Below, piece by piece: positions 1-56,439 of a DNA stretch of 56,439 bases. Origin of the DNA: a virus (Duplodnaviria > Caudoviricetes); IMG/VR virus record IMGVR_UViG_3300015264_000006, positions 1 to 56,439 of that record. One strand, 5' to 3'. Each line of letters starts with the position of its first letter. The first letter of the stretch is position 1. The notes beneath the pieces are model-generated. The model searched no databases and had not been told where the DNA came from. It saw only the letters and a list, made by a program, of their open reading frames with translations. Made by a program: the position numbers and the translations under genes.

Positions 1-77
1 ACCGGAGTTCGAGCCCCGTCCCCCCGACCCCGGCATATCCGCAGTTCAGCAGGAGTATGAGGAGATGTGTCGCAGCA
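1..77. repeat. Terminal direct repeat, left copy (circular assembly overlap)
   Basis: Bases 1-77 are identical to 56363-56439, and the repressor ORF reads straight through the junction. Confidence 0.97.
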
Positions 78-139
78 CATTGACCCCCTGGGGCACTTCG
101 GTGTCTCCTATCCCGTTGACGGCAGGCGCGGCAGCGTGA
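1..139 (+). CDS. C-terminal part of the immunity repressor (continues from 56130 across the circular junction)
   Basis: Hand translation in frame with ATG 56130 gives ...PEFEPRPPDPGISAVQQEYEEMCRSTLTPWGTSVSPIPLTAGAAA, stop TGA at 137-139. Confidence 0.8.
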   Translation, partial: PEFEPRPPDPGISAVQQEYEEMCRSTLTPWGTSVSPIPLTAGAAA

Positions 140-192
140 CTACTCTCCGCTTATCACTAATCGCCACCCCGCGGGACGGCACAGGTGCCGGC

Positions 193-1065
193 ATGGACGA
201 CTCTCACCGTCAGGAGATCAACGCCCACATCACCCACATCACCCTCGAAGGGTTAGCCCCCGGAACCATCTACGGGCGCCGCCAGTGCCTCATCCGCCTC
301 GCCGACTACCTCGAAATGCCCCTCACCGAAGCCACCGCCGACGACCTCCTGCACTGGCGCGCGGCACTCCAGCACCTGTGCGCCGGGACGATCTACAACT
401 ACTGCACCCACGCCCGCGAGTTCTACCGGTGGGCCGCCCTCCGCGGCCTCCTCCCCCGCGGCGAGGACCCCACCGAGGGCCTGCCTGTCCCCAGGCGCCC
501 GCAGCGGATCCCCCGGCCCATCTCCGAGCCGGACCTGATGGACGTCGTGGCCGCCGCGCCGCGCCGGATCAGGCTGTGGCTCGACCTGGCCGCCTGGTGC
601 GGGTTAAGAGCCTGCGAGATCGCCCGGCTGCGATGCGAGAACATTCACCTGGGGCCGGACCCCTACCTGCATGTCGCCGCCGACGCGACGAAGGGGATCC
701 GCGAGCGGATCATCCCGCTGTGCGACTACGTCGTCGCCGAGATCATCGCGGCCCGGCTCCCGCCGCGCGGGTGGGCGTTCACCCGCCGCGACTGCCGGGC
801 CGGCCCGGTCAACGCCGGGCTGGTCTCCAAGATCGCCAACCGGCACCTGCTGCGCTGCGGGGTGTCCGCGACGCTCCACCAGCTGCGGCACCGCTTCGGC
901 ACGCAGGCCTACCGGGCCAGTCATGACATCCTGGCTGTCAAGGAGCTGATGGGCCACCAGTCCACCGCGACCACGACGCTGTACACGCTGGCCGACCAGC
1001 CCGCGCAGGTCGCCGTGGTCCAGGCCCTGCCCGTGCCGCCGCCGGCGCTCCGCGCGGCCGGGTAG
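193..1065 (+). CDS. int: Tyrosine integrase, short form lacking an N-terminal arm-binding domain
   Basis: Catalytic motifs GLRACE (R), TKG (K), HQLRH (HxxR), MGH (H) and TTLYT (Y). Start at 193 (MDDSH) is preferred because 67-139 overlaps the repressor. Confidence 0.93.
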   Translation: MDDSHRQEINAHITHITLEGLAPGTIYGRRQCLIRLADYLEMPLTEATADDLLHWRAALQHLCAGTIYNYCTHAREFYRWAALRGLLPRGEDPTEGLPVPRRPQRIPRPISEPDLMDVVAAAPRRIRLWLDLAAWCGLRACEIARLRCENIHLGPDPYLHVAADATKGIRERIIPLCDYVVAEIIAARLPPRGWAFTRRDCRAGPVNAGLVSKIANRHLLRCGVSATLHQLRHRFGTQAYRASHDILAVKELMGHQSTATTTLYTLADQPAQVAVVQALPVPPPALRAAG

Positions 1066-1110
1066 GATTGCCCCCGGGGCCAACGGCGGGCCCCGCGCGG
1101 GGTGCAGGGA

Positions 1111-1150
1111 TGAGGGCGGCAGCTAGAGCGCAAGCTCGCTGCCGCCCTCA
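1111..1150. terminator. Hairpin between convergent genes, likely terminator
   Basis: 13-bp perfect stem tgagggcggcagc/gctgccgccctca with an inner gagc-GCAA-gctc tetraloop. Confidence 0.6.
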
Positions 1151-1210
1151 GCTGCTGCTAGCCGCGCCGGGATTAGCAGCTAATTAGCAGCCGGGCCGGG
1201 CTCGGTGCCC

Positions 1211-1513
1211 TCAGTGCCGCATCAGGTGCTCAGGCGGCAGCTCGCCCAGGACGACATCAGCCGGCGCCACCTCGGCAGGAGAGCCGGTCGCCGGATCCCG
1301 GTAGCGGCACCCTTCCTCATCGCGGGCGTACCGGAAGACGCGGGCGAACGGCACATCTGCCAGCCAGAACTCGATGCGGTGGGTGTCCTCGCCGGCGCCG
1401 CAGTGCTGTATCGCCCAGGCGAACGCTTCCTCCCGCAGCGGTGAGAGGAAGAAGCTGGGCACGGCGGCGTCCCACACGGCCAGCGGGGCCACTGCGATAC
1501 TGCTCATGGTCAC
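1211..1513 (-). CDS. Hypothetical protein
   Basis: GAGAGGA RBS, protein-like composition, directly downstream of the GntR gene. Confidence 0.65.
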   Translation of the reverse strand: MTMSSIAVAPLAVWDAAVPSFFLSPLREEAFAWAIQHCGAGEDTHRIEFWLADVPFARVFRYARDEEGCRYRDPATGSPAEVAPADVVLGELPPEHLMRH

Positions 1514-1532
1514 CGGTCCTCTCGCACTCCAG

Positions 1533-1769
1533 TTAATCAGCAGGCGGCCGGACGACGAACGTGCCCCGGCCCGGTACCGTGCGGATGAGGCCCTCGCTGA
1601 TGAGGACGCGGACGGCCCGGCGCACCGTCATGGGAGACAAGCCCGATTCGGCCTCTATGTCGGTCAGCGCCGGGATGCGCACCGTGTAGGTGCCGTCTGC
1701 GATGCGGGCGCGGAGGATCGCGGCGAGCTGGGCGAACGGGAACTCCTCGGCATCCGGGTCGATCTCCAC
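1533..1769 (-). CDS. GntR-family winged-HTH transcriptional regulator
   Basis: QLAAILRARIADG...LSPMTVRRAVRVLISEGLIRTVPGRGTFV. Start at GTG 1769 is inferred. Confidence 0.9.
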   Translation of the reverse strand: MEIDPDAEEFPFAQLAAILRARIADGTYTVRIPALTDIEAESGLSPMTVRRAVRVLISEGLIRTVPGRGTFVVRPPAD

Positions 1770-1855
1770 GAGACCAGTGTTGCGGGTGTGACCAGGCGAA
1801 AGCCAGATCGGGTGGTCTCTGGCAGTATCGGGCACGCTCCCGTACGCTACCGGTC

Positions 1856-2050
1856 ATGAGCATCCCTCACCCGCGCCCCGCCGCCGAAGACACCGACAGC
1901 ACCCCCCCGCCCGCTGCCGCCACGCGGCCTCCCGGCCGCCGCGACGGCCACGCCGGGGAAATCCGCGACCGCACCGCCCGCCGTTACGCCAGCATTGCCG
2001 AGGCATACCAGCAGCTCGGCGCCGGGCTCCCCGACCGCATGACGACGTGA
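1856..2050 (+). CDS. Hypothetical protein, possibly leaderless
   Basis: TACGCT -10-like hexamer just upstream of the ATG; divergent from GntR. Confidence 0.45.
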   Translation: MSIPHPRPAAEDTDSTPPPAAATRPPGRRDGHAGEIRDRTARRYASIAEAYQQLGAGLPDRMTT

Positions 2051-2054
2051 CCCC

Positions 2055-2297
2055 GTGCGCGAGCCAGACGACACCATCAAGGCCCGCATCACCGCGGCGT
2101 GGCCCGCCGTCCGCGTCCGCAAGGACACTGAGACCGGCCGGTGGCACGCCGCCGTGCCCGTCGCCGCGTCCGGCACTGTCGGCGTGTCCCGCCGCAGCCT
2201 CGCCGCGTTAGAGGACGCGGTCCACGATGTCCTCAACGGCGCCGAGCGCGCCGAGCGGGAGCAGCGCCGGGCCGCCGCCGGGCGGCGCACCGTCTAG
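2055..2297 (+). CDS. Hypothetical protein
   Basis: Protein-like composition and operon spacing. Confidence 0.6.
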   Translation: MREPDDTIKARITAAWPAVRVRKDTETGRWHAAVPVAASGTVGVSRRSLAALEDAVHDVLNGAERAEREQRRAAAGRRTV

Positions 2298-2307
2298 GCT
2301 GCCCGGC

Positions 2308-2598
2308 ATGAGCGCCAACCCGCGCTACAAGCACGACCCTGAGTACCTGGCTGCCCAGCGTGCTTACGTCGCCGACTATCCGTCAGCCTCCGAGGCATTC
2401 CGGGCACGTAATGCCGCGACAGAGACGATGGACCGCGTCGAGAATGCCTACGCCGCCGACCCCGACCTCGGCCGACTCTCCGAGATAGATGAGTGGGCGC
2501 GCGAAATCGCGGACACGCTGCCGCCGTTTACGCCTAAGCAGATAACAGAGATCGCCCTGCTAGCTGCCAAGATCGAAAAGCGCATAGCCGCCCAATAG
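2308..2598 (+). CDS. Hypothetical protein, probably leaderless
   Basis: TAGGCT at 2295-2300 precedes ATG 2308 (MSANPRY); followed by a hairpin. Confidence 0.65.
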   Translation: MSANPRYKHDPEYLAAQRAYVADYPSASEAFRARNAATETMDRVENAYAADPDLGRLSEIDEWAREIADTLPPFTPKQITEIALLAAKIEKRIAAQ

Positions 2599-2599
2599 C

Positions 2600-2629
2600 A
2601 AAGGCCGGCCCTGCGCCCGCAGGGCCGGC
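2600..2629. terminator. Terminator-like hairpin
   Basis: gccggccctgc/gcagggccggc stem; 20 bp shared with 3704-3723. Confidence 0.55.
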
Positions 2630-2748
2630 AGCAGCAGCGAGAGGATGCCCGGCATGAGACACGACCCCCGCCGCGCAGGACCGCCCCCGCCATCCGTGCC
2701 GCCGCTGGCCGGCCCGCCGCTGGCCCGCTGGCCGCAGGAGGCCGCCCG

Positions 2749-3084
2749 GTGAGCGTCATCCGGTACCAGCGCAAGCCGAAGCCCGAGCCGGAGGGCATCC
2801 TGCACGCCGCCCGCTACGACCCCGGCCAGCCGCTCAGCGACCTCATGAAGGTCGCCCGCATGGCCGACCACTACGCCGGGGACGCCGAGCTGGCCGAGGT
2901 CAGCCTGCCGTCCGGGCCGGTCCTCCTGGTCCGCTACTGGCGCGGGCGCGATGACGGGCCGGCGAAACTGGAGTGGGAAGTGGTCCGGCCCGGCGAGTAC
3001 CTGACCTGGAGCGAGTCCTACGACTTCCTGGGCACCGACACCGAGGACGGCCTGGCCCAGTGGTACGAGGAGATGAAGCGGTGA
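2749..3084 (+). CDS. Hypothetical protein
   Basis: GGAGG RBS, GC3-rich codons, GTGA overlap with the next gene. Confidence 0.75.
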   Translation: MSVIRYQRKPKPEPEGILHAARYDPGQPLSDLMKVARMADHYAGDAELAEVSLPSGPVLLVRYWRGRDDGPAKLEWEVVRPGEYLTWSESYDFLGTDTEDGLAQWYEEMKR

Positions 3085-3491
3085 CCCTGCCCGAGTTCGT
3101 GGCCGCGCGGCTGGACGAGCGGGAGTCGGCGGCGAAGGGTCCGCCCGGCTGGAGGCTGGAGCACTGGACCGCCGTCCGGTACGCGGACAAGGACAGCGGC
3201 CGGAACTGGCGCGTTGATGCCGAGCCGAGATGCGTAGTCGACGCGGTCGCTGAGGAAGACGCAGCGTTCATCGCCCTGAACGACCCGGCGCGGGTGCTCC
3301 GCGAGGTGCAGGCCGGGCGGAAGATCATGGCCCTGGCCGACGAGGCCGACCGCATCGAGGAGATGCGTGACCAGGAGTTCCGGGTTCCCGGCGATCCCGT
3401 CCGCCCGTCCGCAGGCCAGCAGATCCGCTGGCAACTCGCCGCCGTCGACAGTGACCACCCTGATTATGACCAGGGGTGGGTGCCCGCATGA
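3081..3491 (+). CDS. DUF6221-like protein
   Basis: EFVAARLDE...DPARVLREV..GRKI...HPDYDQGW pattern typical of this actinobacterial family. Confidence 0.75.
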   Translation: MTLPEFVAARLDERESAAKGPPGWRLEHWTAVRYADKDSGRNWRVDAEPRCVVDAVAEEDAAFIALNDPARVLREVQAGRKIMALADEADRIEEMRDQEFRVPGDPVRPSAGQQIRWQLAAVDSDHPDYDQGWVPA

Positions 3492-3697
3492 GCGAGCGGG
3501 GGGCCGGGGACGGTGCCGCGCCGGAGCTGCCGGCCCGTGCCCCCGGCATGCTGTGCGCCGTGCCATACGCGATCGACGACGCGGGAGACGACGTCGTGGC
3601 GTGCGGCCTGCACCGGGGCCACCCCGGCCCGCACATGGCGATCGTGTGGTGGACCAGCCCCGGCCACATGTGGCCGCCCCGCGAACCCGGCCCCTGA
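3488..3697 (+). CDS. Hypothetical protein with a Cys/His motif
   Basis: ATGA overlap with the upstream gene; CGLHRGHPGPH motif. Confidence 0.55.
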   Translation: MSERGAGDGAAPELPARAPGMLCAVPYAIDDAGDDVVACGLHRGHPGPHMAIVWWTSPGHMWPPREPGP

Positions 3698-3700
3698 ATG

Positions 3701-3748
3701 CAAAAAGGCCGGCCCTGCGCCCGAGGGGGGACGCAAGGCCGGTCTCTT
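3701..3748 (-). terminator. Intrinsic terminator, likely end of the leftward late transcript
   Basis: ggccggccctgcg/cgcaaggccggtc stem followed on the minus strand by TTTTT. Confidence 0.7.
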
Positions 3749-3933
3749 ACTGCGGATGGTCGGGGAGACAGGGAGCGGCTTCCAGGCTGCCGCCGCCCGC
3801 CGGGCACTGCCGCCGAAGCGGGGACCCCGGACATCCCATCCCTGAGCGTCTCCCCTGGCGGGAATCCTGCGCCCCCGGCCTGACGGACGCCCGCTCCCCT
3901 GGAGCAGCCGCTACCCGACGACGCGGGGGCTAG

Positions 3934-4009
3934 TGGCGCGGACCGGATTTGAACCGGTGGTCTCTGGCTTATGAGGCCAGCGAGGACAGCCGAGCTCCTC
4001 TACCGCGCT
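3934..4009 (-). tRNA. tRNA-Met (CAT), initiator-like
   Basis: Full cloverleaf: AGCGCGG/CCGCGCC acceptor with a 1:72 mismatch, GAGG/CCTC D stem, CTGGC-CTCATAA-GCCAG anticodon arm, ACCGG-TTCAAAT-CCGGT T arm. Followed by CTA rather than CCA. Confidence 0.92.
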
Positions 4010-4018
4010 AGCCGCGAT

Positions 4019-4041
4019 GCTAGCGGACGAGCAGCGGCACC
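4019..4041. repeat. 23-bp direct repeat, left copy (partner at 5087-5109)
   Basis: gctagcggacgagcagcg(g/a)cacc, one mismatch. Confidence 0.85.
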
Positions 4042-4048
4042 CGGGGGC

Positions 4049-4088
4049 TTGACGGTAGTTACTACCTCTTGCTAAGGTAGTAACTACC
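4049..4088 (+). promoter_or_regulatory. SigA-type promoter with two palindromic operators
   Basis: TTGACG-N18-TAAGGT; GGTAGTTACTACC at 4054-4066 and GGTAGTAACTACC at 4076-4088. Confidence 0.8.
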
Positions 4089-4107
4089 CGAGCGAGAGGA
4101 ACCCCCG

Positions 4108-4290
4108 ATGTACGAGATCTACCTCACCGAGACCAGCGGCACCGATGCGCACCCGCACCGCGTCTGCGACCTCACCGGCGCTGAGGGGCCGGCCGAGGCC
4201 AGCGACATCTGCACCGCCCTCCAGCCCTGGCTCAAGGACGGCGTCGAGGCGCACTTCGCCCGCCAGGACGAGCCGGGCGAGAGGCGATGA
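4108..4290 (+). CDS. Hypothetical protein (antisense cassette 1)
   Basis: GAGAGGA RBS directly after the promoter. Confidence 0.7.
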   Translation: MYEIYLTETSGTDAHPHRVCDLTGAEGPAEASDICTALQPWLKDGVEAHFARQDEPGERR

Positions 4291-4670
4291 CAGACACGAC
4301 CGCCATGAGCGACAGTGAGTTCTGGGAGTTCCTGCGCTCGCTCAGGCCGCAGTACCCCAGCTCGGTCGACGCGGACGTGATGGACGACGCTGAGCGCCGC
4401 GACCCCGAACTCGGGCAGCTGATGCGCCAGCGCCTCGCCATCTTCGCGGCAGCCAACAGGCGTCGCGTCCAGCTTGAGGAAGCGGGGAACTGGGACGGCT
4501 GCTCGTCAGTGAGCGAGATGCGCACCCCCGCCGAGGTCGGGGAATGCCGCCGCCTCCTCAAGGCCTACCATGCCCGTTTCAGTGTCCTGATGGCCAGCCC
4601 CGTCAGCGACCGGGGACCAGGCCTGATGCCCGGGGGCCGAGTGGGTCCTGATGGACAACATCATAGGTAG
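4287..4670 (+). CDS. Hypothetical protein (cassette 1)
   Basis: ATGA overlap; protein-like composition. Confidence 0.6.
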   Translation: MTDTTAMSDSEFWEFLRSLRPQYPSSVDADVMDDAERRDPELGQLMRQRLAIFAAANRRRVQLEEAGNWDGCSSVSEMRTPAEVGECRRLLKAYHARFSVLMASPVSDRGPGLMPGGRVGPDGQHHR

Positions 4671-4692
4671 TAACTATCAGAGCGAGAGGAAC
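4665..4692 (+). promoter_or_regulatory. Second copy of the operator plus RBS block
   Basis: aggtagtaactatcagagcgagaggaac matches 4075-4102 at 26 of 28 positions. Confidence 0.8.
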
Positions 4693-4696
4693 GGAA

Positions 4697-4927
4697 ATGG
4701 GCCACCAGCAGATCAGCAAGGCCGCGGCTGCCGCCGATAACGACACCGAGCGCACCGCCAGGGCGGCCTATCGCGCCGCTTATGAGGACGCGCTGCGCCA
4801 GTACCAGGAAGACGGCGGACACGCCGCGTTCTCGGCCCGCTGCGAGGCGGCAGCAAGCGACTACAAGGCGGCAGTAGAGCCCGTGCGGGCGCGCCGTAAC
4901 GCGGTCCTTGACCACGTGGACGACTGA
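4697..4927 (+). CDS. Hypothetical helical protein (cassette 1)
   Basis: GAGAGGA RBS; TGATG overlap with the next gene. Confidence 0.7.
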   Translation: MGHQQISKAAAAADNDTERTARAAYRAAYEDALRQYQEDGGHAAFSARCEAAASDYKAAVEPVRARRNAVLDHVDD

Positions 4928-5091
4928 TGACCGGCAAGAACAGGCACCCGCTGATCGGCGGCCACGTCCCCGCCGAGCTGGGCGCCTGGGCCAGGGCCGA
5001 AGCTGCGCGGCGCGGCGTGCCGCTCGTCGTGATCCTCACCGAGGCGCTGGAGGCCTACCGGGCCTCTGTCGAGAGCAGCGCGGCCAGCTAG
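4927..5091 (+). CDS. Ribbon-helix-helix-like DNA-binding protein, 54 aa (not in ORF track)
   Basis: MTGKNRHPLIGGHVPAELGAWARAEAARRGVPLVVILTEALEAYRASVESSAAS; similar to 16441-16620. Confidence 0.7.
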   Translation: MTGKNRHPLIGGHVPAELGAWARAEAARRGVPLVVILTEALEAYRASVESSAAS

Positions 5092-5267
5092 CGGACGAGC
5101 AGCGACACCGCCCACAGGCACAGGCCGGCGGCCACGCACGCCGGCCACGTCCCCCCCGCGCGGGCGCTGCCCCGCGCGCCCAGCACCGCGGCGATGGTGG
5201 CGGTGAGGAACGGAAGCGCGGCGGCCAGGTGCAGCCACCCGTCCGCGCCGGCCACGGTGAAGCTCAC
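5088..5267 (-). CDS. Small membrane protein, 59 aa (not in ORF track)
   Basis: GTG overlaps the upstream stop; two hydrophobic segments (WLHLAAALPFLTATIAAVLG and WPACVAAGLCLWAVSLLVR). Confidence 0.6.
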   Translation of the reverse strand: MSFTVAGADGWLHLAAALPFLTATIAAVLGARGSARAGGTWPACVAAGLCLWAVSLLVR

Positions 5268-5674
5268 GGCGTCCTGCTGGCAGCAGGCCCCGGCCGGGCG
5301 GGCGGGGGGGTGAGGTGCGCGCAGTCACGCGGCGCGAAGATGACCAGCAGGTGACGCTCGAACCGGGCCACCCGCGCCCGGCCCGCCGCATCCCGCGGCC
5401 GCGGCGACTGGCGGATCACGTACTCCCACAAGCCGACCTGCTCCATCCTGGCCGTGTTAGACGCCTGGCACAGCGCCATCTGCGACGCCGACGACCGGGC
5501 CGCCTTCCGCGCCGCCACCGCCGCCTCCCTGGCCGCGACCGTCGCTTTCCGGTCGGCGGCCGTCACCGATGTGACCTCATGGGCGAGGAACAGGTACCCG
5601 GCGGCGATCAGCGCCAGCATCACCAGGAACAGCACCGCGACCGCGCGCACCGGGACCATCCGCGGCTCACTCAC
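5264..5674 (-). CDS. Membrane-anchored coiled-coil protein in the lysis cassette
   Basis: N-terminal TM segment AVAVLFLVMLALIAAGYLFL, then an Ala-rich helix and two Cys. Confidence 0.7.
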   Translation of the reverse strand: MSEPRMVPVRAVAVLFLVMLALIAAGYLFLAHEVTSVTAADRKATVAAREAAVAARKAARSSASQMALCQASNTARMEQVGLWEYVIRQSPRPRDAAGRARVARFERHLLVIFAPRDCAHLTPPPARPGPAASRTP

Positions 5675-5930
5675 CGGAAGCCGCCCGAGACGACGACGGC
5701 GGCGGAGCCGGCCCAGAACCCGGCGACGGCCGCGATGACGGCCCACCGGACGACCCGCCGAGAAGCGCTTTCAGGTTGCCGCGGACCGCGGGGACCGCGA
5801 GTCCCACGCCGGCCAGGATGAGCGCGTCGCTCGGATGCGCCGAGAAAGACTGCAGCGCCACCAGGTAGATGCCGAACCCGGTCAGGCCCACGTCCCGGAT
5901 CAGTTCCCATGCTTGCGCCCACGCTCGCAC
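5667..5930 (-). CDS. Small membrane protein in the lysis cassette
   Basis: Two hydrophobic segments and a GGAGGG RBS. Confidence 0.65.
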   Translation of the reverse strand: MRAWAQAWELIRDVGLTGFGIYLVALQSFSAHPSDALILAGVGLAVPAVRGNLKALLGGSSGGPSSRPSPGSGPAPPPSSSRAASGE

Positions 5931-5979
5931 CCCGCTCCCTCCATGCCCCGCCGCACGCCCGTTACCGCCAGCCGCCCGG

Positions 5980-6900
5980 TCACAGGCCCCGCGCCGTCCG
6001 CCAGGCCGTGAACGACTTCGCGGCCCGCCCGTTCGCCCCGGCGTGCCGGCCGGCGGCCCACGCGATCATGTCCGGCGACGCGTGCGCCACGTCGGCGGGA
6101 CTGGCCGGGTACGGCGGCGGGGCAGGTGCGGGCGGGACGGGCACCGGGACCGGCGCGGGCTGCGACAGCGGCACCGACACGGTGGCGTCGCCCTGCTCGG
6201 CCAGCAGCCGCTCCAGCGTCGCCCAGGCCATCGACATGCTGCCGTGCAGGCCGAACGACGTGCCCCACGAGTTGTCGCCGAACACCGTCCTGCCCGGGAC
6301 GTCGCACCCGCGCCACACCGTCTCGTGGCCGCCCCGGACCTGCGCGCCCGGCGAGATGGAGACCAGGCCGCTGCTGGCCGGCTCATCCATCGAGTCATAC
6401 CAGTTGCATCCGACGATCACCGGCCCCGACTGGAGAGCGTTGAGCACGTCCTCCAGGGAGAGGCAGTGGACATAGCCGGAGATCAGCCCGGCGCTGCGCG
6501 CGGCCTCGCAGGCCGACAGGCCCGAGCTGCCGTCATCCTCCGACGGGAGCCCAGCGCCGCCGTCGATCCGCTCGGCGGCCGAGTACAGCGCGAGTGCCAT
6601 CGGCTCGTCCGGGGGCCGCTTCCCCGCCGGGGCCAGCGTCGCGAACAGCGGGTCAGCGGCCAGCGCCCCCGCTTCCGCCTGCCCGGTGCACGATCCCGTG
6701 TGCCCCTGGTCCCAGATGGGGGCGTGCCGGGCGTGCAGCACAGACACCAGCGGCGCGCCGCTGGCACGGCGGTACGGGTAGGCCAGCGACCGGCTGTCGT
6801 GCCTGACGTGACGGCCGAGCGGCAGGTCCCGCCCCGTCCGCCCGGCGGCCGGGTACCAGGGGATATCCCGGCGGGTCACGGTCCACGTCTCTGCTGGCAT
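5980..6900 (-). CDS. Papain-like (C1) cysteine peptidase, candidate endolysin
   Basis: WDQGHTGSCTG (Gln and catalytic Cys), GGHE (His), NSWG (Asn); Pro-rich linker and short C-terminal domain; sits near the holin. Confidence 0.85.
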   Translation of the reverse strand: MPAETWTVTRRDIPWYPAAGRTGRDLPLGRHVRHDSRSLAYPYRRASGAPLVSVLHARHAPIWDQGHTGSCTGQAEAGALAADPLFATLAPAGKRPPDEPMALALYSAAERIDGGAGLPSEDDGSSGLSACEAARSAGLISGYVHCLSLEDVLNALQSGPVIVGCNWYDSMDEPASSGLVSISPGAQVRGGHETVWRGCDVPGRTVFGDNSWGTSFGLHGSMSMAWATLERLLAEQGDATVSVPLSQPAPVPVPVPPAPAPPPYPASPADVAHASPDMIAWAAGRHAGANGRAAKSFTAWRTARGL

Positions 6901-7209
6901 TCAGGCGCTCCCTGCGGGCGGCGCAGCATCCTGCTCGACGCGCTCCGGCCAGTGCCAGGTGCCGCCATTGTGCGCTTGCTCGTCCTGCGGGACGCCCTGG
7001 TTGAAGAACATCCCTGTCGGGTTGAGCACGCACAGGTCGGCGAGCTGAGCATCGCCCGGCCCGAGGTCATCGATCCCGTCGCCGTGAACGGGATACTCCA
7101 GCATCTCGCCCAGGCCAGTCACCACGGCCGCGCGGCATTTGCTGCCGTACTCTCCGCCGGGCGTGCCGTAGCTGACGTAGTGGACGATCCGTCCGACGCT
7201 CGGCTTCAT
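6901..7209 (-). CDS. Conserved phage hypothetical protein
   Basis: MKPSVGRIVHYV...CRAAVVT...GTWHWPERV, a common small phage protein pattern. Confidence 0.8.
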   Translation of the reverse strand: MKPSVGRIVHYVSYGTPGGEYGSKCRAAVVTGLGEMLEYPVHGDGIDDLGPGDAQLADLCVLNPTGMFFNQGVPQDEQAHNGGTWHWPERVEQDAAPPAGSA

Positions 7210-7439
7210 GCGGGCCTCTCTGTGCTGCTTGCAGGAACCGCCGGCGGGACCGCCGGCGGCTTGTCGCGGGTCAGCCAGCCCGCCGCGAACGTCAGCACCG
7301 CAGGGACCGCCGCGTACACCTCGGCTGTCTCCGCCGCGTCCAGGGCGCCGTGCACGACGTAGCGGCCCAGCAGCCACACGACGACGCCTGACACCGCGGC
7401 GGCGGCGGTGCTGGCCTGGACCTTCCGGCGGACGGGCAT
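7206..7439 (-). CDS. Holin-like membrane protein
   Basis: KVQASTAAAAVSGVVVWLL...VPAVLTFAAGWL, two TM segments; GGAGG RBS. Confidence 0.75.
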   Translation of the reverse strand: MPVRRKVQASTAAAAVSGVVVWLLGRYVVHGALDAAETAEVYAAVPAVLTFAAGWLTRDKPPAVPPAVPASSTERPA

Positions 7440-7456
7440 GATGCCTCCTGTGGCGG

Positions 7457-7699
7457 TCATGGCAGCGGCTGGACTGGCGCGTCGACCCGGATGGCCTGCA
7501 CCCGTGACAGCGGCGCCGCGTACAGCGCCCCGCCGGGGTCGGTGAACCGGAGCCACGGGCCGCCCTGCGGCGTCTCGGACAGGCCCGTCGCCGGGTCGGC
7601 GAACGACGGGTCCCGGTCCATGGCCGCCGACCCGGCCGCCATCTCATGCCAGCCGTCGGCCAGCAGCACCGCGTTCACCTCCGTGATCACGTACTCCAC
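7457..7699 (-). CDS. Hypothetical protein
   Basis: GGAGG RBS; protein-like composition. Confidence 0.7.
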   Translation of the reverse strand: MEYVITEVNAVLLADGWHEMAAGSAAMDRDPSFADPATGLSETPQGGPWLRFTDPGGALYAAPLSRVQAIRVDAPVQPLP

Positions 7700-7737
7700 G
7701 CCGCGCCTCCGGTCTGTGGTACTTGTGGTATATGGCG

Positions 7738-7965
7738 ATGGGCAAAAGGACGAGCGTGTACCTGACCGCCGCCGACCAGGCGCGGCTGGAAGCCTGCGGC
7801 CTGCCGCTCCCGGAGGTCATCCGCAGGGGCCTCAACGCGGCACTGAGCATGCGGGTCGATGTCGCGCCCGGCTGCGCGGTCGTGAACGGCCGCGTGTTCA
7901 GGTCCGACCTGCCGGCTTACGTCGTCCTGCAGGACCGGGCCGCCGCAGACAGCGAGCAGCCATGA
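7738..7965 (+). CDS. RHH-like DNA-binding protein (antisense cassette 2)
   Basis: KRTSVYLT beta strand followed by two helices (LPEVIRRGL); tgtggta direct repeat upstream. Confidence 0.65.
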   Translation: MGKRTSVYLTAADQARLEACGLPLPEVIRRGLNAALSMRVDVAPGCAVVNGRVFRSDLPAYVVLQDRAAADSEQP

Positions 7966-8180
7966 CGCTGGACGTGCGCCCGGTCTACCACCGCTGCCCG
8001 CCCGACGGCGGCGACTGCTATGCCCAGATCGACGTCAGCACGTACTCTGACCCGCCAGGCAGCAAGTTCATTCCCGGCGCCTGCAGGCACTCCCGCACGG
8101 TGCCTGTCGACTCAGCGACCGGGGAGACCCTCGCGTCCCTGTGCCTGTGCTGCGACCGGCAGCTCCCGGTGCGGTCCTAG
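7962..8180 (+). CDS. Cys-rich hypothetical protein (cassette 2)
   Basis: ATGA overlap; CLCCD motif; stop overlaps the convergent stop in CTAG. Confidence 0.55.
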   Translation: MTLDVRPVYHRCPPDGGDCYAQIDVSTYSDPPGSKFIPGACRHSRTVPVDSATGETLASLCLCCDRQLPVRS

Positions 8181-9292
8181 CGGGACTCCAGGTTGCGCAG
8201 CCTGCGCAGCGACGCGGCGATGTGCCTGCCGAGCCGGAACGGGATCGCCCCGGCCTGCACCGTCACCCGCTCATCCCCGTCGTCGCCGATGGCGATGGCC
8301 ACCTCGACCACGCGCAGCAGGTCGTTCACCGCCAGCCGCCCGGACTGGATCCGCACCGTCACCTCGTCGCCGATCCAGATGTGGCCCGGCCCGCCCCACG
8401 CGTTCGCCGCCAGGACAACCGAGTACGACGGGATGACCACCTGCGCCGACGCGAGCTCGAACGCCGCCCGGCTGGCCAGCCCCCCCGACGTGAGCTGCGT
8501 GGTGCCGACGACCTGGTCCCAGCGGCCCTCCGGCGCGGTGGCGATGCCCGCCGCCTCGGGCTGCTGCGCGGTCAGCGACGCCGACGGGTCACCCGTCACC
8601 AGCAAAGCGTTCGCGAACGCCGACGGGTCCACCGTCCGCGTCATCGACGCGACCAGCGACGACCCGTACTCGAGGACCACGCCGCGGCTGGCGCCCCGGA
8701 ACGGCGACCAGATGTCGAGGCGCAGGTCCTGCACGCCGTAGCTGCTGATGTCCCAGTCGAACCCGGCGTCCATCTGCGCCATCTGCGTGATGGCCGGGCC
8801 GATGAAGTCGCCGGCCTGGAACGTGATGGTCCGCGGGATCCCGGTGTGCGCCCCGGCGCCCGCGACGATGCCGAGGCTCCCCCCGGCGCGGCCCTGCGTG
8901 GCGTTAATGAGGCTCATCGCGATCACCGACTGGTCGGCCGCGGTGAACGCCAGCGTGTCGGAGGAGAACAGGCGCCGGCGGGCCAGCACCTCCCGGTAGT
9001 CCATCGCGGTGACCGCCACCTTGTGGCCCGCCGCGTCCAGCTGGTCGGAGGTCGGGCCGATCCGGCCCTGGAACACCGGGACCGGCCAGCCGTCCCGGAA
9101 GCACCACAGGTCGGCCTGCAGCTCGGTGAACGACGCGGCCTGCGGGTCCTTCCCGTTCAGGGTGAACGACGCCTCATGCTGCTGGTCGGGGCCGAGGCGC
9201 ACCGTGACCGTCTTGCCGGTGGCGTTGGCCAGCGCCACCGACGGTGACCCGCCCGGCGGGGTTCCGCCCGCCGCGAACGTCCAGCTCACCAC
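8177..9292 (-). CDS. Minor tail / baseplate hub (Tal-like) protein
   Basis: Position after Dit; PVFQGRI...DYREVLARR and IGDEVTVRI motifs of actinophage hub proteins. Confidence 0.75.
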   Translation of the reverse strand: MVSWTFAAGGTPPGGSPSVALANATGKTVTVRLGPDQQHEASFTLNGKDPQAASFTELQADLWCFRDGWPVPVFQGRIGPTSDQLDAAGHKVAVTAMDYREVLARRRLFSSDTLAFTAADQSVIAMSLINATQGRAGGSLGIVAGAGAHTGIPRTITFQAGDFIGPAITQMAQMDAGFDWDISSYGVQDLRLDIWSPFRGASRGVVLEYGSSLVASMTRTVDPSAFANALLVTGDPSASLTAQQPEAAGIATAPEGRWDQVVGTTQLTSGGLASRAAFELASAQVVIPSYSVVLAANAWGGPGHIWIGDEVTVRIQSGRLAVNDLLRVVEVAIAIGDDGDERVTVQAGAIPFRLGRHIAASLRRLRNLESR

Positions 9293-9296
9293 GCGG

Positions 9297-10229
9297 CTAC
9301 ACCGGCACCAGCGTGAGCACCGACCCTGCCTCCAGGGTGATCGTCCCGCCCGTCGTGGTGTTGCCCGTCAGGCCGAACTGGCCCGCCGCCGTGAACGTGA
9401 TGACCGCCTCGAACTCGCAGAAGAAAAACGCCGCCGCCGCGTACGCGGGCGACGTGATCGCCGTGGCCAGCGCCGTGGTGTGCGCCGAGTTGACCGTGCC
9501 CCCGGCCGCGTCCTGCGTGTAGTCCGAGAAGATCCGGATCCCCGTCGCGGACGGCCCCTGGAACTTGAGGTTGAACCCCGGCGTGCCGCCGCCCTGCTGG
9601 AAGCTCAGCGTCCCCCGCACGTGGTACTGGCGGGCCGTCACCGGGATGGCCGTGATCCCCGCCACGGCCACGTCCGACGTCGATGTGTAGGCCTGCCCGG
9701 TGGCGACGAACCGGGTCTTGGCCGACGGGGCGAGGAAGGTGATGTTGGCGTTCGTCACCGAGACCTGGCCGACGGTCTCCGACACCAGCGCCAGCGTCAG
9801 CGCGCTCGCCGGCTCAGCCGGGGTGCCCGCCCCCGTGTCCTGCAGCAGGCTCAGGATGCAGTCGTAGGTCGTGTAGGTGCCGTTGCTGACCTTGTCGCGG
9901 ACCTGCAGGACCAGGCGGTGGTTCCGTGTGCCCGACCCCGGCGCGGCCGGGCACGCGACGTTGACCGTGGCGTCATTCCACGCCAGGTATAGGCCCTGGC
10001 TGGCGATGTCGTCGCCGGTCACCCCGCACAGGCCGGCCGCGACGTCCACGCTGAAGTTCGCGCCCGCGCCCCTCTGCGTGACGTTGAAGTCCGCCGGGGT
10101 CAGCACCGCGTTGCCCGTGATCACGCCGAGCGCCGTGTGGTACATGCGGATTTCCTGCGCGGTGTACGTCAGGTCCGGGTCGGTGCCCGCCGTCAGCTCC
10201 TGCATCAAGAACGGGACATGCAACGCCAT
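9297..10229 (-). CDS. Minor tail protein
   Basis: VTQRGAGANFSVDVAAG...RNHRLVLQVRD pattern with a beta-rich C-terminal domain. Confidence 0.75.
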   Translation of the reverse strand: MALHVPFLMQELTAGTDPDLTYTAQEIRMYHTALGVITGNAVLTPADFNVTQRGAGANFSVDVAAGLCGVTGDDIASQGLYLAWNDATVNVACPAAPGSGTRNHRLVLQVRDKVSNGTYTTYDCILSLLQDTGAGTPAEPASALTLALVSETVGQVSVTNANITFLAPSAKTRFVATGQAYTSTSDVAVAGITAIPVTARQYHVRGTLSFQQGGGTPGFNLKFQGPSATGIRIFSDYTQDAAGGTVNSAHTTALATAITSPAYAAAAFFFCEFEAVITFTAAGQFGLTGNTTTGGTITLEAGSVLTLVPV

Positions 10230-10240
10230 GTGAGGCTCCC

Positions 10241-11128
10241 CTAGGCCAGCCGCGCCGGGCTGAAGGTCAGCACGGCGCCGGACCCGGCGCCGCTGGTCGG
10301 GTGGTAGCGGATGAAGTTCGTCACGCCTGGCTGCAGCGCCCACCACGACGTGTGCGCGAAGTCGAGCAGGCCCAGCTGCGACTGGGCCGGGTCGGACAGC
10401 AGGTTCGCCGTGCGCCCGGAGGAGATCTCCACGTACTGCCCGGCCGCCAGGACCAGCGAGTCGAGGAAGGCGATGTCCAGCCCGGCGGTGTCGTTGGCCA
10501 GCTTCGGTCCCACGCAGGGGCCGTACAGCTTCGCTTTCCACGGCGGCGGCGCCGACCCCGCCACGGTCACGAGCGACGGCGACAGCCCCGACGACGCGGT
10601 GAGATGGACGCCCGTCACCGGCACGGAGTGCAGCCCGCTCCCCGCGGCCAGGTGCAGGCCCCCCGTCGGCGCCAGCAGCGCAGCCAGGTCGTACTCGACC
10701 GGGGCCGCGTCCTGCCACACCCCCGACGGGACTTTCCACGAGATGGCCACGTCGGTGCTGACCGGGTTGTCCACAGGCGCGGTCTTGCTGTCGAACCGCA
10801 GGGTCAGCGTCCGCGGGCTGGCCCACTGGTCGTTCGTCACGGTCAGCACCGGGCGGCGGAACGGCGCCAGCAGCGGCATGATCTCGTCGATGAAGTCCTC
10901 CGCAGTGAACCCCGCCGCCGAGGTGAACAGCCGCAGCGTCAGCGTCAGCGCCGCCGCCGCCAGGAACTCGCTGACGTCGTTCTCCCCGTCGCCGCCCGGC
11001 ACCGGGTCCGACTGCGCCCGCACCCCCGGCTGCACGTCCAGCGTCATCACCGACACGCCGTCACGGGGCTGGATGATGCTGGAGAGCCCGCTTACGGGAT
11101 CCGCAAGCGTCATGCTCGTGTAGGTCAC
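10241..11128 (-). CDS. Distal tail (Dit-like) protein
   Basis: Immediately after the tape measure gene; WWALQPG.TN.I C-terminal motif. Confidence 0.75.
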   Translation of the reverse strand: MTYTSMTLADPVSGLSSIIQPRDGVSVMTLDVQPGVRAQSDPVPGGDGENDVSEFLAAAALTLTLRLFTSAAGFTAEDFIDEIMPLLAPFRRPVLTVTNDQWASPRTLTLRFDSKTAPVDNPVSTDVAISWKVPSGVWQDAAPVEYDLAALLAPTGGLHLAAGSGLHSVPVTGVHLTASSGLSPSLVTVAGSAPPPWKAKLYGPCVGPKLANDTAGLDIAFLDSLVLAAGQYVEISSGRTANLLSDPAQSQLGLLDFAHTSWWALQPGVTNFIRYHPTSGAGSGAVLTFSPARLA

Positions 11129-14100
11129 CCGAAGCCGGCCCGGGTCACCGTGAACGACAATTGCTGCGCCAGGATTGTTACATCAGCGACCTCGCGCGGA
11201 TTGAAGTTCTCGATGTGCACCAGCGGGCCGGGCCGCTGCGCCGGCGGGGGCGTGCTGGTCGTGCCGCTGAACCGCTCATAGCCGCTCTCCGCGAACGTGT
11301 ACGCCTGCCCCGACGCCCCGTACCCGAGCACCGGCTCGGTGAGGACCCCGCCCGACGCGAAGCCCTTCGGGCGGCGGCCCTTCGGCACCCGGAACCACCG
11401 CGCCGCCTCCTCGCCGAGGGTCTTGCCGAGGTCCCGGAACAGGTGCTCCAGGCCCGCCCGGTCCCCCTGCAGCTGCTGCAGGAAGTGGCGGCCCGGCTGG
11501 TACTTGCCCTCGAACACGCTGCTGGCCGCGCCCCGGGAGATGTTCAGCTCCGCCTGGCCGATCGCGGACTCCTCACGGTTCAGCGCCCGGATCAGCCTCG
11601 GGCCGCCGGACAGCAGCTCCTGCCCGTACGCCACGCCCGCGACCGGGTCGGACTGGCCGATCGCGACTACCTGCCGGATCAGTGACGCGTCAGCGTGCGC
11701 CGCTGACAGCTTCCCCAGGACCTGCCCGAACTTCTTGAGGCTGGACAGCCGCTGGCCCAGCTGGCCCTGCAGCGACGCCCCCGCCGACAGCGTCCGCGAG
11801 CCCACCATCGACCCGCCGAGCGTGGTGGTGGACAGGTCCGCGTATCCCGACAGGCCCTGCTGCACCGACTGCTGGTAGGAGCGCGCTGAGGCCAGGCGGC
11901 TGCCCAGCGTGCTGAGCTGGTTGCGGACGTCGATGAGGCGGCCCGTCTGCCGCTCCACGGCCTTGTCCCGCCACTTCGCGCTGGTGCCCTCGAAGTACTT
12001 CGCGATGTCGCGGAGGTAGCGGGTCTCCTCCGACCGGATCCCCGCGGCCGTGCCCGGCGAGGCGTAGTAGTTCACCAGGGACAGGCCCGCGGTCTGCTCT
12101 TTCCGGAGGTTCCGCGCGGCCAGGGCCGCCGCCTGCTTCGGCGTCAGCGTCCCGGCCGCCAGGCCCGGCCGGCCGCCCATCCCGGCCTGCACCGACTGGG
12201 AGTGCGAGAGGACCGGTTCCCCGCCGCGCATGTAGGCCAGCTCCGGGCCGCGCTCGCCGAGCACCGTCCACCCTGGCGTCGCCACGCCGCCGCTGGCCAT
12301 GTACTTGAGGTAGGCGCCGTTGTTGAACGTCGTCCACGGGCTGAACCCGCCCGCGCCCCGGTACTTCGCCACGGCCGCGCGGGCGTTGGCCGGACCCGTG
12401 AGCAGCTGCGCGTCGATGCCCGCCTGCGGCTCGGAGTTGCCCGGGGTGATCTGCCAAAGGCCCCACCCGGTCGTCGCGTACGGCTGGCCCTGCTGCACGG
12501 CCCGCACGTTGAACCCCGACTCCGGGCCGGTGATCGCCGCGGCCACGTGCGCGGTGCCGCCGCCCGGGCCGCCCGCCTGGATCCACCAGTTCTCGATCTG
12601 CCGCAGGCTGGCGCGCCCCAGGCCGCCGCCGAACGTCTGCGCCGACGCGGTGGCCTGCGCCTTGCGCATCCCGGCCAGCGTCGCCATCGCCGTCGCCGAC
12701 TCGACCGCGCGGAGGGTGGCCGCGTTCTCCCTGCCGATCCACGACCCGAGCCCGGCCAGCGACCCGGGACCGTAGGAGCCGACGACGCCGCCCTGCGCGA
12801 AGCCGGGTATCTTCCCCCGCAGGTGATCGACCGCGCCCGAGCTGACGATCGGGGTGGGCACGACCAGCTCACCGGGCATCGCCATGATCGGCACCGAGTC
12901 ACGGCCCGGGACGCCACCGCGGATCAGCCCGCCCGCCGCCAGTGACGTCTGCTTGCCACCCGGGCCCGTCCTCAGGCTCGTGACGCTGAAATGGCCCTTG
13001 CCGTCGACCGTGATGCTCACATGCTCGGACTTGACGGGCAGCGTGTCCTTCAGCTTCTGGATCTCCAGCCGCAGCGCCTTGTTGTGCCCGGCTGCCTTCT
13101 CCAGCCCTGGCAGGGCGTTGTTGATCACCCTGTTGTAATCGCTGGTCTTGCCCGTGGCGGCCTGCGCGTCCGTGGCGGCCAGCGTGACCTGGCTGATGTA
13201 GGTGTCGAACGCGCCTCTGGCATCGCGCTGCTTCTGGGTCAGCAGCCCGGTGTTGCCACCCGACGCCTTGAGCGCCTTCGCCAGCGCCACCTGGTCGTCT
13301 TTCAGGGTGATGAGGTCCTGGTCGGCGGCGACGGCCGGGTCGAAGAACAGCTTCAGCGCGTTGGTCAGCGCCGTGGTCCGGGTCGCCGCCGTCAGCGTCT
13401 TGTTCGCGAAGTCCTGCATGTCCTGCGCTAGCTGCGTCGTGGGCCGCTGCGCCGCCAGGTTCGAGTTCGCGTACGCCTCGGCCTGGGTGACGGCATCCCT
13501 CATCGACTGGCCGCCCTTATCAACCTGGCTGGCCAGCACCCCCGACTTCCTGGCGAGCGAGACCGCTGACTGCTGGGTCAGCCCGTATTTGTCCTGCAGG
13601 ATCCCCAGGAACGTGGTCTGGTTCCGGTAGGCGGTCAGATTCTCCTGGACCGCAGCGGTATTTGTCTGCGTCGCGCCGGTCAGGTCCCCGACGCTGGTCG
13701 TCCCGGTCACCATGCCGGTGTGCACGTTGCGCAGGGTGACCTGCTGCTTCTCCTGCTGGGCGTTCGCCGCCGCAATGGCCTTCGCGGCCGCGAAATAGCC
13801 CGCCGTGTTGAACCCCTGCGCGTTCGTCTGCTTCTCTATCGAGGTCACCTGGCGGTCGGTGGCCGTCTTCACCTTCGAGGCCCAGAACGCCAGCGCGCCG
13901 AGCCCGGCGACAGCAGCCGCTACCCAGAAGAACGGGTTGACTTCATCCAGCGCGGTCATCGCCGCGGCCAGGACTCCCGTCTCAGCCGCCGTCGCGACCT
14001 CCGCGCCGCCCAGCGCCGCCGTCGCCACCGCTGCGGCGTCAGCTTCCACGGCTGTTGCCGCCATGGCCGCCTTCGCCGCGGTCAGTGCGCCGGCGAGCCC

Positions 14101-15021
14101 CGACAGCCTCAGCAGCGGCATCAGCACGCCGAGCTTCGCCAGGGCCAGCGCCAGGCCGCCGACGCCCAGCGCCGCGCCCTCCAGCGGCCCCGGCAGCACC
14201 GAGATCACCTTGTCGAGAGCCTGCAGCCCCGCGGTCAGCAGCCTCAGCTCGAACAGGCCCGTGCCGCCCGCCGCCTGCGCCAGCGTCAGCACCGAGTGCA
14301 CCAGCGTCGTCACGTCGGTGCCTAGCAGCCCGATGGCCTGCGGCGCGACCGTGGACGCCCAGCCGATGAACTTCTGCAGCCCCGCGTCGTTCTCGAACTG
14401 CACCAGGAACCGCTCGACGCCCGCACCCGAGGCGGCCGCGAGCTTCCCCAGCGGCCCCAGCAGGCTGTTAGCCGTGGACAGCGCCGTGTTGAACACCTGG
14501 AAGGTGCGGGGCTGCAGGCTCGCCGACAGCGCGTCGTACCGGGTTTTCAGCGCCTCGACCCCGGCGGCGGCCGTTTTCTGCCGGGCGTTCAGCGACGCCC
14601 ACCCGGCGGTCAGGCCACCGGGGCCGCTCATCGCCTTCACCACCGGAGCCAGCGACCCTGCCGCGAGCAGCCCGAATGCGCTGAACGCCAGGCCCCCGGC
14701 CGCGAGCGGCCCCGTCAGCGGAGCGCCCAGCCCGATCGCCGCCGCGATCCACGACCCGCCGCCGCCCTTGGACCCCAGGCCCTTCTTCGTCCCGTCCGCG
14801 ATCCCGGCACCCAGAGCCTTGCCCGCCGCGTCGCCCTGCGCTTTCAGCTCGCCGCGCAGCACCGCCATCTGCCGCAGCGCGGCGGACTTCTCGATGGCCG
14901 GCTTGATGGTGGGGTTCAGCTTCCCCAGCGCCACCGCCTCGTTCATGATGGCGTCCAGCTCGGCCTGGGCCTTCGCCGTCTCTGCGAATAGCTTGAGGTT
15001 GACAGTCCTGGTCAGAGCCAT
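11125..15021 (-). CDS. Tape measure protein with a lytic transglycosylase-like domain
   Basis: 1298 aa, Ala-rich and helical; ESGFNVRA...GLWQI...NARAA...FSPW lysozyme-fold motifs. Confidence 0.9.
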   Translation of the reverse strand: MALTRTVNLKLFAETAKAQAELDAIMNEAVALGKLNPTIKPAIEKSAALRQMAVLRGELKAQGDAAGKALGAGIADGTKKGLGSKGGGGSWIAAAIGLGAPLTGPLAAGGLAFSAFGLLAAGSLAPVVKAMSGPGGLTAGWASLNARQKTAAAGVEALKTRYDALSASLQPRTFQVFNTALSTANSLLGPLGKLAAASGAGVERFLVQFENDAGLQKFIGWASTVAPQAIGLLGTDVTTLVHSVLTLAQAAGGTGLFELRLLTAGLQALDKVISVLPGPLEGAALGVGGLALALAKLGVLMPLLRLSGLAGALTAAKAAMAATAVEADAAAVATAALGGAEVATAAETGVLAAAMTALDEVNPFFWVAAAVAGLGALAFWASKVKTATDRQVTSIEKQTNAQGFNTAGYFAAAKAIAAANAQQEKQQVTLRNVHTGMVTGTTSVGDLTGATQTNTAAVQENLTAYRNQTTFLGILQDKYGLTQQSAVSLARKSGVLASQVDKGGQSMRDAVTQAEAYANSNLAAQRPTTQLAQDMQDFANKTLTAATRTTALTNALKLFFDPAVAADQDLITLKDDQVALAKALKASGGNTGLLTQKQRDARGAFDTYISQVTLAATDAQAATGKTSDYNRVINNALPGLEKAAGHNKALRLEIQKLKDTLPVKSEHVSITVDGKGHFSVTSLRTGPGGKQTSLAAGGLIRGGVPGRDSVPIMAMPGELVVPTPIVSSGAVDHLRGKIPGFAQGGVVGSYGPGSLAGLGSWIGRENAATLRAVESATAMATLAGMRKAQATASAQTFGGGLGRASLRQIENWWIQAGGPGGGTAHVAAAITGPESGFNVRAVQQGQPYATTGWGLWQITPGNSEPQAGIDAQLLTGPANARAAVAKYRGAGGFSPWTTFNNGAYLKYMASGGVATPGWTVLGERGPELAYMRGGEPVLSHSQSVQAGMGGRPGLAAGTLTPKQAAALAARNLRKEQTAGLSLVNYYASPGTAAGIRSEETRYLRDIAKYFEGTSAKWRDKAVERQTGRLIDVRNQLSTLGSRLASARSYQQSVQQGLSGYADLSTTTLGGSMVGSRTLSAGASLQGQLGQRLSSLKKFGQVLGKLSAAHADASLIRQVVAIGQSDPVAGVAYGQELLSGGPRLIRALNREESAIGQAELNISRGAASSVFEGKYQPGRHFLQQLQGDRAGLEHLFRDLGKTLGEEAARWFRVPKGRRPKGFASGGVLTEPVLGYGASGQAYTFAESGYERFSGTTSTPPPAQRPGPLVHIENFNPREVADVTILAQQLSFTVTRAGFG

Positions 15022-15022
15022 G

Positions 15023-15187
15023 TCAGCCTCCCTGCGCGCCGGGCCGAGTCTTGCGGATGTACTTGATTAGGTAGTCGAATTCTGCGACGCGGAGTCCGTA
15101 GATGTCGGCGGGCTTGTAGCCGAAGACCTGGGCGAAGGCTCCGAGGTACTCCCAGACGGCGGCCCTGATCCGGGGGCCCCGGTAGGG
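15023..15187 (-). CDS. Frameshift extension of the tail assembly chaperone (-1 frame)
   Basis: Open frame PYRGPRIRAAVWEYLGAFAQVFGYKPADIYGLRVAEFDYLIKYIRK... ends two bases before the tape measure start. Confidence 0.65.
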   Translation of the reverse strand, partial: PYRGPRIRAAVWEYLGAFAQVFGYKPADIYGLRVAEFDYLIKYIRKTRPGAQGG

Positions 15188-15525
15188 TCCGCCGCGGCCT
15201 TCGCCGCCTCGGCCTCAGCCTCGGCCTTCGCCGCCTCGGCGGCGGCCCGCGCTTCCGCGATCACCGCCAGGCGCGCCTCCAGCCACGCCGCCGACAGCCT
15301 GACGACCGGGAAGTCCACGCTGGCGATCGGCACGTCAGGGCTGCCGCCGTGGAAGACCAGCCACCCCAGCGCCTGGATGCAGACAGTCCGGCCCGCCCCT
15401 AGGCCATCGTCGAAGTCCGCGAGATTGCCCTTGATGTGCTCCTCGACGGCGATGCCCTGCAGGACGGTCAGGTCCTCATCGTCGTAGGACCAGGACTTGC
15501 CGTCGTACTCGCACTTGATGATCAT
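15067..15525 (-). CDS. Tail assembly chaperone
   Basis: Just upstream of the tape measure gene; low-complexity S/P/T tail after ADPT, as expected past a slip site. Confidence 0.75.
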   Translation of the reverse strand: MIIKCEYDGKSWSYDDEDLTVLQGIAVEEHIKGNLADFDDGLGAGRTVCIQALGWLVFHGGSPDVPIASVDFPVVRLSAAWLEARLAVIAEARAAAEAAKAEAEAEAAKAAADPTGAPGSGPPSGSTSEPSPRSSATSPPTSTDSASQNSTT

Positions 15526-15534
15526 TCGGGGCTC

Positions 15535-15966
15535 CTACCTGAATCCGTGAGCCTTGGCCCACCCGGTGATAGCGGCGTTACCCCACGCGTCGGCGGCCTT
15601 CGTCGCGGCCCGGTCAGCCGCCGCGGACAGGAAGGGGCGCGGAACCTGTTTTCGCCATGTCCAGTCCCTCCGGGACTGGTCCGGGCGGCCGAACACGGGG
15701 TGGCTGACCCACTGGCCGCCCGGCGCCTCGAACGTGAACGCCATCGGCGCCTCAGCGCCCCCGGCGGTGATCTCCGCTGACTTGCCGTCAGCGGCGACCG
15801 TGACCCTGATGGAGCGGGGGATGCGCTCCGACCAGGCACCCGCGATCGCACGCGCCTCGGCCGCGATGATCTCGGCCGCCTCCCGCATCGGCTTGCCGCC
15901 CGCGCCGAGCGACCCGACAGTGACGCCCTGCCCGGCCGGGAGGCGGTGAGAGGCCAGGCTGGGCAT
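15535..15966 (-). CDS. HK97 gp10-like tail completion/neck protein
   Basis: IPRSIRV...HPVFG...W..Q.PRPFL motif. Confidence 0.7.
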   Translation of the reverse strand: MPSLASHRLPAGQGVTVGSLGAGGKPMREAAEIIAAEARAIAGAWSERIPRSIRVTVAADGKSAEITAGGAEAPMAFTFEAPGGQWVSHPVFGRPDQSRRDWTWRKQVPRPFLSAAADRAATKAADAWGNAAITGWAKAHGFR

Positions 15967-15979
15967 GGTGTCTCCTAGG

Positions 15980-15999
15980 TTGACAGGTGGTATACCATC
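15980..15999 (+). promoter_or_regulatory. Promoter/operator of antisense cassette 3
   Basis: Palindrome TGGTATACCA (15988-15997) overlaps TACCAT, 6 nt before ATG 16005; TTGACA at 15980. Confidence 0.6.
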
Positions 16000-16004
16000 T
16001 GGAC

Positions 16005-16448
16005 ATGGGACGCATCTTAGGAACCATCGCCGCCGCCGCCCTGCTCATCGCGCTCGCCGCCTGCGGCGCTCCTGCCGCTAAAGCGGACCCGGTAGCGGCC
16101 GTGAAGGCCCGCGAATGCGCCGTCTACGCCAGGGTCCGCGACCAGATCCGCAGCGCTACGGCTCACGGCACGGAGGTTTTCGAGCTCATGTCAGCCATGA
16201 CAGCGCAGGGAACGCCACCCTGGGGCAGCGAGCTCAGCCGGGCCGCGAAATATGCTGACGTCCCGTCCGTCCCCCTCGGCGGCAACCCCGCGCGCGAGGT
16301 GGCCGCGGCGCTCAGCAACCTGGCGCTGCAGATCGATGACCTCGACCTGGACGCCACCGCCAGCAACCTCTCCGGCGTCCCGAACATCCCCAGCGACTGG
16401 AACCGGATCCTGGACGCCCAGGCCACGGTGGCTGCCGCCTGTGGCTGA
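16005..16448 (+). CDS. Lipoprotein (cassette 3)
   Basis: Signal peptide with LAAC lipobox. Confidence 0.8.
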   Translation: MGRILGTIAAAALLIALAACGAPAAKADPVAAVKARECAVYARVRDQIRSATAHGTEVFELMSAMTAQGTPPWGSELSRAAKYADVPSVPLGGNPAREVAAALSNLALQIDDLDLDATASNLSGVPNIPSDWNRILDAQATVAAACG

Positions 16449-16620
16449 CCTGCACCGGCAGAAGCCGCTGTGCTTCCGGCCGTCCGGGGACGACCGCGCA
16501 TGGCTGGCAGAGTATGCCCGGCGCGCTGGCCGCTCCGTCTACGCAGTCCTCGCCGACGCCCTCGCCGAGTACCGGCACCGGCATACGGCGGAAGAAGCAG
16601 AGAAAAGGGAAAGATCATGA
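16441..16620 (+). CDS. RHH-like DNA-binding protein (cassette 3)
   Basis: HRQKPLCFRPSGDDRAWLAEYARRAGRSVYAVLADALAEYR; paralog-like to 4927-5091. Confidence 0.7.
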   Translation: MADLHRQKPLCFRPSGDDRAWLAEYARRAGRSVYAVLADALAEYRHRHTAEEAEKRERS

Positions 16621-17402
16621 ACCGACGCACGTTATTCCTGATCGCCATGGCTGCCGTCATGATTGCCGCGTTCCTCGCGTTCCTCGCGATGTACCAGGGG
16701 CCTCCCGCTGGTGCCGCCACGCAAGCGCCGCCCCGGCACTGGCTGATCAGCAAGCCTGAACTCGCCCGTATCCGCGCCGCCGGGGCCACCGCAGGTTTCG
16801 GGTGGGTCATGTGCGACCCGGTTCCCCAGCGGTCACTGGGCTGCCCGGTACCCACGTTCACCAGCTACTACGCGTTCCGCCAGTGGGTCCTGGCCGGCGG
16901 CGCCGGCACAGCAGAGATCGACTACGAAGGGTCGGTCACCCCGCACTGGCAGATGACGCACCTGCTGTTCTACGTCCGCCTCACCGCCCAGCTCGGCCGC
17001 GCGCACGGCGTGTTCACCATCCTGTCCCCGATCACGTCGCGGGCGTCGGTGCCCACGTCGATGCTCGCGGTGGACGAGCAGGCCGCCCGGTACGGCGCGG
17101 GTGCGGTGGACATCCAGCTGCAGTGGATGGAGCAGCACCCGTGGCGGTACGCGGCCCTCCTGGCGTCCTGGGTGCCGCAGATCCGTCAGGCCGGGCCGGG
17201 CACGCTGGTTCTCGCCGGCCTGGCGACCGACCCGGAAGGCACCCCAGTGACCCCGTGGATTCTGACCCGCACGTACAGCCTGACCCGGGACATGGTGGAC
17301 GGGTACTGGCTGAACGTCCACCCGTGGCCCGGGCACCCCGGCTGCGCGCCGCAGGGCTGCCCGCAGGTAGCGGTCACGTTCCTGCGGAACATCGGCGCCT
17401 GA
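16617..17402 (+). CDS. Secreted protein, possibly glycoside hydrolase-like (cassette 3)
   Basis: N-terminal signal/TM segment; alternating beta-alpha pattern with IDYE, VDIQ and DGYWLN. Confidence 0.7.
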   Translation: MNRRTLFLIAMAAVMIAAFLAFLAMYQGPPAGAATQAPPRHWLISKPELARIRAAGATAGFGWVMCDPVPQRSLGCPVPTFTSYYAFRQWVLAGGAGTAEIDYEGSVTPHWQMTHLLFYVRLTAQLGRAHGVFTILSPITSRASVPTSMLAVDEQAARYGAGAVDIQLQWMEQHPWRYAALLASWVPQIRQAGPGTLVLAGLATDPEGTPVTPWILTRTYSLTRDMVDGYWLNVHPWPGHPGCAPQGCPQVAVTFLRNIGA

Positions 17403-17425
17403 TAGACTGGGACCAATACGGACAA

Positions 17426-17911
17426 TCAGGCAGGAATGGTGATATTCTCGACGGGCGCCGACGTCGGGGTGAACTGAAGCTCGATGGTGGTCGGGTTGCC
17501 GCCGATCGAGCTGGACGGCGCCGACTGGAGCACCTTGATCGCGAACGCGTTCATTTTCCTGCCCGGGACGTCGCCGCCGGGCAGGACCAGCATGAACCCG
17601 GTGGTGTTGCGGGGCAGCAGCGTCCGGACGTCCGCGCTGGCCACGTCCGCGTACATGCTCAGCGTCGTCCCGTCCGCCGACAGCAGCCCGGGGATCGACG
17701 GGACGAACGTCGACGCCAGGTCCGGGGTCGGCACCGCCGCCCCGATCACGGCCCACGTCCCGTAGGAGGCGACCTGCGGGGACAGGTCAGTGCCCGCGTT
17801 GATCTCCGCCCGCGTCGGCGATGACAGGATCGCGATCGCGGGCAGGAAATTGAAGTGCCACGTGCCCTCCGGGATGTACCGGCTGGCCACGCTGATCGGG
17901 GTCGCTGGCAT
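17426..17911 (-). CDS. Major tail (tube) protein
   Basis: PTRAEINAGTDLS...TPDLASTFVPSIPG pattern of actinophage tail tube proteins. Confidence 0.85.
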   Translation of the reverse strand: MPATPISVASRYIPEGTWHFNFLPAIAILSSPTRAEINAGTDLSPQVASYGTWAVIGAAVPTPDLASTFVPSIPGLLSADGTTLSMYADVASADVRTLLPRNTTGFMLVLPGGDVPGRKMNAFAIKVLQSAPSSSIGGNPTTIELQFTPTSAPVENITIPA

Positions 17912-17914
17912 CGC

Positions 17915-18136
17915 TTACTCGCCTTCCCTGGTGTCGTCGGCCCCGGCGGCTGCCGCTGCCTCTGCTTTCGCCTTCGCCGCGCTGGCCCGCACCGGCTTCG
18001 GGGGGTCCGGGTCCGGCTCGGGGGACTCGTCCAGCAGCGCCCACCCGGCCCGGTAGTGGTGCGGCAGCGACGACTCGGGCACCACCGCGGTGCCCTGCGT
18101 CTCCGGGTGGATGATCTTCACGTATCCGGGTTCCAT
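17915..18136 (-). CDS. Small virion-operon protein
   Basis: VPESSLPHHYRAGW motif common upstream of tail tube genes. Confidence 0.7.
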   Translation of the reverse strand: MEPGYVKIIHPETQGTAVVPESSLPHHYRAGWALLDESPEPDPDPPKPVRASAAKAKAEAAAAAGADDTREGE

Positions 18137-18137
18137 G

Positions 18138-18497
18138 TCAGGCTCCGATCGCGATGACAGCGGCCAGGACGTTCGTGAGCGTGCCGGACACCGCGAAGGT
18201 CGCCACCGCGGTCACCGGGTCAGCGAGGTAGCCGACCAGCGGCAGCACCCCGTAGCCGGGAGACGCGACCGTCAGCGACCGGGTGCCGTTCACCGCCGTC
18301 CCGGCGACCGGGAGCCCGTCGAAGCTGGAGGCCGTCGGGATGGCCACGCTCACCGTGATGCTGGTGCCGCCCGACGGGTTGATGAGCAGCAGCCCGACGC
18401 CGTTCCCGCACGGCGCCGTGTTGCCCGACGCGGCCGGCGCGGCCGTCGTCAGCGTCGCCCCCGCGTGCGAGGGATTCTGGATGGTGTAGGCGGCCAT
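18138..18497 (-). CDS. Small beta-rich virion protein
   Basis: GGAGA RBS, composition and position. Confidence 0.7.
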   Translation of the reverse strand: MAAYTIQNPSHAGATLTTAAPAASGNTAPCGNGVGLLLINPSGGTSITVSVAIPTASSFDGLPVAGTAVNGTRSLTVASPGYGVLPLVGYLADPVTAVATFAVSGTLTNVLAAVIAIGA

Positions 18498-18538
18498 CTC
18501 TAGGTCTCCGTCCGGTCAGTCACGTGGAACTCCCTTGC

Positions 18539-19003
18539 CTAGGTGGCGGTGTAGGCGTCCACCTGGACGCCGAACTCGACGATCGCGCGGGCACCCTGCG
18601 ACGGGTCCAGGCGCAGCGCCGCCCCGGATATCCCGGCGCGCAGCACCAGCCCGGACAGGGTCCGGTTCGCGGCCAGCGCCGCGCCGCATGCGGTGACGAG
18701 CTGGAAGGCGCGGACGGTGGCCTCCATCAGGTCCCCGCCGCCGTCCAGCACCAGCGCCGAGCACCGGATCACGTACTGCTCCCGGTCCGGGTTCCCGGCC
18801 AGGCCCTCGGCGGCCAGCGTGCCGTCAGCGGCGAGCGTGTCGGACGCCTGCCCGCCCCAGCCGACGATCACGACCTGCAGCGCCGGCGAGCTGGTCACCA
18901 CAGGCCCGTAGCGGACCTCTACCGGCGCCGCCAGCGCCGGCGCAGACTGGAACAGTCCCAGGATCGCGGCGAGCGCGGCCGGGGTCGTCGGCGACCAGGC
19001 CAT
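18539..19003 (-). CDS. Tail terminator-like protein
   Basis: AALAANRTLSGLV motif; position after the connector. Confidence 0.7.
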   Translation of the reverse strand: MAWSPTTPAALAAILGLFQSAPALAAPVEVRYGPVVTSSPALQVVIVGWGGQASDTLAADGTLAAEGLAGNPDREQYVIRCSALVLDGGGDLMEATVRAFQLVTACGAALAANRTLSGLVLRAGISGAALRLDPSQGARAIVEFGVQVDAYTAT

Positions 19004-19824
19004 CAGGCGATCACCGGGCGCGGCGGCCCGCACCACTCCTTAGCCTTGGCCGGGACGGTGAAGAACTCGCCGGGCTGCCTGGACTGCTCCTCCGGGCCGA
19101 TAACGCCGGACTGCATGGTGCCCACGCCGCGCTGGGTCTCCCACAGGTGCTCGATCATGACCAGCGCGCCGCGCCGGTACCGGGACGGGACCTGCTGGTA
19201 CCCGGCGACGTAGGTGACGTCGACCAGGCCGGTGACGGGGGGTCCGGTCATGACCCTGATGATGCCGCCGGGGCTGACCCGCATCGTCGTGACGTCCCAG
19301 GTGATCGCGGCGTCCCACGAGACGACGGAGGTGAGGGAGATGACGGGCGGGTCCGCTGCGACGCTGAACTCCCGCACTTCGCCGTAGCCGCACAGGTCGA
19401 TCTCGTCGGTGATCACCCGCCGGACGATGGTCTCGTGCTTGTAGTCCTCGATCGCGCCCGTGGTGCCGGCGAGGAAGTCGAGCAGCTCGTCGTCGTAACT
19501 GTGGTTGGCCGGGTCGATGTTGAGCTGCTTCTTAGTGTCGGCCAGGGACACGATCGCGGGCCACGGGGTGGGGTCCACGTCCCACTCGTCGTCCCACGAG
19601 GTGACGGGCCCGGTGGTGACGGCGTGGGCGGTGTACCGGCCGGGAATCGTGGTCTGGTAGGAGAGGCGGTACTGGCCGGGGACGGCCGCGTCGGTGATCG
19701 CCGGGGTGGCCGTGGTCGCGTCGGGCAGGGTGACGGTCAGGGTGGCCGTGGCCGCGTGGGCCAGGGCGCCCGTGGCGTCCAGGACGTCGAACGCGATGGG
19801 GTACATGCCGCCTGCGCTGATCAA
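19003..19824 (-). CDS. Head-tail connector with an extra N-terminal beta (Ig-like) domain
   Basis: TTG start with GGAGG RBS; IVSLADTKKQLN...VTYVAGY...HLWETQRG connector motifs. Confidence 0.8.
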   Translation of the reverse strand: MISAGGMYPIAFDVLDATGALAHAATATLTVTLPDATTATPAITDAAVPGQYRLSYQTTIPGRYTAHAVTTGPVTSWDDEWDVDPTPWPAIVSLADTKKQLNIDPANHSYDDELLDFLAGTTGAIEDYKHETIVRRVITDEIDLCGYGEVREFSVAADPPVISLTSVVSWDAAITWDVTTMRVSPGGIIRVMTGPPVTGLVDVTYVAGYQQVPSRYRRGALVMIEHLWETQRGVGTMQSGVIGPEEQSRQPGEFFTVPAKAKEWCGPPRPVIA

Positions 19825-20840
19825 CCGAACTGCCCTCCCTGCGCTCTCGGGATGGTCATGGTGCCCGCCACCGCGCGGGCGGCGGTCGTGCTGGCGTCTC
19901 CCGCGCGGGCGGCGGGAAGAGGCATGGCTGCGTGCCGCGCGGTCCCGTACAGCACCGGCGGCCCGGCGGCGGGCGGAGGGTTCCACCAGCAGCTGCGGCG
20001 CAGCCGGGCCGGCCAGCGCGGCCGGTGCCCCGCCTGCCGGATGAGCGGGGCGGTCAGCGGCCCGGGTGAGGTGCTCGCCGGGCGCGCCGCGGGAACCTGG
20101 AAGATGCACCCGCGGCGGGGCTGCGCGGCCCGCGAGACGGCCCGGCGGCGCAGCTGCGGCGGGATGCCGGGGGACGCGTGCGGGACGCCCCAGATGCAGC
20201 CCCGGCGCGGCAGCCGTGCCCTGGCCGGTGGCTGCCGCGGGAACTGGGCCGGAATCGCCGCCGGGGGCGGCGCGGCAGCGCCCTGCCACGGCGGCTCGGA
20301 GCGGTGGCCGCGGGGTATGCGGAGCGGCTGGGCGCGGCGCTGGCGCAGGTGCGGGGAAACCAGCGGCCCCGGCGCTCCGGGAGCCGCAGCCGCCGGGGGC
20401 AGCGGGAAGAACCGCCCGCGGGGGGGACGGGCGAGCCGGGACGCACGGCGCGCCGTTCCCGGCGGCACGGAAGCAGCCGCCGCGGGTACCGCGAACCCGG
20501 CGGCCGGCCTGCGCGGGGGAAGCCACCGGCGGCCGGCCTGCCGCATCTGCGGTAGCGCAAGTGCCGGGGACGGCGCGGCGGCCTGCGGGAAGAACTGGCC
20601 CCGGCGCGGGACGATGAGGCGCCGGCCGGGATGGCGGGCGACCCGGGCGACGAGCGGGCCCGGCGCCGGGGGCGGCGGCGGCTGCGGCAGCCCCCAGAGC
20701 CGGCCGCGGCGCGGGACGGCAAGCCGCCGGTCGGCCTGCTGGATGAACGCGGCGATCAGGCGGGCCTGCGCCGCGGCCGGGCGCGGGGGAACGCCCCAGA
20801 ACATGCCGCGGCGGGCCAGGAGGTTACGCCACCGCCTCAC
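19821..20840 (-). CDS. Arg/Pro/Ala-rich repeat protein of unknown function
   Basis: GGAGG RBS, fills the operon gap exactly, stop overlaps the next start, recurring PRRGx-aromatic motif. Confidence 0.7.
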   Translation of the reverse strand: MRRWRNLLARRGMFWGVPPRPAAAQARLIAAFIQQADRRLAVPRRGRLWGLPQPPPPPAPGPLVARVARHPGRRLIVPRRGQFFPQAAAPSPALALPQMRQAGRRWLPPRRPAAGFAVPAAAASVPPGTARRASRLARPPRGRFFPLPPAAAAPGAPGPLVSPHLRQRRAQPLRIPRGHRSEPPWQGAAAPPPAAIPAQFPRQPPARARLPRRGCIWGVPHASPGIPPQLRRRAVSRAAQPRRGCIFQVPAARPASTSPGPLTAPLIRQAGHRPRWPARLRRSCWWNPPPAAGPPVLYGTARHAAMPLPAARAGDASTTAARAVAGTMTIPRAQGGQFG

Positions 20841-20884
20841 GGCTTACCTCCCGGACTGGCCTCACGGCACTAGAGCAGGACCCT

Positions 20885-21355
20885 TCACTCCTCCCACTCG
20901 ACGCTGAGCGAGATCTGGTGCCCGGCGGGCAGCGCGACCAGCCGGTTCACGAACGCGATGCCCAGCGACGTCGACCCGCCGATCCGCCATTCCTCCAGCA
21001 GCTCCCACGGCAGGTCCGCGCCGGACTGGCTGTTGAACGACACGGTAAACGCGTCCGCCGCGGTCGCCGCGAGGGTCGGCGGCGTCGCGAACGTCGATGC
21101 CAGGCTGACCGCGTTCGCGGCCGAGGACGGGTCGAGCTTGTTGGTCGTCGTGTTCGTCGGCGTCACCACGGCGCCGGTCGTCACGTTGAAGCCCACCCGG
21201 ACCTGCTGACTGGTCGGCACGACCGCGGTGGTCGTCGACACGCCTAGGGTGACCCGGCGCAGCCGGGCAACGGTGGCGACGTACCCGAAGTAGCCGAACG
21301 CGGTGTCGGCGGCGACTGCCGCCGCTGAGAGTAGCTGCGAGTTGTAGCGAGCCAT
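20885..21355 (-). CDS. Beta-rich virion protein
   Basis: AGGAGAGG RBS; ends in ISLSVEWEE. Confidence 0.75.
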   Translation of the reverse strand: MARYNSQLLSAAAVAADTAFGYFGYVATVARLRRVTLGVSTTTAVVPTSQQVRVGFNVTTGAVVTPTNTTTNKLDPSSAANAVSLASTFATPPTLAATAADAFTVSFNSQSGADLPWELLEEWRIGGSTSLGIAFVNRLVALPAGHQISLSVEWEE

Positions 21356-21378
21356 GCCGGGCCTCTCCTGGTGATCTC

Positions 21379-22659
21379 TTAGAATCTTCCGCCGTACTGG
21401 CTGACCAGCGGCGCCGGGACCGGCGTCGTAACCCGGGCGATCCACACCCCGGCGTAATCGGCGCCTGAGGCGTTCGCCTTGATTTTCTCGGCCCAGGCCA
21501 GGCCGCCGCCGGACACGGTCATCGTGGTGACGCCCGCGCCGCCGTCCGAGGAGACCAGGGCGACCAGCCACGACAGGGGCGGCGGGGTGAACGCGTTGCA
21601 CGACACCGACGTGCCGCCCGTGTTCACCGCCACCGGAGGCGCCGAGGCGTCCTCGGTGATCGTCCCGGCTGCCAGGACCTCCAGCAGCGCCGCGCCGCCC
21701 CCCGTGCTGCTGGTGAACCCGTGCAGCGTCGCGCCGGGCGTGCCCGTCGCCGACGTCGCCGAGAACGTCAGGTACTGCTCGGTGTTGACGCCGTCGCCCA
21801 CGCTGTCGACCTGCGTGGACAGCGGCTCCGCGGTGTAGGTGCCGTTCGGCGTCGCGACCGCCGCGCCGTACACCCGCGAGCCGGTCACCGTCGTGGTGAT
21901 CGTGGCGTGCTGCGACGTGTTCGCCGACAGCGTGGCGCCCGTCTGCGCCGCCGCCGCGCCGGTCAGGACCTTGATGCGCAGCAGGATGCCGTTCGCCCCG
22001 CCAGCCGACGCCGCCGTGATCACCGGGTCGCCCGGCGGGGGGGCCTGCGCCACCCACACGCCTGCATAGTCATTGCCGGACGGGTTCTGCTCGACCATCG
22101 GTGCCCAGGTGACCCCGCCGCCCGACACGGTCATGCTGGTCGTGCCGCCGCCGCCGTCCGAGGCGACCAGCGCCACCAGCAGCGCCCCCGCCGGCGGGAT
22201 GAAGCTCGCCGTCGTCACCTGCGTCGCCGACGTCGTCGACGCCACGGGCGGCCCGGAGGAGTCCTCCGAGATCGCACTGCCCGAGCCGTCCGGCAGGATC
22301 TCGGCCAGGGCCACCCCGCCCGAGTTCGACGTGTTCTCCCCGATGGCCGTCGCGCCCGGCGTGCCCGTCGCGGCGGTCGCCCGGAACGTCAGGTACTCCT
22401 CGCCGTTGATCCCGTCAGCGATGTCGTCGATCTCGGTCGTGGCGGCCGACAGCGGCGAGTAGGAGCCGTTCGGGCTCGCCACCGCCGCGCCGTACACCCT
22501 CGAACTGGTGACCGTCGTGGTGATCGTGGCGGACTGGGCGGTGGCGGCCTGCGCGGTCGCGCCGTTCTGCAGGCTCGCCGCGTTGTTCAGGACCAGGACG
22601 CGCAGCGCCATCCCGGCGGCCGTCGCCCCGCCCTGCTGCGCGGTGATGGTGACCGCCAC
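21379..22659 (-). CDS. Thr/Ser/Ala/Gly-rich virion protein made of two tandem domains of about 200 aa
   Basis: ATITTTVT.SRVYGAAVA.PNG.Y, LVALV.SDGG and DYAGVW each occur twice. Confidence 0.85.
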   Translation of the reverse strand: MAVTITAQQGGATAAGMALRVLVLNNAASLQNGATAQAATAQSATITTTVTSSRVYGAAVASPNGSYSPLSAATTEIDDIADGINGEEYLTFRATAATGTPGATAIGENTSNSGGVALAEILPDGSGSAISEDSSGPPVASTTSATQVTTASFIPPAGALLVALVASDGGGGTTSMTVSGGGVTWAPMVEQNPSGNDYAGVWVAQAPPPGDPVITAASAGGANGILLRIKVLTGAAAAQTGATLSANTSQHATITTTVTGSRVYGAAVATPNGTYTAEPLSTQVDSVGDGVNTEQYLTFSATSATGTPGATLHGFTSSTGGGAALLEVLAAGTITEDASAPPVAVNTGGTSVSCNAFTPPPLSWLVALVSSDGGAGVTTMTVSGGGLAWAEKIKANASGADYAGVWIARVTTPVPAPLVSQYGGRF

Positions 22660-22686
22660 GGGCCGTCACCACCTCACGAGATCAGG

Positions 22687-22703
22687 GCGTATACGCTGTA
22701 AAC
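22687..22703 (+). promoter_or_regulatory. Leaderless promoter/operator of antisense cassette 4
   Basis: Palindrome GCGTATACGC overlaps TACGCT, 6 nt before ATG 22704. Confidence 0.6.
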
Positions 22704-22916
22704 ATGGAAGGAACTCCCGTCACAGTCCGGCTCGACGCCCCGACTCTCGCCACAGTCGATGAGCTTGCGGCTTCGGCCCGCAGGATCCCCGTGTTCGCCG
22801 CGATGCCCCCCGCCACGCGCTCTGACGTCATCAGGATGATGGTCACCGGATGGCTTCACGACCACCGCCGGGACGTGAGCGAGATGCTGGCCGGCCGCGA
22901 GCGGGGCACGTCATGA
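22704..22916 (+). CDS. RHH (CopG-like) DNA-binding protein (cassette 4)
   Basis: VTVRLD...VDELA...TRSDVIR. Confidence 0.8.
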   Translation: MEGTPVTVRLDAPTLATVDELAASARRIPVFAAMPPATRSDVIRMMVTGWLHDHRRDVSEMLAGRERGTS

Positions 22917-23251
22917 TCATCGTCGCGGCTGCCGTCATCGTTGTCGCCGCTTACCTGGTCACCGGCTTCCGCTTCGTCGCCCCGGCGTGGGTGACACGCC
23001 AGGTCGCCAGGAACATCAGCAGCTACCCGGAGCTGGCGCGGGACCCGCAGTACGTCGAGGAGTGGCGCCGCGATTTCGCCGGGCTGGGTATCGGCGTCGC
23101 CCTGATCTGGCCCGCGTTCCTGATGATGCGCTTCCTGGCCGGCGGTATCGCCGCCCGGTCGCCGCTGACCAGTCACGAGGCTGCGCAGAAAGCCAGCGCG
23201 CAGGACGCGCGCATAGCCGACCTGGAACGCCAGTTGGGCATCAGGCCGTGA
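22913..23251 (+). CDS. Membrane protein (cassette 4)
   Basis: Two TM segments and a RIADLERQLGI coiled-coil end. Confidence 0.75.
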   Translation: MIIVAAAVIVVAAYLVTGFRFVAPAWVTRQVARNISSYPELARDPQYVEEWRRDFAGLGIGVALIWPAFLMMRFLAGGIAARSPLTSHEAAQKASAQDARIADLERQLGIRP

Positions 23252-23253
23252 CG

Positions 23254-23562
23254 TCAGACGACGCCGGTCAGCAGCTTGGCGTTGAACAGGAAATCGTTAT
23301 TCGCGGCCACGAACGCCTGCCCGTTAGCCACCCGGTACAGCGAGTTACCCGTCCCGCCCAGGTCGAGGAACCCGCTCTTCATCAGCGTCACCTCCGCCTG
23401 CGTGTACCCCAGGGCGATCATCGCCGCGTCAGTGAGGGTCGCGTAGTTCTGCAGCTTGAAGCAGAACGCGGAGCAGTTGATCAGCGAGTCACGCACCGCG
23501 ACCACCAGCGACCCGGCGCGGGAGTCGATGTCGGACTTGCCGGTCGGGAATCCTGCGGACAT
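23254..23562 (-). CDS. Small virion-operon protein
   Basis: GGAAAGG RBS; protein-like composition. Confidence 0.7.
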   Translation of the reverse strand: MSAGFPTGKSDIDSRAGSLVVAVRDSLINCSAFCFKLQNYATLTDAAMIALGYTQAEVTLMKSGFLDLGGTGNSLYRVANGQAFVAANNDFLFNAKLLTGVV

Positions 23563-23641
23563 CAGGTCACCTTTCCTGTCATCACTTAGCCGGCCGCCAG
23601 GAAGGCGACGCTGCTGGTCCCCGCCGCGGCACTGGAGCTGG

Positions 23642-25567
23642 TCACCGCGGCCTGGCCAGCAGGTACTCGCCGGGCACCGGCACGTCCCGGATCCCGTCCG
23701 GCATCCACACCGTCTCCCCGGAGTACGCCACCTCCCACCCGTAGCCGAGCCTGGACAGCGCGGCCTCCAGGTCGGCGCGGTCGTAGTAGCCGTAGATGGA
23801 GTGGTCCTCGATGAGCAGCACCGGGCGCAGCCGCTCCAGCAGCCCGGCCATGCCCTCGATCGCGTGGATGTCGGCGCCTTCCACGTCGAGCTTCACCAGG
23901 TCGAGGCGGTCCAGGCCGGCGAGCTCAGGCTGCGCGTCGAGCCGCCCGGCGGCCACCAGGCCGCCAGTGCCTGCCTCCGCGGGCAGGACCCGCGTCGAGC
24001 CGCCCTCGGCCTGCCCGTTCGGGTCGGACAGGGCCAGTGCCGTCTGTTCATCCCACGCCGCCAGCTCCACCACCTCGACCACGGCGCCCAGGTCGTTCAT
24101 CGCGATGTGGCGGCGCAGCGTCTTAGCGGTCGCCGGGTTCGCCTCCACCGCGATCACCCGCGACGCCCTCGCGGCGAGGCGCAGCGACCAGTGACCCACG
24201 TGCGCGCCGACGTCCAGGAACACGCCGCCCTCGGGCAGCAGGCCCTCCAGCACCGGGGCCAGCCCGGCCTCGTGGTCACGCCAGCCGATCCCGTCGCCCG
24301 TGCCCGGGCCGCGGTCAATCCACAGCAGCCCGTCCGCCTCCCGCACCGTGGCGGGCCGCACCGGCCGCGGCCCGGACTTCGCCAGGTCCGCGCGCTTCGC
24401 CTCCAGCACGCCCCCGAACTTCGCCAGCACCGGCTTCCAGTACCGCTCCGTCACCACGTCCGCGTCGTAGTCCTGCGCGAACGCGTACGCCTCCGCCCGC
24501 ATCGACTCATCGCGGGCCTTCTCATACGCCTGCTCGTAGGCGTCCGCGATGTCACCTATCCGGGGGACAGCCGCCCACCCGCCCTGGCTGTCGTGCCACG
24601 TCCTCTCCCAGCCGACCTTCCACCCGGAGCCGCACAGCTCCGGCATCGCCGTCGCGTCCGTCACGATCACCGGGGTGCCGCACGCCTGCGCCTCCACGAT
24701 GGGGATGCCGAACCCCTCCCCGTAGGAGCAGTTCGACAGGACATCGGCGGCCCGGTGAACGTCAGCGACCGCGGACGGGTTCAGGCCCTTGCGGTAGGTG
24801 TAGATGTCGGTGTAGGTGTAGGAATCGCGCGGGAGCATGTGCTCCAGGAACGCCCGCAGCCGCATCCCCGACGGCTGGTCCACGTCGGTGTGCAGGACCA
24901 GCATCGCGTCGGAATGCCGCCTGCGGAGCTGCGCGAACGCGGCGACCTGCTCGGCGAACGCCTTCCGGTTGCCATCCCGCCCGACGTTGTTCGCGACCAT
25001 CGCCACCACGAACGCGTCCTCCGGCAGCCCCGCCGCGGCGCGGGCCGCGGCCTTGTCACCAGGGCAGAACACGCTGGTGTCAATGCCGTGCGGCACGTAC
25101 AGCGGGTTCAGGCCCGCACGCTGCAGCGCCGCCTCACCGAAGCGGGACATGGCGATCGGGATGGCGCCCATCACCCCGAACCAGCCCGCCACCACATCCG
25201 GGACGTCCAGGTGATCGACCGGCACCCACGAGCCGACGCACAGCTGGTCCAGCAGCGGCGACTCGAACGTCCACACGTCACCCAGGGTCAGGATGATTCC
25301 CCTGGCCGAGGCTTCCTCCATGCTGCGGCACTTCTCCGCGCCGAAGTGGTGCAGGGCGTGCGGGACGATCACGTCGGCGCCGTACGGCGCCGAGTAGGAC
25401 GGGTAGCAGGTCATCCCGTTCCAGTCCATCTGGGCACCCTGCAGGCCGTAGTAGACCGACAGGGCCACATCGTGGCCGAGGTCACGGATGCGGGGCGTCA
25501 TGATGCCGGTCTGCATTCCGTAACCGGTGGGCGCCCACGGCGCCACCGAATGGAACAAGATCTTCAA
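23642..25567 (-). CDS. GT-B (GT4-like) glycosyltransferase fused to an FkbM-family methyltransferase
   Basis: PTGYG, VPHGID and EGFGIPIVEAQACGTPV; then FLDVGAHVGHWS, VEANP and KLDVEGAD. Confidence 0.9.
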   Translation of the reverse strand: MKILFHSVAPWAPTGYGMQTGIMTPRIRDLGHDVALSVYYGLQGAQMDWNGMTCYPSYSAPYGADVIVPHALHHFGAEKCRSMEEASARGIILTLGDVWTFESPLLDQLCVGSWVPVDHLDVPDVVAGWFGVMGAIPIAMSRFGEAALQRAGLNPLYVPHGIDTSVFCPGDKAAARAAAGLPEDAFVVAMVANNVGRDGNRKAFAEQVAAFAQLRRRHSDAMLVLHTDVDQPSGMRLRAFLEHMLPRDSYTYTDIYTYRKGLNPSAVADVHRAADVLSNCSYGEGFGIPIVEAQACGTPVIVTDATAMPELCGSGWKVGWERTWHDSQGGWAAVPRIGDIADAYEQAYEKARDESMRAEAYAFAQDYDADVVTERYWKPVLAKFGGVLEAKRADLAKSGPRPVRPATVREADGLLWIDRGPGTGDGIGWRDHEAGLAPVLEGLLPEGGVFLDVGAHVGHWSLRLAARASRVIAVEANPATAKTLRRHIAMNDLGAVVEVVELAAWDEQTALALSDPNGQAEGGSTRVLPAEAGTGGLVAAGRLDAQPELAGLDRLDLVKLDVEGADIHAIEGMAGLLERLRPVLLIEDHSIYGYYDRADLEAALSRLGYGWEVAYSGETVWMPDGIRDVPVPGEYLLARPR

Positions 25568-25639
25568 GGCTGTTTCCTCCGGGATATGCGGCAGCCCTCC
25601 GCTCCCGGAGGGGGACGAAGGGCTGCCACGTAGTTGGTT

Positions 25640-25864
25640 TCAGCGGCGGGGCTGCGCCGCTGCCGCTGGCTTCTCCTGCCTCGCCGGAGCCTTCGCGGCC
25701 ACGTCCTCGACGAGGGTGGCCATCCCGGACGCGATGAACGACCTGGCCCACGCGACGGCCTGCCTGTCGCCGTCATCCACCTCGACGTCCTGGTCGGGTG
25801 CCCAGGACGTGATCATGCCGTCCGGGCCGGGCCCGGCGGCCGGGCCGTGCACGATGACCTTCAT
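25640..25864 (-). CDS. Small hypothetical protein
   Basis: TGATG coupling with the upstream gene. Confidence 0.65.
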   Translation of the reverse strand: MKVIVHGPAAGPGPDGMITSWAPDQDVEVDDGDRQAVAWARSFIASGMATLVEDVAAKAPARQEKPAAAAQPRR

Positions 25865-26088
25865 CAGGGGCTCCCCGGGTCGCCGTTGCCGGCGTACCCC
25901 TGCCCCGCCGCCGCGCCGTAGCGCGTGGCGGCCAGGCGGGGGCTGACCGGCTCCCCGTCTGAGGTGGCCACCACGTCCGCCACCGGGGGCGCCACGTCCT
26001 CATCAGACATGGCGCCGATATCCGGGATCGCCGCGCCCGCCACCTGCTTCCCGCCGCCCAGATCGCCGAAAACTGCGTCTGCCATCAT
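25864..26088 (-). CDS. Small acidic Gly/Pro-rich peptide (paralog 2)
   Basis: MMADAVFGDLGG start; GGAGG RBS. Confidence 0.7.
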   Translation of the reverse strand: MMADAVFGDLGGGKQVAGAAIPDIGAMSDEDVAPPVADVVATSDGEPVSPRLAATRYGAAAGQGYAGNGDPGSP

Positions 26089-26336
26089 CTGCCTCCCTGG
26101 CCGCCCGGGTCGCTGCCCGGGATATTGGGGATCATCGCGCCGCCCGTCTGGCTGGCGACCCCGCCGCCCGGGTCGCCGAACACGCTGTCATGGGCGGGCA
26201 CTTCACCGCCGCCGCCGGACGGGTTGTTGCTCGGGTTGCCCAGGGCGTTGTGCGGGCCGTCCTGAATCGGGGGCAGCTCGGTCCCCTGCTGCTGCCCCGG
26301 GCCGCCCAGGTCGCCGAACACGCTGTCTGCCATCAC
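26085..26336 (-). CDS. Small acidic Gly/Pro-rich peptide (paralog 1)
   Basis: MADSVFGDLGG plus internal HDSVFGDPGG; GGAGG RBS. Confidence 0.7.
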   Translation of the reverse strand: MMADSVFGDLGGPGQQQGTELPPIQDGPHNALGNPSNNPSGGGGEVPAHDSVFGDPGGGVASQTGGAMIPNIPGSDPGGQGGR

Positions 26337-26343
26337 TGGCCTC

Positions 26344-26733
26344 CTAGAAGAAGTACGCGCTGATGCTGTTCAGCACGTTGGTGTTCGCCGACATCGTCAC
26401 CCGCAGGTAGCGCCACGGGTAACCGGCCAGCACATACCGGCGGGTCGTCGTCGCTGTGGTCACCGGGCCGAACGTGGCCACGCTGACCACCGTCGGGGAG
26501 GCCGGGTCCGCGTACGGGATGGCGAAGAAGCTCGTCCCGTCCGCCGACCCCTCCACCAGGTAGGTGCAGGTGGGGGTGGCACCGACCGTGGTGATGACCT
26601 CCAGCAGCACCGGGCCGGTACGCCCGCCGCGGTCGATGATGTTCGTCGTCGGCACCGACCCGGCCAGCGCCGTGCACAGGCTGACCGCGGCGGGCGAGTA
26701 CGGGGCGCCGACGTCAACGGCGAGCGTCGCCAT
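26344..26733 (-). CDS. Beta-rich protein after the capsid gene, possible decoration protein
   Basis: VEGSADG..F and WRYLRV motifs; translationally coupled to the capsid gene. Confidence 0.7.
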   Translation of the reverse strand: MATLAVDVGAPYSPAAVSLCTALAGSVPTTNIIDRGGRTGPVLLEVITTVGATPTCTYLVEGSADGTSFFAIPYADPASPTVVSVATFGPVTTATTTRRYVLAGYPWRYLRVTMSANTNVLNSISAYFF

Positions 26734-27983
26734 CAGACCAGGTACTTGGCGAACGCAGCCGGGCGGATCACGTCCCCGCCGACACGCTCCTTGAACAGGA
26801 ACCCGACCAGGCCCTGGTCCGCGTAACGCTCGTCGAGGCGCTGCACCGTGATCCGCTGCCGGTCGCCGATCATGTACCCGGAGCGGATGTCGCCGAACAG
26901 CACCGACGGCGCGGAACCCGGCGCCGGGAGCCCGGACACCCGGTAGAACGCCCGGCCGAACAGCCGGTCCGGCTGCCCCGCCTGGTTAGACGGCTGCCAC
27001 AGGTAGTTCGACGTCGAGTCCTTGAGCAGCGCGATCGACTGCGTCGCGAGGTCGGAGGCGACGTAGGAGCCGACGTTCGCGAACCGGGACAGGATCACGT
27101 ACTGCAGCTTCTTCAGGTCATCCGGCACGATCACCGCCGACGTCGCCGCGGTGACGCCCTGCGCGGCGGGGATCGCCCCGCCGATCGTCGCCCGCGTCGC
27201 GATGCCGAACGGCTTGCTCGTGCCGTTCCCGGCGGCGAACGCGTCGTCTTCCATCTCGGCGAATTTCTGCCCCACGATCTCCTGCACCAGCGACACCAGG
27301 TTCGAGTCGGTGTCCTGCAGCTCATCGACGCCGATCTGCACCAGCGCCACCAGGTCCTGCACGGTGACCGTGTTCGGGCCGGTCGCCGCGATCGCCGCGT
27401 CCGTCGGCGGCGTCGCGCCACCCGCGTTCGTGAGCTCGATCTGCCCCCAGCCGGCGGTCACGCCGGTCAGCGCCCGCACGTCCACCAGGTTGGAGGTGGT
27501 CGGCCTGACCAGCGCCAGGTCCCGCAGCACCCCGAGGCGCGGCAGCTGCAGGAAGATCGGCCCCGCCAGGTCATGCGGGACGATGATCTGCCCGGTCGAG
27601 TTCTCGATGATCGCGGCCTTCTCCTCCATGTTCAGCGAGGAGGCCCCGGTGCGCAGCGCCTTCGCGAACCATTCCGTGGCCATCCGGCCGGACGCCTCAG
27701 CGGCCCGGCCGCCCGGCGGGGTCCCGCCGACGGCGGCCTTGACCTGCGCGTCCAGCACCGGGTGCGGGGTTTCCGGGGCGGCGGACCACGACTCCAGGTC
27801 GTTGTGCTCCTTCTCGGCCGCAGCCAGGTCCCGGAGCCGGAACGCCTCCTTGTTCAGGGCCTTCATGTTCGCCAGCTCATCGGCGGGCATCTTCGTCGGG
27901 TCCGGGAACCTGTCCTTGATCGCCCGGGCGAGGTGAATGCAGTTCAGTGACTTGTCGGTCAGCTCCTGCAGGCGGGTGGTCAT
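26733..27983 (-). CDS. Major capsid protein, HK97 fold
   Basis: N-terminal helical delta domain, AFAAGNGTSKPFG, LKDSTSNYLWQP, LFGD, ERVGG.V..P.AF. Confidence 0.93.
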   Translation of the reverse strand: MTTRLQELTDKSLNCIHLARAIKDRFPDPTKMPADELANMKALNKEAFRLRDLAAAEKEHNDLESWSAAPETPHPVLDAQVKAAVGGTPPGGRAAEASGRMATEWFAKALRTGASSLNMEEKAAIIENSTGQIIVPHDLAGPIFLQLPRLGVLRDLALVRPTTSNLVDVRALTGVTAGWGQIELTNAGGATPPTDAAIAATGPNTVTVQDLVALVQIGVDELQDTDSNLVSLVQEIVGQKFAEMEDDAFAAGNGTSKPFGIATRATIGGAIPAAQGVTAATSAVIVPDDLKKLQYVILSRFANVGSYVASDLATQSIALLKDSTSNYLWQPSNQAGQPDRLFGRAFYRVSGLPAPGSAPSVLFGDIRSGYMIGDRQRITVQRLDERYADQGLVGFLFKERVGGDVIRPAAFAKYLV

Positions 27984-29080
27984 CGTCTTCCTTCCTGGAG
28001 CTCGGCCTCGAGCCGGTCCATGTCTTCTGCCGCCCGGCCGATTTCGAGCTGGGCGAGGGGACCGGCGAGTGCCTGGGGCGGCTCACCGCCGGGTGCGCCG
28101 TCACGCGGCCCGGTAGGGGTGATGAACGACAGCGCGTACCTGGCGCTGGCCTCATCACTGATCACTCGTTCCGCAGTGCCCTCGCCTGGGGCGGCTGCGC
28201 CCGCAGTGGGTTCCGGCCCGCCGGCCGTCCCGGCTGCGTCGTCATCGTCAAGGGGCTGGTACGCGGCGACCAGGAGGTCGGCCGCTGCCTTGGCCGCGGG
28301 CCTGTACGTGATGCTGAGCGCCTTGCCCATCAGGTCGCTGAACTGGCCGAAGTCGAGGCTGGACGACTCTGTGACCTTGCTCCCGAACTTCTCCTGCGCC
28401 GCGCGCACCTTCGGCAGCGCCTGCTTCCCGAACTCCGCCCCCTGGGCGATCCGGACTGCGGCATTATCCGCGTGGGCCCTGTCGTGGACAGGGAAGTGCC
28501 GCAGCGACCTCGGGGTGGTCTTCCCCTCGGCGTCCTTGCTGCCTCCGGGCTCAATGTAGGCGAACGCGGAATCCGGCAGGTCATTGATGCTCGCGGAGGT
28601 CATCGCTGCTTTCGCCGACGCCGTCGCCAGCTCGTTGATGGGGAACGGCGACACCGTCACCTCGAACAGCTTCAGCTCCTGCAGGAACCGCGCCGACTTC
28701 CCGGCATGCTGCCCCAGGTAGTGCTTCACCGCCTGGTAGGTGAACGACATGCCCTTCAGGTGGCCCTCGACCATCTTCGTCCGGACCGACTGGGCCTTCT
28801 GGTCGGAGGAGAACCGGGCCCGCACCCGCAGGCCGGTGGCGTCTTCCCGCGCGTCGTGGACGCTGCCGATCACCCCGGCCGTGGACAGGTCGTGGTCAGC
28901 GATCAGCGGCAGCGGCTGCCGCGAGTGGGACCAGTCGGTGAGCGTCTTCTTGAACGCCCCGGGCATGACGACGTCACCGTCGGCGTCCACGTTCCCGAAC
29001 ACGCTGGCGTAGCCCTCCAGCTCACCCGGGCTGCCGGAGGCGGCTTTCCACTCGACCGGCACGATCATGTGATCCGGCAT
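27980..29080 (-). CDS. HK97-family prohead protease with an extra C-terminal domain
   Basis: EGYASVFGNVD..GDVVMPGAF, His in ADHD, GMSF Ser, LFEVTVSPFP.N. Confidence 0.92.
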   Translation of the reverse strand: MPDHMIVPVEWKAASGSPGELEGYASVFGNVDADGDVVMPGAFKKTLTDWSHSRQPLPLIADHDLSTAGVIGSVHDAREDATGLRVRARFSSDQKAQSVRTKMVEGHLKGMSFTYQAVKHYLGQHAGKSARFLQELKLFEVTVSPFPINELATASAKAAMTSASINDLPDSAFAYIEPGGSKDAEGKTTPRSLRHFPVHDRAHADNAAVRIAQGAEFGKQALPKVRAAQEKFGSKVTESSSLDFGQFSDLMGKALSITYRPAAKAAADLLVAAYQPLDDDDAAGTAGGPEPTAGAAAPGEGTAERVISDEASARYALSFITPTGPRDGAPGGEPPQALAGPLAQLEIGRAAEDMDRLEAELQEGRR

Positions 29081-29089
29081 CGGTGCTCC

Positions 29090-30556
29090 TTACCGGCCGT
29101 GGCCGTTGACGCGGGCCAGGTCTGGCCGCTTGCGCGCGAGATCAGCGAGGAACTCGCCGGCGTAGGACGCCACCCGGACCTGCGGCAGCGGCGGCGCCCC
29201 CGGCTCCAGCCCCGGCTGATCACCCGGCGGCTGCGCGCCGATCACGTCACCGGCCTGCGGCAGCGCCCCCATCGGCAGCGGCACCGCGCCGCGGGGCAGC
29301 AGGAACACGTCCCCGGCCGCGTCGGTGTCCAGGCCCACGATCCGCCGGAAGTCGTTGACCGTGATCCCGCCGTGAGACAGGGCGTTCACCGCCCGCTCCC
29401 ACTTCGACGACTCGGCCTCCTGCAGGGCCAGCACCTGGCTGTTGTCCCACCGGACAGCCACCCGCGCCCGGCCCGTCCCGGAGAACTCCGCCAGCAGCCG
29501 CGTCTCCACCGGGTCACGGAACCGCCGCTGCAGGGAAAAAATGGCTTCTTCCCACAATTGTTTACGCGCTTCTTGGTAATTCGTAAAAGTGCTTCTATCC
29601 AATCCTACCTTTGCGCCGACAAGGATTGGGGGAACTTGCATTGCGGCACAAATGCGCGATTCTGAAATGGCCCGCAGGTCCGGGAACTCCAGGTCCCGCA
29701 GGTTCATCCCCAGCGGCTGCACGTCCATCCCCGCCTGCAGCACCGCTGGCTCACCGCGGCGGGCGCCGGCGAACGCGGCCTTCCACTTGCGTTTCAGCAT
29801 GTCCGCGACGGCCTGCGTCGTCTCCGTCGCCGTCTTGATCACCACGCCCGGCACCGCGTAGTTGCGCAGCAGCGTGTCCACGAAATCGGTGGCCGAGTTG
29901 TCCAGCGACACCGCCCGCGCCGCCGGCCGCAAGGGCGGCTGCCCGAAATAGGCGCTCAGCGGGTTCGGGTACTTCACGTGGATGATGTCCCGGTACGCGA
30001 TCGGGATGATCGCCGCCGTGACGTTGCGCGGGCCCGTCGTCGGGTCCAGGACATACCCGTAGGACCACACCCGCGGGTCGGTGGTCGGGAAGATGCGGAT
30101 CAGGTCCGGGCGCACCGGCCACAGCTCCGCCGGGAGGCCGTCGCGGCCCCGCTGGATCAGCCAGTAGGAGTTCCCCGCCAGGTCCAGGTACGTGACGCTG
30201 AGCTCGAAGAACTCGAACTCGCCGGTCACGGGGTTCGGCCGGGAGATCAGCCGCCGCAGCCGGTGGCTCTCCAGCGGCTCCCCGTGCGCCACGGGCTGGT
30301 CCCCCGGGTAGACCCGCAGCACCGACTGGGGCAGGTTCTCCGCCCGCTCCCGGATGCACGCGTAGACGAGCTCGTTGCGGCCGTACCCCGCCGACGCGGA
30401 CGACTGGTAGGACGAGTCCGGGTACAGGGCACCGTCGAGGTTCGGCTTCCCCCCGGCGAACGGCGGGACCTGGATGACGTTCTGGGTGCCGTCACCGCGG
30501 GGCAGCAGCAGCGCGGACGCCTTGCGCTCCGCCGCCGACCCGTCAAGCCAGCCCAT
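29090..30556 (-). CDS. Portal protein
   Basis: VYACI, LAGNSY, LWPVRPD, G.PPL..A, ICAAMQVPP.LVG and TFTNY motifs. Confidence 0.93.
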   Translation of the reverse strand: MGWLDGSAAERKASALLLPRGDGTQNVIQVPPFAGGKPNLDGALYPDSSYQSSASAGYGRNELVYACIRERAENLPQSVLRVYPGDQPVAHGEPLESHRLRRLISRPNPVTGEFEFFELSVTYLDLAGNSYWLIQRGRDGLPAELWPVRPDLIRIFPTTDPRVWSYGYVLDPTTGPRNVTAAIIPIAYRDIIHVKYPNPLSAYFGQPPLRPAARAVSLDNSATDFVDTLLRNYAVPGVVIKTATETTQAVADMLKRKWKAAFAGARRGEPAVLQAGMDVQPLGMNLRDLEFPDLRAISESRICAAMQVPPILVGAKVGLDRSTFTNYQEARKQLWEEAIFSLQRRFRDPVETRLLAEFSGTGRARVAVRWDNSQVLALQEAESSKWERAVNALSHGGITVNDFRRIVGLDTDAAGDVFLLPRGAVPLPMGALPQAGDVIGAQPPGDQPGLEPGAPPLPQVRVASYAGEFLADLARKRPDLARVNGHGR

Positions 30557-30735
30557 TACGGCGCGGCCAGCCCGCGGGTAACGATGGCGGCATCACCGAA
30601 GTGGTCCTGATTCCATCCGCATCCGAGGAGGCACACCAGTCCCGGCGGAGGGCTGGTGCCGGCGCCATGACGGTAGAACAGCGGTTCACCGCAGTCCGGG
30701 CACGGGCTTCCGTCGGTGAGTCCGGGAAGGTTCAC
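30556..30735 (-). CDS. Small Zn-finger-like protein
   Basis: CPDC...CLLGC; coupled at both ends. Confidence 0.55.
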   Translation of the reverse strand: MNLPGLTDGSPCPDCGEPLFYRHGAGTSPPPGLVCLLGCGWNQDHFGDAAIVTRGLAAP

Positions 30736-31076
30736 GCGCCCTGCCCCGTCAGCAGGCTCAGCCCGATCAGCAGGCCGCCCGCCGCGGCCACCCCTGCGCC
30801 AGCCCCGGCCCACAGGCCCAGCCCGGCCGGGACCAGCGCCAGCCCGCCGCCCATGCCCGCCGCCGCCACCGCCCGCCGCGGCGCCGAGACCGCAGCCGCA
30901 GCCGCCCGCCGCGCCAGGCCGCCAGCCCGCCGGGACGCCGCGGCCAGCACCGAATCCGCACTGCCAGGCACCAGCGCAAACACCAGCAAAGCTCCCGCAA
31001 GCAGCGCCCAGCCCGGCCCGGCGAGCACGTAAGCACCCGCGGAAGCCAGGCAAGCCGCCAGCACGGACCGGGCCAT
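30732..31076 (-). CDS. Membrane protein between terminase and portal
   Basis: Hydrophobic Ala/Gly/Leu segments; GAGGGAG RBS. Confidence 0.7.
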   Translation of the reverse strand: MARSVLAACLASAGAYVLAGPGWALLAGALLVFALVPGSADSVLAAASRRAGGLARRAAAAAVSAPRRAVAAAGMGGGLALVPAGLGLWAGAGAGVAAAGGLLIGLSLLTGQGA

Positions 31077-31104
31077 CAGATCTCCCTCACTGCATACTGG
31101 CGGG

Positions 31105-31515
31105 ATGACCCCGCCGATCAGGCCATGGCAGAAACTGCCGTACGTGTCCTGTTACTGCTGTCCCGCCCAGGCCACGTACCGTGCCGCAGCGGCATCCTTG
31201 GTGCCCGATGACAGATACGAAGGCGACGGGATCGCGCTGACTTTCACAGACGAGCCGGAACGCGCGAGCCTGCTGGCCTGCGATGAGCATTTTGAGCAAG
31301 CCATGCAGTCAGTTAGGGAGACCTCAGACGCGGACGGCTCCATCGGCGGGCCGCTGCGGCTTCCCTGGCGGTGCTGGTTTCTCTATTACTCGACGACCGG
31401 GCGGCCGATCGGGGACTTCGCCGTGAAGCTGTCCAACTGGAGGTTTGAGCGGTGGTCGGCTAGGGCCGATGACTCCCTGATAGCTCAGAAAACGTCAGGC
31501 TCAGGCGGAACCTGA
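31105..31515 (+). CDS. Hypothetical protein (antisense cassette 5, probably leaderless)
   Basis: CATACT 6 nt before the ATG; CxxC...C.EH motif; lower GC than neighbours. Confidence 0.6.
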   Translation: MTPPIRPWQKLPYVSCYCCPAQATYRAAAASLVPDDRYEGDGIALTFTDEPERASLLACDEHFEQAMQSVRETSDADGSIGGPLRLPWRCWFLYYSTTGRPIGDFAVKLSNWRFERWSARADDSLIAQKTSGSGGT

Positions 31516-33032
31516 ACCCCGAACGTCGCATGGCCGTGGCGGGCCAGGGTGACCGCCTCCAGCGGGCTCACAGGCGCCGCGGCACCGCGCCACGACCACG
31601 CCCACGCATCTGCCAGCGACCGGGTCCGGGCACCCTCTGCGGCCGCGTCCAGCGGCCCCTGCCCGAGATGCCGCCACCGGCCGTTCTTCACGTCCTGGGC
31701 CAGCGCGCCGCAGCCCTGCGCGTACTCCCGCATGGACGTCATCTGCAGCCGCCGCTTACCCGGCGGCGGGTCCTTCCCCGGCGCCGTCACCGCGAACCCG
31801 CGCCCGATCAGCTCTTTCGCGAACGCGCCGGCCGCCCCGGCCGGGTTCATCACCAGCACGCACGGGTCATGCGCATCCGCCAGCTCGCACAGCCGGTCAG
31901 CCAGCCCCGCCGTGTCCTCATGCGGCGGCTCGGTCAGCTCCCCGTGGCCCAGGCCATCCGCCCGGCGGCCCGCCACCGCCACCGACCACGTACCCGGCCA
32001 CGGCGACTCATCAGGCTCCACCGCGAACGCCAGCGCCACCGGCCCGCTGATCTGCGACGCCGGGTCAGCCAGGCCCGCCCACGCCGCGACGAAACCAGCA
32101 CCGGCCCTCATCCCCGACCGGTCCGGGACATTCCCGTACGCCCGGGCGAACTCAGGTGCTTCCATTGACACCCGCTCACTGCGGATCGCGTCCAGCGTGA
32201 TCGTGTGCCGCCACTTCCCGCCGCCGCACCGGCACGGAGGCGACGGGCACAGCGCCGGCATGAACCCGAAGTAGGAGTCCTCGTCCAGCGGGTCCCAGCC
32301 CTCCGGCGCCGAGTACTCGAAATAGGCGATCCCGTGCCCGGAGTCCTCCCGGGCCGCGGCACGGCCCAGCTCCATCTGCCGGTCCAGCACCACCGACGCC
32401 GCAGTCCCCGCTGTCGAGCACACCAGCACCTGCGCATCAGCGATCGTGATCATCGCCGGGCCCAGGCCCTGCTCCCGGCGGTTGTCGGTGTCATGCCAGA
32501 TCTCGTCTAGCACCGACTGGTGCAGCGTCTTGGAGTGCCCCGACGACGACGACGTCGACAGCAGCCGGATCAGCGACCCGTTCGTGAACGAGATGTACTC
32601 GTTGCCCATGCCCTCATAGATCCGCCGGACCAGCGGCTTCAGTTTCCTCGACCGGCGGATCAGCGGGAACAGCTCATCCAGCCACTTATCCCGCGCGTCC
32701 TTCCCCGACTGCGCCGTGAACGCCGACCGCTGCGGATGCGACCACCTCGGCGCAGTGCACCGGTGGATCTGGAACGCCAGGAACAGCGTCGTCTTCCCCG
32801 TCTGCCGGGGCACCGTGACGATGATCTTCCGGTAAGCCGGCAGCCCCGTCTGCCCGTCGATCTCCCCCCCGACCATGGCGATGTCCCGCTGGTGGGGCAT
32901 GAACGGCTGGCCCAGCGCCGCGCCGATCCCGGTCAGCTCACCGCCGAACGACTCCCGCTCAGGCCTGCGCCTCGTCGCGTACTTCGGGGAACAGCTCGGC
33001 AAGAGCCGCGTCGGCGGAGCCGTCATCGTCAT
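31485..33032 (-). CDS. terL: Terminase large subunit
   Basis: Walker A VPRQTGKT, Walker B VLDE, STAG motif. Confidence 0.92.
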   Translation of the reverse strand: MTMTAPPTRLLPSCSPKYATRRRPERESFGGELTGIGAALGQPFMPHQRDIAMVGGEIDGQTGLPAYRKIIVTVPRQTGKTTLFLAFQIHRCTAPRWSHPQRSAFTAQSGKDARDKWLDELFPLIRRSRKLKPLVRRIYEGMGNEYISFTNGSLIRLLSTSSSSGHSKTLHQSVLDEIWHDTDNRREQGLGPAMITIADAQVLVCSTAGTAASVVLDRQMELGRAAAREDSGHGIAYFEYSAPEGWDPLDEDSYFGFMPALCPSPPCRCGGGKWRHTITLDAIRSERVSMEAPEFARAYGNVPDRSGMRAGAGFVAAWAGLADPASQISGPVALAFAVEPDESPWPGTWSVAVAGRRADGLGHGELTEPPHEDTAGLADRLCELADAHDPCVLVMNPAGAAGAFAKELIGRGFAVTAPGKDPPPGKRRLQMTSMREYAQGCGALAQDVKNGRWRHLGQGPLDAAAEGARTRSLADAWAWSWRGAAAPVSPLEAVTLARHGHATFGVQVPPEPDVF

Positions 33033-33219
33033 CCGCCGTCAGCTCCCTCAGCACCACGTGGTACTGCCGCCACAAAGCCGCATTCGACGGGTCCTCGTCA
33101 AGCGCGAACGCCATCGAGCGGAGCGACTGGACGGTCGCGGCGTCGACCTTCTCGACGCGGCCCAGGCGGCGCAGCTCCCTCAGCGTCTGCTCCAGCTGGC
33201 CATGGTTCGTAGTCCGCAC
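32959..33219 (-). CDS. Terminase small subunit
   Basis: Small helical ORF overlapping terL; AALWRQY...L pattern. Confidence 0.7.
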   Translation of the reverse strand: MRTTNHGQLEQTLRELRRLGRVEKVDAATVQSLRSMAFALDEDPSNAALWRQYHVVLRELTADDDDGSADAALAELFPEVRDEAQA

Positions 33220-33334
33220 GCACGCCCCCCCCGGTCAGCGAAAAATCGGCGCCGTAAATAAATCCCAGACGGCTGCGGAGTCGCACGTCAGCGATCCGCA
33301 ATCGTGATCTTGCCCTGGGGTCTGGGCTAATGGT

Positions 33335-33895
33335 CTACCAGCGGCGCGACGTGGCCATGATGGTCTCGGCGCGGGCCGCGCTCACCCGCGCGGTGACGCC
33401 GGGCCCGGGCGCGCCGGGACGCTGCTGCCACCTGGGCGCGCCTGGCTGGCGTGGTGCCCGGAGCCCGAGCGCCCTGTTCCGCTTTCGCAGCTCGGTGCCG
33501 CATGCGCGGCTGCAGCTGCGCTGAGGTGCGTGGTTAGGGTGGTAGTGCGCGCCGCAGATCTCGCAGCTGCGCGCGGCGTAGTGGTAGGGCTTGCCGCATG
33601 CCTGGCAGGTGGTGTCGTGTCCTGCGCCGAGGATCAGGTGCGGCTGCGCCTGGTTGCCTGCGGTCGCGCCGGCGCTGCGGTTGCAGGATGCGTGCTCCAG
33701 GACGGCGGGCCCGTTCGTGCCGCCCTTGGCCCGGTCGGTGATGTGGCCGCGGTCGAGTGCCTGCGTCCTGTACATGGGCTGGCCGCACCGCCAGCACGGG
33801 GTGCCGTCAACGTGAGCTGCAAGCAGCCGCTTCTTGTCCGCGACGTGCGGTGAGCCGAGGCCCCTTTCGGCTGTGGTTCCCCGGTAGCGCGCCAT
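33335..33895 (-). CDS. Packaging-associated HNH endonuclease-like protein
   Basis: CWRCG...LDRGH...EHASCNRSAG plus extra CxxC motifs; upstream of terminase. Confidence 0.8.
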   Translation of the reverse strand: MARYRGTTAERGLGSPHVADKKRLLAAHVDGTPCWRCGQPMYRTQALDRGHITDRAKGGTNGPAVLEHASCNRSAGATAGNQAQPHLILGAGHDTTCQACGKPYHYAARSCEICGAHYHPNHAPQRSCSRACGTELRKRNRALGLRAPRQPGAPRWQQRPGAPGPGVTARVSAARAETIMATSRRW

Positions 33896-34044
33896 CAGCC
33901 CGTCCTCACCGTGGCGGTGCGCGGCTCGTGCTGGCAGTCGCACAGTGCGCTGGCCGCCCGCTCGGTGACGGTGAGGTCACGCCGCTGGCGGGCCTTCTCG
34001 GGGCAGGCGCCGTGCTGGCCGTCGCGGCAGGGCTGGCAGACCAT
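33895..34044 (-). CDS. Small Cys-rich protein (not in ORF track)
   Basis: MVCQPCRDGQHGACP...CDCQH; TGATG coupling. Confidence 0.55.
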   Translation of the reverse strand: MVCQPCRDGQHGACPEKARQRRDLTVTERAASALCDCQHEPRTATVRTG

Positions 34045-34189
34045 GGTCAGTCCGCGTTCTCGGTCAGCCAGCGGGTGACGCGGTAGCCGAGCTCGATCAG
34101 GGCCATGGTGTAGCTCGTGCTGGTGAGGTCACGCTCGTCGCGGTCCGCGGTGTCAGTCATTGCCCGTTGCCCTGCCTCCCCGCGCATGG

Positions 34190-34235
34190 AAAAGGCCCCG
34201 GTGCCCGGATCCGGGCATGAGGTCTCAGGCCTTTT
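34190..34235. terminator. Hairpin at the head of the late operon
   Basis: aaaaggcc...ggcctttt enclosing tgcccggatccgggca. Confidence 0.5.
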
Positions 34236-34245
34236 GTAGCACACG

Positions 34246-34506
34246 CTAGTTACCTGCGGGAACGCAGAGCGCTTCCGCGGCGCGCAGCCAGGGCTGGAGC
34301 GCGGTGTGCAGGCGGCTGATCCCGGCCCAGTCGTAGCAGGCGACGGGGTGGCCGCGGCCGGTGCCGGGGTGCCGCCATCCGGCGGGCTGCACGCCGAGCG
34401 CGCGGACGATGACGCGCAGCTGCGCCTCGGTCATGCGGGGCCTGAGCAGGCCGGCGGCCTCGGCCAGGGTGACCAGGACGGCGGCAGGCATGCCCGATTT
34501 TCGCAT
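34246..34506 (-). CDS. Small HTH-like protein
   Basis: VTLAEAAGLL.P.MTEAQLR; start uncertain. Confidence 0.6.
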   Translation of the reverse strand: MRKSGMPAAVLVTLAEAAGLLRPRMTEAQLRVIVRALGVQPAGWRHPGTGRGHPVACYDWAGISRLHTALQPWLRAAEALCVPAGN

Positions 34507-34671
34507 GCCTGCCGCGCCGGGCCATAACCTGCCGAGTCCCGGCCCGCGATGCCGCGCCGATCCTGCCTGGCCAGTGCTGGCCGTGCCCCGCGCCTATAGC
34601 AGACCTAGCCCAGGCCGGCGCGGGGCCACCCCGGACGGCAGGGCCACGCCAATGGCCCTGCCGTCCCACAT

Positions 34672-34742
34672 GCGCCCGTAGCTCAGAGGAAGAGCAAACC
34701 ACTCGCAGGGTCAGGCCGCAGGTTCGAATCCTGCCGGGCGCG
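34672..34742 (+). pseudogene. tRNA-Arg-like RNA with a degenerate anticodon arm
   Basis: Perfect GCGCCCG/CGGGCGC acceptor, GCTC/GAGC D stem and GCAGG-TTCGAAT-CCTGC T arm; anticodon arm has only 3 bp and is 1 nt short. Confidence 0.75.
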
Positions 34743-34777
34743 CGTGCCCATACAGGCTACAAGGTTTCTTGCCAACG

Positions 34778-34811
34778 AGCTCCCTGGCGGAGTTGCTTTC
34801 GTCAGGGAGCT
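34778..34811. terminator. Hairpin ending the early operon or the tRNA-like transcript
   Basis: agctccctggcg/cgtcagggagct stem, 5 nt from the stop at 34817. Confidence 0.6.
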
Positions 34812-34816
34812 GGCCG

Positions 34817-35185
34817 TCACCCGGGCTGCGGCACATGCCGCAGCACCGGCCGGGGGACGGTCACCTCGCGGGCGCGGCGGACGAGTGCGTCGCGCAGGGC
34901 CCGGGATTTCGCGCCGAGCACCGCGGCGGCTTTCCGCTTCCGGCGCCGCTTCCGCCGCTCGTTCCACCACGACCAGGCGCACAGTGCGCCGCAGAACGCG
35001 AACCAGGCCGCCGCCAGGTACCCGTGCTGCAGCAGGTAAAAGACGACCAGGCAGGCGTCCAGCAGGGCGAACAGCCCGGTCATGTACTCGAACCCGCGTT
35101 CCATCAGGCCCGCGAGCCGCAGCACGCCGCAGGCGACGGCCACGCCCATCAGGCACGACTCAGCAACGGTGAACATGATGATCAT
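34817..35185 (-). CDS. Membrane protein with a basic C-terminus
   Basis: Three hydrophobic segments followed by RRKRRRKRK. Confidence 0.7.
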   Translation of the reverse strand: MIIMFTVAESCLMGVAVACGVLRLAGLMERGFEYMTGLFALLDACLVVFYLLQHGYLAAAWFAFCGALCAWSWWNERRKRRRKRKAAAVLGAKSRALRDALVRRAREVTVPRPVLRHVPQPG

Positions 35186-35787
35186 GTGACCAGCCCGTCT
35201 GCCCACTCGATGACCGGGGTGACCTGGTCGACGGGGCTGTAGCCCATCCGGCCGACCGGGTGGCTGCCGTCACTGTCGGTGCAGTCGCCTTTCAGGCAGG
35301 TCACCAGGCGGTCGCGGACCAGGGCGCTGAGCATGGGGCAGGTGCAGTACGGGCAGGGCGCCGGGATCCGCTGCGGCCGCTCGGCCTCGTCGATCGCGGG
35401 GAGCTGCAGGATCGCCGTCACGCACCCGTTCAGGTCACGGACGGCCCGGCAGTACTCGCAGCGGCACGGCTTCCCGGCGCGCGAGTGCTCCTGCGGCATG
35501 GCGCAGCCGAGGCGCCCGATGGCCTCCAGTGCCCTGGCGGTGTTGCGGTCTGACCAGCCGCGGCGGGGCCGGGCCCGGCCGGTGACGGCCTGGGCGAGGA
35601 TCTGCTCGGTGTCGCGGATGAGGGCGTGCGCGGTGCCCCAGGCCGCCGCGGCCTGGCTGTTCCACGGCGGGGTGCTGCCGGGCTTGCTCCCGCCGCGGGT
35701 GCCGTCGGCGTCGGGCTCGCCGAGCAGGGCGGCGGCGGTGCGCAGCAGCGGCCCCAGGTCGGCGCACGCCTCGCTCAGGCTGGTCAC
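35182..35787 (-). CDS. Zn-ribbon protein, possible late transcription regulator
   Basis: GSKPGSTPPWN and PCPYC...C..C; near the end of the early operon. Confidence 0.7.
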   Translation of the reverse strand: MTSLSEACADLGPLLRTAAALLGEPDADGTRGGSKPGSTPPWNSQAAAAWGTAHALIRDTEQILAQAVTGRARPRRGWSDRNTARALEAIGRLGCAMPQEHSRAGKPCRCEYCRAVRDLNGCVTAILQLPAIDEAERPQRIPAPCPYCTCPMLSALVRDRLVTCLKGDCTDSDGSHPVGRMGYSPVDQVTPVIEWADGLVT

Positions 35788-36143
35788 CGGCCGCCTTCCA
35801 TGTCGCGGACGATGCCGCCGAAGACGGCATCGTCACGGAGCTGCCGGAACGTCTCCTGGCCTTCGGTGCTGGACGCCCACGCGTCCGCTTCCTCCTTGGT
35901 CGCGTCGAAGTCACCGTCGACGACTCGCTGGGCGAGGGATGCCAGGGCTGCTCTTGCTTTCGGGCCGGTCGCCGGCTGCTTCGCGAGCGCTTTCAGGTCG
36001 CTGACGAGCTGGATCTCCGGGAATATCAGCGGCGAGAGGTAGTCGTGGTAGTAGCCGTCCACGGCGCGGGTGATCATGTCGCGCGGCATTCCCGGCACTT
36101 CGCGGAGCGCCTGGGCGAGCTTGGCCGTGGTGTGCTCGCTCAT
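35784..36143 (-). CDS. Hypothetical protein
   Basis: GGAGG RBS; GYYHDYLSP...GDFDATKEEADAW. Confidence 0.75.
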   Translation of the reverse strand: MSEHTTAKLAQALREVPGMPRDMITRAVDGYYHDYLSPLIFPEIQLVSDLKALAKQPATGPKARAALASLAQRVVDGDFDATKEEADAWASSTEGQETFRQLRDDAVFGGIVRDMEGGR

Positions 36144-36198
36144 GTCGTGCCTCCTGTGAGCAGCGGGCCCAGGTCAGCGCACGCCTCGCTCAGCGACG

Positions 36199-36615
36199 TC
36201 ACAGCAGGCCGGCCAGTACGATCAGCGGCAGGGCATTCCATATGTCCCACACGTCAGAGCTGGACTGCCAGAGGTGGCCGTCAGTGTCGCCGTGCGGGTG
36301 CTCGCCGCATCTGAGATAGATGACCTTGTCGCCATTGCAGGTGGCGGAGCTAAACTCCCGTCCGCGAAAGTCACATCGATACCGCTCGCGAACTTCGGCT
36401 GAACGGACAAGCGAGCCGTCAAGCGAGCCGATGACCTCGATTATGCCGGTGGCAGCAAACGGCTTGCGAGCGCCAGTGCGAATGCGGCCGAACGGCTTGA
36501 TCAGGAAGGGATCTACCTCGTCAAGCTGACGAGCGACGCTCAGGGTGACCTGCCGTGAGCCGACCATCAGCACGCGGACCTCAGCGGTCAGTACCTCAAC
36601 CGTCGCGGTGCTCAT
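36199..36615 (-). CDS. Hypothetical protein
   Basis: Starts MSTATVEVLTAEVR; coupled at both ends; lower GC. Confidence 0.75.
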   Translation of the reverse strand: MSTATVEVLTAEVRVLMVGSRQVTLSVARQLDEVDPFLIKPFGRIRTGARKPFAATGIIEVIGSLDGSLVRSAEVRERYRCDFRGREFSSATCNGDKVIYLRCGEHPHGDTDGHLWQSSSDVWDIWNALPLIVLAGLL

Positions 36616-37493
36616 GCCGTGCCGCCTGGCAGCCACAGCGGCAGCCCCGCCCGCATGACCGCATCCCACCCGATGCGCCCGGTCAGGACGCCGTTCACGT
36701 ACTCCGCGAACGCCGGCGGGAGGACGCCGCCGGGCGAGTGCGCCAGCGTCAGCCGCACGATCACCGACGGGTCCGTGCCGTGCTGGCGGGCGAGCCCGGC
36801 CAGGGACGACTGCCCGGCGGTCACGTGCAGCACCGGGCCGGACGGCCTGGGCGGCGGCGCGAACAAGCGGATCCACGCGTCCAGGTCCGCGCTCGTGCCG
36901 TTGAACGCGTCGCGGTCCACCCCGTTGCGGATGCCGTACTGCCAGAATTTCCACGACGACCACGGCTTCACCTCCGCCGGCGACGGCGCGGTAGCGGCGG
37001 GGTGGGCGATCCACAGGGCGTACCGGTCCAGGCCCGCGCAGTACCCGCCCTTGGCGAAGCTGAGGAACGTGTAGACGCCGCGCGGGTTGCGGGGGCACAG
37101 CTTGTCCAGCTCAGCCATGAACGCGCGGGCGCACGCCGCGGTCTCGCGGAAGCCGGGGTTGGCCGGGTTCTCGTTGTCGAGCCACAGCATGTCCTGCGGG
37201 GTCAGGCCGAGGTCGTGGTAGGCGGCGGCGAACCGGGCGGCCTGGGCGGCGCCGGACTCGAACGGGTCGAGGAAGTGGTAGGCGCCCCTGTGCAGGCCCC
37301 TCTTGGCGATCTCGGCGTGGTTCCACTGCGCTGTGGGATCAGGCGAGTTGGTGCCGGGCGTGGACAGGCCCTGGGTGAGGCGGTGGATGCCGAACGACAG
37401 GCCGGACGTGGCCGACCAGGCGAACTTCCCCTGAAAATTGGACACGTCCAGGCCCTGGGCGGAGCGGACGGTGGTAGCTGCGGGGTGGGTCAT
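36612..37493 (-). CDS. GH25 muramidase with a degenerate LysM-like C-terminal domain
   Basis: GLDVSNFQG, GAYHF, LDNE (DxE), LWIA, FWQY, VDRD.FNG; SLAGLARQHGT. Confidence 0.9.
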   Translation of the reverse strand: MTHPAATTVRSAQGLDVSNFQGKFAWSATSGLSFGIHRLTQGLSTPGTNSPDPTAQWNHAEIAKRGLHRGAYHFLDPFESGAAQAARFAAAYHDLGLTPQDMLWLDNENPANPGFRETAACARAFMAELDKLCPRNPRGVYTFLSFAKGGYCAGLDRYALWIAHPAATAPSPAEVKPWSSWKFWQYGIRNGVDRDAFNGTSADLDAWIRLFAPPPRPSGPVLHVTAGQSSLAGLARQHGTDPSVIVRLTLAHSPGGVLPPAFAEYVNGVLTGRIGWDAVMRAGLPLWLPGGTA

Positions 37494-37957
37494 GCGGTGC
37501 CTCCTGCGGGCTCGTACGTGGCTTCGAAGATGTCGGGCTTGGCAATGCCGAATAGGAAATCTGCTGCGCGCAGTAGCAGGGTTGGGTTGTCCCTGAAGAA
37601 GCCGAGTCCCTTGTTGCACGGTGCGCAGAGGCGACCTCGAACCCGGCCTGTCTGATGGCTGTGATCGATGCAGAGGCGCTCGGTCGCACCACAGATGACG
37701 CAGACCATTGGCATTGCATCCCACTGGGCCTGCGTTAGGCCGAATGCGCTCCTGGCCTTATGGGCCGCCACGCGCTCTTTGTTCTCGGTCACCCACGCCT
37801 TGTGGGCAGCCTTGGCCTTCTCCGTGTTGGCGGCGTAGTAAGCGCTGCTTGCAGCCTGGCTGCATGCCTTGCACCAGCTCGTCGGCTTCGCCCTGGTCTT
37901 GTCGCGGTAGAACTCGCTCAGCGGCTTGGCTACACGGCACTTCGAGCACGTCTTCAT
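37490..37957 (-). CDS. Endonuclease VII-family nuclease
   Basis: CVICG...IDHSHQTGRVRGRLCAPCNKGLG.FRDN; N-terminal Zn finger. Confidence 0.9.
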   Translation of the reverse strand: MKTCSKCRVAKPLSEFYRDKTRAKPTSWCKACSQAASSAYYAANTEKAKAAHKAWVTENKERVAAHKARSAFGLTQAQWDAMPMVCVICGATERLCIDHSHQTGRVRGRLCAPCNKGLGFFRDNPTLLLRAADFLFGIAKPDIFEATYEPAGGTA

Positions 37958-38232
37958 TCGCTCACGGCCTCGTAAGTCAGGGCGAAAACATCTGCGGCGC
38001 AGGGGTAGAGCTCGGACTTGACGCCGCGGATGATCCAGTCGCCGGGGCGGAATTCCATGTCGCCCTCCAGCGTCGTGATGTAGCCGCCGTCGTTGGTGCG
38101 GCTTTTCCACGTGTGGCCAGGAGCCGATGAGCCGCCGAGGAATGCGGTTACCTCGGTGCAGCTGTCTCCGCTGCCGGTGAACTGGACGGCCTCGATGACG
38201 ACGGGCTTCTTGCGGTACCGCTGGCTGGTCAC
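37954..38232 (-). CDS. Conserved phage protein (RKKPVVIEAVQF family)
   Basis: YRKKPVVIEAVQF...TLEG.M...GDWIIRGV..E.YPC. Confidence 0.85.
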   Translation of the reverse strand: MTSQRYRKKPVVIEAVQFTGSGDSCTEVTAFLGGSSAPGHTWKSRTNDGGYITTLEGDMEFRPGDWIIRGVKSELYPCAADVFALTYEAVSE

Positions 38233-38444
38233 GTGGTGCCTCCTGGGGTGGTCATGGTCGTGCGGTGGTACCAGCGGGGCATGGGCTCGCCGGGCGGCGG
38301 GCCGGGGTCGGAGCCCAGCGGGCGCATGAACCACTCCCAGTACTCGGCGTCGAAATCGCCGACGGTGCCGGGGTCGGTGGCGTGGGGGCAGTCGCGGCCG
38401 GGGTGGCCGAACACCGTTGGATCGGGGCAGCAGCAGGCGGTCAC
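38229..38444 (-). CDS. Hypothetical protein
   Basis: GGAG RBS; GTGA coupling. Confidence 0.5.
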   Translation of the reverse strand: MTACCCPDPTVFGHPGRDCPHATDPGTVGDFDAEYWEWFMRPLGSDPGPPPGEPMPRWYHRTTMTTPGGTT

Positions 38445-38578
38445 AGCAGGCTCCGGCTTTTTGTCTTTTCCATTTCAATTCCGCTTTTCCCGCGCGCATC
38501 GCGCGTTGCCAGTCGTTCAAGATTTCTGCGCGTCAGTTAGGTGGGGTCTCCGTTAGTCCGTCCGTCCGTCCGTGCTCT

Positions 38579-38730
38579 TGTGACAAGCATTGTGACAAGC
38601 ATTGTGACAAGCATGTTTCCGCAGGTCACACGGCGTTTTGAGCATCGTGACAAGCATCGTGACAAGCATCGTGAAACGGACATTGAGCATCGTGACATCT
38701 GAGTTTCACCTGGCCTGAGCATCGTGACGC
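38579..38730. repeat. 12-bp iteron array, probable replication origin
   Basis: 3 x tgtgacaagcat (38579-38614), tandem agcatcgtgaca (38641-38674) and copies at 38686 and 38718, next to an AT-rich tract at 38458-38488. Confidence 0.8.
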
Positions 38731-39116
38731 TGCCCACGGCTCTTGCGCTGGCGAGCGGCGTCACTCAGCGGCTCGTGACCGTTCCAGCGCGCCTGAGCTG
38801 CGGACTGTGCCCGGATGCGCCGCTTCTTGGTCTCGTCGTTGCTCTCCTGGAACTCATCCCAGCCATGGATAAGCCAGCCCCCAGGCTGTGGATAAACGAA
38901 TCCGTGCGTGACAAGCCGCGTGACATCCGCGTGACGAGCGTGCACGAACGGGAGCGCCTCGCGCGGGATGAACCCGTCGGTGCCCTGCTCGCCGGAATAG
39001 GAAAGCATGCACAGATAGGCGAGCGCGGCACGGTAGCCGTCCTTCTCGGACAGCAGGGCGAGCAGCTTCGGGTTACGCGGGAACGTGGTATCCAGGCGCA
39101 CCCACGGAAGCGGCAT
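38706..39116 (-). CDS. Putative replication initiator
   Basis: WVRLDT.FP.NPK...TDGFIP...GW.IHGWDEFQ; iterons at its 3' end. Confidence 0.75.
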   Translation of the reverse strand: MPLPWVRLDTTFPRNPKLLALLSEKDGYRAALAYLCMLSYSGEQGTDGFIPREALPFVHARHADVTRLVTHGFVYPQPGGWLIHGWDEFQESNDETKKRRIRAQSAAQARWNGHEPLSDAARQRKSRGQRHDAQAR

Positions 39117-39715
39117 CAGTAGCTGCCCTGCTGCGCAGTCAGGGGAATGTGGATTTCGCCGGGATGCGGATCGGCGTCAGCATTGAGCACCATGCATTCA
39201 CCGTCGTCGCAGCACGGGCCCCTGTGATACCACTGGGCCTCGATTCCGTGTCTGCCGTACTGGTCCATTCCGGCCCACATCACGGCTGGAGCACCGGGGT
39301 CCTGGCTCCATGTCCACCAGTCGGACCCCTGGCACGGGCTGAATACATGCAGGGCCGGGTAGCGGCTTCCGTATGACCAGAAGACGAGCTCCAGCAGTGC
39401 GTCCGGGCGGCTGGCCCAGGCGATGGTCATGCGCCGGAGAATGCCGTCCACGTGCGCGATCATGTCGGCCGACTCCAGCAGGGGGCCGACTGGCTTGACC
39501 TCGGTGAAGCTCCGGAACGGGCGCTCGTCGCCGTCGCTGAGCATGTCGCTGCCGAAGTCAGGCAGCCACTGGCCAGCCGGGCTGGCGAAGCAGTCGGGCT
39601 CATACTCCCACCGGCAGCCGATGGAGCTGAGCCATGCGGCGAAGTCCGCTTCGAGCCGTGACCGCATGCGGATGCCGTTGTAGGTAGTGGGCCGCGCCTT
39701 AATAGTCTCGGTCAT
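39116..39715 (-). CDS. PD-(D/E)XK nuclease-like protein
   Basis: RSRLEA...WEYEP...WLPDF...EVKP. Confidence 0.75.
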   Translation of the reverse strand: MTETIKARPTTYNGIRMRSRLEADFAAWLSSIGCRWEYEPDCFASPAGQWLPDFGSDMLSDGDERPFRSFTEVKPVGPLLESADMIAHVDGILRRMTIAWASRPDALLELVFWSYGSRYPALHVFSPCQGSDWWTWSQDPGAPAVMWAGMDQYGRHGIEAQWYHRGPCCDDGECMVLNADADPHPGEIHIPLTAQQGSY

Positions 39716-39853
39716 CCCCGGAGCCTTTCTGCGGACGCGGATGGTGAAGCGGTGTGGCCCGTCCTGGCGGCCTCCGGGGGGATGGCGGCACGCCAGGACG
39801 GGGTGGATGCCCCCGGCCCGCCCGGCGTTGCTGCGCGCGGGCGGCCGGGGACG

Positions 39854-40075
39854 CTAGGGGGCGGGCGGCATCAAGGGCGCGGGCCGTGTTCCCGGCGCGT
39901 ACGGCTGGGTGCCGAGGATGCCCAGCAGCCAGTCAGCGGCCCACCCGTACATCCGCTCGCAGACGATGGACTGCCGCCAGCCCTCATCGCAGACGATCAT
40001 GTACTGCGTCGTGGGCAGCCCGTCGTCGTGGCTGACCTTCCGGTAAGCGGGGCTGGGCTCGGCTGCGTCGGTCAT
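39854..40075 (-). CDS. Hypothetical protein
   Basis: AGGAG RBS. Confidence 0.6.
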   Translation of the reverse strand: MTDAAEPSPAYRKVSHDDGLPTTQYMIVCDEGWRQSIVCERMYGWAADWLLGILGTQPYAPGTRPAPLMPPAP

Positions 40076-40085
40076 GCGGGGTCTC

Positions 40086-40262
40086 CTAGGGGGTGTGGTG
40101 GCCGTCGCGGATGGCGGCCTCCCGGCGCTGGAAGTGGACCATCCGCGTGGCCGCCTTCCCGTTCGTGCAGGGCATGCCGGGCAGGGCGGAGCACCTGGGG
40201 CAGGGGGACTTACGGCAGTTCTCCTCAGCCGGGCTGAGCCGCGCGGCTCTTGATACGGCCAT
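40086..40262 (-). CDS. Small Zn-finger protein (not in ORF track)
   Basis: AAGGAG RBS; CPRC.A.PG.PC...H..R. Confidence 0.6.
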   Translation of the reverse strand: MAVSRAARLSPAEENCRKSPCPRCSALPGMPCTNGKAATRMVHFQRREAAIRDGHHTP

Positions 40263-40274
40263 GGGGGGTCTCCT

Positions 40275-40766
40275 TTACGGGCTGAGCTGGCGGATGGTGA
40301 TGACCGCGCCGGGCAGGCCGAGGCTGGTGAGGCCGCCGGTCGTGCAGCACGGGTAGTCCTTGACGGCCAGGACCCGGACGGCCTGGGCGTCGTCGTGCCA
40401 GACCCCGGCAGCCGTCAGTGCGTCGAAAGTGGACCGGACGTACTTGTCGATGTCGGGCCGCTTGTCCGGCCAGGTCCGCCGTGTCTTCGGCGCGCTGGCT
40501 GGCCGGCGGACGGTGAAGTGGATGACGACGTCGAGCGGCCCGTCGTAGGGCGGGTGCTCACCCCAGCCCATGGCCTCCCCGGCGGCGTTCCGGACGTCCT
40601 GCCGCCAGTTCGTGACGCCTGCCTTGGCTGACTCGGCCATGGACACGCGGGCCTTCCCGCCGCCCTTGGGGATGTAGGCCCGTGCTGTCTTCGACCCCTG
40701 CGGCGCGGGGGTGCCGTGCACGGTGATGGTGACCGGCGGGCGCGGGCCGGCCAGCGGGGCGGTCAC
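40275..40766 (-). CDS. rusA: RusA-family Holliday junction resolvase
   Basis: G.PAPQGSK, PDIDK..RS..DAL...VW.DD.Q. Confidence 0.9.
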   Translation of the reverse strand: MTAPLAGPRPPVTITVHGTPAPQGSKTARAYIPKGGGKARVSMAESAKAGVTNWRQDVRNAAGEAMGWGEHPPYDGPLDVVIHFTVRRPASAPKTRRTWPDKRPDIDKYVRSTFDALTAAGVWHDDAQAVRVLAVKDYPCCTTGGLTSLGLPGAVITIRQLSP

Positions 40767-41029
40767 GGCGCGTCCCGCGTGGCGATGAACACCGGGCTGC
40801 CGTAGCCATCGCCCCGGAACGCCACGAGCCCGTGCCCCATGGCCGTGGCCATGTCGCCGCTGCGCTCGGGCCGCCCGTCGCGCAGCAGCGCCAGCACGGC
40901 CTCGCGGTCCCAGTCGGCGCCGATGAGCGTCAGGCCCCCGTCGAGGAGCGTGTGCACGGTCTCGCCGTCCGGCAGCAGCGCCACGGCCTGCTCATAGCCC
41001 AGCGCGTACTCCGGGTCGCCGCCTCTCAC
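40763..41029 (-). CDS. Hypothetical protein
   Basis: Coupled ORF with GGAGG RBS. Confidence 0.6.
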   Translation of the reverse strand: MRGGDPEYALGYEQAVALLPDGETVHTLLDGGLTLIGADWDREAVLALLRDGRPERSGDMATAMGHGLVAFRGDGYGSPVFIATRDAP

Positions 41030-41202
41030 TGCTGCCTCGCCTCCTCGAATGCCTCGCGGCTCTCGTACACCACGAGGCCGCTCTGGTCCGGGTCGCAGAC
41101 GACCCGCTCGGCGGTGCTGCCGTCCGGCAGGGTGATCCGCAGGATGACGTACCAGCGGTGGGCGTTGATCTCCACCTGGCTGCATTCCACGACCTCAACC
41201 AT
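41026..41202 (-). CDS. Hypothetical protein (not in ORF track)
   Basis: MVEVVECSQVEINAHRWYVILR...; coupled at both ends. Confidence 0.55.
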   Translation of the reverse strand: MVEVVECSQVEINAHRWYVILRITLPDGSTAERVVCDPDQSGLVVYESREAFEEARQQ

Positions 41203-41566
41203 CGCCGTCCTCCCCGTCCTGGCCGTCGAGGCGCTCGCCGGTCCTGGGGTCGATCTGCCGGAACGCGAGCCGCATGTCGTCTTCCAGGTCGAGCGGCAGG
41301 ACGGTGCGGCCGTTGCGGGACTCCAGGGCGCGGCGCATCAGCTGCTCGGCGACTGGCAGGTCATCGCGGAGGACGACCTCGATGCGGCGGATGCGGGCGG
41401 TGGGGACTACCTCGCCGGTGTCGTTGTCGGTGGTGACCTTCTTGCAGTCGATGATCGACAGGATGACGTGGAAGCGGTGGGGCTCGTCGATGAGCATGCG
41501 GACCACGGGTCCGATGCCGTTCGCGTCGCCCTTCGGCAGCGAGCCGGAGATACCAGGACCGCTCAC
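41195..41566 (-). CDS. Conserved actinophage hypothetical protein
   Basis: AAGGAGG RBS; DTGEVVPTARIRRIE...G.TVLPLDL. Confidence 0.8.
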   Translation of the reverse strand: MSGPGISGSLPKGDANGIGPVVRMLIDEPHRFHVILSIIDCKKVTTDNDTGEVVPTARIRRIEVVLRDDLPVAEQLMRRALESRNGRTVLPLDLEDDMRLAFRQIDPRTGERLDGQDGEDGDG

Positions 41567-41655
41567 GCGGGCCTCCTTCGTCTTGGGTCGGGGGTGCCGC
41601 GGCCCCGGCGGACGTCCGCCGGGCCGGGGCCGCGGCAGGCACCCGGGGCCGGTGC

Positions 41656-42063
41656 TTAGTCGGCGATGAGGCGCTCTTCGGCGGCCTGCTCACGCTGGCG
41701 GCGCAGCACGTACGTGCCGGCCGCGATGCCGGCGTAGGCGTGCTCGGGGTGCGCGACGTAGGCCGTGCCGGTGCACTGCAGGGTGCCGATGTCCTGGCCG
41801 CCGCCCGGGTCAGCGACGAACACGGCGGTGCCGGGCGTGCCCGCGAACAGGCGGTGCTCGTGACCGGACCCGACCGGCGCGATCACCGCGACCCCGGCGG
41901 GCGGGACGGTCTTCCCGGGCACGTTCCGGTGGCCGACGGGGACGATGGCCAGGTCGCCCTGGAACTGCAGGCCGGCGAGCACCGGGACCTCGGCGGAGGT
42001 GTCGCAGTGGTCCAGGACGTCGAAGCCGTGCCGGTCGACCAGCTGGGCGATCGTGGTGGTCAT
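41656..42063 (-). CDS. Conserved partner of DUF6745 proteins
   Basis: QGDL...H.H...HPEH...G.Y..RRQRE; GAAAGGA RBS. Confidence 0.8.
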   Translation of the reverse strand: MTTTIAQLVDRHGFDVLDHCDTSAEVPVLAGLQFQGDLAIVPVGHRNVPGKTVPPAGVAVIAPVGSGHEHRLFAGTPGTAVFVADPGGGQDIGTLQCTGTAYVAHPEHAYAGIAAGTYVLRRQREQAAEERLIAD

Positions 42064-42100
42064 GATGTTCCTTTCATCGGGATGAGTGGTACCGGGCGGT

Positions 42101-42418
42101 TTAGGTGCGGCGCCGTAGACGCCGGATGGTGCTGATAAGGCGCGGGACGTCGTCGCTGTACCAGGCCCGCTCGTGCTCGCTGCCGTCGGTAGCGCGGTCG
42201 AGCATGGCCTGCAGCTGGCCGGCGAGGATCGCGAACTCGGCATCGGCGGCAGTGACGATGCCGTCGTGGATGGCGAGCCGGAGGATGGCCACTGGGTCGC
42301 GCGGCGCGTAGTCGCCCCATGTCCGGCGGGCAACGGAGCGCAGCCACGCGTCCCGCAGCCGCTGGCAGCGCAGCGGGATCAGCGTGATCGGGATCTGCCG
42401 GGAGAAGGCGCCCCTCAT
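42101..42418 (-). CDS. Hypothetical protein
   Basis: ATGA coupling to the DUF6745 gene. Confidence 0.5.
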   Translation of the reverse strand: MRGAFSRQIPITLIPLRCQRLRDAWLRSVARRTWGDYAPRDPVAILRLAIHDGIVTAADAEFAILAGQLQAMLDRATDGSEHERAWYSDDVPRLISTIRRLRRRT

Positions 42419-43536
42419 GTGCGCCTCTGGGCGGCGGCGTACTCGTCACGGGTGAGGTTGTAGGTCCAGGCGGCTGCCTCGACGGGATCGCTGATCTCCG
42501 CAGGTATCGTCAGCCCGTACCGGCGGCGCGTGCCGTCGCGCTCGGCCGAGCCGTTGGTGCACATCAGCAGGCGCACGCGGGAGCCCCACAGCCGCTCCGG
42601 CACGTCATAGAGGACCAGGTGCTGGCCCGGGTTACCCGGGTCGGGGACGCGGGCGTTGCACAGCTCCGTGCTCGCCTGCCGGGTACCCGGCGTGAGGCCG
42701 ACCGGGACGAGGCCGGCTTCCTCGGCGAACCGGGACCAGCCCATCGCCTCGATCGCGCACCGGCGGACCTCGACATTCTGCTCGGCGCCGATCGCCTCGA
42801 CGGTCGGCGCCCCGATGACCCACGGGTCGACGCGGCGGCCGTGCCAGGCGTGGAACCCCCAGCCGTCCGGGTAGACGATCGCCGGGCCCGTCGCGGAGTG
42901 CAGCGCGCCGTCCGGGTCGCGGTGCAGCTGCGCCGGCCGCTCGGTCGCGATGGCGAAACCGGAGTAGGCCCACCACCAGCCGCACGACCGGGCGGCCTGC
43001 TGCTGCCCGTGGACGGGCTCCAGGCCGGTGACGCCGAGCCGTTCCATCGCGTCGTAGAACGACAGGTAGCCGGCCCAGTGCTGGCCGTACATGCAGCCTT
43101 CCCACCAGCCCAGCAGCCGCCCCCGGACAGGCTCATCGCCGGCGCCGCGCACCTGGCCGTCCACCTGGCCGCGCACCTGGCCGTCCACCTGGCCGCGCAC
43201 CTGGCCGCGCACCTGGCCGTCCACCTGGCCGCGCACCTGGCCGTCCACCTGGCCGTCCACCTGGCCGCGCCGGCGCGGCGGCTTCCCGGCGTCGAGCAGC
43301 GCGGCGTCGATGATCTCCGGTGCGATGGCCTGGGCGATGGTCCCGGCCCAGGGTGAGCCGAGCCAGACGATGATGCGCGGTGGCGGAAGGGCGGCCGCGG
43401 CGTAGGCGGCGCGGATGCCGGCTTCGGCGGAGGGCCGGTCGGCGGCCTGCGTGGACAGGCCGATCGCCAGCCACTCGTCGCGGATCCGGGGCAGGAGGGC
43501 TTCCTGCTCTGCGGTGAGTTTCGTGATCTTCTTCAT
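42415..43536 (-). CDS. DUF6745-like protein with (D/R)GQV repeats
   Basis: YGQH.A..L, CGWWW, ERP..L.RD..G.LH...GPAI.YPDGW...AWHG. Confidence 0.85.
   Translation of the reverse strand: MKKITKLTAEQEALLPRIRDEWLAIGLSTQAADRPSAEAGIRAAYAAAALPPPRIIVWLGSPWAGTIAQAIAPEIIDAALLDAGKPPRRRGQVDGQVDGQVRGQVDGQVRGQVRGQVDGQVRGQVDGQVRGAGDEPVRGRLLGWWEGCMYGQHWAGYLSFYDAMERLGVTGLEPVHGQQQAARSCGWWWAYSGFAIATERPAQLHRDPDGALHSATGPAIVYPDGWGFHAWHGRRVDPWVIGAPTVEAIGAEQNVEVRRCAIEAMGWSRFAEEAGLVPVGLTPGTRQASTELCNARVPDPGNPGQHLVLYDVPERLWGSRVRLLMCTNGSAERDGTRRRYGLTIPAEISDPVEAAAWTYNLTRDEYAAAQRRT
43150..43269. repeat. 12-bp tandem repeat, 10 units
   Basis: cacctggccg(tc/cg), encoding DGQV or RGQV on the minus strand. Confidence 0.95.
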
Positions 43537-43949
43537 GGGGTTGTTGCTCCTGGGTCGGGGAACAGCAGTGGTGGCTGGGCGGGCTGGCCGGGCTCGCGCA
43601 CGGCGGGCGGGCGGCGGCGGCGGTGCCGGCTGTCAGCGGCGAGGGCGGCGAGAGCGGCGGCACGGCGGAACTCCGCGGCGTCCGGGCACGTGTCGAGATG
43701 ATTCGTGAATCTCGACTCGCCCTCCGCAGGCTTCTCATCCTTGGCGAGGAACCGGCCCGGCTCGGTGGTGTACGGGCGGGCGGCGACGGTGCCCGTCTCG
43801 GACGGGGCGGCTTCGAGGGGGAGGCGCAGCAGCCGCCCCCCGGCGGGCGGCTGGACGGTCTTCATCCACACCAGGGCGGTGCAGTGCGGGCCGCGGCAGG
43901 CCGCGGGGTGCCGGGGTGAGCTGGGCAAGCCGGGCGGGCGGCTAGGCAC
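43533..43949 (-). CDS. Hypothetical protein
   Basis: CRGPHC.A.V and H..TCPDA.EFR. Confidence 0.65.
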   Translation of the reverse strand: MPSRPPGLPSSPRHPAACRGPHCTALVWMKTVQPPAGGRLLRLPLEAAPSETGTVAARPYTTEPGRFLAKDEKPAEGESRFTNHLDTCPDAAEFRRAAALAALAADSRHRRRRPPAVREPGQPAQPPLLFPDPGATTP

Positions 43950-44247
43950 GGGGCACCGCCAGCGGCGAGCGGGCCATCTGGCGCAGCGGGCAGCGGTGGC
44001 CGTCGGCTTCCCGGCACTCGCCGCAGAGCGCTATCCCGGCGGTGAGGTCGCCGGCGTGCGGAGCGCACAGCTCGCGCAGGCCGAGGTGCTCGTGGACGCA
44101 TCCGGCCATGACCATCACCGTCGCTGCCCGCTCGCAGTCATGGCCCGACTCGAAGTTGTAGGCCATGCAGGTCTCATCCACTGGCGTCAGCCCCCTGCCG
44201 CTGAGAGGCAGGCTGTAGTCGGCGGTGACGACGGTGACGTCATCCAT
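43942..44247 (-). CDS. Cys/His-rich hypothetical protein
   Basis: GGAGG RBS; CVHEH...LC..H...CGEC. Confidence 0.65.
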   Translation of the reverse strand: MDDVTVVTADYSLPLSGRGLTPVDETCMAYNFESGHDCERAATVMVMAGCVHEHLGLRELCAPHAGDLTAGIALCGECREADGHRCPLRQMARSPLAVPRA

Positions 44248-44452
44248 CGCCGGCCTCCTGGTCATGGCGGCGCAGCTTCCCGCACCAGCACGCGCCCCGG
44301 TCCGCGCAGCCTTCGCGGCAGTGCCGGTCGATGAGCGGGTTCCGGCCGTGGCATGGCCGGGAGGTGAGCAGCGCACTGTGCGCGTTCGCGGGGCAGATGC
44401 CGGGGAGGCGGCGCAGCAGGCCCCACAGTTTCCAGCGCAGCCGCTCAGTCAT
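44240..44452 (-). CDS. Cys-rich hypothetical protein
   Basis: GGAGG RBS; CWCGKL. Confidence 0.6.
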   Translation of the reverse strand: MTERLRWKLWGLLRRLPGICPANAHSALLTSRPCHGRNPLIDRHCREGCADRGACWCGKLRRHDQEAGDG

Positions 44453-44648
44453 CGCCGGCCTCCGTCGCGGGCCGGGCGTACGTGGTGCCCTCCTGCGGGC
44501 CGCAGCGGTGCGACCTGGACCCGTTGTGGAACCAGCCCTTGCACTGCGGCGGGCAGGGCGGCGTGCCGTGCGGCCGGGTGATGCACTGGCGGATGGCCTT
44601 CCCGCAGCCCGGCTGCCCGCACCGCGGCATCCGGACGCGGCTAGCCAC
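44445..44648 (-). CDS. Cys-rich hypothetical protein
   Basis: Coupled ORF. Confidence 0.55.
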   Translation of the reverse strand: MASRVRMPRCGQPGCGKAIRQCITRPHGTPPCPPQCKGWFHNGSRSHRCGPQEGTTYARPATEAGDD

Positions 44649-44829
44649 GGCCGGCCTCCTTGCCGCGCATGTCCCGGGCGAGGAACCGCACCGTCTTGCC
44701 GACCTGCCGCCAGGCGATCTCGAACTCGTCGTCGGACAGTCCGTGCAGCGCGTCGGCCAGCAGCTCAGGCCAGTTGGCCGGAAGGCCGGGCACTGTCACT
44801 GGCGGCCGGTGCGGCACGCGGCTAGCCAT
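44641..44829 (-). CDS. Hypothetical protein
   Basis: Coupled ORF starting MASRV. Confidence 0.55.
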   Translation of the reverse strand: MASRVPHRPPVTVPGLPANWPELLADALHGLSDDEFEIAWRQVGKTVRFLARDMRGKEAGRG

Positions 44830-45208
44830 CGTCGTCGTCCAGCTCGTCTTCGGAGACGTCGTCCAGCTCGCCGTCAACGATGTCGGCGTCGACGTAGTCC
44901 GGGTCGCCGGCCGCGATCGCGGCCCACGGGTCCGGGCGGGCGGTCACCTGCCACTGGGCGACGGGCATGTCGTCGCGGATGGACAGGGCGCCGACCTTCC
45001 GCGCCATGTCCTCGGTGCACGGCGTCAGGCAGTACACCGGGTAGCTCGTGAACTGGGTAGCCGCAGGCGCGGCGGCGTCACCGGGGTAGATGTCGACCTT
45101 CAGCCGGGTGGCCTGCATCAGGGGAGCGTCGGCGGTGACGTACCCGGCGAGGCGCCGGCGGCCAAGCAATTCGCATATCGCCCAGCCCTCGAAGGGATCC
45201 GCACTCAC
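44822..45208 (-). CDS. Conserved phage hypothetical protein
   Basis: FEGWAICELLG.RRLAGYV...YCLTP.TE. Confidence 0.8.
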   Translation of the reverse strand: MSADPFEGWAICELLGRRRLAGYVTADAPLMQATRLKVDIYPGDAAAPAATQFTSYPVYCLTPCTEDMARKVGALSIRDDMPVAQWQVTARPDPWAAIAAGDPDYVDADIVDGELDDVSEDELDDDDG

Positions 45209-45732
45209 GCCGCGCTCCTCATGTTGTGGCCGCTCATGAAGCGCCGGTCACGGCCTTTGCTGTCTGGTGTCTCGATCTGCTCGCCGCACCCGCAGGCACA
45301 CGCGATCAGGACTCGGGGCTTGCGCCTGGCGGCCACTGCCTGCGCGATCGTGACCTGCCGAAGTCCAGTCCTGTATGCGTGCCGCATGTTGTCCGGACGT
45401 GTCAGGTACTCGAGATTCCAGGCGGCCGGCTGCTGCTTGTCGCCGTCCTTGTGATTGACCTCATGGCCAGGCGGGCACGGCCTGATGAACGCAGCGGCAA
45501 CGAGGCAGTGAACGAGTCGCGTTGACGGCCGGCCGTCACGCCAGAGCTGCACAACCAGATAGCTGCCGGGTGCCACCTCGTGCGCCTTGAGTACGCGGCC
45601 GATGCGGGCGCCCCCGCCATGCCCGGCGCCGTTGCGTGCGGCCCGGCCGATGCGTCGCACCCGGCCACGGTCGCTCACTTCGTAGGCCGGGAAGCCCTCG
45701 ACGATGGCCCAGCCCTCGAACGCGTCAGCCAT
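45205..45732 (-). CDS. NUMOD4-HNH homing endonuclease
   Basis: YEVSDRGRVR (NUMOD4), VHCLVA.AF, VNHKDGDK...NLEY....N..H, CACGCG. Confidence 0.88.
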   Translation of the reverse strand: MADAFEGWAIVEGFPAYEVSDRGRVRRIGRAARNGAGHGGGARIGRVLKAHEVAPGSYLVVQLWRDGRPSTRLVHCLVAAAFIRPCPPGHEVNHKDGDKQQPAAWNLEYLTRPDNMRHAYRTGLRQVTIAQAVAARRKPRVLIACACGCGEQIETPDSKGRDRRFMSGHNMRSAA

Positions 45733-46825
45733 CGGTGGCCTCCCCGCTGGCGTCCTGCTCGATGCGGGTGGCGGCGGCCAAGAGGCCGGCGCGGTCCTTG
45801 ATGCCGTTGAGCCGGCCGATCGCGGTCCGGGCCTGGGCCTCGGTGAGGTCCTTAGTGGACTCCAGGTCATCAGGGACGCCGGCGAGGCGGGCGGTGAAGA
45901 CCAGGCGCTCCTCGCGGTCGTGGTCCTCGTAGCCGAGCTTGCTGAACGCGGTGCGGATGATGCCGACCTGCCCGCTGCTGGCCCGCGCGGGCGGCCGCTC
46001 AGCGCCGTCGCCGCGCGGGTCCGCTGGCTCATCGGGCGGCAGGGGCACGTCGAGCCTGGCGGCCATCTTGCCGGGCTGCTCAGCCCAGTCGTCGCGGGTC
46101 CGCTGCTGGCGGGGCGGCCGGCGGGTGGTGATGTCCTCGGCGGTGATCCGGACAGCCGCAGGCGCGGGGTCGCCGGGCCCGCCGGCGGGCTGGACCTCCT
46201 CGGGGATGTAGATCCCGCCGAGGTCGTGCGGGAACGCGCGGCGCAGCGCGAACGCCTCGGCGCACTTCTCGATCATGTGGTCGGGCTGTGTTTTCCACTG
46301 CCCGGCCGGTTCGCCGCCCTTGGTGAGCTGCATGTACGAGGCGGTGCGGCAGACGCCGGGGTACCGCTTGCCGTCCTTGAGGACGACGACTTTCGCCGCG
46401 GCGGGCGGGTAGTCCCAGAGCCACACGCCGTGCTGGCCTCCGTCGCCGTCGTACCAGATGGTGTCCTCGTACTCGACGGTGAGGCCGAGGCGCTGGGCGA
46501 TGCGGTCGCGGATGACCTGGAAGCCGCCGATGCCGACCTGGATGGTCCACTTGGTGACCCACTGCTCCTGCCACTGCCCGCGGTCGTCCTGCCACTTCTC
46601 CTTGTTGCGGCGGCCGATGTAGTAGATCTGCCTGCTGAACGGGTCGAGCTGGGTTTTCTGGCAGTAGTGCATGAACACGGCCAGCTCAGCGTCGGAGCAG
46701 TCCTTGATGCCGAGGACGGCCAGGCCCGCCTTCTGCTTCTCGTTGAATGTCTCCTGGCCGGGCTTGATGACCAGGCCGGACAGGGGTGCGGGACGGGTGG
46801 CGATGCCGTTTCCGGGGGTGCTCAT
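45725..46825 (-). CDS. RecT/Bet-like ssDNA annealing recombinase
   Basis: LDPFSRQIY, QVGIGGF, P.HM..KCAEA.ALRRAFP.DL.G.Y..EE. Confidence 0.9.
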   Translation of the reverse strand: MSTPGNGIATRPAPLSGLVIKPGQETFNEKQKAGLAVLGIKDCSDAELAVFMHYCQKTQLDPFSRQIYYIGRRNKEKWQDDRGQWQEQWVTKWTIQVGIGGFQVIRDRIAQRLGLTVEYEDTIWYDGDGGQHGVWLWDYPPAAAKVVVLKDGKRYPGVCRTASYMQLTKGGEPAGQWKTQPDHMIEKCAEAFALRRAFPHDLGGIYIPEEVQPAGGPGDPAPAAVRITAEDITTRRPPRQQRTRDDWAEQPGKMAARLDVPLPPDEPADPRGDGAERPPARASSGQVGIIRTAFSKLGYEDHDREERLVFTARLAGVPDDLESTKDLTEAQARTAIGRLNGIKDRAGLLAAATRIEQDASGEATDG

Positions 46826-47031
46826 GATGGCTCCACGGGGGTTGCGGGCGCGATGTGCTCGCGCCAGGTGAGCAGCTCGGATACCGGGTCTATGACCCGG
46901 ATCGCGCGGGCCGGGTCGAATTCGGCGGTGATGTAGGCGGCGAAGGCGTCAGCGACGGCCTGGTCGCTGAACAGGCCCCAGCACGCGGAGGAGTGGTAGG
47001 GCAGGTGGCTGCCGAGCACGACGACCCACAT
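46822..47031 (-). CDS. Hypothetical protein
   Basis: Coupled ORF starting MWVVVLG. Confidence 0.55.
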   Translation of the reverse strand: MWVVVLGSHLPYHSSACWGLFSDQAVADAFAAYITAEFDPARAIRVIDPVSELLTWREHIAPATPVEPS

Positions 47032-47255
47032 CAGGAGGCCCCTTTCGGCGGCCGGGTGGTGACCTCGAAGAGCGGCAGGATCTGCCAGTTGTCGTCGCCC
47101 ATGCCGGGCAGCCGCTGGAGGCTCTTCATCGCGCCCTCGGCCGCGACCGGATTCTCGTAGGGGCCGTAGACGCCCTTGACGGCTGAGCCGTCGTAGTAGC
47201 TGACGACGATGACGGCGCGGCGGTAGGTCTCGCCGGCGTTCGGGCTGGCGGCCAT
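47031..47255 (-). CDS. Hypothetical protein
   Basis: Coupled ORF starting MAASPNAG. Confidence 0.55.
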   Translation of the reverse strand: MAASPNAGETYRRAVIVVSYYDGSAVKGVYGPYENPVAAEGAMKSLQRLPGMGDDNWQILPLFEVTTRPPKGAS

Positions 47256-48100
47256 CAGTAACCGGTGTCCTCTCGGGTGGCCCACGCGGGCAGGGTGATC
47301 TCGGTGAGGCCGTCGCCGTAGCCCGGCCAGTCCCCGGTCTCGGTGCATGCCCGGTAGACGTCGATCGCCCGGCTGTTGCGATTGCGGCCGATGCGGACCG
47401 CATCAGGGATCAGCTCGATGACGTTGACGAGATAGGGAGGGCTCTTTTCCTGGGCCACGAACCAGAAAGCAACATCCGCCCCGGTCACCGCGGCCAGGCC
47501 GTCTTGGTAGTGGGCGTGCTGCTGGTGATATCCGTAGTCCGCGCAGGCCTTCCCGAACTTGCCCGGGTCAGCGGAATCGGCGGTCTTGTAGTCGACGATG
47601 ATGAGCTGGCCGGTGCCGGGGTCATACATCCAGTCGAGGCGGGCGCGCAGCTGCGTGCCGGTGCGCTGGTCGGCCCAGTACACGGACTGCTCGGCCTGCC
47701 CGTGCTCGGGGTCTAGGAGGTTCCACGCGAGCGGGTGCTCTTCCAGCGCGGCGGCCATGGCCCGGCACTGAGCCAGCTCCCTGGTCAGCAGCGGGATCTT
47801 CCCCCCGGCGCGGGCGTCGTCGCGCTGCTGCTTCGCGGCCTTGGTCATCCAGTTGTCGCAGGTGACCTCTACGATGTCGGGGCCGTTGCCGAGGACGAGG
47901 TTGTGGGCGCCGGATCCGAAGTCCCACACCTTCTTGCGCTCGGGGTGGTCCTGGCGCCAGAAGAACTTAGCCGGGCAGTACGGCGGGAGCAGGAGCTTGG
48001 CGCCGGAGCAGGACAGCGCCCACGTGTCGCCGAAGTAGTCGGCCTCGGGGATGTCGTGGATCCCGGCGGCGCGCGGCGGGGCATCGGCGGTGGCTGTCAC
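47255..48100 (-). CDS. RecE / exonuclease VIII-like PD-(D/E)XK exonuclease
   Basis: LS.SGAK.LL, FGS..H, RARLD, IVDYKT, YGY..Q...Y, QEK.PPY. Confidence 0.88.
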   Translation of the reverse strand: MTATADAPPRAAGIHDIPEADYFGDTWALSCSGAKLLLPPYCPAKFFWRQDHPERKKVWDFGSGAHNLVLGNGPDIVEVTCDNWMTKAAKQQRDDARAGGKIPLLTRELAQCRAMAAALEEHPLAWNLLDPEHGQAEQSVYWADQRTGTQLRARLDWMYDPGTGQLIIVDYKTADSADPGKFGKACADYGYHQQHAHYQDGLAAVTGADVAFWFVAQEKSPPYLVNVIELIPDAVRIGRNRNSRAIDVYRACTETGDWPGYGDGLTEITLPAWATREDTGY

Positions 48101-48393
48101 TCTGGCTCCCTGCGCATCTGCTCTTCCATCTGCCGCGCCCACTGCGCATGCTCGGCGGCGCGGTCCCGCTCGGCGCGGACGGCGGTGTGGCGGGGACACC
48201 AGATGCACCCGCACTTGTGGATGGTCACGCCGGGCAGCACGTGGACCCGCTCGGCGGTGGCGTCGGCCAGGGCCGAGATGCGGGGGTCCTGCTCCGGCGG
48301 CGGGATAGTGGCGCCGCGCAGGACCCGGCCGAGCAGCGGCGCGCCGATCAGCACGCCGAACGCGTAGAGGGTGATGGCGTCAGGCCACGTCAT
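48097..48393 (-). CDS. Small membrane-anchored protein
   Basis: N-terminal TM segment; CGC..C..H. Confidence 0.55.
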   Translation of the reverse strand: MTWPDAITLYAFGVLIGAPLLGRVLRGATIPPPEQDPRISALADATAERVHVLPGVTIHKCGCIWCPRHTAVRAERDRAAEHAQWARQMEEQMRREPE

Positions 48394-48584
48394 GACTTCG
48401 GCTCCCTGGCGGCTGCGGCGGCGAGTGCTGCGCGGCGCTCGGCGGTGATGCCGCCCGTGTAGACGGCGTAGTCGTCGGCGGCCTGGAGGATGACTTCCAT
48501 GGCCAGCTGGCGCGTCTTCGGCACCGGGCACGTCAGGGCCGTCGACTGCCGCCAGACCAGCGCCTCCAGCTCGTCGCGGGTCAC
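48390..48584 (-). CDS. Hypothetical protein
   Basis: GGAGG RBS; coupled. Confidence 0.6.
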   Translation of the reverse strand: MTRDELEALVWRQSTALTCPVPKTRQLAMEVILQAADDYAVYTGGITAERRAALAAAAAREPKS

Positions 48585-48784
48585 GGCGTCACCTCCGGCG
48601 GCTGCGGCCCGATGATGACCAGCCGGGACTGGATGACGCGGACCCGGTGGCCCAGGCCGCCGCGCGCGTGCTCAGCGGCGGCCTTCTCGGCGGTGGTGTC
48701 GTCGCCGCTGGTCAGGAAGACCTCGCAGTCCTCGCACCAGCCGGCAGCGGACAGGACCTGGTAGCGGCGGGTCAGCCTGGTCAC
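48581..48784 (-). CDS. Small Zn-finger-like protein
   Basis: CEDC...H.....H. Confidence 0.6.
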   Translation of the reverse strand: MTRLTRRYQVLSAAGWCEDCEVFLTSGDDTTAEKAAAEHARGGLGHRVRVIQSRLVIIGPQPPEVTP

Positions 48785-49128
48785 CGGGTGCCCTCCAGTT
48801 CCCAGAGGTGGAAGCAGGTGTCGTGCAGGCTGAGGTACTCCGCGCGGGGCGGCAGCAGCATCGCCACCCGGATCTCATCCGGGATGAACCGGTAGCGGGC
48901 CTCGGTGATCTCGTCCCAGTCCGGGTACCGGCCCGGGCGCGGCGGATGGGTACTGGTGCGGTGGCTGATGGACAGGTGCCACAGCGGCCGTGAGTACGCC
49001 GGGTCGGGCTCCAGGCCGGCGAGGACCATCAGGTGCCCGTCGGCGACGTCGCGCTGCCACGCGCGGGTGCCGGGGAAGCTGGCCTTCATGACCGGCCCGG
49101 GGTCGACGCGTACCCACTTCACCTTCAC
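48781..49128 (-). CDS. Conserved phage hypothetical protein
   Basis: WHLSISH...RYP.WDE...HDTCFHLWE. Confidence 0.75.
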   Translation of the reverse strand: MKVKWVRVDPGPVMKASFPGTRAWQRDVADGHLMVLAGLEPDPAYSRPLWHLSISHRTSTHPPRPGRYPDWDEITEARYRFIPDEIRVAMLLPPRAEYLSLHDTCFHLWELEGTR

Positions 49129-49406
49129 CGGGTCACCGCCGTGACGTCAAAAAGGTGCCAGACGAAGCCGTCTCCGGTGCGCGGGCACGTCCCGGCCCAC
49201 TTCGCGCCTTCGGGCAGCGCGTGGCCGGTGCCGAACACCTGGTACGCGCGGTCATGCTCTGGTGCCCCGTCGGTGTGCTCGGCCCAGAACTCGACGCCGT
49301 ACGACGTGCTGAGCGCGGCGACGGCCACGGGGCTGCCGGTCAGCCTGACGCTGTGCGCCCGGTCGTCGATCGGCACCTCGTAGCGGCGCATCATCCGGAG
49401 GTTCAC
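49125..49406 (-). CDS. Conserved phage hypothetical protein
   Basis: VFGTGH.LP...GT...GFVWHLF. Confidence 0.75.
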   Translation of the reverse strand: MNLRMMRRYEVPIDDRAHSVRLTGSPVAVAALSTSYGVEFWAEHTDGAPEHDRAYQVFGTGHALPEGAKWAGTCPRTGDGFVWHLFDVTAVTR

Positions 49407-50050
49407 CGGGTCACCGCCAGGACGCCGATGAGCTGGCGGCCGACGTGCTCGGTATAGGCCGGCGGGATGGCCTGGCTCATCTCGGCGCCGGTCATCCAGT
49501 CGATGCCCATGAGCTGGCGCCAGTCGGCGAAGGTGGCGTGCCGCTGCCGGGACTTGGTTGCGCCCGTCCCGGTGACGCTGATGGCGCGGCCGACATGGTG
49601 GCAGCCGGGACGCATCTCGAATGCACGCCAGCTTGTCTCGAACCACCGCTCGCGGATGAGCTGCCCAGCGGGAGTGCGCAGGCCGAACATGCAGCCGCAC
49701 AGCTTGAGATCGGGCCGCATCGGCGCGCCGGGGACGTTCTCGATGACCCACGGCCTGCCGCTCCGGGCGAGCAGTTCACGAACGGGGCCGATCTGGTCAG
49801 GGTGACTGGCGCGGGTGCGCTCCGGAGTGGAAGCGCTGTACCGCTTGCAGACCGGGCTGACGTGGATCGCGGCCACGCCGGCGAGGCTGGCGCTGGCCAG
49901 GAACTGGAGCATGTCGGCCTGGACGAACCGGAACGGATAATGCGGCTGCGGCTGGATGTCGACGCCGAGGATGTCGAACCCGGCACGGTGGTAACCGGTC
50001 CCGGCACCGCCGGCCTTGCAGAAGCCGTCAAGCAGCAGAGGCCGGGTCAC
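49403..50050 (-). CDS. Short C5-cytosine DNA methyltransferase-like protein
   Basis: LD.FC.AGG motif I, SPVC motif IV, IENV motif VI, R.R.F, SQAIPP motif X. Confidence 0.8.
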   Translation of the reverse strand: MTRPLLLDGFCKAGGAGTGYHRAGFDILGVDIQPQPHYPFRFVQADMLQFLASASLAGVAAIHVSPVCKRYSASTPERTRASHPDQIGPVRELLARSGRPWVIENVPGAPMRPDLKLCGCMFGLRTPAGQLIRERWFETSWRAFEMRPGCHHVGRAISVTGTGATKSRQRHATFADWRQLMGIDWMTGAEMSQAIPPAYTEHVGRQLIGVLAVTR

Positions 50051-50883
50051 GTCGCCCACCCGCCGTCTTCCCACTCGGGCCGGATGGGGCTGAGGCAGCG
50101 GGGCGACTGCCCGGCGAGCACGGCGTCGACCCAGGACCCAAGCTCGGAGCGGCCCGGCCCGGCGAGGGTGGACGCGACGTACTCGCGGAGGTCGGCGGGG
50201 GGTGTCCACGGCGGCGGCTCGGGGACGTCGCCGCAGTGGCGGGGCGGCCAGAAGGGCGTGAACGACGGCAGCGGCGGCAGCGTCGCCTCCACGGCGGGCG
50301 CGGCCAGGAATCCGGAGTACGGCTCCGGGCCGTCGACGGGGTCGACGAACTCGCGGTAGAAGCGCGTCTCAGCCTCGGTGCCGGGCGACGGCCGACTCGC
50401 GGCCGACTCGCGCAGCGCCTCGCGGAATCCCTCCCGGAACCGCTCCATCTGCTCCTCGGTCAGCTCGCCGTCGAACGGCCGGATCTCCAGGCTGGGCTGG
50501 CAGTCGTCGTGGAGGTCGGAGGGTCCGCCGCCGCAGTCCGGGCCCGGGTCCTCGCCACCGCCCGGCTCGCCGTCGACGGGGTCGACGAACTCGCGGTAGA
50601 AGCGGATCTCGGCTGGAGACGGCAGGGGGTCGCCGATGTCCAGTCCGAGGTCTTCCAGGATCCGGGCGGCGGCCCCGGCGTCAGGCGGCGACGGCGGGTG
50701 CACGATGATCGTGCCGCCCTCCAGCCACGGCGCAGGGCCGTCCTGCCCGCTGTCCCACCCTTCGCTGTGGCCGTGGTGGCGCGGTCCGGCGTGGCTGGGT
50801 GAGTGCCGGCGGAACGCGCCGTGCAGCGTGAGCACGGCCACGGCCACTACCAGGACGGCCAGGGGGATCATGAGCCACGTCAC
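50047..50883 (-). CDS. Membrane-anchored acidic Pro-rich protein with an internal repeat
   Basis: N-terminal TM segment; RFYREFVDPVDG occurs twice. Confidence 0.6.
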   Translation of the reverse strand: MTWLMIPLAVLVVAVAVLTLHGAFRRHSPSHAGPRHHGHSEGWDSGQDGPAPWLEGGTIIVHPPSPPDAGAAARILEDLGLDIGDPLPSPAEIRFYREFVDPVDGEPGGGEDPGPDCGGGPSDLHDDCQPSLEIRPFDGELTEEQMERFREGFREALRESAASRPSPGTEAETRFYREFVDPVDGPEPYSGFLAAPAVEATLPPLPSFTPFWPPRHCGDVPEPPPWTPPADLREYVASTLAGPGRSELGSWVDAVLAGQSPRCLSPIRPEWEDGGWAT

Positions 50884-51068
50884 TGGGTCACCGCCGCGCT
50901 GGTCTTCTCGTGGGCGCGCTGGCAGGCGGAAGGGCTGCGCCCCCGGCATACGCCGCACAGCCCGTCCAGGCCGTCAGCTCCCACGCCCAGGTTGTGGCCA
51001 GCGTGGCACCAGCAGTACCCGAAGCCCGCGTCTCCGCTCTCCATGATCATGGTGTTTTTCACTGCCAC
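50880..51068 (-). CDS. Small Cys-rich protein
   Basis: Coupled ORF; CWC...C..C. Confidence 0.5.
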   Translation of the reverse strand: MAVKNTMIMESGDAGFGYCWCHAGHNLGVGADGLDGLCGVCRGRSPSACQRAHEKTSAAVTQ

Positions 51069-51226
51069 CGCCTCCCCTCGCGGGCGACGCGGGCACGCGC
51101 GGCGGTGAGCGCCTCGCGGGACGGCGGGTACTGCGGCGGCGGGAGCCTCCGCCCGGCACGGGACCGGGCCAGGAGCACGGCCGCGTAGGCGGCAAGGATC
51201 ACGGCGTACAGGACGATGGCGGTCAC
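51059..51226 (-). CDS. Small membrane protein
   Basis: VTAIVLYAVILAAYAAVLL. Confidence 0.55.
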   Translation of the reverse strand: MTAIVLYAVILAAYAAVLLARSRAGRRLPPPQYPPSREALTAARARVAREGRRWQ

Positions 51227-51522
51227 GCGGCGGCCCGCCGCTCCGTGATGAGCGCGCGCCACGCGGCGTTCAGCGGGTCGATGTCCTCGAACCGGGCGCC
51301 CCAGTGGAAGCCGAGCTCGACGTCGCGGGCGGAGCTCTCCTCGACGAGGCCGAGGGCGGTGAGGCCGGCGCCGTAGCCGCCGTGCCGCTGGCCGACGACG
51401 CAGTCGCAGGAGGACATGATGTCCAGCCTGTCCAGGTCGAGGCGCTCAGCCCAGCCGGGCTCGCGCTCGTCGAGCAGCGCGGCGCCGGCGGCGACACGCT
51501 CAGCGATGGTGGGGGCGGTCAT
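51223..51522 (-). CDS. Hypothetical protein (tandem paralog B)
   Basis: TIAERVA.GA..LD...PGW.ER.DL.RLD....CV.GQ. Confidence 0.8.
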   Translation of the reverse strand: MTAPTIAERVAAGAALLDEREPGWAERLDLDRLDIMSSCDCVVGQRHGGYGAGLTALGLVEESSARDVELGFHWGARFEDIDPLNAAWRALITERRAAA

Positions 51523-51845
51523 GCGGCCACCCGCCGATCAGCGATCAGGGCGCGCCACTCAGCGTCGATCGCCTGCCACGCCTCTACGCTGACCTCGGAC
51601 GTGGTGAGGTCGAAGCCCAGGAAGAGGGGGTCCACGCCCAGCTCGTCCTGAGCCCAGTAGTAGCTGTCGCCGGCGTATTCATCCGCCTCGGCTGCCTCGG
51701 CGAAGACCTGGCCGAGGACGCACAGGCACGCATTGGCCAGGTCGAGGCGTCCCAGGTCGATGCGCTCCTGCCAGCCTGGGGAGTTGCCGTCCAGCCAGTC
51801 CGCGCCGCGTGCGACACGCTCAGCGATGGTGTCCATGGCGGTCAC
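51519..51845 (-). CDS. Hypothetical protein (tandem paralog A)
   Basis: Same motif as 51223-51522; AAGGAG RBS. Confidence 0.8.
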   Translation of the reverse strand: MTAMDTIAERVARGADWLDGNSPGWQERIDLGRLDLANACLCVLGQVFAEAAEADEYAGDSYYWAQDELGVDPLFLGFDLTTSEVSVEAWQAIDAEWRALIADRRVAA

Positions 51846-52021
51846 AGCAGGTCTCCTTTCATGGTCACCGTCTCGGTCTGCGGCGGCAGCGACTGCCTGA
51901 GCCACGCGGACACGACGGCTATGTACACGTCCAGGCGGGCCAGGGCCTGCGCCGCCTGCTTCTCGATCGCGGTTATCTCCGCCGGGGTCGCCGGGCGGCT
52001 CAGCGGGCCGGGGCCGGTCAC
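51842..52021 (-). CDS. Hypothetical protein, 59 aa (not in ORF track)
   Basis: VTGPGPLSRPATPAEITAIEKQAAQALARLDVY...; coupled at both ends. Confidence 0.55.
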   Translation of the reverse strand: MTGPGPLSRPATPAEITAIEKQAAQALARLDVYIAVVSAWLRQSLPPQTETVTMKGDLL

Positions 52022-53379
52022 CGGGCACCGTCCTCAAGGTCGAACATGCCGGGCTGCATCGGCCTGCGCATCCGGGTCATGATCAGGCCGGCGTAGGCCG
52101 GGTCACGCTCGATCAGGATGCAGCGGCGCCGCTCGACCACGGCGGCCTCAGCGGTGGTGCCGCTCCCGGCGAACGGGTCGAGGACGGTCCCGCCGGGCGG
52201 GGTGACGAGCCGGATGAGCCACGCCATGAGGCTGACGGGCTTGACGGTGGGGTGCGCGGTTCCGTCGCCGCCGCGCGGGCGCTCGCTGCTGGCGGCCTTG
52301 GCCTCGTAGCGGAACACCGGGAAGAACCGGGACGCGCCGCCGGAGTCGTCACGGGAGATGCATTCGTAATCCCTCGGCAGGCCCTCGCCGCTGGCGTAGA
52401 TTCCGTTGCCGCTGGCGCGGCCCGCGCCGCCTGTCCTGCTCGGCTTCGCCGCGCGGGTGCCCGAACGCTGCCGGTCAAGCTCAGCGGCGGCGTCAGGGCC
52501 GAGCAGGACGTTCGGCGGCCAGCGGCCGGCGGCGTGCGCCTCGGATTGCTCGCGGGGCTCTCCCGTGCCGTTCATGATTCCGCCGGCACTTTTGCGAGGC
52601 GAGCCAAATGGCGTCGGCTTAGGTCCGGCGACCCGGCACCCGTCGATGTTGAGCGCGCCCGTGCCGTGCTCCTGCACGTTGCCGGCCACCGTCCCGGCCA
52701 GGGGCTTGCGGGCGACGATGACGGGCTCGTGGGCGGGCTTGAGCGCCGTGCCCCAGCCCTCCCAGCGGGCCGCGTCATCGGTGGCGGGGGCGGTGATGGC
52801 TGAGGCGTCGTACTCGCCGCTGTGATCGCCGGCGAAGAACTTGACCGGCCATGCCTGCGTGGGCGTCGCAGCCCTGTCGGTTCGCCGTCCGATGACCTCG
52901 CGCTCTGCCCCGGCTGCCTTGTCGATGGCCTTGGACACGTCCAGGGACTTCGGGAACCCCGACCCGTAAATCCAGTGCATGCTGTCGCGGACCTCGAACC
53001 CGGCATCCTCAATGCCGCACGCCAGCCGGTGATAGGTCCGCGTCCCGCCGAACGCCAGCAGGTGGCCGCCCGGCTTGAGGACGCGCAGGCACTCGGCCGC
53101 CCACGCCTCGCACCAGGACTGGAACGGCTGCCCGGCGATGTAGGACTCCGGCGTGGTCACGACCGACGCGCCCACGGCCGGGTTGGTGCGGGCATCGGCC
53201 CGGGTCCGCAGGCGAGCACCTGACGGCTTGAAGCTGTCCCACTCGCGGCCCATGAACTCCAGGCCGTACGGCGGGTCAGTGACTACGGCATCGACCGAGG
53301 CGCCGGGCATCTCGGCTAGCACCTCCATGCAGTCGCCCAGGTACAGGCTGACGTCGCCGTCCGACCAGTAGGGGGTCAC
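52018..53379 (-). CDS. DNA amino-methyltransferase (N6-A/N4-C, beta class)
   Basis: TDPPY, HPTVKP and LDPFAGSGTT; DPPY precedes FxGxG. Confidence 0.92.
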   Translation of the reverse strand: MTPYWSDGDVSLYLGDCMEVLAEMPGASVDAVVTDPPYGLEFMGREWDSFKPSGARLRTRADARTNPAVGASVVTTPESYIAGQPFQSWCEAWAAECLRVLKPGGHLLAFGGTRTYHRLACGIEDAGFEVRDSMHWIYGSGFPKSLDVSKAIDKAAGAEREVIGRRTDRAATPTQAWPVKFFAGDHSGEYDASAITAPATDDAARWEGWGTALKPAHEPVIVARKPLAGTVAGNVQEHGTGALNIDGCRVAGPKPTPFGSPRKSAGGIMNGTGEPREQSEAHAAGRWPPNVLLGPDAAAELDRQRSGTRAAKPSRTGGAGRASGNGIYASGEGLPRDYECISRDDSGGASRFFPVFRYEAKAASSERPRGGDGTAHPTVKPVSLMAWLIRLVTPPGGTVLDPFAGSGTTAEAAVVERRRCILIERDPAYAGLIMTRMRRPMQPGMFDLEDGAR

Positions 53380-53458
53380 CGGGCACCTGCCAGGGCCAGG
53401 GCGGCCAGCACCAGCAGGACAGCCCATGGGCCCGGGCGGCTCAGGGGGTCCGGGCCGG

Positions 53459-53662
53459 TCACCGGGCACGCACCAGGATGCCGCCGTCGCCGCGGGCCTC
53501 GACCGTCAGCCACGGGCAGGGCTGCGGCCGTAGCTCGCCGGGCGTGATCTCAGCCTCGCCGCCGTAGCGGCGCAGCAGCGCGTGGATGAGCGACGGGCCG
53601 TCCGGGATGACGCGCAGGACGAAGCAGCGCTGGCCGCAGAAGCGGCAGTAAGGGCCAGCCAT
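53459..53662 (-). CDS. Hypothetical protein
   Basis: GGAGG RBS; CRFC. Confidence 0.5.
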   Translation of the reverse strand: MAGPYCRFCGQRCFVLRVIPDGPSLIHALLRRYGGEAEITPGELRPQPCPWLTVEARGDGGILVRAR

Positions 53663-53663
53663 G

Positions 53664-53906
53664 TCAGGCCACCTCCGGCAGCAGCGCGGTCATGACCGCG
53701 GTGGCGGCCGGGGAAGTGACCGCCACCACGGCAGCGGGCGCACCGCCGGCGGCGATGCCGGTGAGCGCCCCGGTGCACGCCGCGCACTCGCGGGCGTGGG
53801 CCAGCGCGGCCCCGGAGTCCAGGCGGCGGCCCTGCCCGCCGCACAGGTACCGCAAGTAGAGCCACGCGTCGGGGCCGAGGTAACCCAGCGTGATCCCGTC
53901 AGCCAT
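53664..53906 (-). CDS. Hypothetical protein
   Basis: GAGG RBS; HARECAAC. Confidence 0.55.
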   Translation of the reverse strand: MADGITLGYLGPDAWLYLRYLCGGQGRRLDSGAALAHARECAACTGALTGIAAGGAPAAVVAVTSPAATAVMTALLPEVA

Positions 53907-54321
53907 GAGCCACCTCGCGCGGCGCAAGAACCGGCTGGCAATCCCAGGTGACGACATCGACGGTCTCGGTGACCTTCTCCACCACGGCCGGGGTGATGAC
54001 CTTCTCCACCTCGCGTTCCTCGGTGCCGGTCACCACGCGGGTGCACACGGCGTCGCGCTCGGCGACCAGCTCGACCTTGAGTCCGGCCAGCTTGCCGGCC
54101 ATCCGCATGAAGCTCTCGCTGACGGTCTTGTCCCATGACGGGCACGGGAGCGCGCGGGCGGTAGCCGCCAGCCGGCCGCGGGCGTCATCGCCCCAGAAGG
54201 TGAAGCCCAGGGGAAGGGTCAAGCCGTCGGAAGGCAGCTGGATCTCCTCGTGCTCCTCCAGCGCGCCGGCGAGCTGGAGGAGGCCCTCGATGTACGCGGC
54301 GCGGGTGTCGTCGGCGGTCAT
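53899..54321 (-). CDS. Conserved actinophage hypothetical protein
   Basis: RDAVCTRVVTGTE...V.WDC.P.L. Confidence 0.8.
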   Translation of the reverse strand: MTADDTRAAYIEGLLQLAGALEEHEEIQLPSDGLTLPLGFTFWGDDARGRLAATARALPCPSWDKTVSESFMRMAGKLAGLKVELVAERDAVCTRVVTGTEEREVEKVITPAVVEKVTETVDVVTWDCQPVLAPREVAHG

Positions 54322-54995
54322 GACGTCGCTCCGGCCTGCTCATCGACCGCGGCCAGGACCGCGCGGAGCTGGTGGCTGAGCAGCGCCTGCGCGGCGAGGA
54401 ACCGGGCCGAGTCGTAGCTGCTGAGCCGGGACATGGCGGCCAGCTCGTCGTAGGCGGCCAGCGCCGCGCGGGCCTCCGTGACGGCGGGGGCGGTGCGCAG
54501 CCGCGAGCCGATGTACAGCCGCCAGCACGGCGGCCAGTGCGTCGGCTCGGTGCCGGTGCCCCCGCAGTCCGGGCAGGTGTACGTGGGGACGCGGCGGGCC
54601 TCGGCCAGGTTCGCGCGGCCGTCGGTCTCGGTGCCGTCCAGCTCCGTGGCGTAGCCGGGGCAGCAGTCGGTGCTGAGCTCGCGGTTGACCGGGGCCGGGT
54701 CCTGCGCAGCGACGCGGGAGTCCGGGCCGGCTCCCGGCGGGGCGGCCCCGGGGTCCTGCGGCCAGGTGTACCTGCGCATCTCCTCGTCGTCGCGGGCGCC
54801 GCCGTAGGGGACGTGGTCCCCGGCGTGGCCCCGGGCGGCCAGGCAGGTGAGGCGGCCGCCCGCGGTCGCCCTCTCGGCAGCACAGTCCGGCTCATTGCCG
54901 GCTGCGCGGGGCGCCAGCGGGGCGGGGGCCTGGGTGCGGTCGCGGGCACGGCCGAGGTGGCCGGCGGGGGGCGGGGGGGTGTCTGGCTTGTCCAT
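54318..54995 (-). CDS. Hypothetical protein
   Basis: AGGA RBS; CPDCGGTG; coupled to the next gene. Confidence 0.6.
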   Translation of the reverse strand: MDKPDTPPPPAGHLGRARDRTQAPAPLAPRAAGNEPDCAAERATAGGRLTCLAARGHAGDHVPYGGARDDEEMRRYTWPQDPGAAPPGAGPDSRVAAQDPAPVNRELSTDCCPGYATELDGTETDGRANLAEARRVPTYTCPDCGGTGTEPTHWPPCWRLYIGSRLRTAPAVTEARAALAAYDELAAMSRLSSYDSARFLAAQALLSHQLRAVLAAVDEQAGATS

Positions 54996-55078
54996 TCCGG
55001 GTTCCTGGTGTCATAGTTGGGGCGGGTTACTTGGTTGCGGAGGCGTCTCGCCGGGGTCGGCGGGGCGCTTTCCGCATG

Positions 55079-55561
55079 TCAGGGGGCGGCGGCGGCGCCG
55101 TCTTCGAGGTCACCGAGGACGTCGGCGGTGGTCAGGTCGCCGGTCAGGAGCGGCCGGACCTTGCCGTAGGCGCCGTCGAACGCGGCCAGGTCGGCTTCCG
55201 CCGCGTCGATCGCGCCCTGCGCCCGGGTGTGGAGCATGTTGTAAGCCATGTCCCAGTCGTGGCCGTCCATCAGGGCGACCGGCCGCAGGACGCCGGGCCG
55301 GACGTACAGGCGGGCGGGCAGGTCGGGGAACAGCTCGGACTGGCCGGCGGCGGGGAAGCCGGCGGCGCGGCGGGCGCGGTGCCAGGCGTCGAGCTGGCGG
55401 GCGGCGAACTCGGCGGTGATCGCGAGCCGGAACGCTGTGTCGGCGCTGCGGATGATCGCGTCGCGGAGCATGGTGACGGCCTCGGCGCGGGTGATGGACC
55501 GCTCCGCGTTCTGCGCGCCGATGGTGTCGAGCTCGCGGGCGAGCCAGTCGGGCAGGCTCAT
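55079..55561 (-). CDS. Hypothetical protein
   Basis: GGAGG RBS; helical composition. Confidence 0.75.
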   Translation of the reverse strand: MSLPDWLARELDTIGAQNAERSITRAEAVTMLRDAIIRSADTAFRLAITAEFAARQLDAWHRARRAAGFPAAGQSELFPDLPARLYVRPGVLRPVALMDGHDWDMAYNMLHTRAQGAIDAAEADLAAFDGAYGKVRPLLTGDLTTADVLGDLEDGAAAAP

Positions 55562-55821
55562 GCGTTCCTCCGGATGGGCGTGACGGTGGCGCTGTCACAT
55601 CCGTTGTCACATCCGTGACCCCTGGGGGTCACTTCCGTGACAGGCAGGTGTGACACCTTGGCCTGCTGGGCGTCCCACGCGGCGAGGTCCCGGCGGACGG
55701 TCTCGTAGGACGCGTGGATGCGCGCGCCGATCTGCCGGAGCGACAGGCCCTCAGCGCGCAGGGCGGCTGCCTGCTCCCGGCGGCTGCGCCGGTACGTCGG
55801 CCGCGGCTTGTAAGTCCTCAC
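55558..55821 (-). CDS. HTH DNA-binding protein
   Basis: LRAEGLSLRQIGARIHASYETVRRDL. Confidence 0.85.
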   Translation of the reverse strand: MRTYKPRPTYRRSRREQAAALRAEGLSLRQIGARIHASYETVRRDLAAWDAQQAKVSHLPVTEVTPRGHGCDNGCDSATVTPIRRNA

Positions 55822-56021
55822 GCCGACTTCGCCTCGGCCCTGGACTCGGCCAGCCGGGCGACGTCGGCGCGGTCGAAGACGTACGCACCATTCGGGCCGG
55901 GCATCTTGTGCTTGGCCGTCAGCTCGCCCCTGGCAACCATCCGGATGAAGGAGTCCCGGCTGGTGATGCCCAGGACTTCCATCGCCTCGGTGGTGCCGAT
56001 GAGTTCGTCTGCGTTCGTCAT
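55818..56021 (-). CDS. Cro/excisionase-like HTH protein, first gene of the lytic operon
   Basis: LIGTTEA.EVLG...G.L....K.PG.NGAYVFDR.DV; divergent from the repressor. Confidence 0.8.
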   Translation of the reverse strand: MTNADELIGTTEAMEVLGITSRDSFIRMVARGELTAKHKMPGPNGAYVFDRADVARLAESRAEAKSA

Positions 56022-56030
56022 GTTCGCGAG

Positions 56031-56130
56031 CATCGCATATTTTGCGATGGTCGGCAAGTTGTGTATCGCGGGTAGTTTTCCGCTAGGCGTAAGTTGCGAT
56101 ACTCATCTCAGATGTGCGATGCTCATCGCA
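56031..56130. promoter_or_regulatory. Divergent promoter/operator region of the genetic switch
   Basis: CATCGCA-N5-TGCGATG at 56031-56049, with further TGCGAT/ATCGC half-sites near 56065, 56095, 56115 and 56124. Confidence 0.65.
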
Positions 56131-56439
56131 TGAGCGAGCAACCAGCCTTCTCCGCTGGCATCCCCGAGTGGGATGTCGCTGACCGCATGCGCAAGGCCCT
56201 CCGGTACGCCGGAGTGATGCCTGGCCAGATGGCCGCCTATCTCGAAGTCGGCAATAACACGGTCAGCACCTGGATCAACGGCCGAATCACCCCCACACCA
56301 CAGACCATCCGGCTCTTCGCCATGCGCTGCGGAGTCGCCTACGAATGGCTCCGGTTCGGCGCACCGGAGTTCGAGCCCCGTCCCCCCGACCCCGGCATAT
56401 CCGCAGTTCAGCAGGAGTATGAGGAGATGTGTCGCAGCA
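56130..56439 (+). CDS. Immunity repressor, XRE-HTH, 123 aa once circularised (not in ORF track)
   Basis: DRMRKALRYAGV...MAAYLEVGNNTVSTWING...GVAYEWL..G; continues to 139. Confidence 0.88.
   Translation, partial: MSEQPAFSAGIPEWDVADRMRKALRYAGVMPGQMAAYLEVGNNTVSTWINGRITPTPQTIRLFAMRCGVAYEWLRFGAPEFEPRPPDPGISAVQQEYEEMCRS
56363..56439. repeat. Terminal direct repeat, right copy
   Basis: Identical to 1-77. Confidence 0.97.

Follow-up and report, generated by a model that had tools for sequence, protein, structure and literature searches.

Homing elements are said to pass through a cycle of gain, nuclease decay and loss, an idea attached since 1999 to the names of Goddard and Burt, in which occupied and empty alleles share one gene pool, as they do at the locus described here. 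For phage portal genes, the preprint of Gosselin et al. (10.1101/2025.01.02.630785) describes five separate groups of portal inteins. For silent variation beside homing-element sites, Repar and Warnecke 2017 (PMC5378118) name two candidate mechanisms, transfer with co-conversion or mutagenic repair, and the same two are candidates here. In Torulaspora, according to Osborne, Monnin and Wolfe (10.64898/2026.08.13.744650), WHO elements act on a 28-bp site in the essential gene FBA1, whose alleles vary in sensitivity and whose target diversifies to evade cleavage. Here, a patch of unusual silent codons in a phage portal gene is read, with a probability of roughly 0.6, as an uninterrupted ('empty') intein homing-site allele with diverged silent positions.

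The window, i.e. the whole 56,439-nt stretch of DNA that was analysed, is the record of a high-GC soil phage (71.4% GC); a 77-nt repeat at the record ends looks like an assembly overlap. The phage is temperate, with an integrase at 67-1065, and encodes RecT and a PD-(D/E)XK nuclease of its own. Its head module follows the order terminase, portal, protease, capsid, all on the minus strand. The portal ORF matches Pfam PF04860 (Phage_portal) over residues 64-407 (E 2.4e-61, 208.1 bits versus a cut-off of 39.1), and its closest solved structure is the RcGTA portal 6TBA (E 1.8e-25). The features are:

31485-33032, minus strand: large terminase (GpA_ATPase), head module, flanking the portal
29090..30556, minus strand: portal gene, HK97 family, 488 aa, an uninterrupted ORF without an intein in this phage
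29534..29668, minus strand: recoded patch, codons 297-341 of the portal gene, GC3 0.40, amino acids kept
27980-29080, minus strand: prohead protease (Peptidase_S78), head module, on the other side of the portal
26733-27983, minus strand: capsid (Phage_capsid), head module, after the protease

The patch is real and purely synonymous. Positions 29536-29668 have 44.4% GC, the lowest value among all 133-nt windows of the record (mean 71.5%, sd 5.1), followed by 47.4% at 38576-38708 and 50.4% at 55999-56131. A GC3 sliding window, proposed in the first-pass annotation, gives 0.40 for codons 297-341, the minimum of 9,956 45-codon windows across 66 called genes (mean 0.922, sd 0.074). Further, 23 of the 45 codons are rare, each making up less than 10% of its synonymous family across the rest of the genome. 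That annotation had described a sharply bounded, AT-rich tract inside the portal gene that preserves the motif ICAAMQVPP.LVG...TFTNY, and its coordinates, codons, motif and composition are all as described. Its sharp bounds are likewise confirmed: in 15-codon bins, GC3 drops from 100% in one flank to 40, 40 and 40% within the patch and returns to 93% in the other, and these edges are common to the AT-type alleles of relatives. Compared with the closest relative, L003, 32 of 33 comparable amino acids in the patch are identical, and the proportion of differing synonymous sites (pS) is 0.94 in the patch versus 0.21 in the flanks.

That an assembler joined a high-GC phage to a low-GC relative has a practically negligible chance. 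The contigs of relatives do often break near the patch, as such a chimera might have it, yet a second assembler's contig from run X1 (30,933 nt, depth 78; X1 may be the source sample) covers the whole gene with 0 differences, the metagenome contigs L040, L054 and L055 match the patch and 100 nt on either side with 0 mismatches and indels only, and six more distinct AT-type alleles, every one in frame, occur in other assemblies. Contigs thus cross the patch, and the failure of reads to span it, which the first-pass annotation had named as grounds for dismissal, did not occur. The contigs of runs X2-X4 are parts of relatives only, those of X2 entering a GC-type patch from both edges; they show no joint at the intein site, where a lack of cover carries no information. 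Across the contigs of all four runs X1-X4, a form of sequence that drops rare variants, no intein-bearing form was seen. Separately, 8 of 26 contig ends inside the gene fall in codons 321-361, a count biased by one search pattern at codons 332-339.

Patch alleles vary widely among relatives. Across the 40 relatives read through all 45 codons, patch GC3 spans 0.40-0.97 while the encoded amino acids stay the same: seven lie at or below 0.53, seven at 0.62-0.76 and 26 at 0.80 or above. When the whole gene is divided into 15-codon bins, GC3 is low only at codons 297-341 in this phage, L023, L014, L016/17, L022, L028, L015 and others. A codon alignment with related portals, which had also been suggested, yields the local peak of silent difference where amino-acid difference is lowest: among 16 clade members, the synonymous codon difference is 0.61 and 0.60 in the patch bins versus 0.16-0.41 elsewhere, and the amino-acid difference in the patch bins (0.00-0.07) is the gene's lowest. 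AT-type alleles differ mutually by 10-24% in the patch, and those nearest to this phage's patch are 18.5% different.

The intein insertion points of relatives map onto this gene as follows, with a slash marking each junction:

29582..29587, minus strand: empty intein site B, F324/T325 (29585/29584), with T325 as the +1 nucleophile; site of the L027 intein
29588..29596, minus strand: alternative insertion points R321/S322 (29594/29593) and S322/T323 (29591/29590), placed by eye
29648..29653, minus strand: empty intein site A, I302/C303 (29651/29650), with C303 as the +1 nucleophile; site of the P0166/L140 intein
30356..30361, minus strand: third intein site of the family, A66/C67, with a 381-aa LAGLIDADG intein in P0166/L140; negative control

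The +1 nucleophile residues C303, S322, T323 and T325 are all retained in this phage's portal. The first-pass annotation had called for a search for inteins at the patch in relatives, and they occur there in L027 at F324/T325 and in L140 at I302/C303. In particular, L027, which belongs to the same clade and is 88% identical in protein, has a 370-aa LAGLIDADG intein at F324/T325 (...DRSTF/CLPYSS...IVVHN/TNYAEARKQLWEE); the insert is in frame, the portal resumes after it, and the hallmarks Cys1, a terminal ...VVHN and a +1 Thr are present. Pfam matches of the L027 protein are Intein_splicing (1e-8; 35.6 bits, just below the cut-off of 35.8), LAGLIDADG_3 (7.7e-5; 23.3 bits versus a cut-off of 22.5) and Hom_end (1.8e-3). 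The C-terminal splicing region of the intein resembles PI-MtuI (E 3.6e-6), and its nuclease region weakly matches PI-PkoII and PI-PfuI (E about 1e-3).

A search with the L027 intein alone matched 43 proteins. Of 26 portals taken from that search, the junction is readable in 25 and lies no more than four codons from F324/T325, mostly at the equivalent point (by eye), and at least 24 portals besides L027 carry homologous inteins within that range. Junctions read by eye take the form GL[DE][RH]/C...N/S in P0128, P0130, P0136, P0139 and P0141, GLDRS/C...N/TF in P0140 and GLQR/C...SN/STF in P0167. Site A, 22 codons upstream of F324/T325, is used by a different intein family: P0166/L140, whose portal is 48% identical, carries a 374-aa intein there, between ...ETRI and CGAFGVEPILVG, inside the patch span; its BLASTP segments split at query residues 302/303, and it has a Hint_2 domain at residues 689-735 (43.8 bits) and a LAGLIDADG_3 match of 53.3 bits. 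In viral contigs, the L027 intein found two 28%-identical loci only. Portal proteins of 646-749 aa were also considered as intein carriers and rejected, being C-terminal fusions.

The silence of the patch and its exact overlap with the relatives' intein points indicate that it is most likely an intein-free target rewritten in conflict with a selfish element. In a mixed infection, the endonuclease would cut the uninterrupted GC-type sequence across the junction, and repair would then copy the intein plus the adjoining portal sequence. Alleles with other silent positions across the recognition sequence would escape the cut and be kept, and could spread among phage lineages via homologous recombination, for which RecT and the PD-(D/E)XK nuclease would be at hand. 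Because ~92% of native third positions are G/C, nearly every silent change lowers GC, so that a rewritten site appears 'AT-rich'; the A/T content is probably a by-product rather than a function.

Distances from the target are consistent with this reading. Compared with L027's rebuilt target, this phage differs at 21 of 60 bases and at 13 of the central 30, the latter being the largest difference within the clade (tied with L023), whereas GC-type alleles differ at 2-4 of the 30. The first-pass proposal of a recoded homing-endonuclease target is favoured by these central differences and by the relatives' LAGLIDADG inteins inside the patch; as to its consequence, the sequence comparison predicts that the recoded form is probably resistant to the intein's endonuclease. 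We infer both the activity of that endonuclease and the place where it binds; this phage's allele would go uncut, and selection, not a neutral scar, would maintain the patch.

LAGLIDADG recognition sites span ~20-40 bp. Around F324/T325 the patch reaches from -84 to +51 (135 nt), which is longer than such a site and counts against the homing-site reading. The I302/C303 site would account for the upstream reach; its intein is seen only in the 48%-identical portal, outside the clade. Moreover, there is no recoding at A66/C67, where codons 55-80 have a GC3 of 0.81-1.00 in all relatives covering them (1.00 here), and therefore an intein site elsewhere in the family does not alone predict recoding.

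A reach of ~50-85 nt per side is closer to the scale of a repair tract than to that of a recognition site, as would be expected if the patch were a mutational hot spot where repeated cuts and error-prone repair let silent sites drift to an A/T-biased equilibrium and selection holds the protein; mutagenic repair is also one of the two mechanisms of Repar and Warnecke. Consistent with a hot spot, as with a rewritten site, each of the 18 pairs tested has a higher pS in the patch than in the flanks, including pairs within either allele class (AT or GC). The A/T shift also recurs in the 65%-identical lineage L005/L029, whose amino acids differ and whose GC3 is 67 in bin 312 and 47 in bin 327. The explanation is nevertheless improbable. 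Its flank branch is short (0.032 per site), yet the patch is 29% different from its sisters, and the switches between Ser TCG and AGC and between Arg CGC and AGA require non-synonymous intermediates; together these indicate that the patch was imported in this phage, not mutated in place. Likewise, the four-fold sites show, by eye, 10 changes to A/T versus 4 to the other G/C base, which is near the unbiased 2:1 and leaves no extra A/T pressure. The strand asymmetry of transitions on either side of the site, also judged by eye, is uninformative, since the codons dictate the silent changes.

Returning to the rewritten-target reading, the flank tree shows how the patch would have arrived. In it, this phage is sister to the GC-type L003 (SH-aLRT 99), with the GC-type L020 and L021 next, and the distance to L003 is 29.3% in the patch versus 8.2% in the flanks. 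The AT state requires at least six changes on the tree among 28 rows, and an AU test rejects the AT types as one clade (p 7.5e-57), for a group named post hoc from the tree. This conflict between patch state and flank tree indicates that patch alleles move by recombination. The multi-base codon switches to AGC at Ser322 and AGA at Arg321 are common to several flank lineages, which favours exchange over repeated invention. Given the 10-24% difference among its alleles in the patch, the empty-recoded class is old; it also moves between lineages.

The same observations bear on a neutral explanation, according to which the patch is a co-conversion tract from a diverged intein donor whose intein was later lost, e.g. 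by recombination with an empty allele, with no advantage to its carrier. The tract brackets the insertion points and its state is discordant with the flank tree; as in co-conversion, it adjoins the insertion site and has a history unlike that of the rest of the gene. L027 is a mosaic centred on the intein: GC-type sequence surrounds the insertion, between AT-type codons 297-308 and 334-341, the pattern expected of a co-conversion tract. The same scenario was put forward by Repar and Warnecke for exon diversity beside mobile introns, likewise donorless in their account. We consider such a scar unlikely, because occupied alleles carry native-type rather than AT-type flanks in L027, in L140 and, among nine distinct intein-bearing portals from other families, in eight, which also speaks for the rewritten target. 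The exception, L069, has its intein beside an AT-shifted flank (GC3 0.46 against 0.80). In favour of the rewritten target, all four empty members (L014, L028, L016 and L017) of the L027/L026 clade (support 99), the nearest empty relatives of the intein allele, are AT-type. The L027 mosaic also counts against it, suggesting either invasion of an AT-type allele or its recombination with an occupied allele. Taken with the L069 flank, it indicates that recoded alleles may not be immune.

A neutral scar is also opposed by the encoded protein and by the donor searches. The patch encodes the clade's own residues, including the clade-specific AAMQ and NYQE, whereas relatives with 73% identity already have 4 differences among the 45 patch residues, which makes a low-GC donor unlikely. 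Nor did any DNA donor come to light. Neither the gene nor the patch had a blastn match among 50,697 phage records, no viral contig contained an exact 35-mer, and a degenerate pattern that preserves the codon families of the patch had 0 hits in viral contigs as well as in reference genomes, searches in which the phage's own record may be masked. A low-GC portal matching at the DNA level, which the first-pass annotation had said would mean simple import, thus did not turn up in these three collections. In a tblastn search for cultured relatives, 1,085 phage records matched, all below 60% identity, the 40 matches listed lying at 24-32%; no prophage relatives were found in reference genomes. A donor lineage with the same tract beside an intein, as co-conversion would have it, was not found in these searches.

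The composition of the patch could instead reflect an A/T-rich signal without any link to inteins, such as an Lsr2-type nucleation site, an internal promoter or rare-codon slowing of translation at the motif. No other 133 nt of this temperate phage are as rich in A/T, and about half of the codons are rare; a look for phage tRNAs serving these rare codons gave only a tRNA-Met plus one odd call. We regard a signal of this kind as very unlikely, as GC-type patches with the same protein occur in 26 of the 40 relatives, including the three closest to this phage, and the feature is therefore dispensable. This also speaks against an obligatory Lsr2 site, and the internal promoter proposed in the first-pass annotation finds 0 promoter-like and 0 terminator-like sites in 29300-29900. 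The coincidence of the patch with two intein insertion points is a further argument against an unrelated signal.

For CRISPR, which the annotation had also raised, or a further guide-based defence, the conserved portal motif would offer a predictable target that silent changes evade. Its chance is slender: ~39 changes over 135 nt go far beyond what spacer escape needs, and when a 23-base GC-type core was scanned against 185,579 reference genomes, a weak test based on one core only, the single hit (L139) was a chance match in an unrelated gene, outside any repeat array. Nothing was found in favour of a scar of terminus replacement, the end repeat being an apparent assembly overlap as described above. 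A diversity-generating retroelement variable region was considered and rejected; within the record, 29400-29800 has a single further match, of 19 nt, and the changes are silent.

A rewritten empty site may have a wider counterpart. Tentatively, at somewhat under even odds, empty homing sites are recoded at silent positions in general, as a so far undescribed layer of intein-host conflict, in which three classes (occupied, empty-sensitive and empty-recoded) coexist in phage gene pools, and in which the recoded block covers neighbouring homing sites, travels as a small cassette and shows up in any one genome as an abrupt island of codon usage, hence predicting where elements strike and which alleles resist. 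Should the rewritten-site reading be right, a sharp island of unusual silent codons would mark conflict with a selfish element without knowledge of the element itself, and would be a cheap means of searching metagenomes for homing sites and for alleles that are candidates for resistance. It would also give a natural three-allele system (occupied, sensitive and recoded) for the study of homing-element persistence, and a reason why the metagenome contigs of relatives break at the portal motif. Further, codon-usage outliers within conserved genes need not signal foreign genes or regulation.

Among described systems, the inteins of this family resemble those of actinobacteriophage portals (Kelley et al. 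2016, PMC5050341; Gosselin et al.), which are class-1 LAGLIDADG inteins at conserved portal motifs; the L027 intein and its ~24 homologues are of this kind. Those portals carry other family annotations (InterPro IPR009279; POG1190), and the likeness is claimed for kind only. Unlike them, this phage has an empty site and no intein. Silent recoding of empty sites is absent from the main texts of these two reports, where 'synonymous' occurs 0 times; 'codon' is absent from one and appears twice, for stop codons, in the other.

As in the case of Repar and Warnecke, extra silent variation adjoins a homing-element site, the protein constraint is not relaxed, and there is no donor in the account given. 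Their case concerns fungal mitochondrial introns and gradients of SNP density; this phage, in contrast, has an intein site, a sharp-edged block, saturated silent change, a strong shift in composition and discrete allele classes. The WHO elements share with the present system a LAGLIDADG nuclease and a diversifying target. At FBA1, where one half of the gene is replaced by the element, cleavage was assayed and the target is under positive selection, whereas the present element is an intein, its target changes at silent positions only and the case is built from sequence alone. Beyond the cycle of Goddard and Burt, the data here add a third class of allele, empty but recoded.

The A/T-rich patch of the portal gene is best read as an intein homing site that is empty and whose allele has diverged at silent positions. 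The window is a temperate tailed phage with 71.4% GC (whole record, 56,439 nt), and its integrase, head module and phage-encoded recombination genes are located as follows.

67-1065, integrase
26733-27983, minus strand, capsid, head module
27980-29080, minus strand, prohead protease, head module
29090-30556, minus strand, portal (Pfam PF04860, E 2.4e-61), head module
31485-33032, minus strand, large terminase, head module
40275-40766, minus strand, RusA, phage-encoded
45725-46825, minus strand, RecT, phage-encoded
47255-48214, minus strand, PD-(D/E)XK nuclease, phage-encoded

The first-pass annotation described a sharply bounded A/T-rich tract that retains its protein motif, and the measurements agree. 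In particular, the patch covers codons 297-341, and positions 29536-29668 have 44.4% GC, the lowest of all 133-nt windows in the record (mean 71.5%, sd 5.1). Its GC3 of 0.40 is the lowest of 9,956 45-codon windows in 66 called genes (mean 0.922, sd 0.074), 23 of its 45 codons are rare (below 10% of their own synonymous family), and the adjoining 15-codon bins have 100% and 93% GC3; the encoded motif, ISESRICAAMQVPPILVGAKVGLDRSTFTNYQEARKQLWEEAIFS, is conserved. An assembly artefact is ruled out, as a contig from metagenome run X1, built by a different assembler (30,933 nt, depth 78), covers the complete gene without a single difference, and three further metagenome contigs (L040, L054 and L055) match the patch and its surrounding ±100 nt with 0 mismatches and only indels, which are common throughout these contigs. 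X1 may be the record's source sample, and its contig is therefore a second assembly rather than a second sample.

The patch is purely silent. The related loci fetched for comparison came from viral contigs (11) and metagenome contigs (43). In L003, the closest relative (95% protein identity), 32 of 33 comparable patch residues are identical and almost all codons different; the proportion of differing synonymous sites (pS) is 0.94 in the patch versus 0.21 in the flanks. Codon differences between the window and its relatives include switches between TCG and AGC (Ser) and between CGC and AGA (Arg). Across the 40 loci covering all 45 codons, some of which are one contig present in two collections, patch GC3 is at most 0.53 in 7, 0.62-0.76 in 7 and at least 0.80 in 26, and despite this range the amino acids are essentially unchanged. 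Alleles with low patch GC3 are called AT-type here, and those with ordinary high GC3 GC-type. In gene-wide 15-codon bins, low GC3 is restricted to codons 297-341 in the window, L023, L014, L016/17, L022, L028, L015, L025 and L037, and it recurs in these bins of the 65%-identical L005/L029, there with different amino acids. The local excess of silent change anticipated at first pass is present in a codon alignment of 16 clade members, where silent codon differences are highest in bins 297-311 (0.61) and 312-326 (0.60), compared to 0.16-0.41 elsewhere, and amino-acid differences are lowest where they peak. Further, all 18 pairs tested have a higher pS in the patch than outside it, and this also holds inside each of the two classes, AT-type and GC-type.

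This distribution bears on the proposal that the patch is an A/T-rich signal, such as an Lsr2-type silencer site, an internal promoter or a translational pause. Such a signal is unlikely because 26 of the 40 relatives, including the three closest, do not have the patch; moreover, a scan of 29300-29900 found no promoter or terminator motif. Removal of a CRISPR target has no support, with no supporting match in one weak test of a 23-base GC-type core against reference genomes.

In relatives, inteins are inserted inside the patch. The portal frame of L027 (88% identical, same clade) runs to ...GAKVGLDRSTF, continues with 370 residues (CLPYSS...GIVVHN) and resumes with TNYAEARKQLWEEAIFS. The insert shows the hallmarks of a class-1, LAGLIDADG-type intein: it matches the Pfam families Intein_splicing (1e-8; 35.6 bits versus a cut-off of 35.8), LAGLIDADG_3 (7.7e-5; 23.3 bits versus a cut-off of 22.5) and Hom_end (1.8e-3), together with PI-MtuI (E 3.6e-6) and PI-PkoII and PI-PfuI (E ~1e-3). 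Its GC3 of 0.87 is similar to that of its host gene. The insertion point corresponds to F324/T325 of the window (base junction 29585/29584), and L026, the sister contig of L027, ends exactly at residue 324. An intein-only query of 5.8 billion proteins returned 43 matches, from which 26 portal-domain carriers were fetched; in the 25 with a readable junction, read by eye, it is equivalent to F324/T325 in most, to R321/S322 in five and to S322/T323 in one. A search for longer homologues returned P0166, a 48%-identical portal (DNA locus L140) with two inteins, at A66/C67 (381 aa) and I302/C303 (374 aa), the second of which also falls inside the patch. The patch therefore begins 6 codons before one site and ends 17 codons after the other.

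Alleles with and without inteins have different flanks. In the clade of L027 and L026 (support 99), all four empty members are AT-type. L027 itself is a mosaic, having AT-type codons in common with L014 and L016 at 297-308 and 334-341, and GC-type codons in about 16 positions before and 9 after the intein, the pattern expected of a co-conversion tract brought in by the intein. For other families, 21 intein-bearing portals were aligned and loci fetched from viral contigs; 17 were parsed and 12 contained an intein, among which L065 is cut by a contig end and L059 duplicates L060. In the 9 distinct others, the flanks (28 codons upstream and 17 downstream of the intein) have no A/T shift when set against the remaining gene. 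The exception is L069, where upstream flank GC3 is 0.46 versus 0.80 in the remainder; here a recoded allele may have been invaded despite its recoding. The second intein of L140 likewise has native-type flanks (GC3 of 0.90 and 0.87). The A/T-shifted form is therefore found mainly in empty alleles. Compared to the target rebuilt from the L027 flanks, the window differs at 21 of 60 bases and 13 of the central 30, tying with L023 for the largest central difference within the clade, whereas GC-type alleles differ at 2-4 of the central 30. Separately, several portal inteins among L060, L061, L067, L069, L071 and L140 are clearly below their host genes in GC3 (0.50 versus 0.70-0.75 in L060; 0.69 versus 0.86-0.88 for the second intein of L140), which fits movement between phages of differing base composition, and in some of these loci the intein-adjacent flanks are richer in G/C than the remaining gene.

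A gene tree built without codons 291-345 places the window beside L003 (SH-aLRT 99), then L020 and L021, all three of which are GC-type. On this tree, the AT-type state changes at least 6 times among 28 rows, and the AU test rejects a tree uniting the 8 AT-type rows (p 7.5e-57), a group named after the tree was seen. The window differs from its sisters by 29-30% in the patch versus 8-10% in the flanks; its patch is 18.5-20% different from the nearest AT-type alleles. The AT-type class itself is old and diverse, with alleles 10-24% different from one another. Because the window's branch is short and multi-base codon switches are common to several flank lineages, recombination with an unsampled AT-type allele is the most likely source of its patch, rather than change in place. 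A repair-linked mutational hot spot would account for the raised silent divergence in every pair tested and for the recurring A/T shift in L005/L029, but the same short branch and multi-step switches make it improbable. The phage's own RecT, PD-(D/E)XK nuclease and RusA would favour short-tract exchange between co-infecting relatives.

Somewhat less improbable than a hot spot, though still doubtful, is a neutral co-conversion scar of intein traffic, which fits the patch's place and the phylogenetic conflict; against it, the patch amino acids are native, occupied alleles have GC-type flanks, and no donor was found in phage records (blastn, 50,697), nor a pattern match in viral contigs or reference genomes. 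A low-GC portal with a DNA match, the outcome expected of simple import, was not found in these collections either. As a side observation, contig ends of relatives cluster at the patch, with 8 of 26 in-gene ends in codons 321-361 (our own count, in which one of the search patterns, located at codons 332-339, introduces a bias); contigs ending nearby are L003, L026, L043, L055, L052, L056, L038/L009 and L025, and the palindromic contig L051 folds back at about codons 340-344. These ends are probably assembly-graph branching, where several patch alleles with or without an intein have common flanks.

Among the first-pass proposals, removal of a homing-endonuclease target is the one favoured, with inteins at the patch site and an allele far from the L027 target; resistance itself is a prediction from sequence difference. 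The patch allele most likely persists through escape from the intein's nuclease, and most likely spreads by recombination. Its A/T-richness would be a by-product of silent divergence: with G/C at about 92% of third positions in this genome, nearly every silent change reduces GC, and the window's changes at four-fold sites (10 to A/T versus 4 to the other G/C, own count) are near the unbiased 2:1. However, a single LAGLIDADG site is too short to span the patch. The second site at I302/C303 would explain this length, its intein being known only from a distant relative; yet the third site of that relative, A66/C67 (window 30356-30361), has no silent recoding in any sampled relative (GC3 0.81-1.00). 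The L027 mosaic and L069 also suggest that recoded alleles can be invaded.

Elsewhere in the genome, an exact 77-nt direct repeat at the record ends (1-77 and 56363-56439), adjoining the integrase gene, is explained most simply by assembler overlap of a circular genome, rather than as a physical terminal repeat. The second-lowest GC3 window (0.47) arises from a lower-GC stretch immediately upstream of the GH25 lysin, where a 206-aa ORF (37490-38110, minus strand) has a recombination endonuclease VII domain (PF02945, E 3.4e-16) and the start of the listed lysin ORF (36612-37724) is probably placed too early. The second most A/T-rich 133-nt window (47% GC), at 38556-38708, has no called high-GC3 gene, only short, overlapping listed ORFs, and contains two perfect 12-nt tandem-repeat arrays (38578-38614 and 38641-38674), which may be operators or origin repeats. 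ARAGORN reports tRNA-Met (3933-4009) as the sole ordinary tRNA and a tRNA-like gene (34672-34743, plus strand) with a two-base anticodon, 'cg'. Among the virion genes, a 641-aa protein (23642-25567, minus strand) fuses a group-1 glycosyltransferase to an FkbM-type methyltransferase. No close cultured phage was found by tblastn, where each of 1,085 matches had below 60% identity (24-32% among the 40 listed); runs containing parts of the window are labelled soil metagenomes.

Inteins in portal proteins of actinobacteriophages are already known (Kelley et al. 2016, PMC5050341; Gosselin et al. preprint, 10.1101/2025.01.02.630785), and the word 'synonymous' is absent from the main texts of both. 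No description of composition-shifted silent recoding of empty intein sites was found in the literature searched, which included few subscription journals. The closest concepts are the raised exon diversity beside mobile introns, for which Repar and Warnecke (2017, PMC5378118) discuss the same two candidate mechanisms as are proposed for the window's patch; the arms race, demonstrated by experiment, of WHO nucleases with the FBA1 gene that they target (Osborne et al. 2026 preprint, 10.64898/2026.08.13.744650); and the frequent recombination inside an actinophage methylase gene around its intein (Gosselin et al. 2023).
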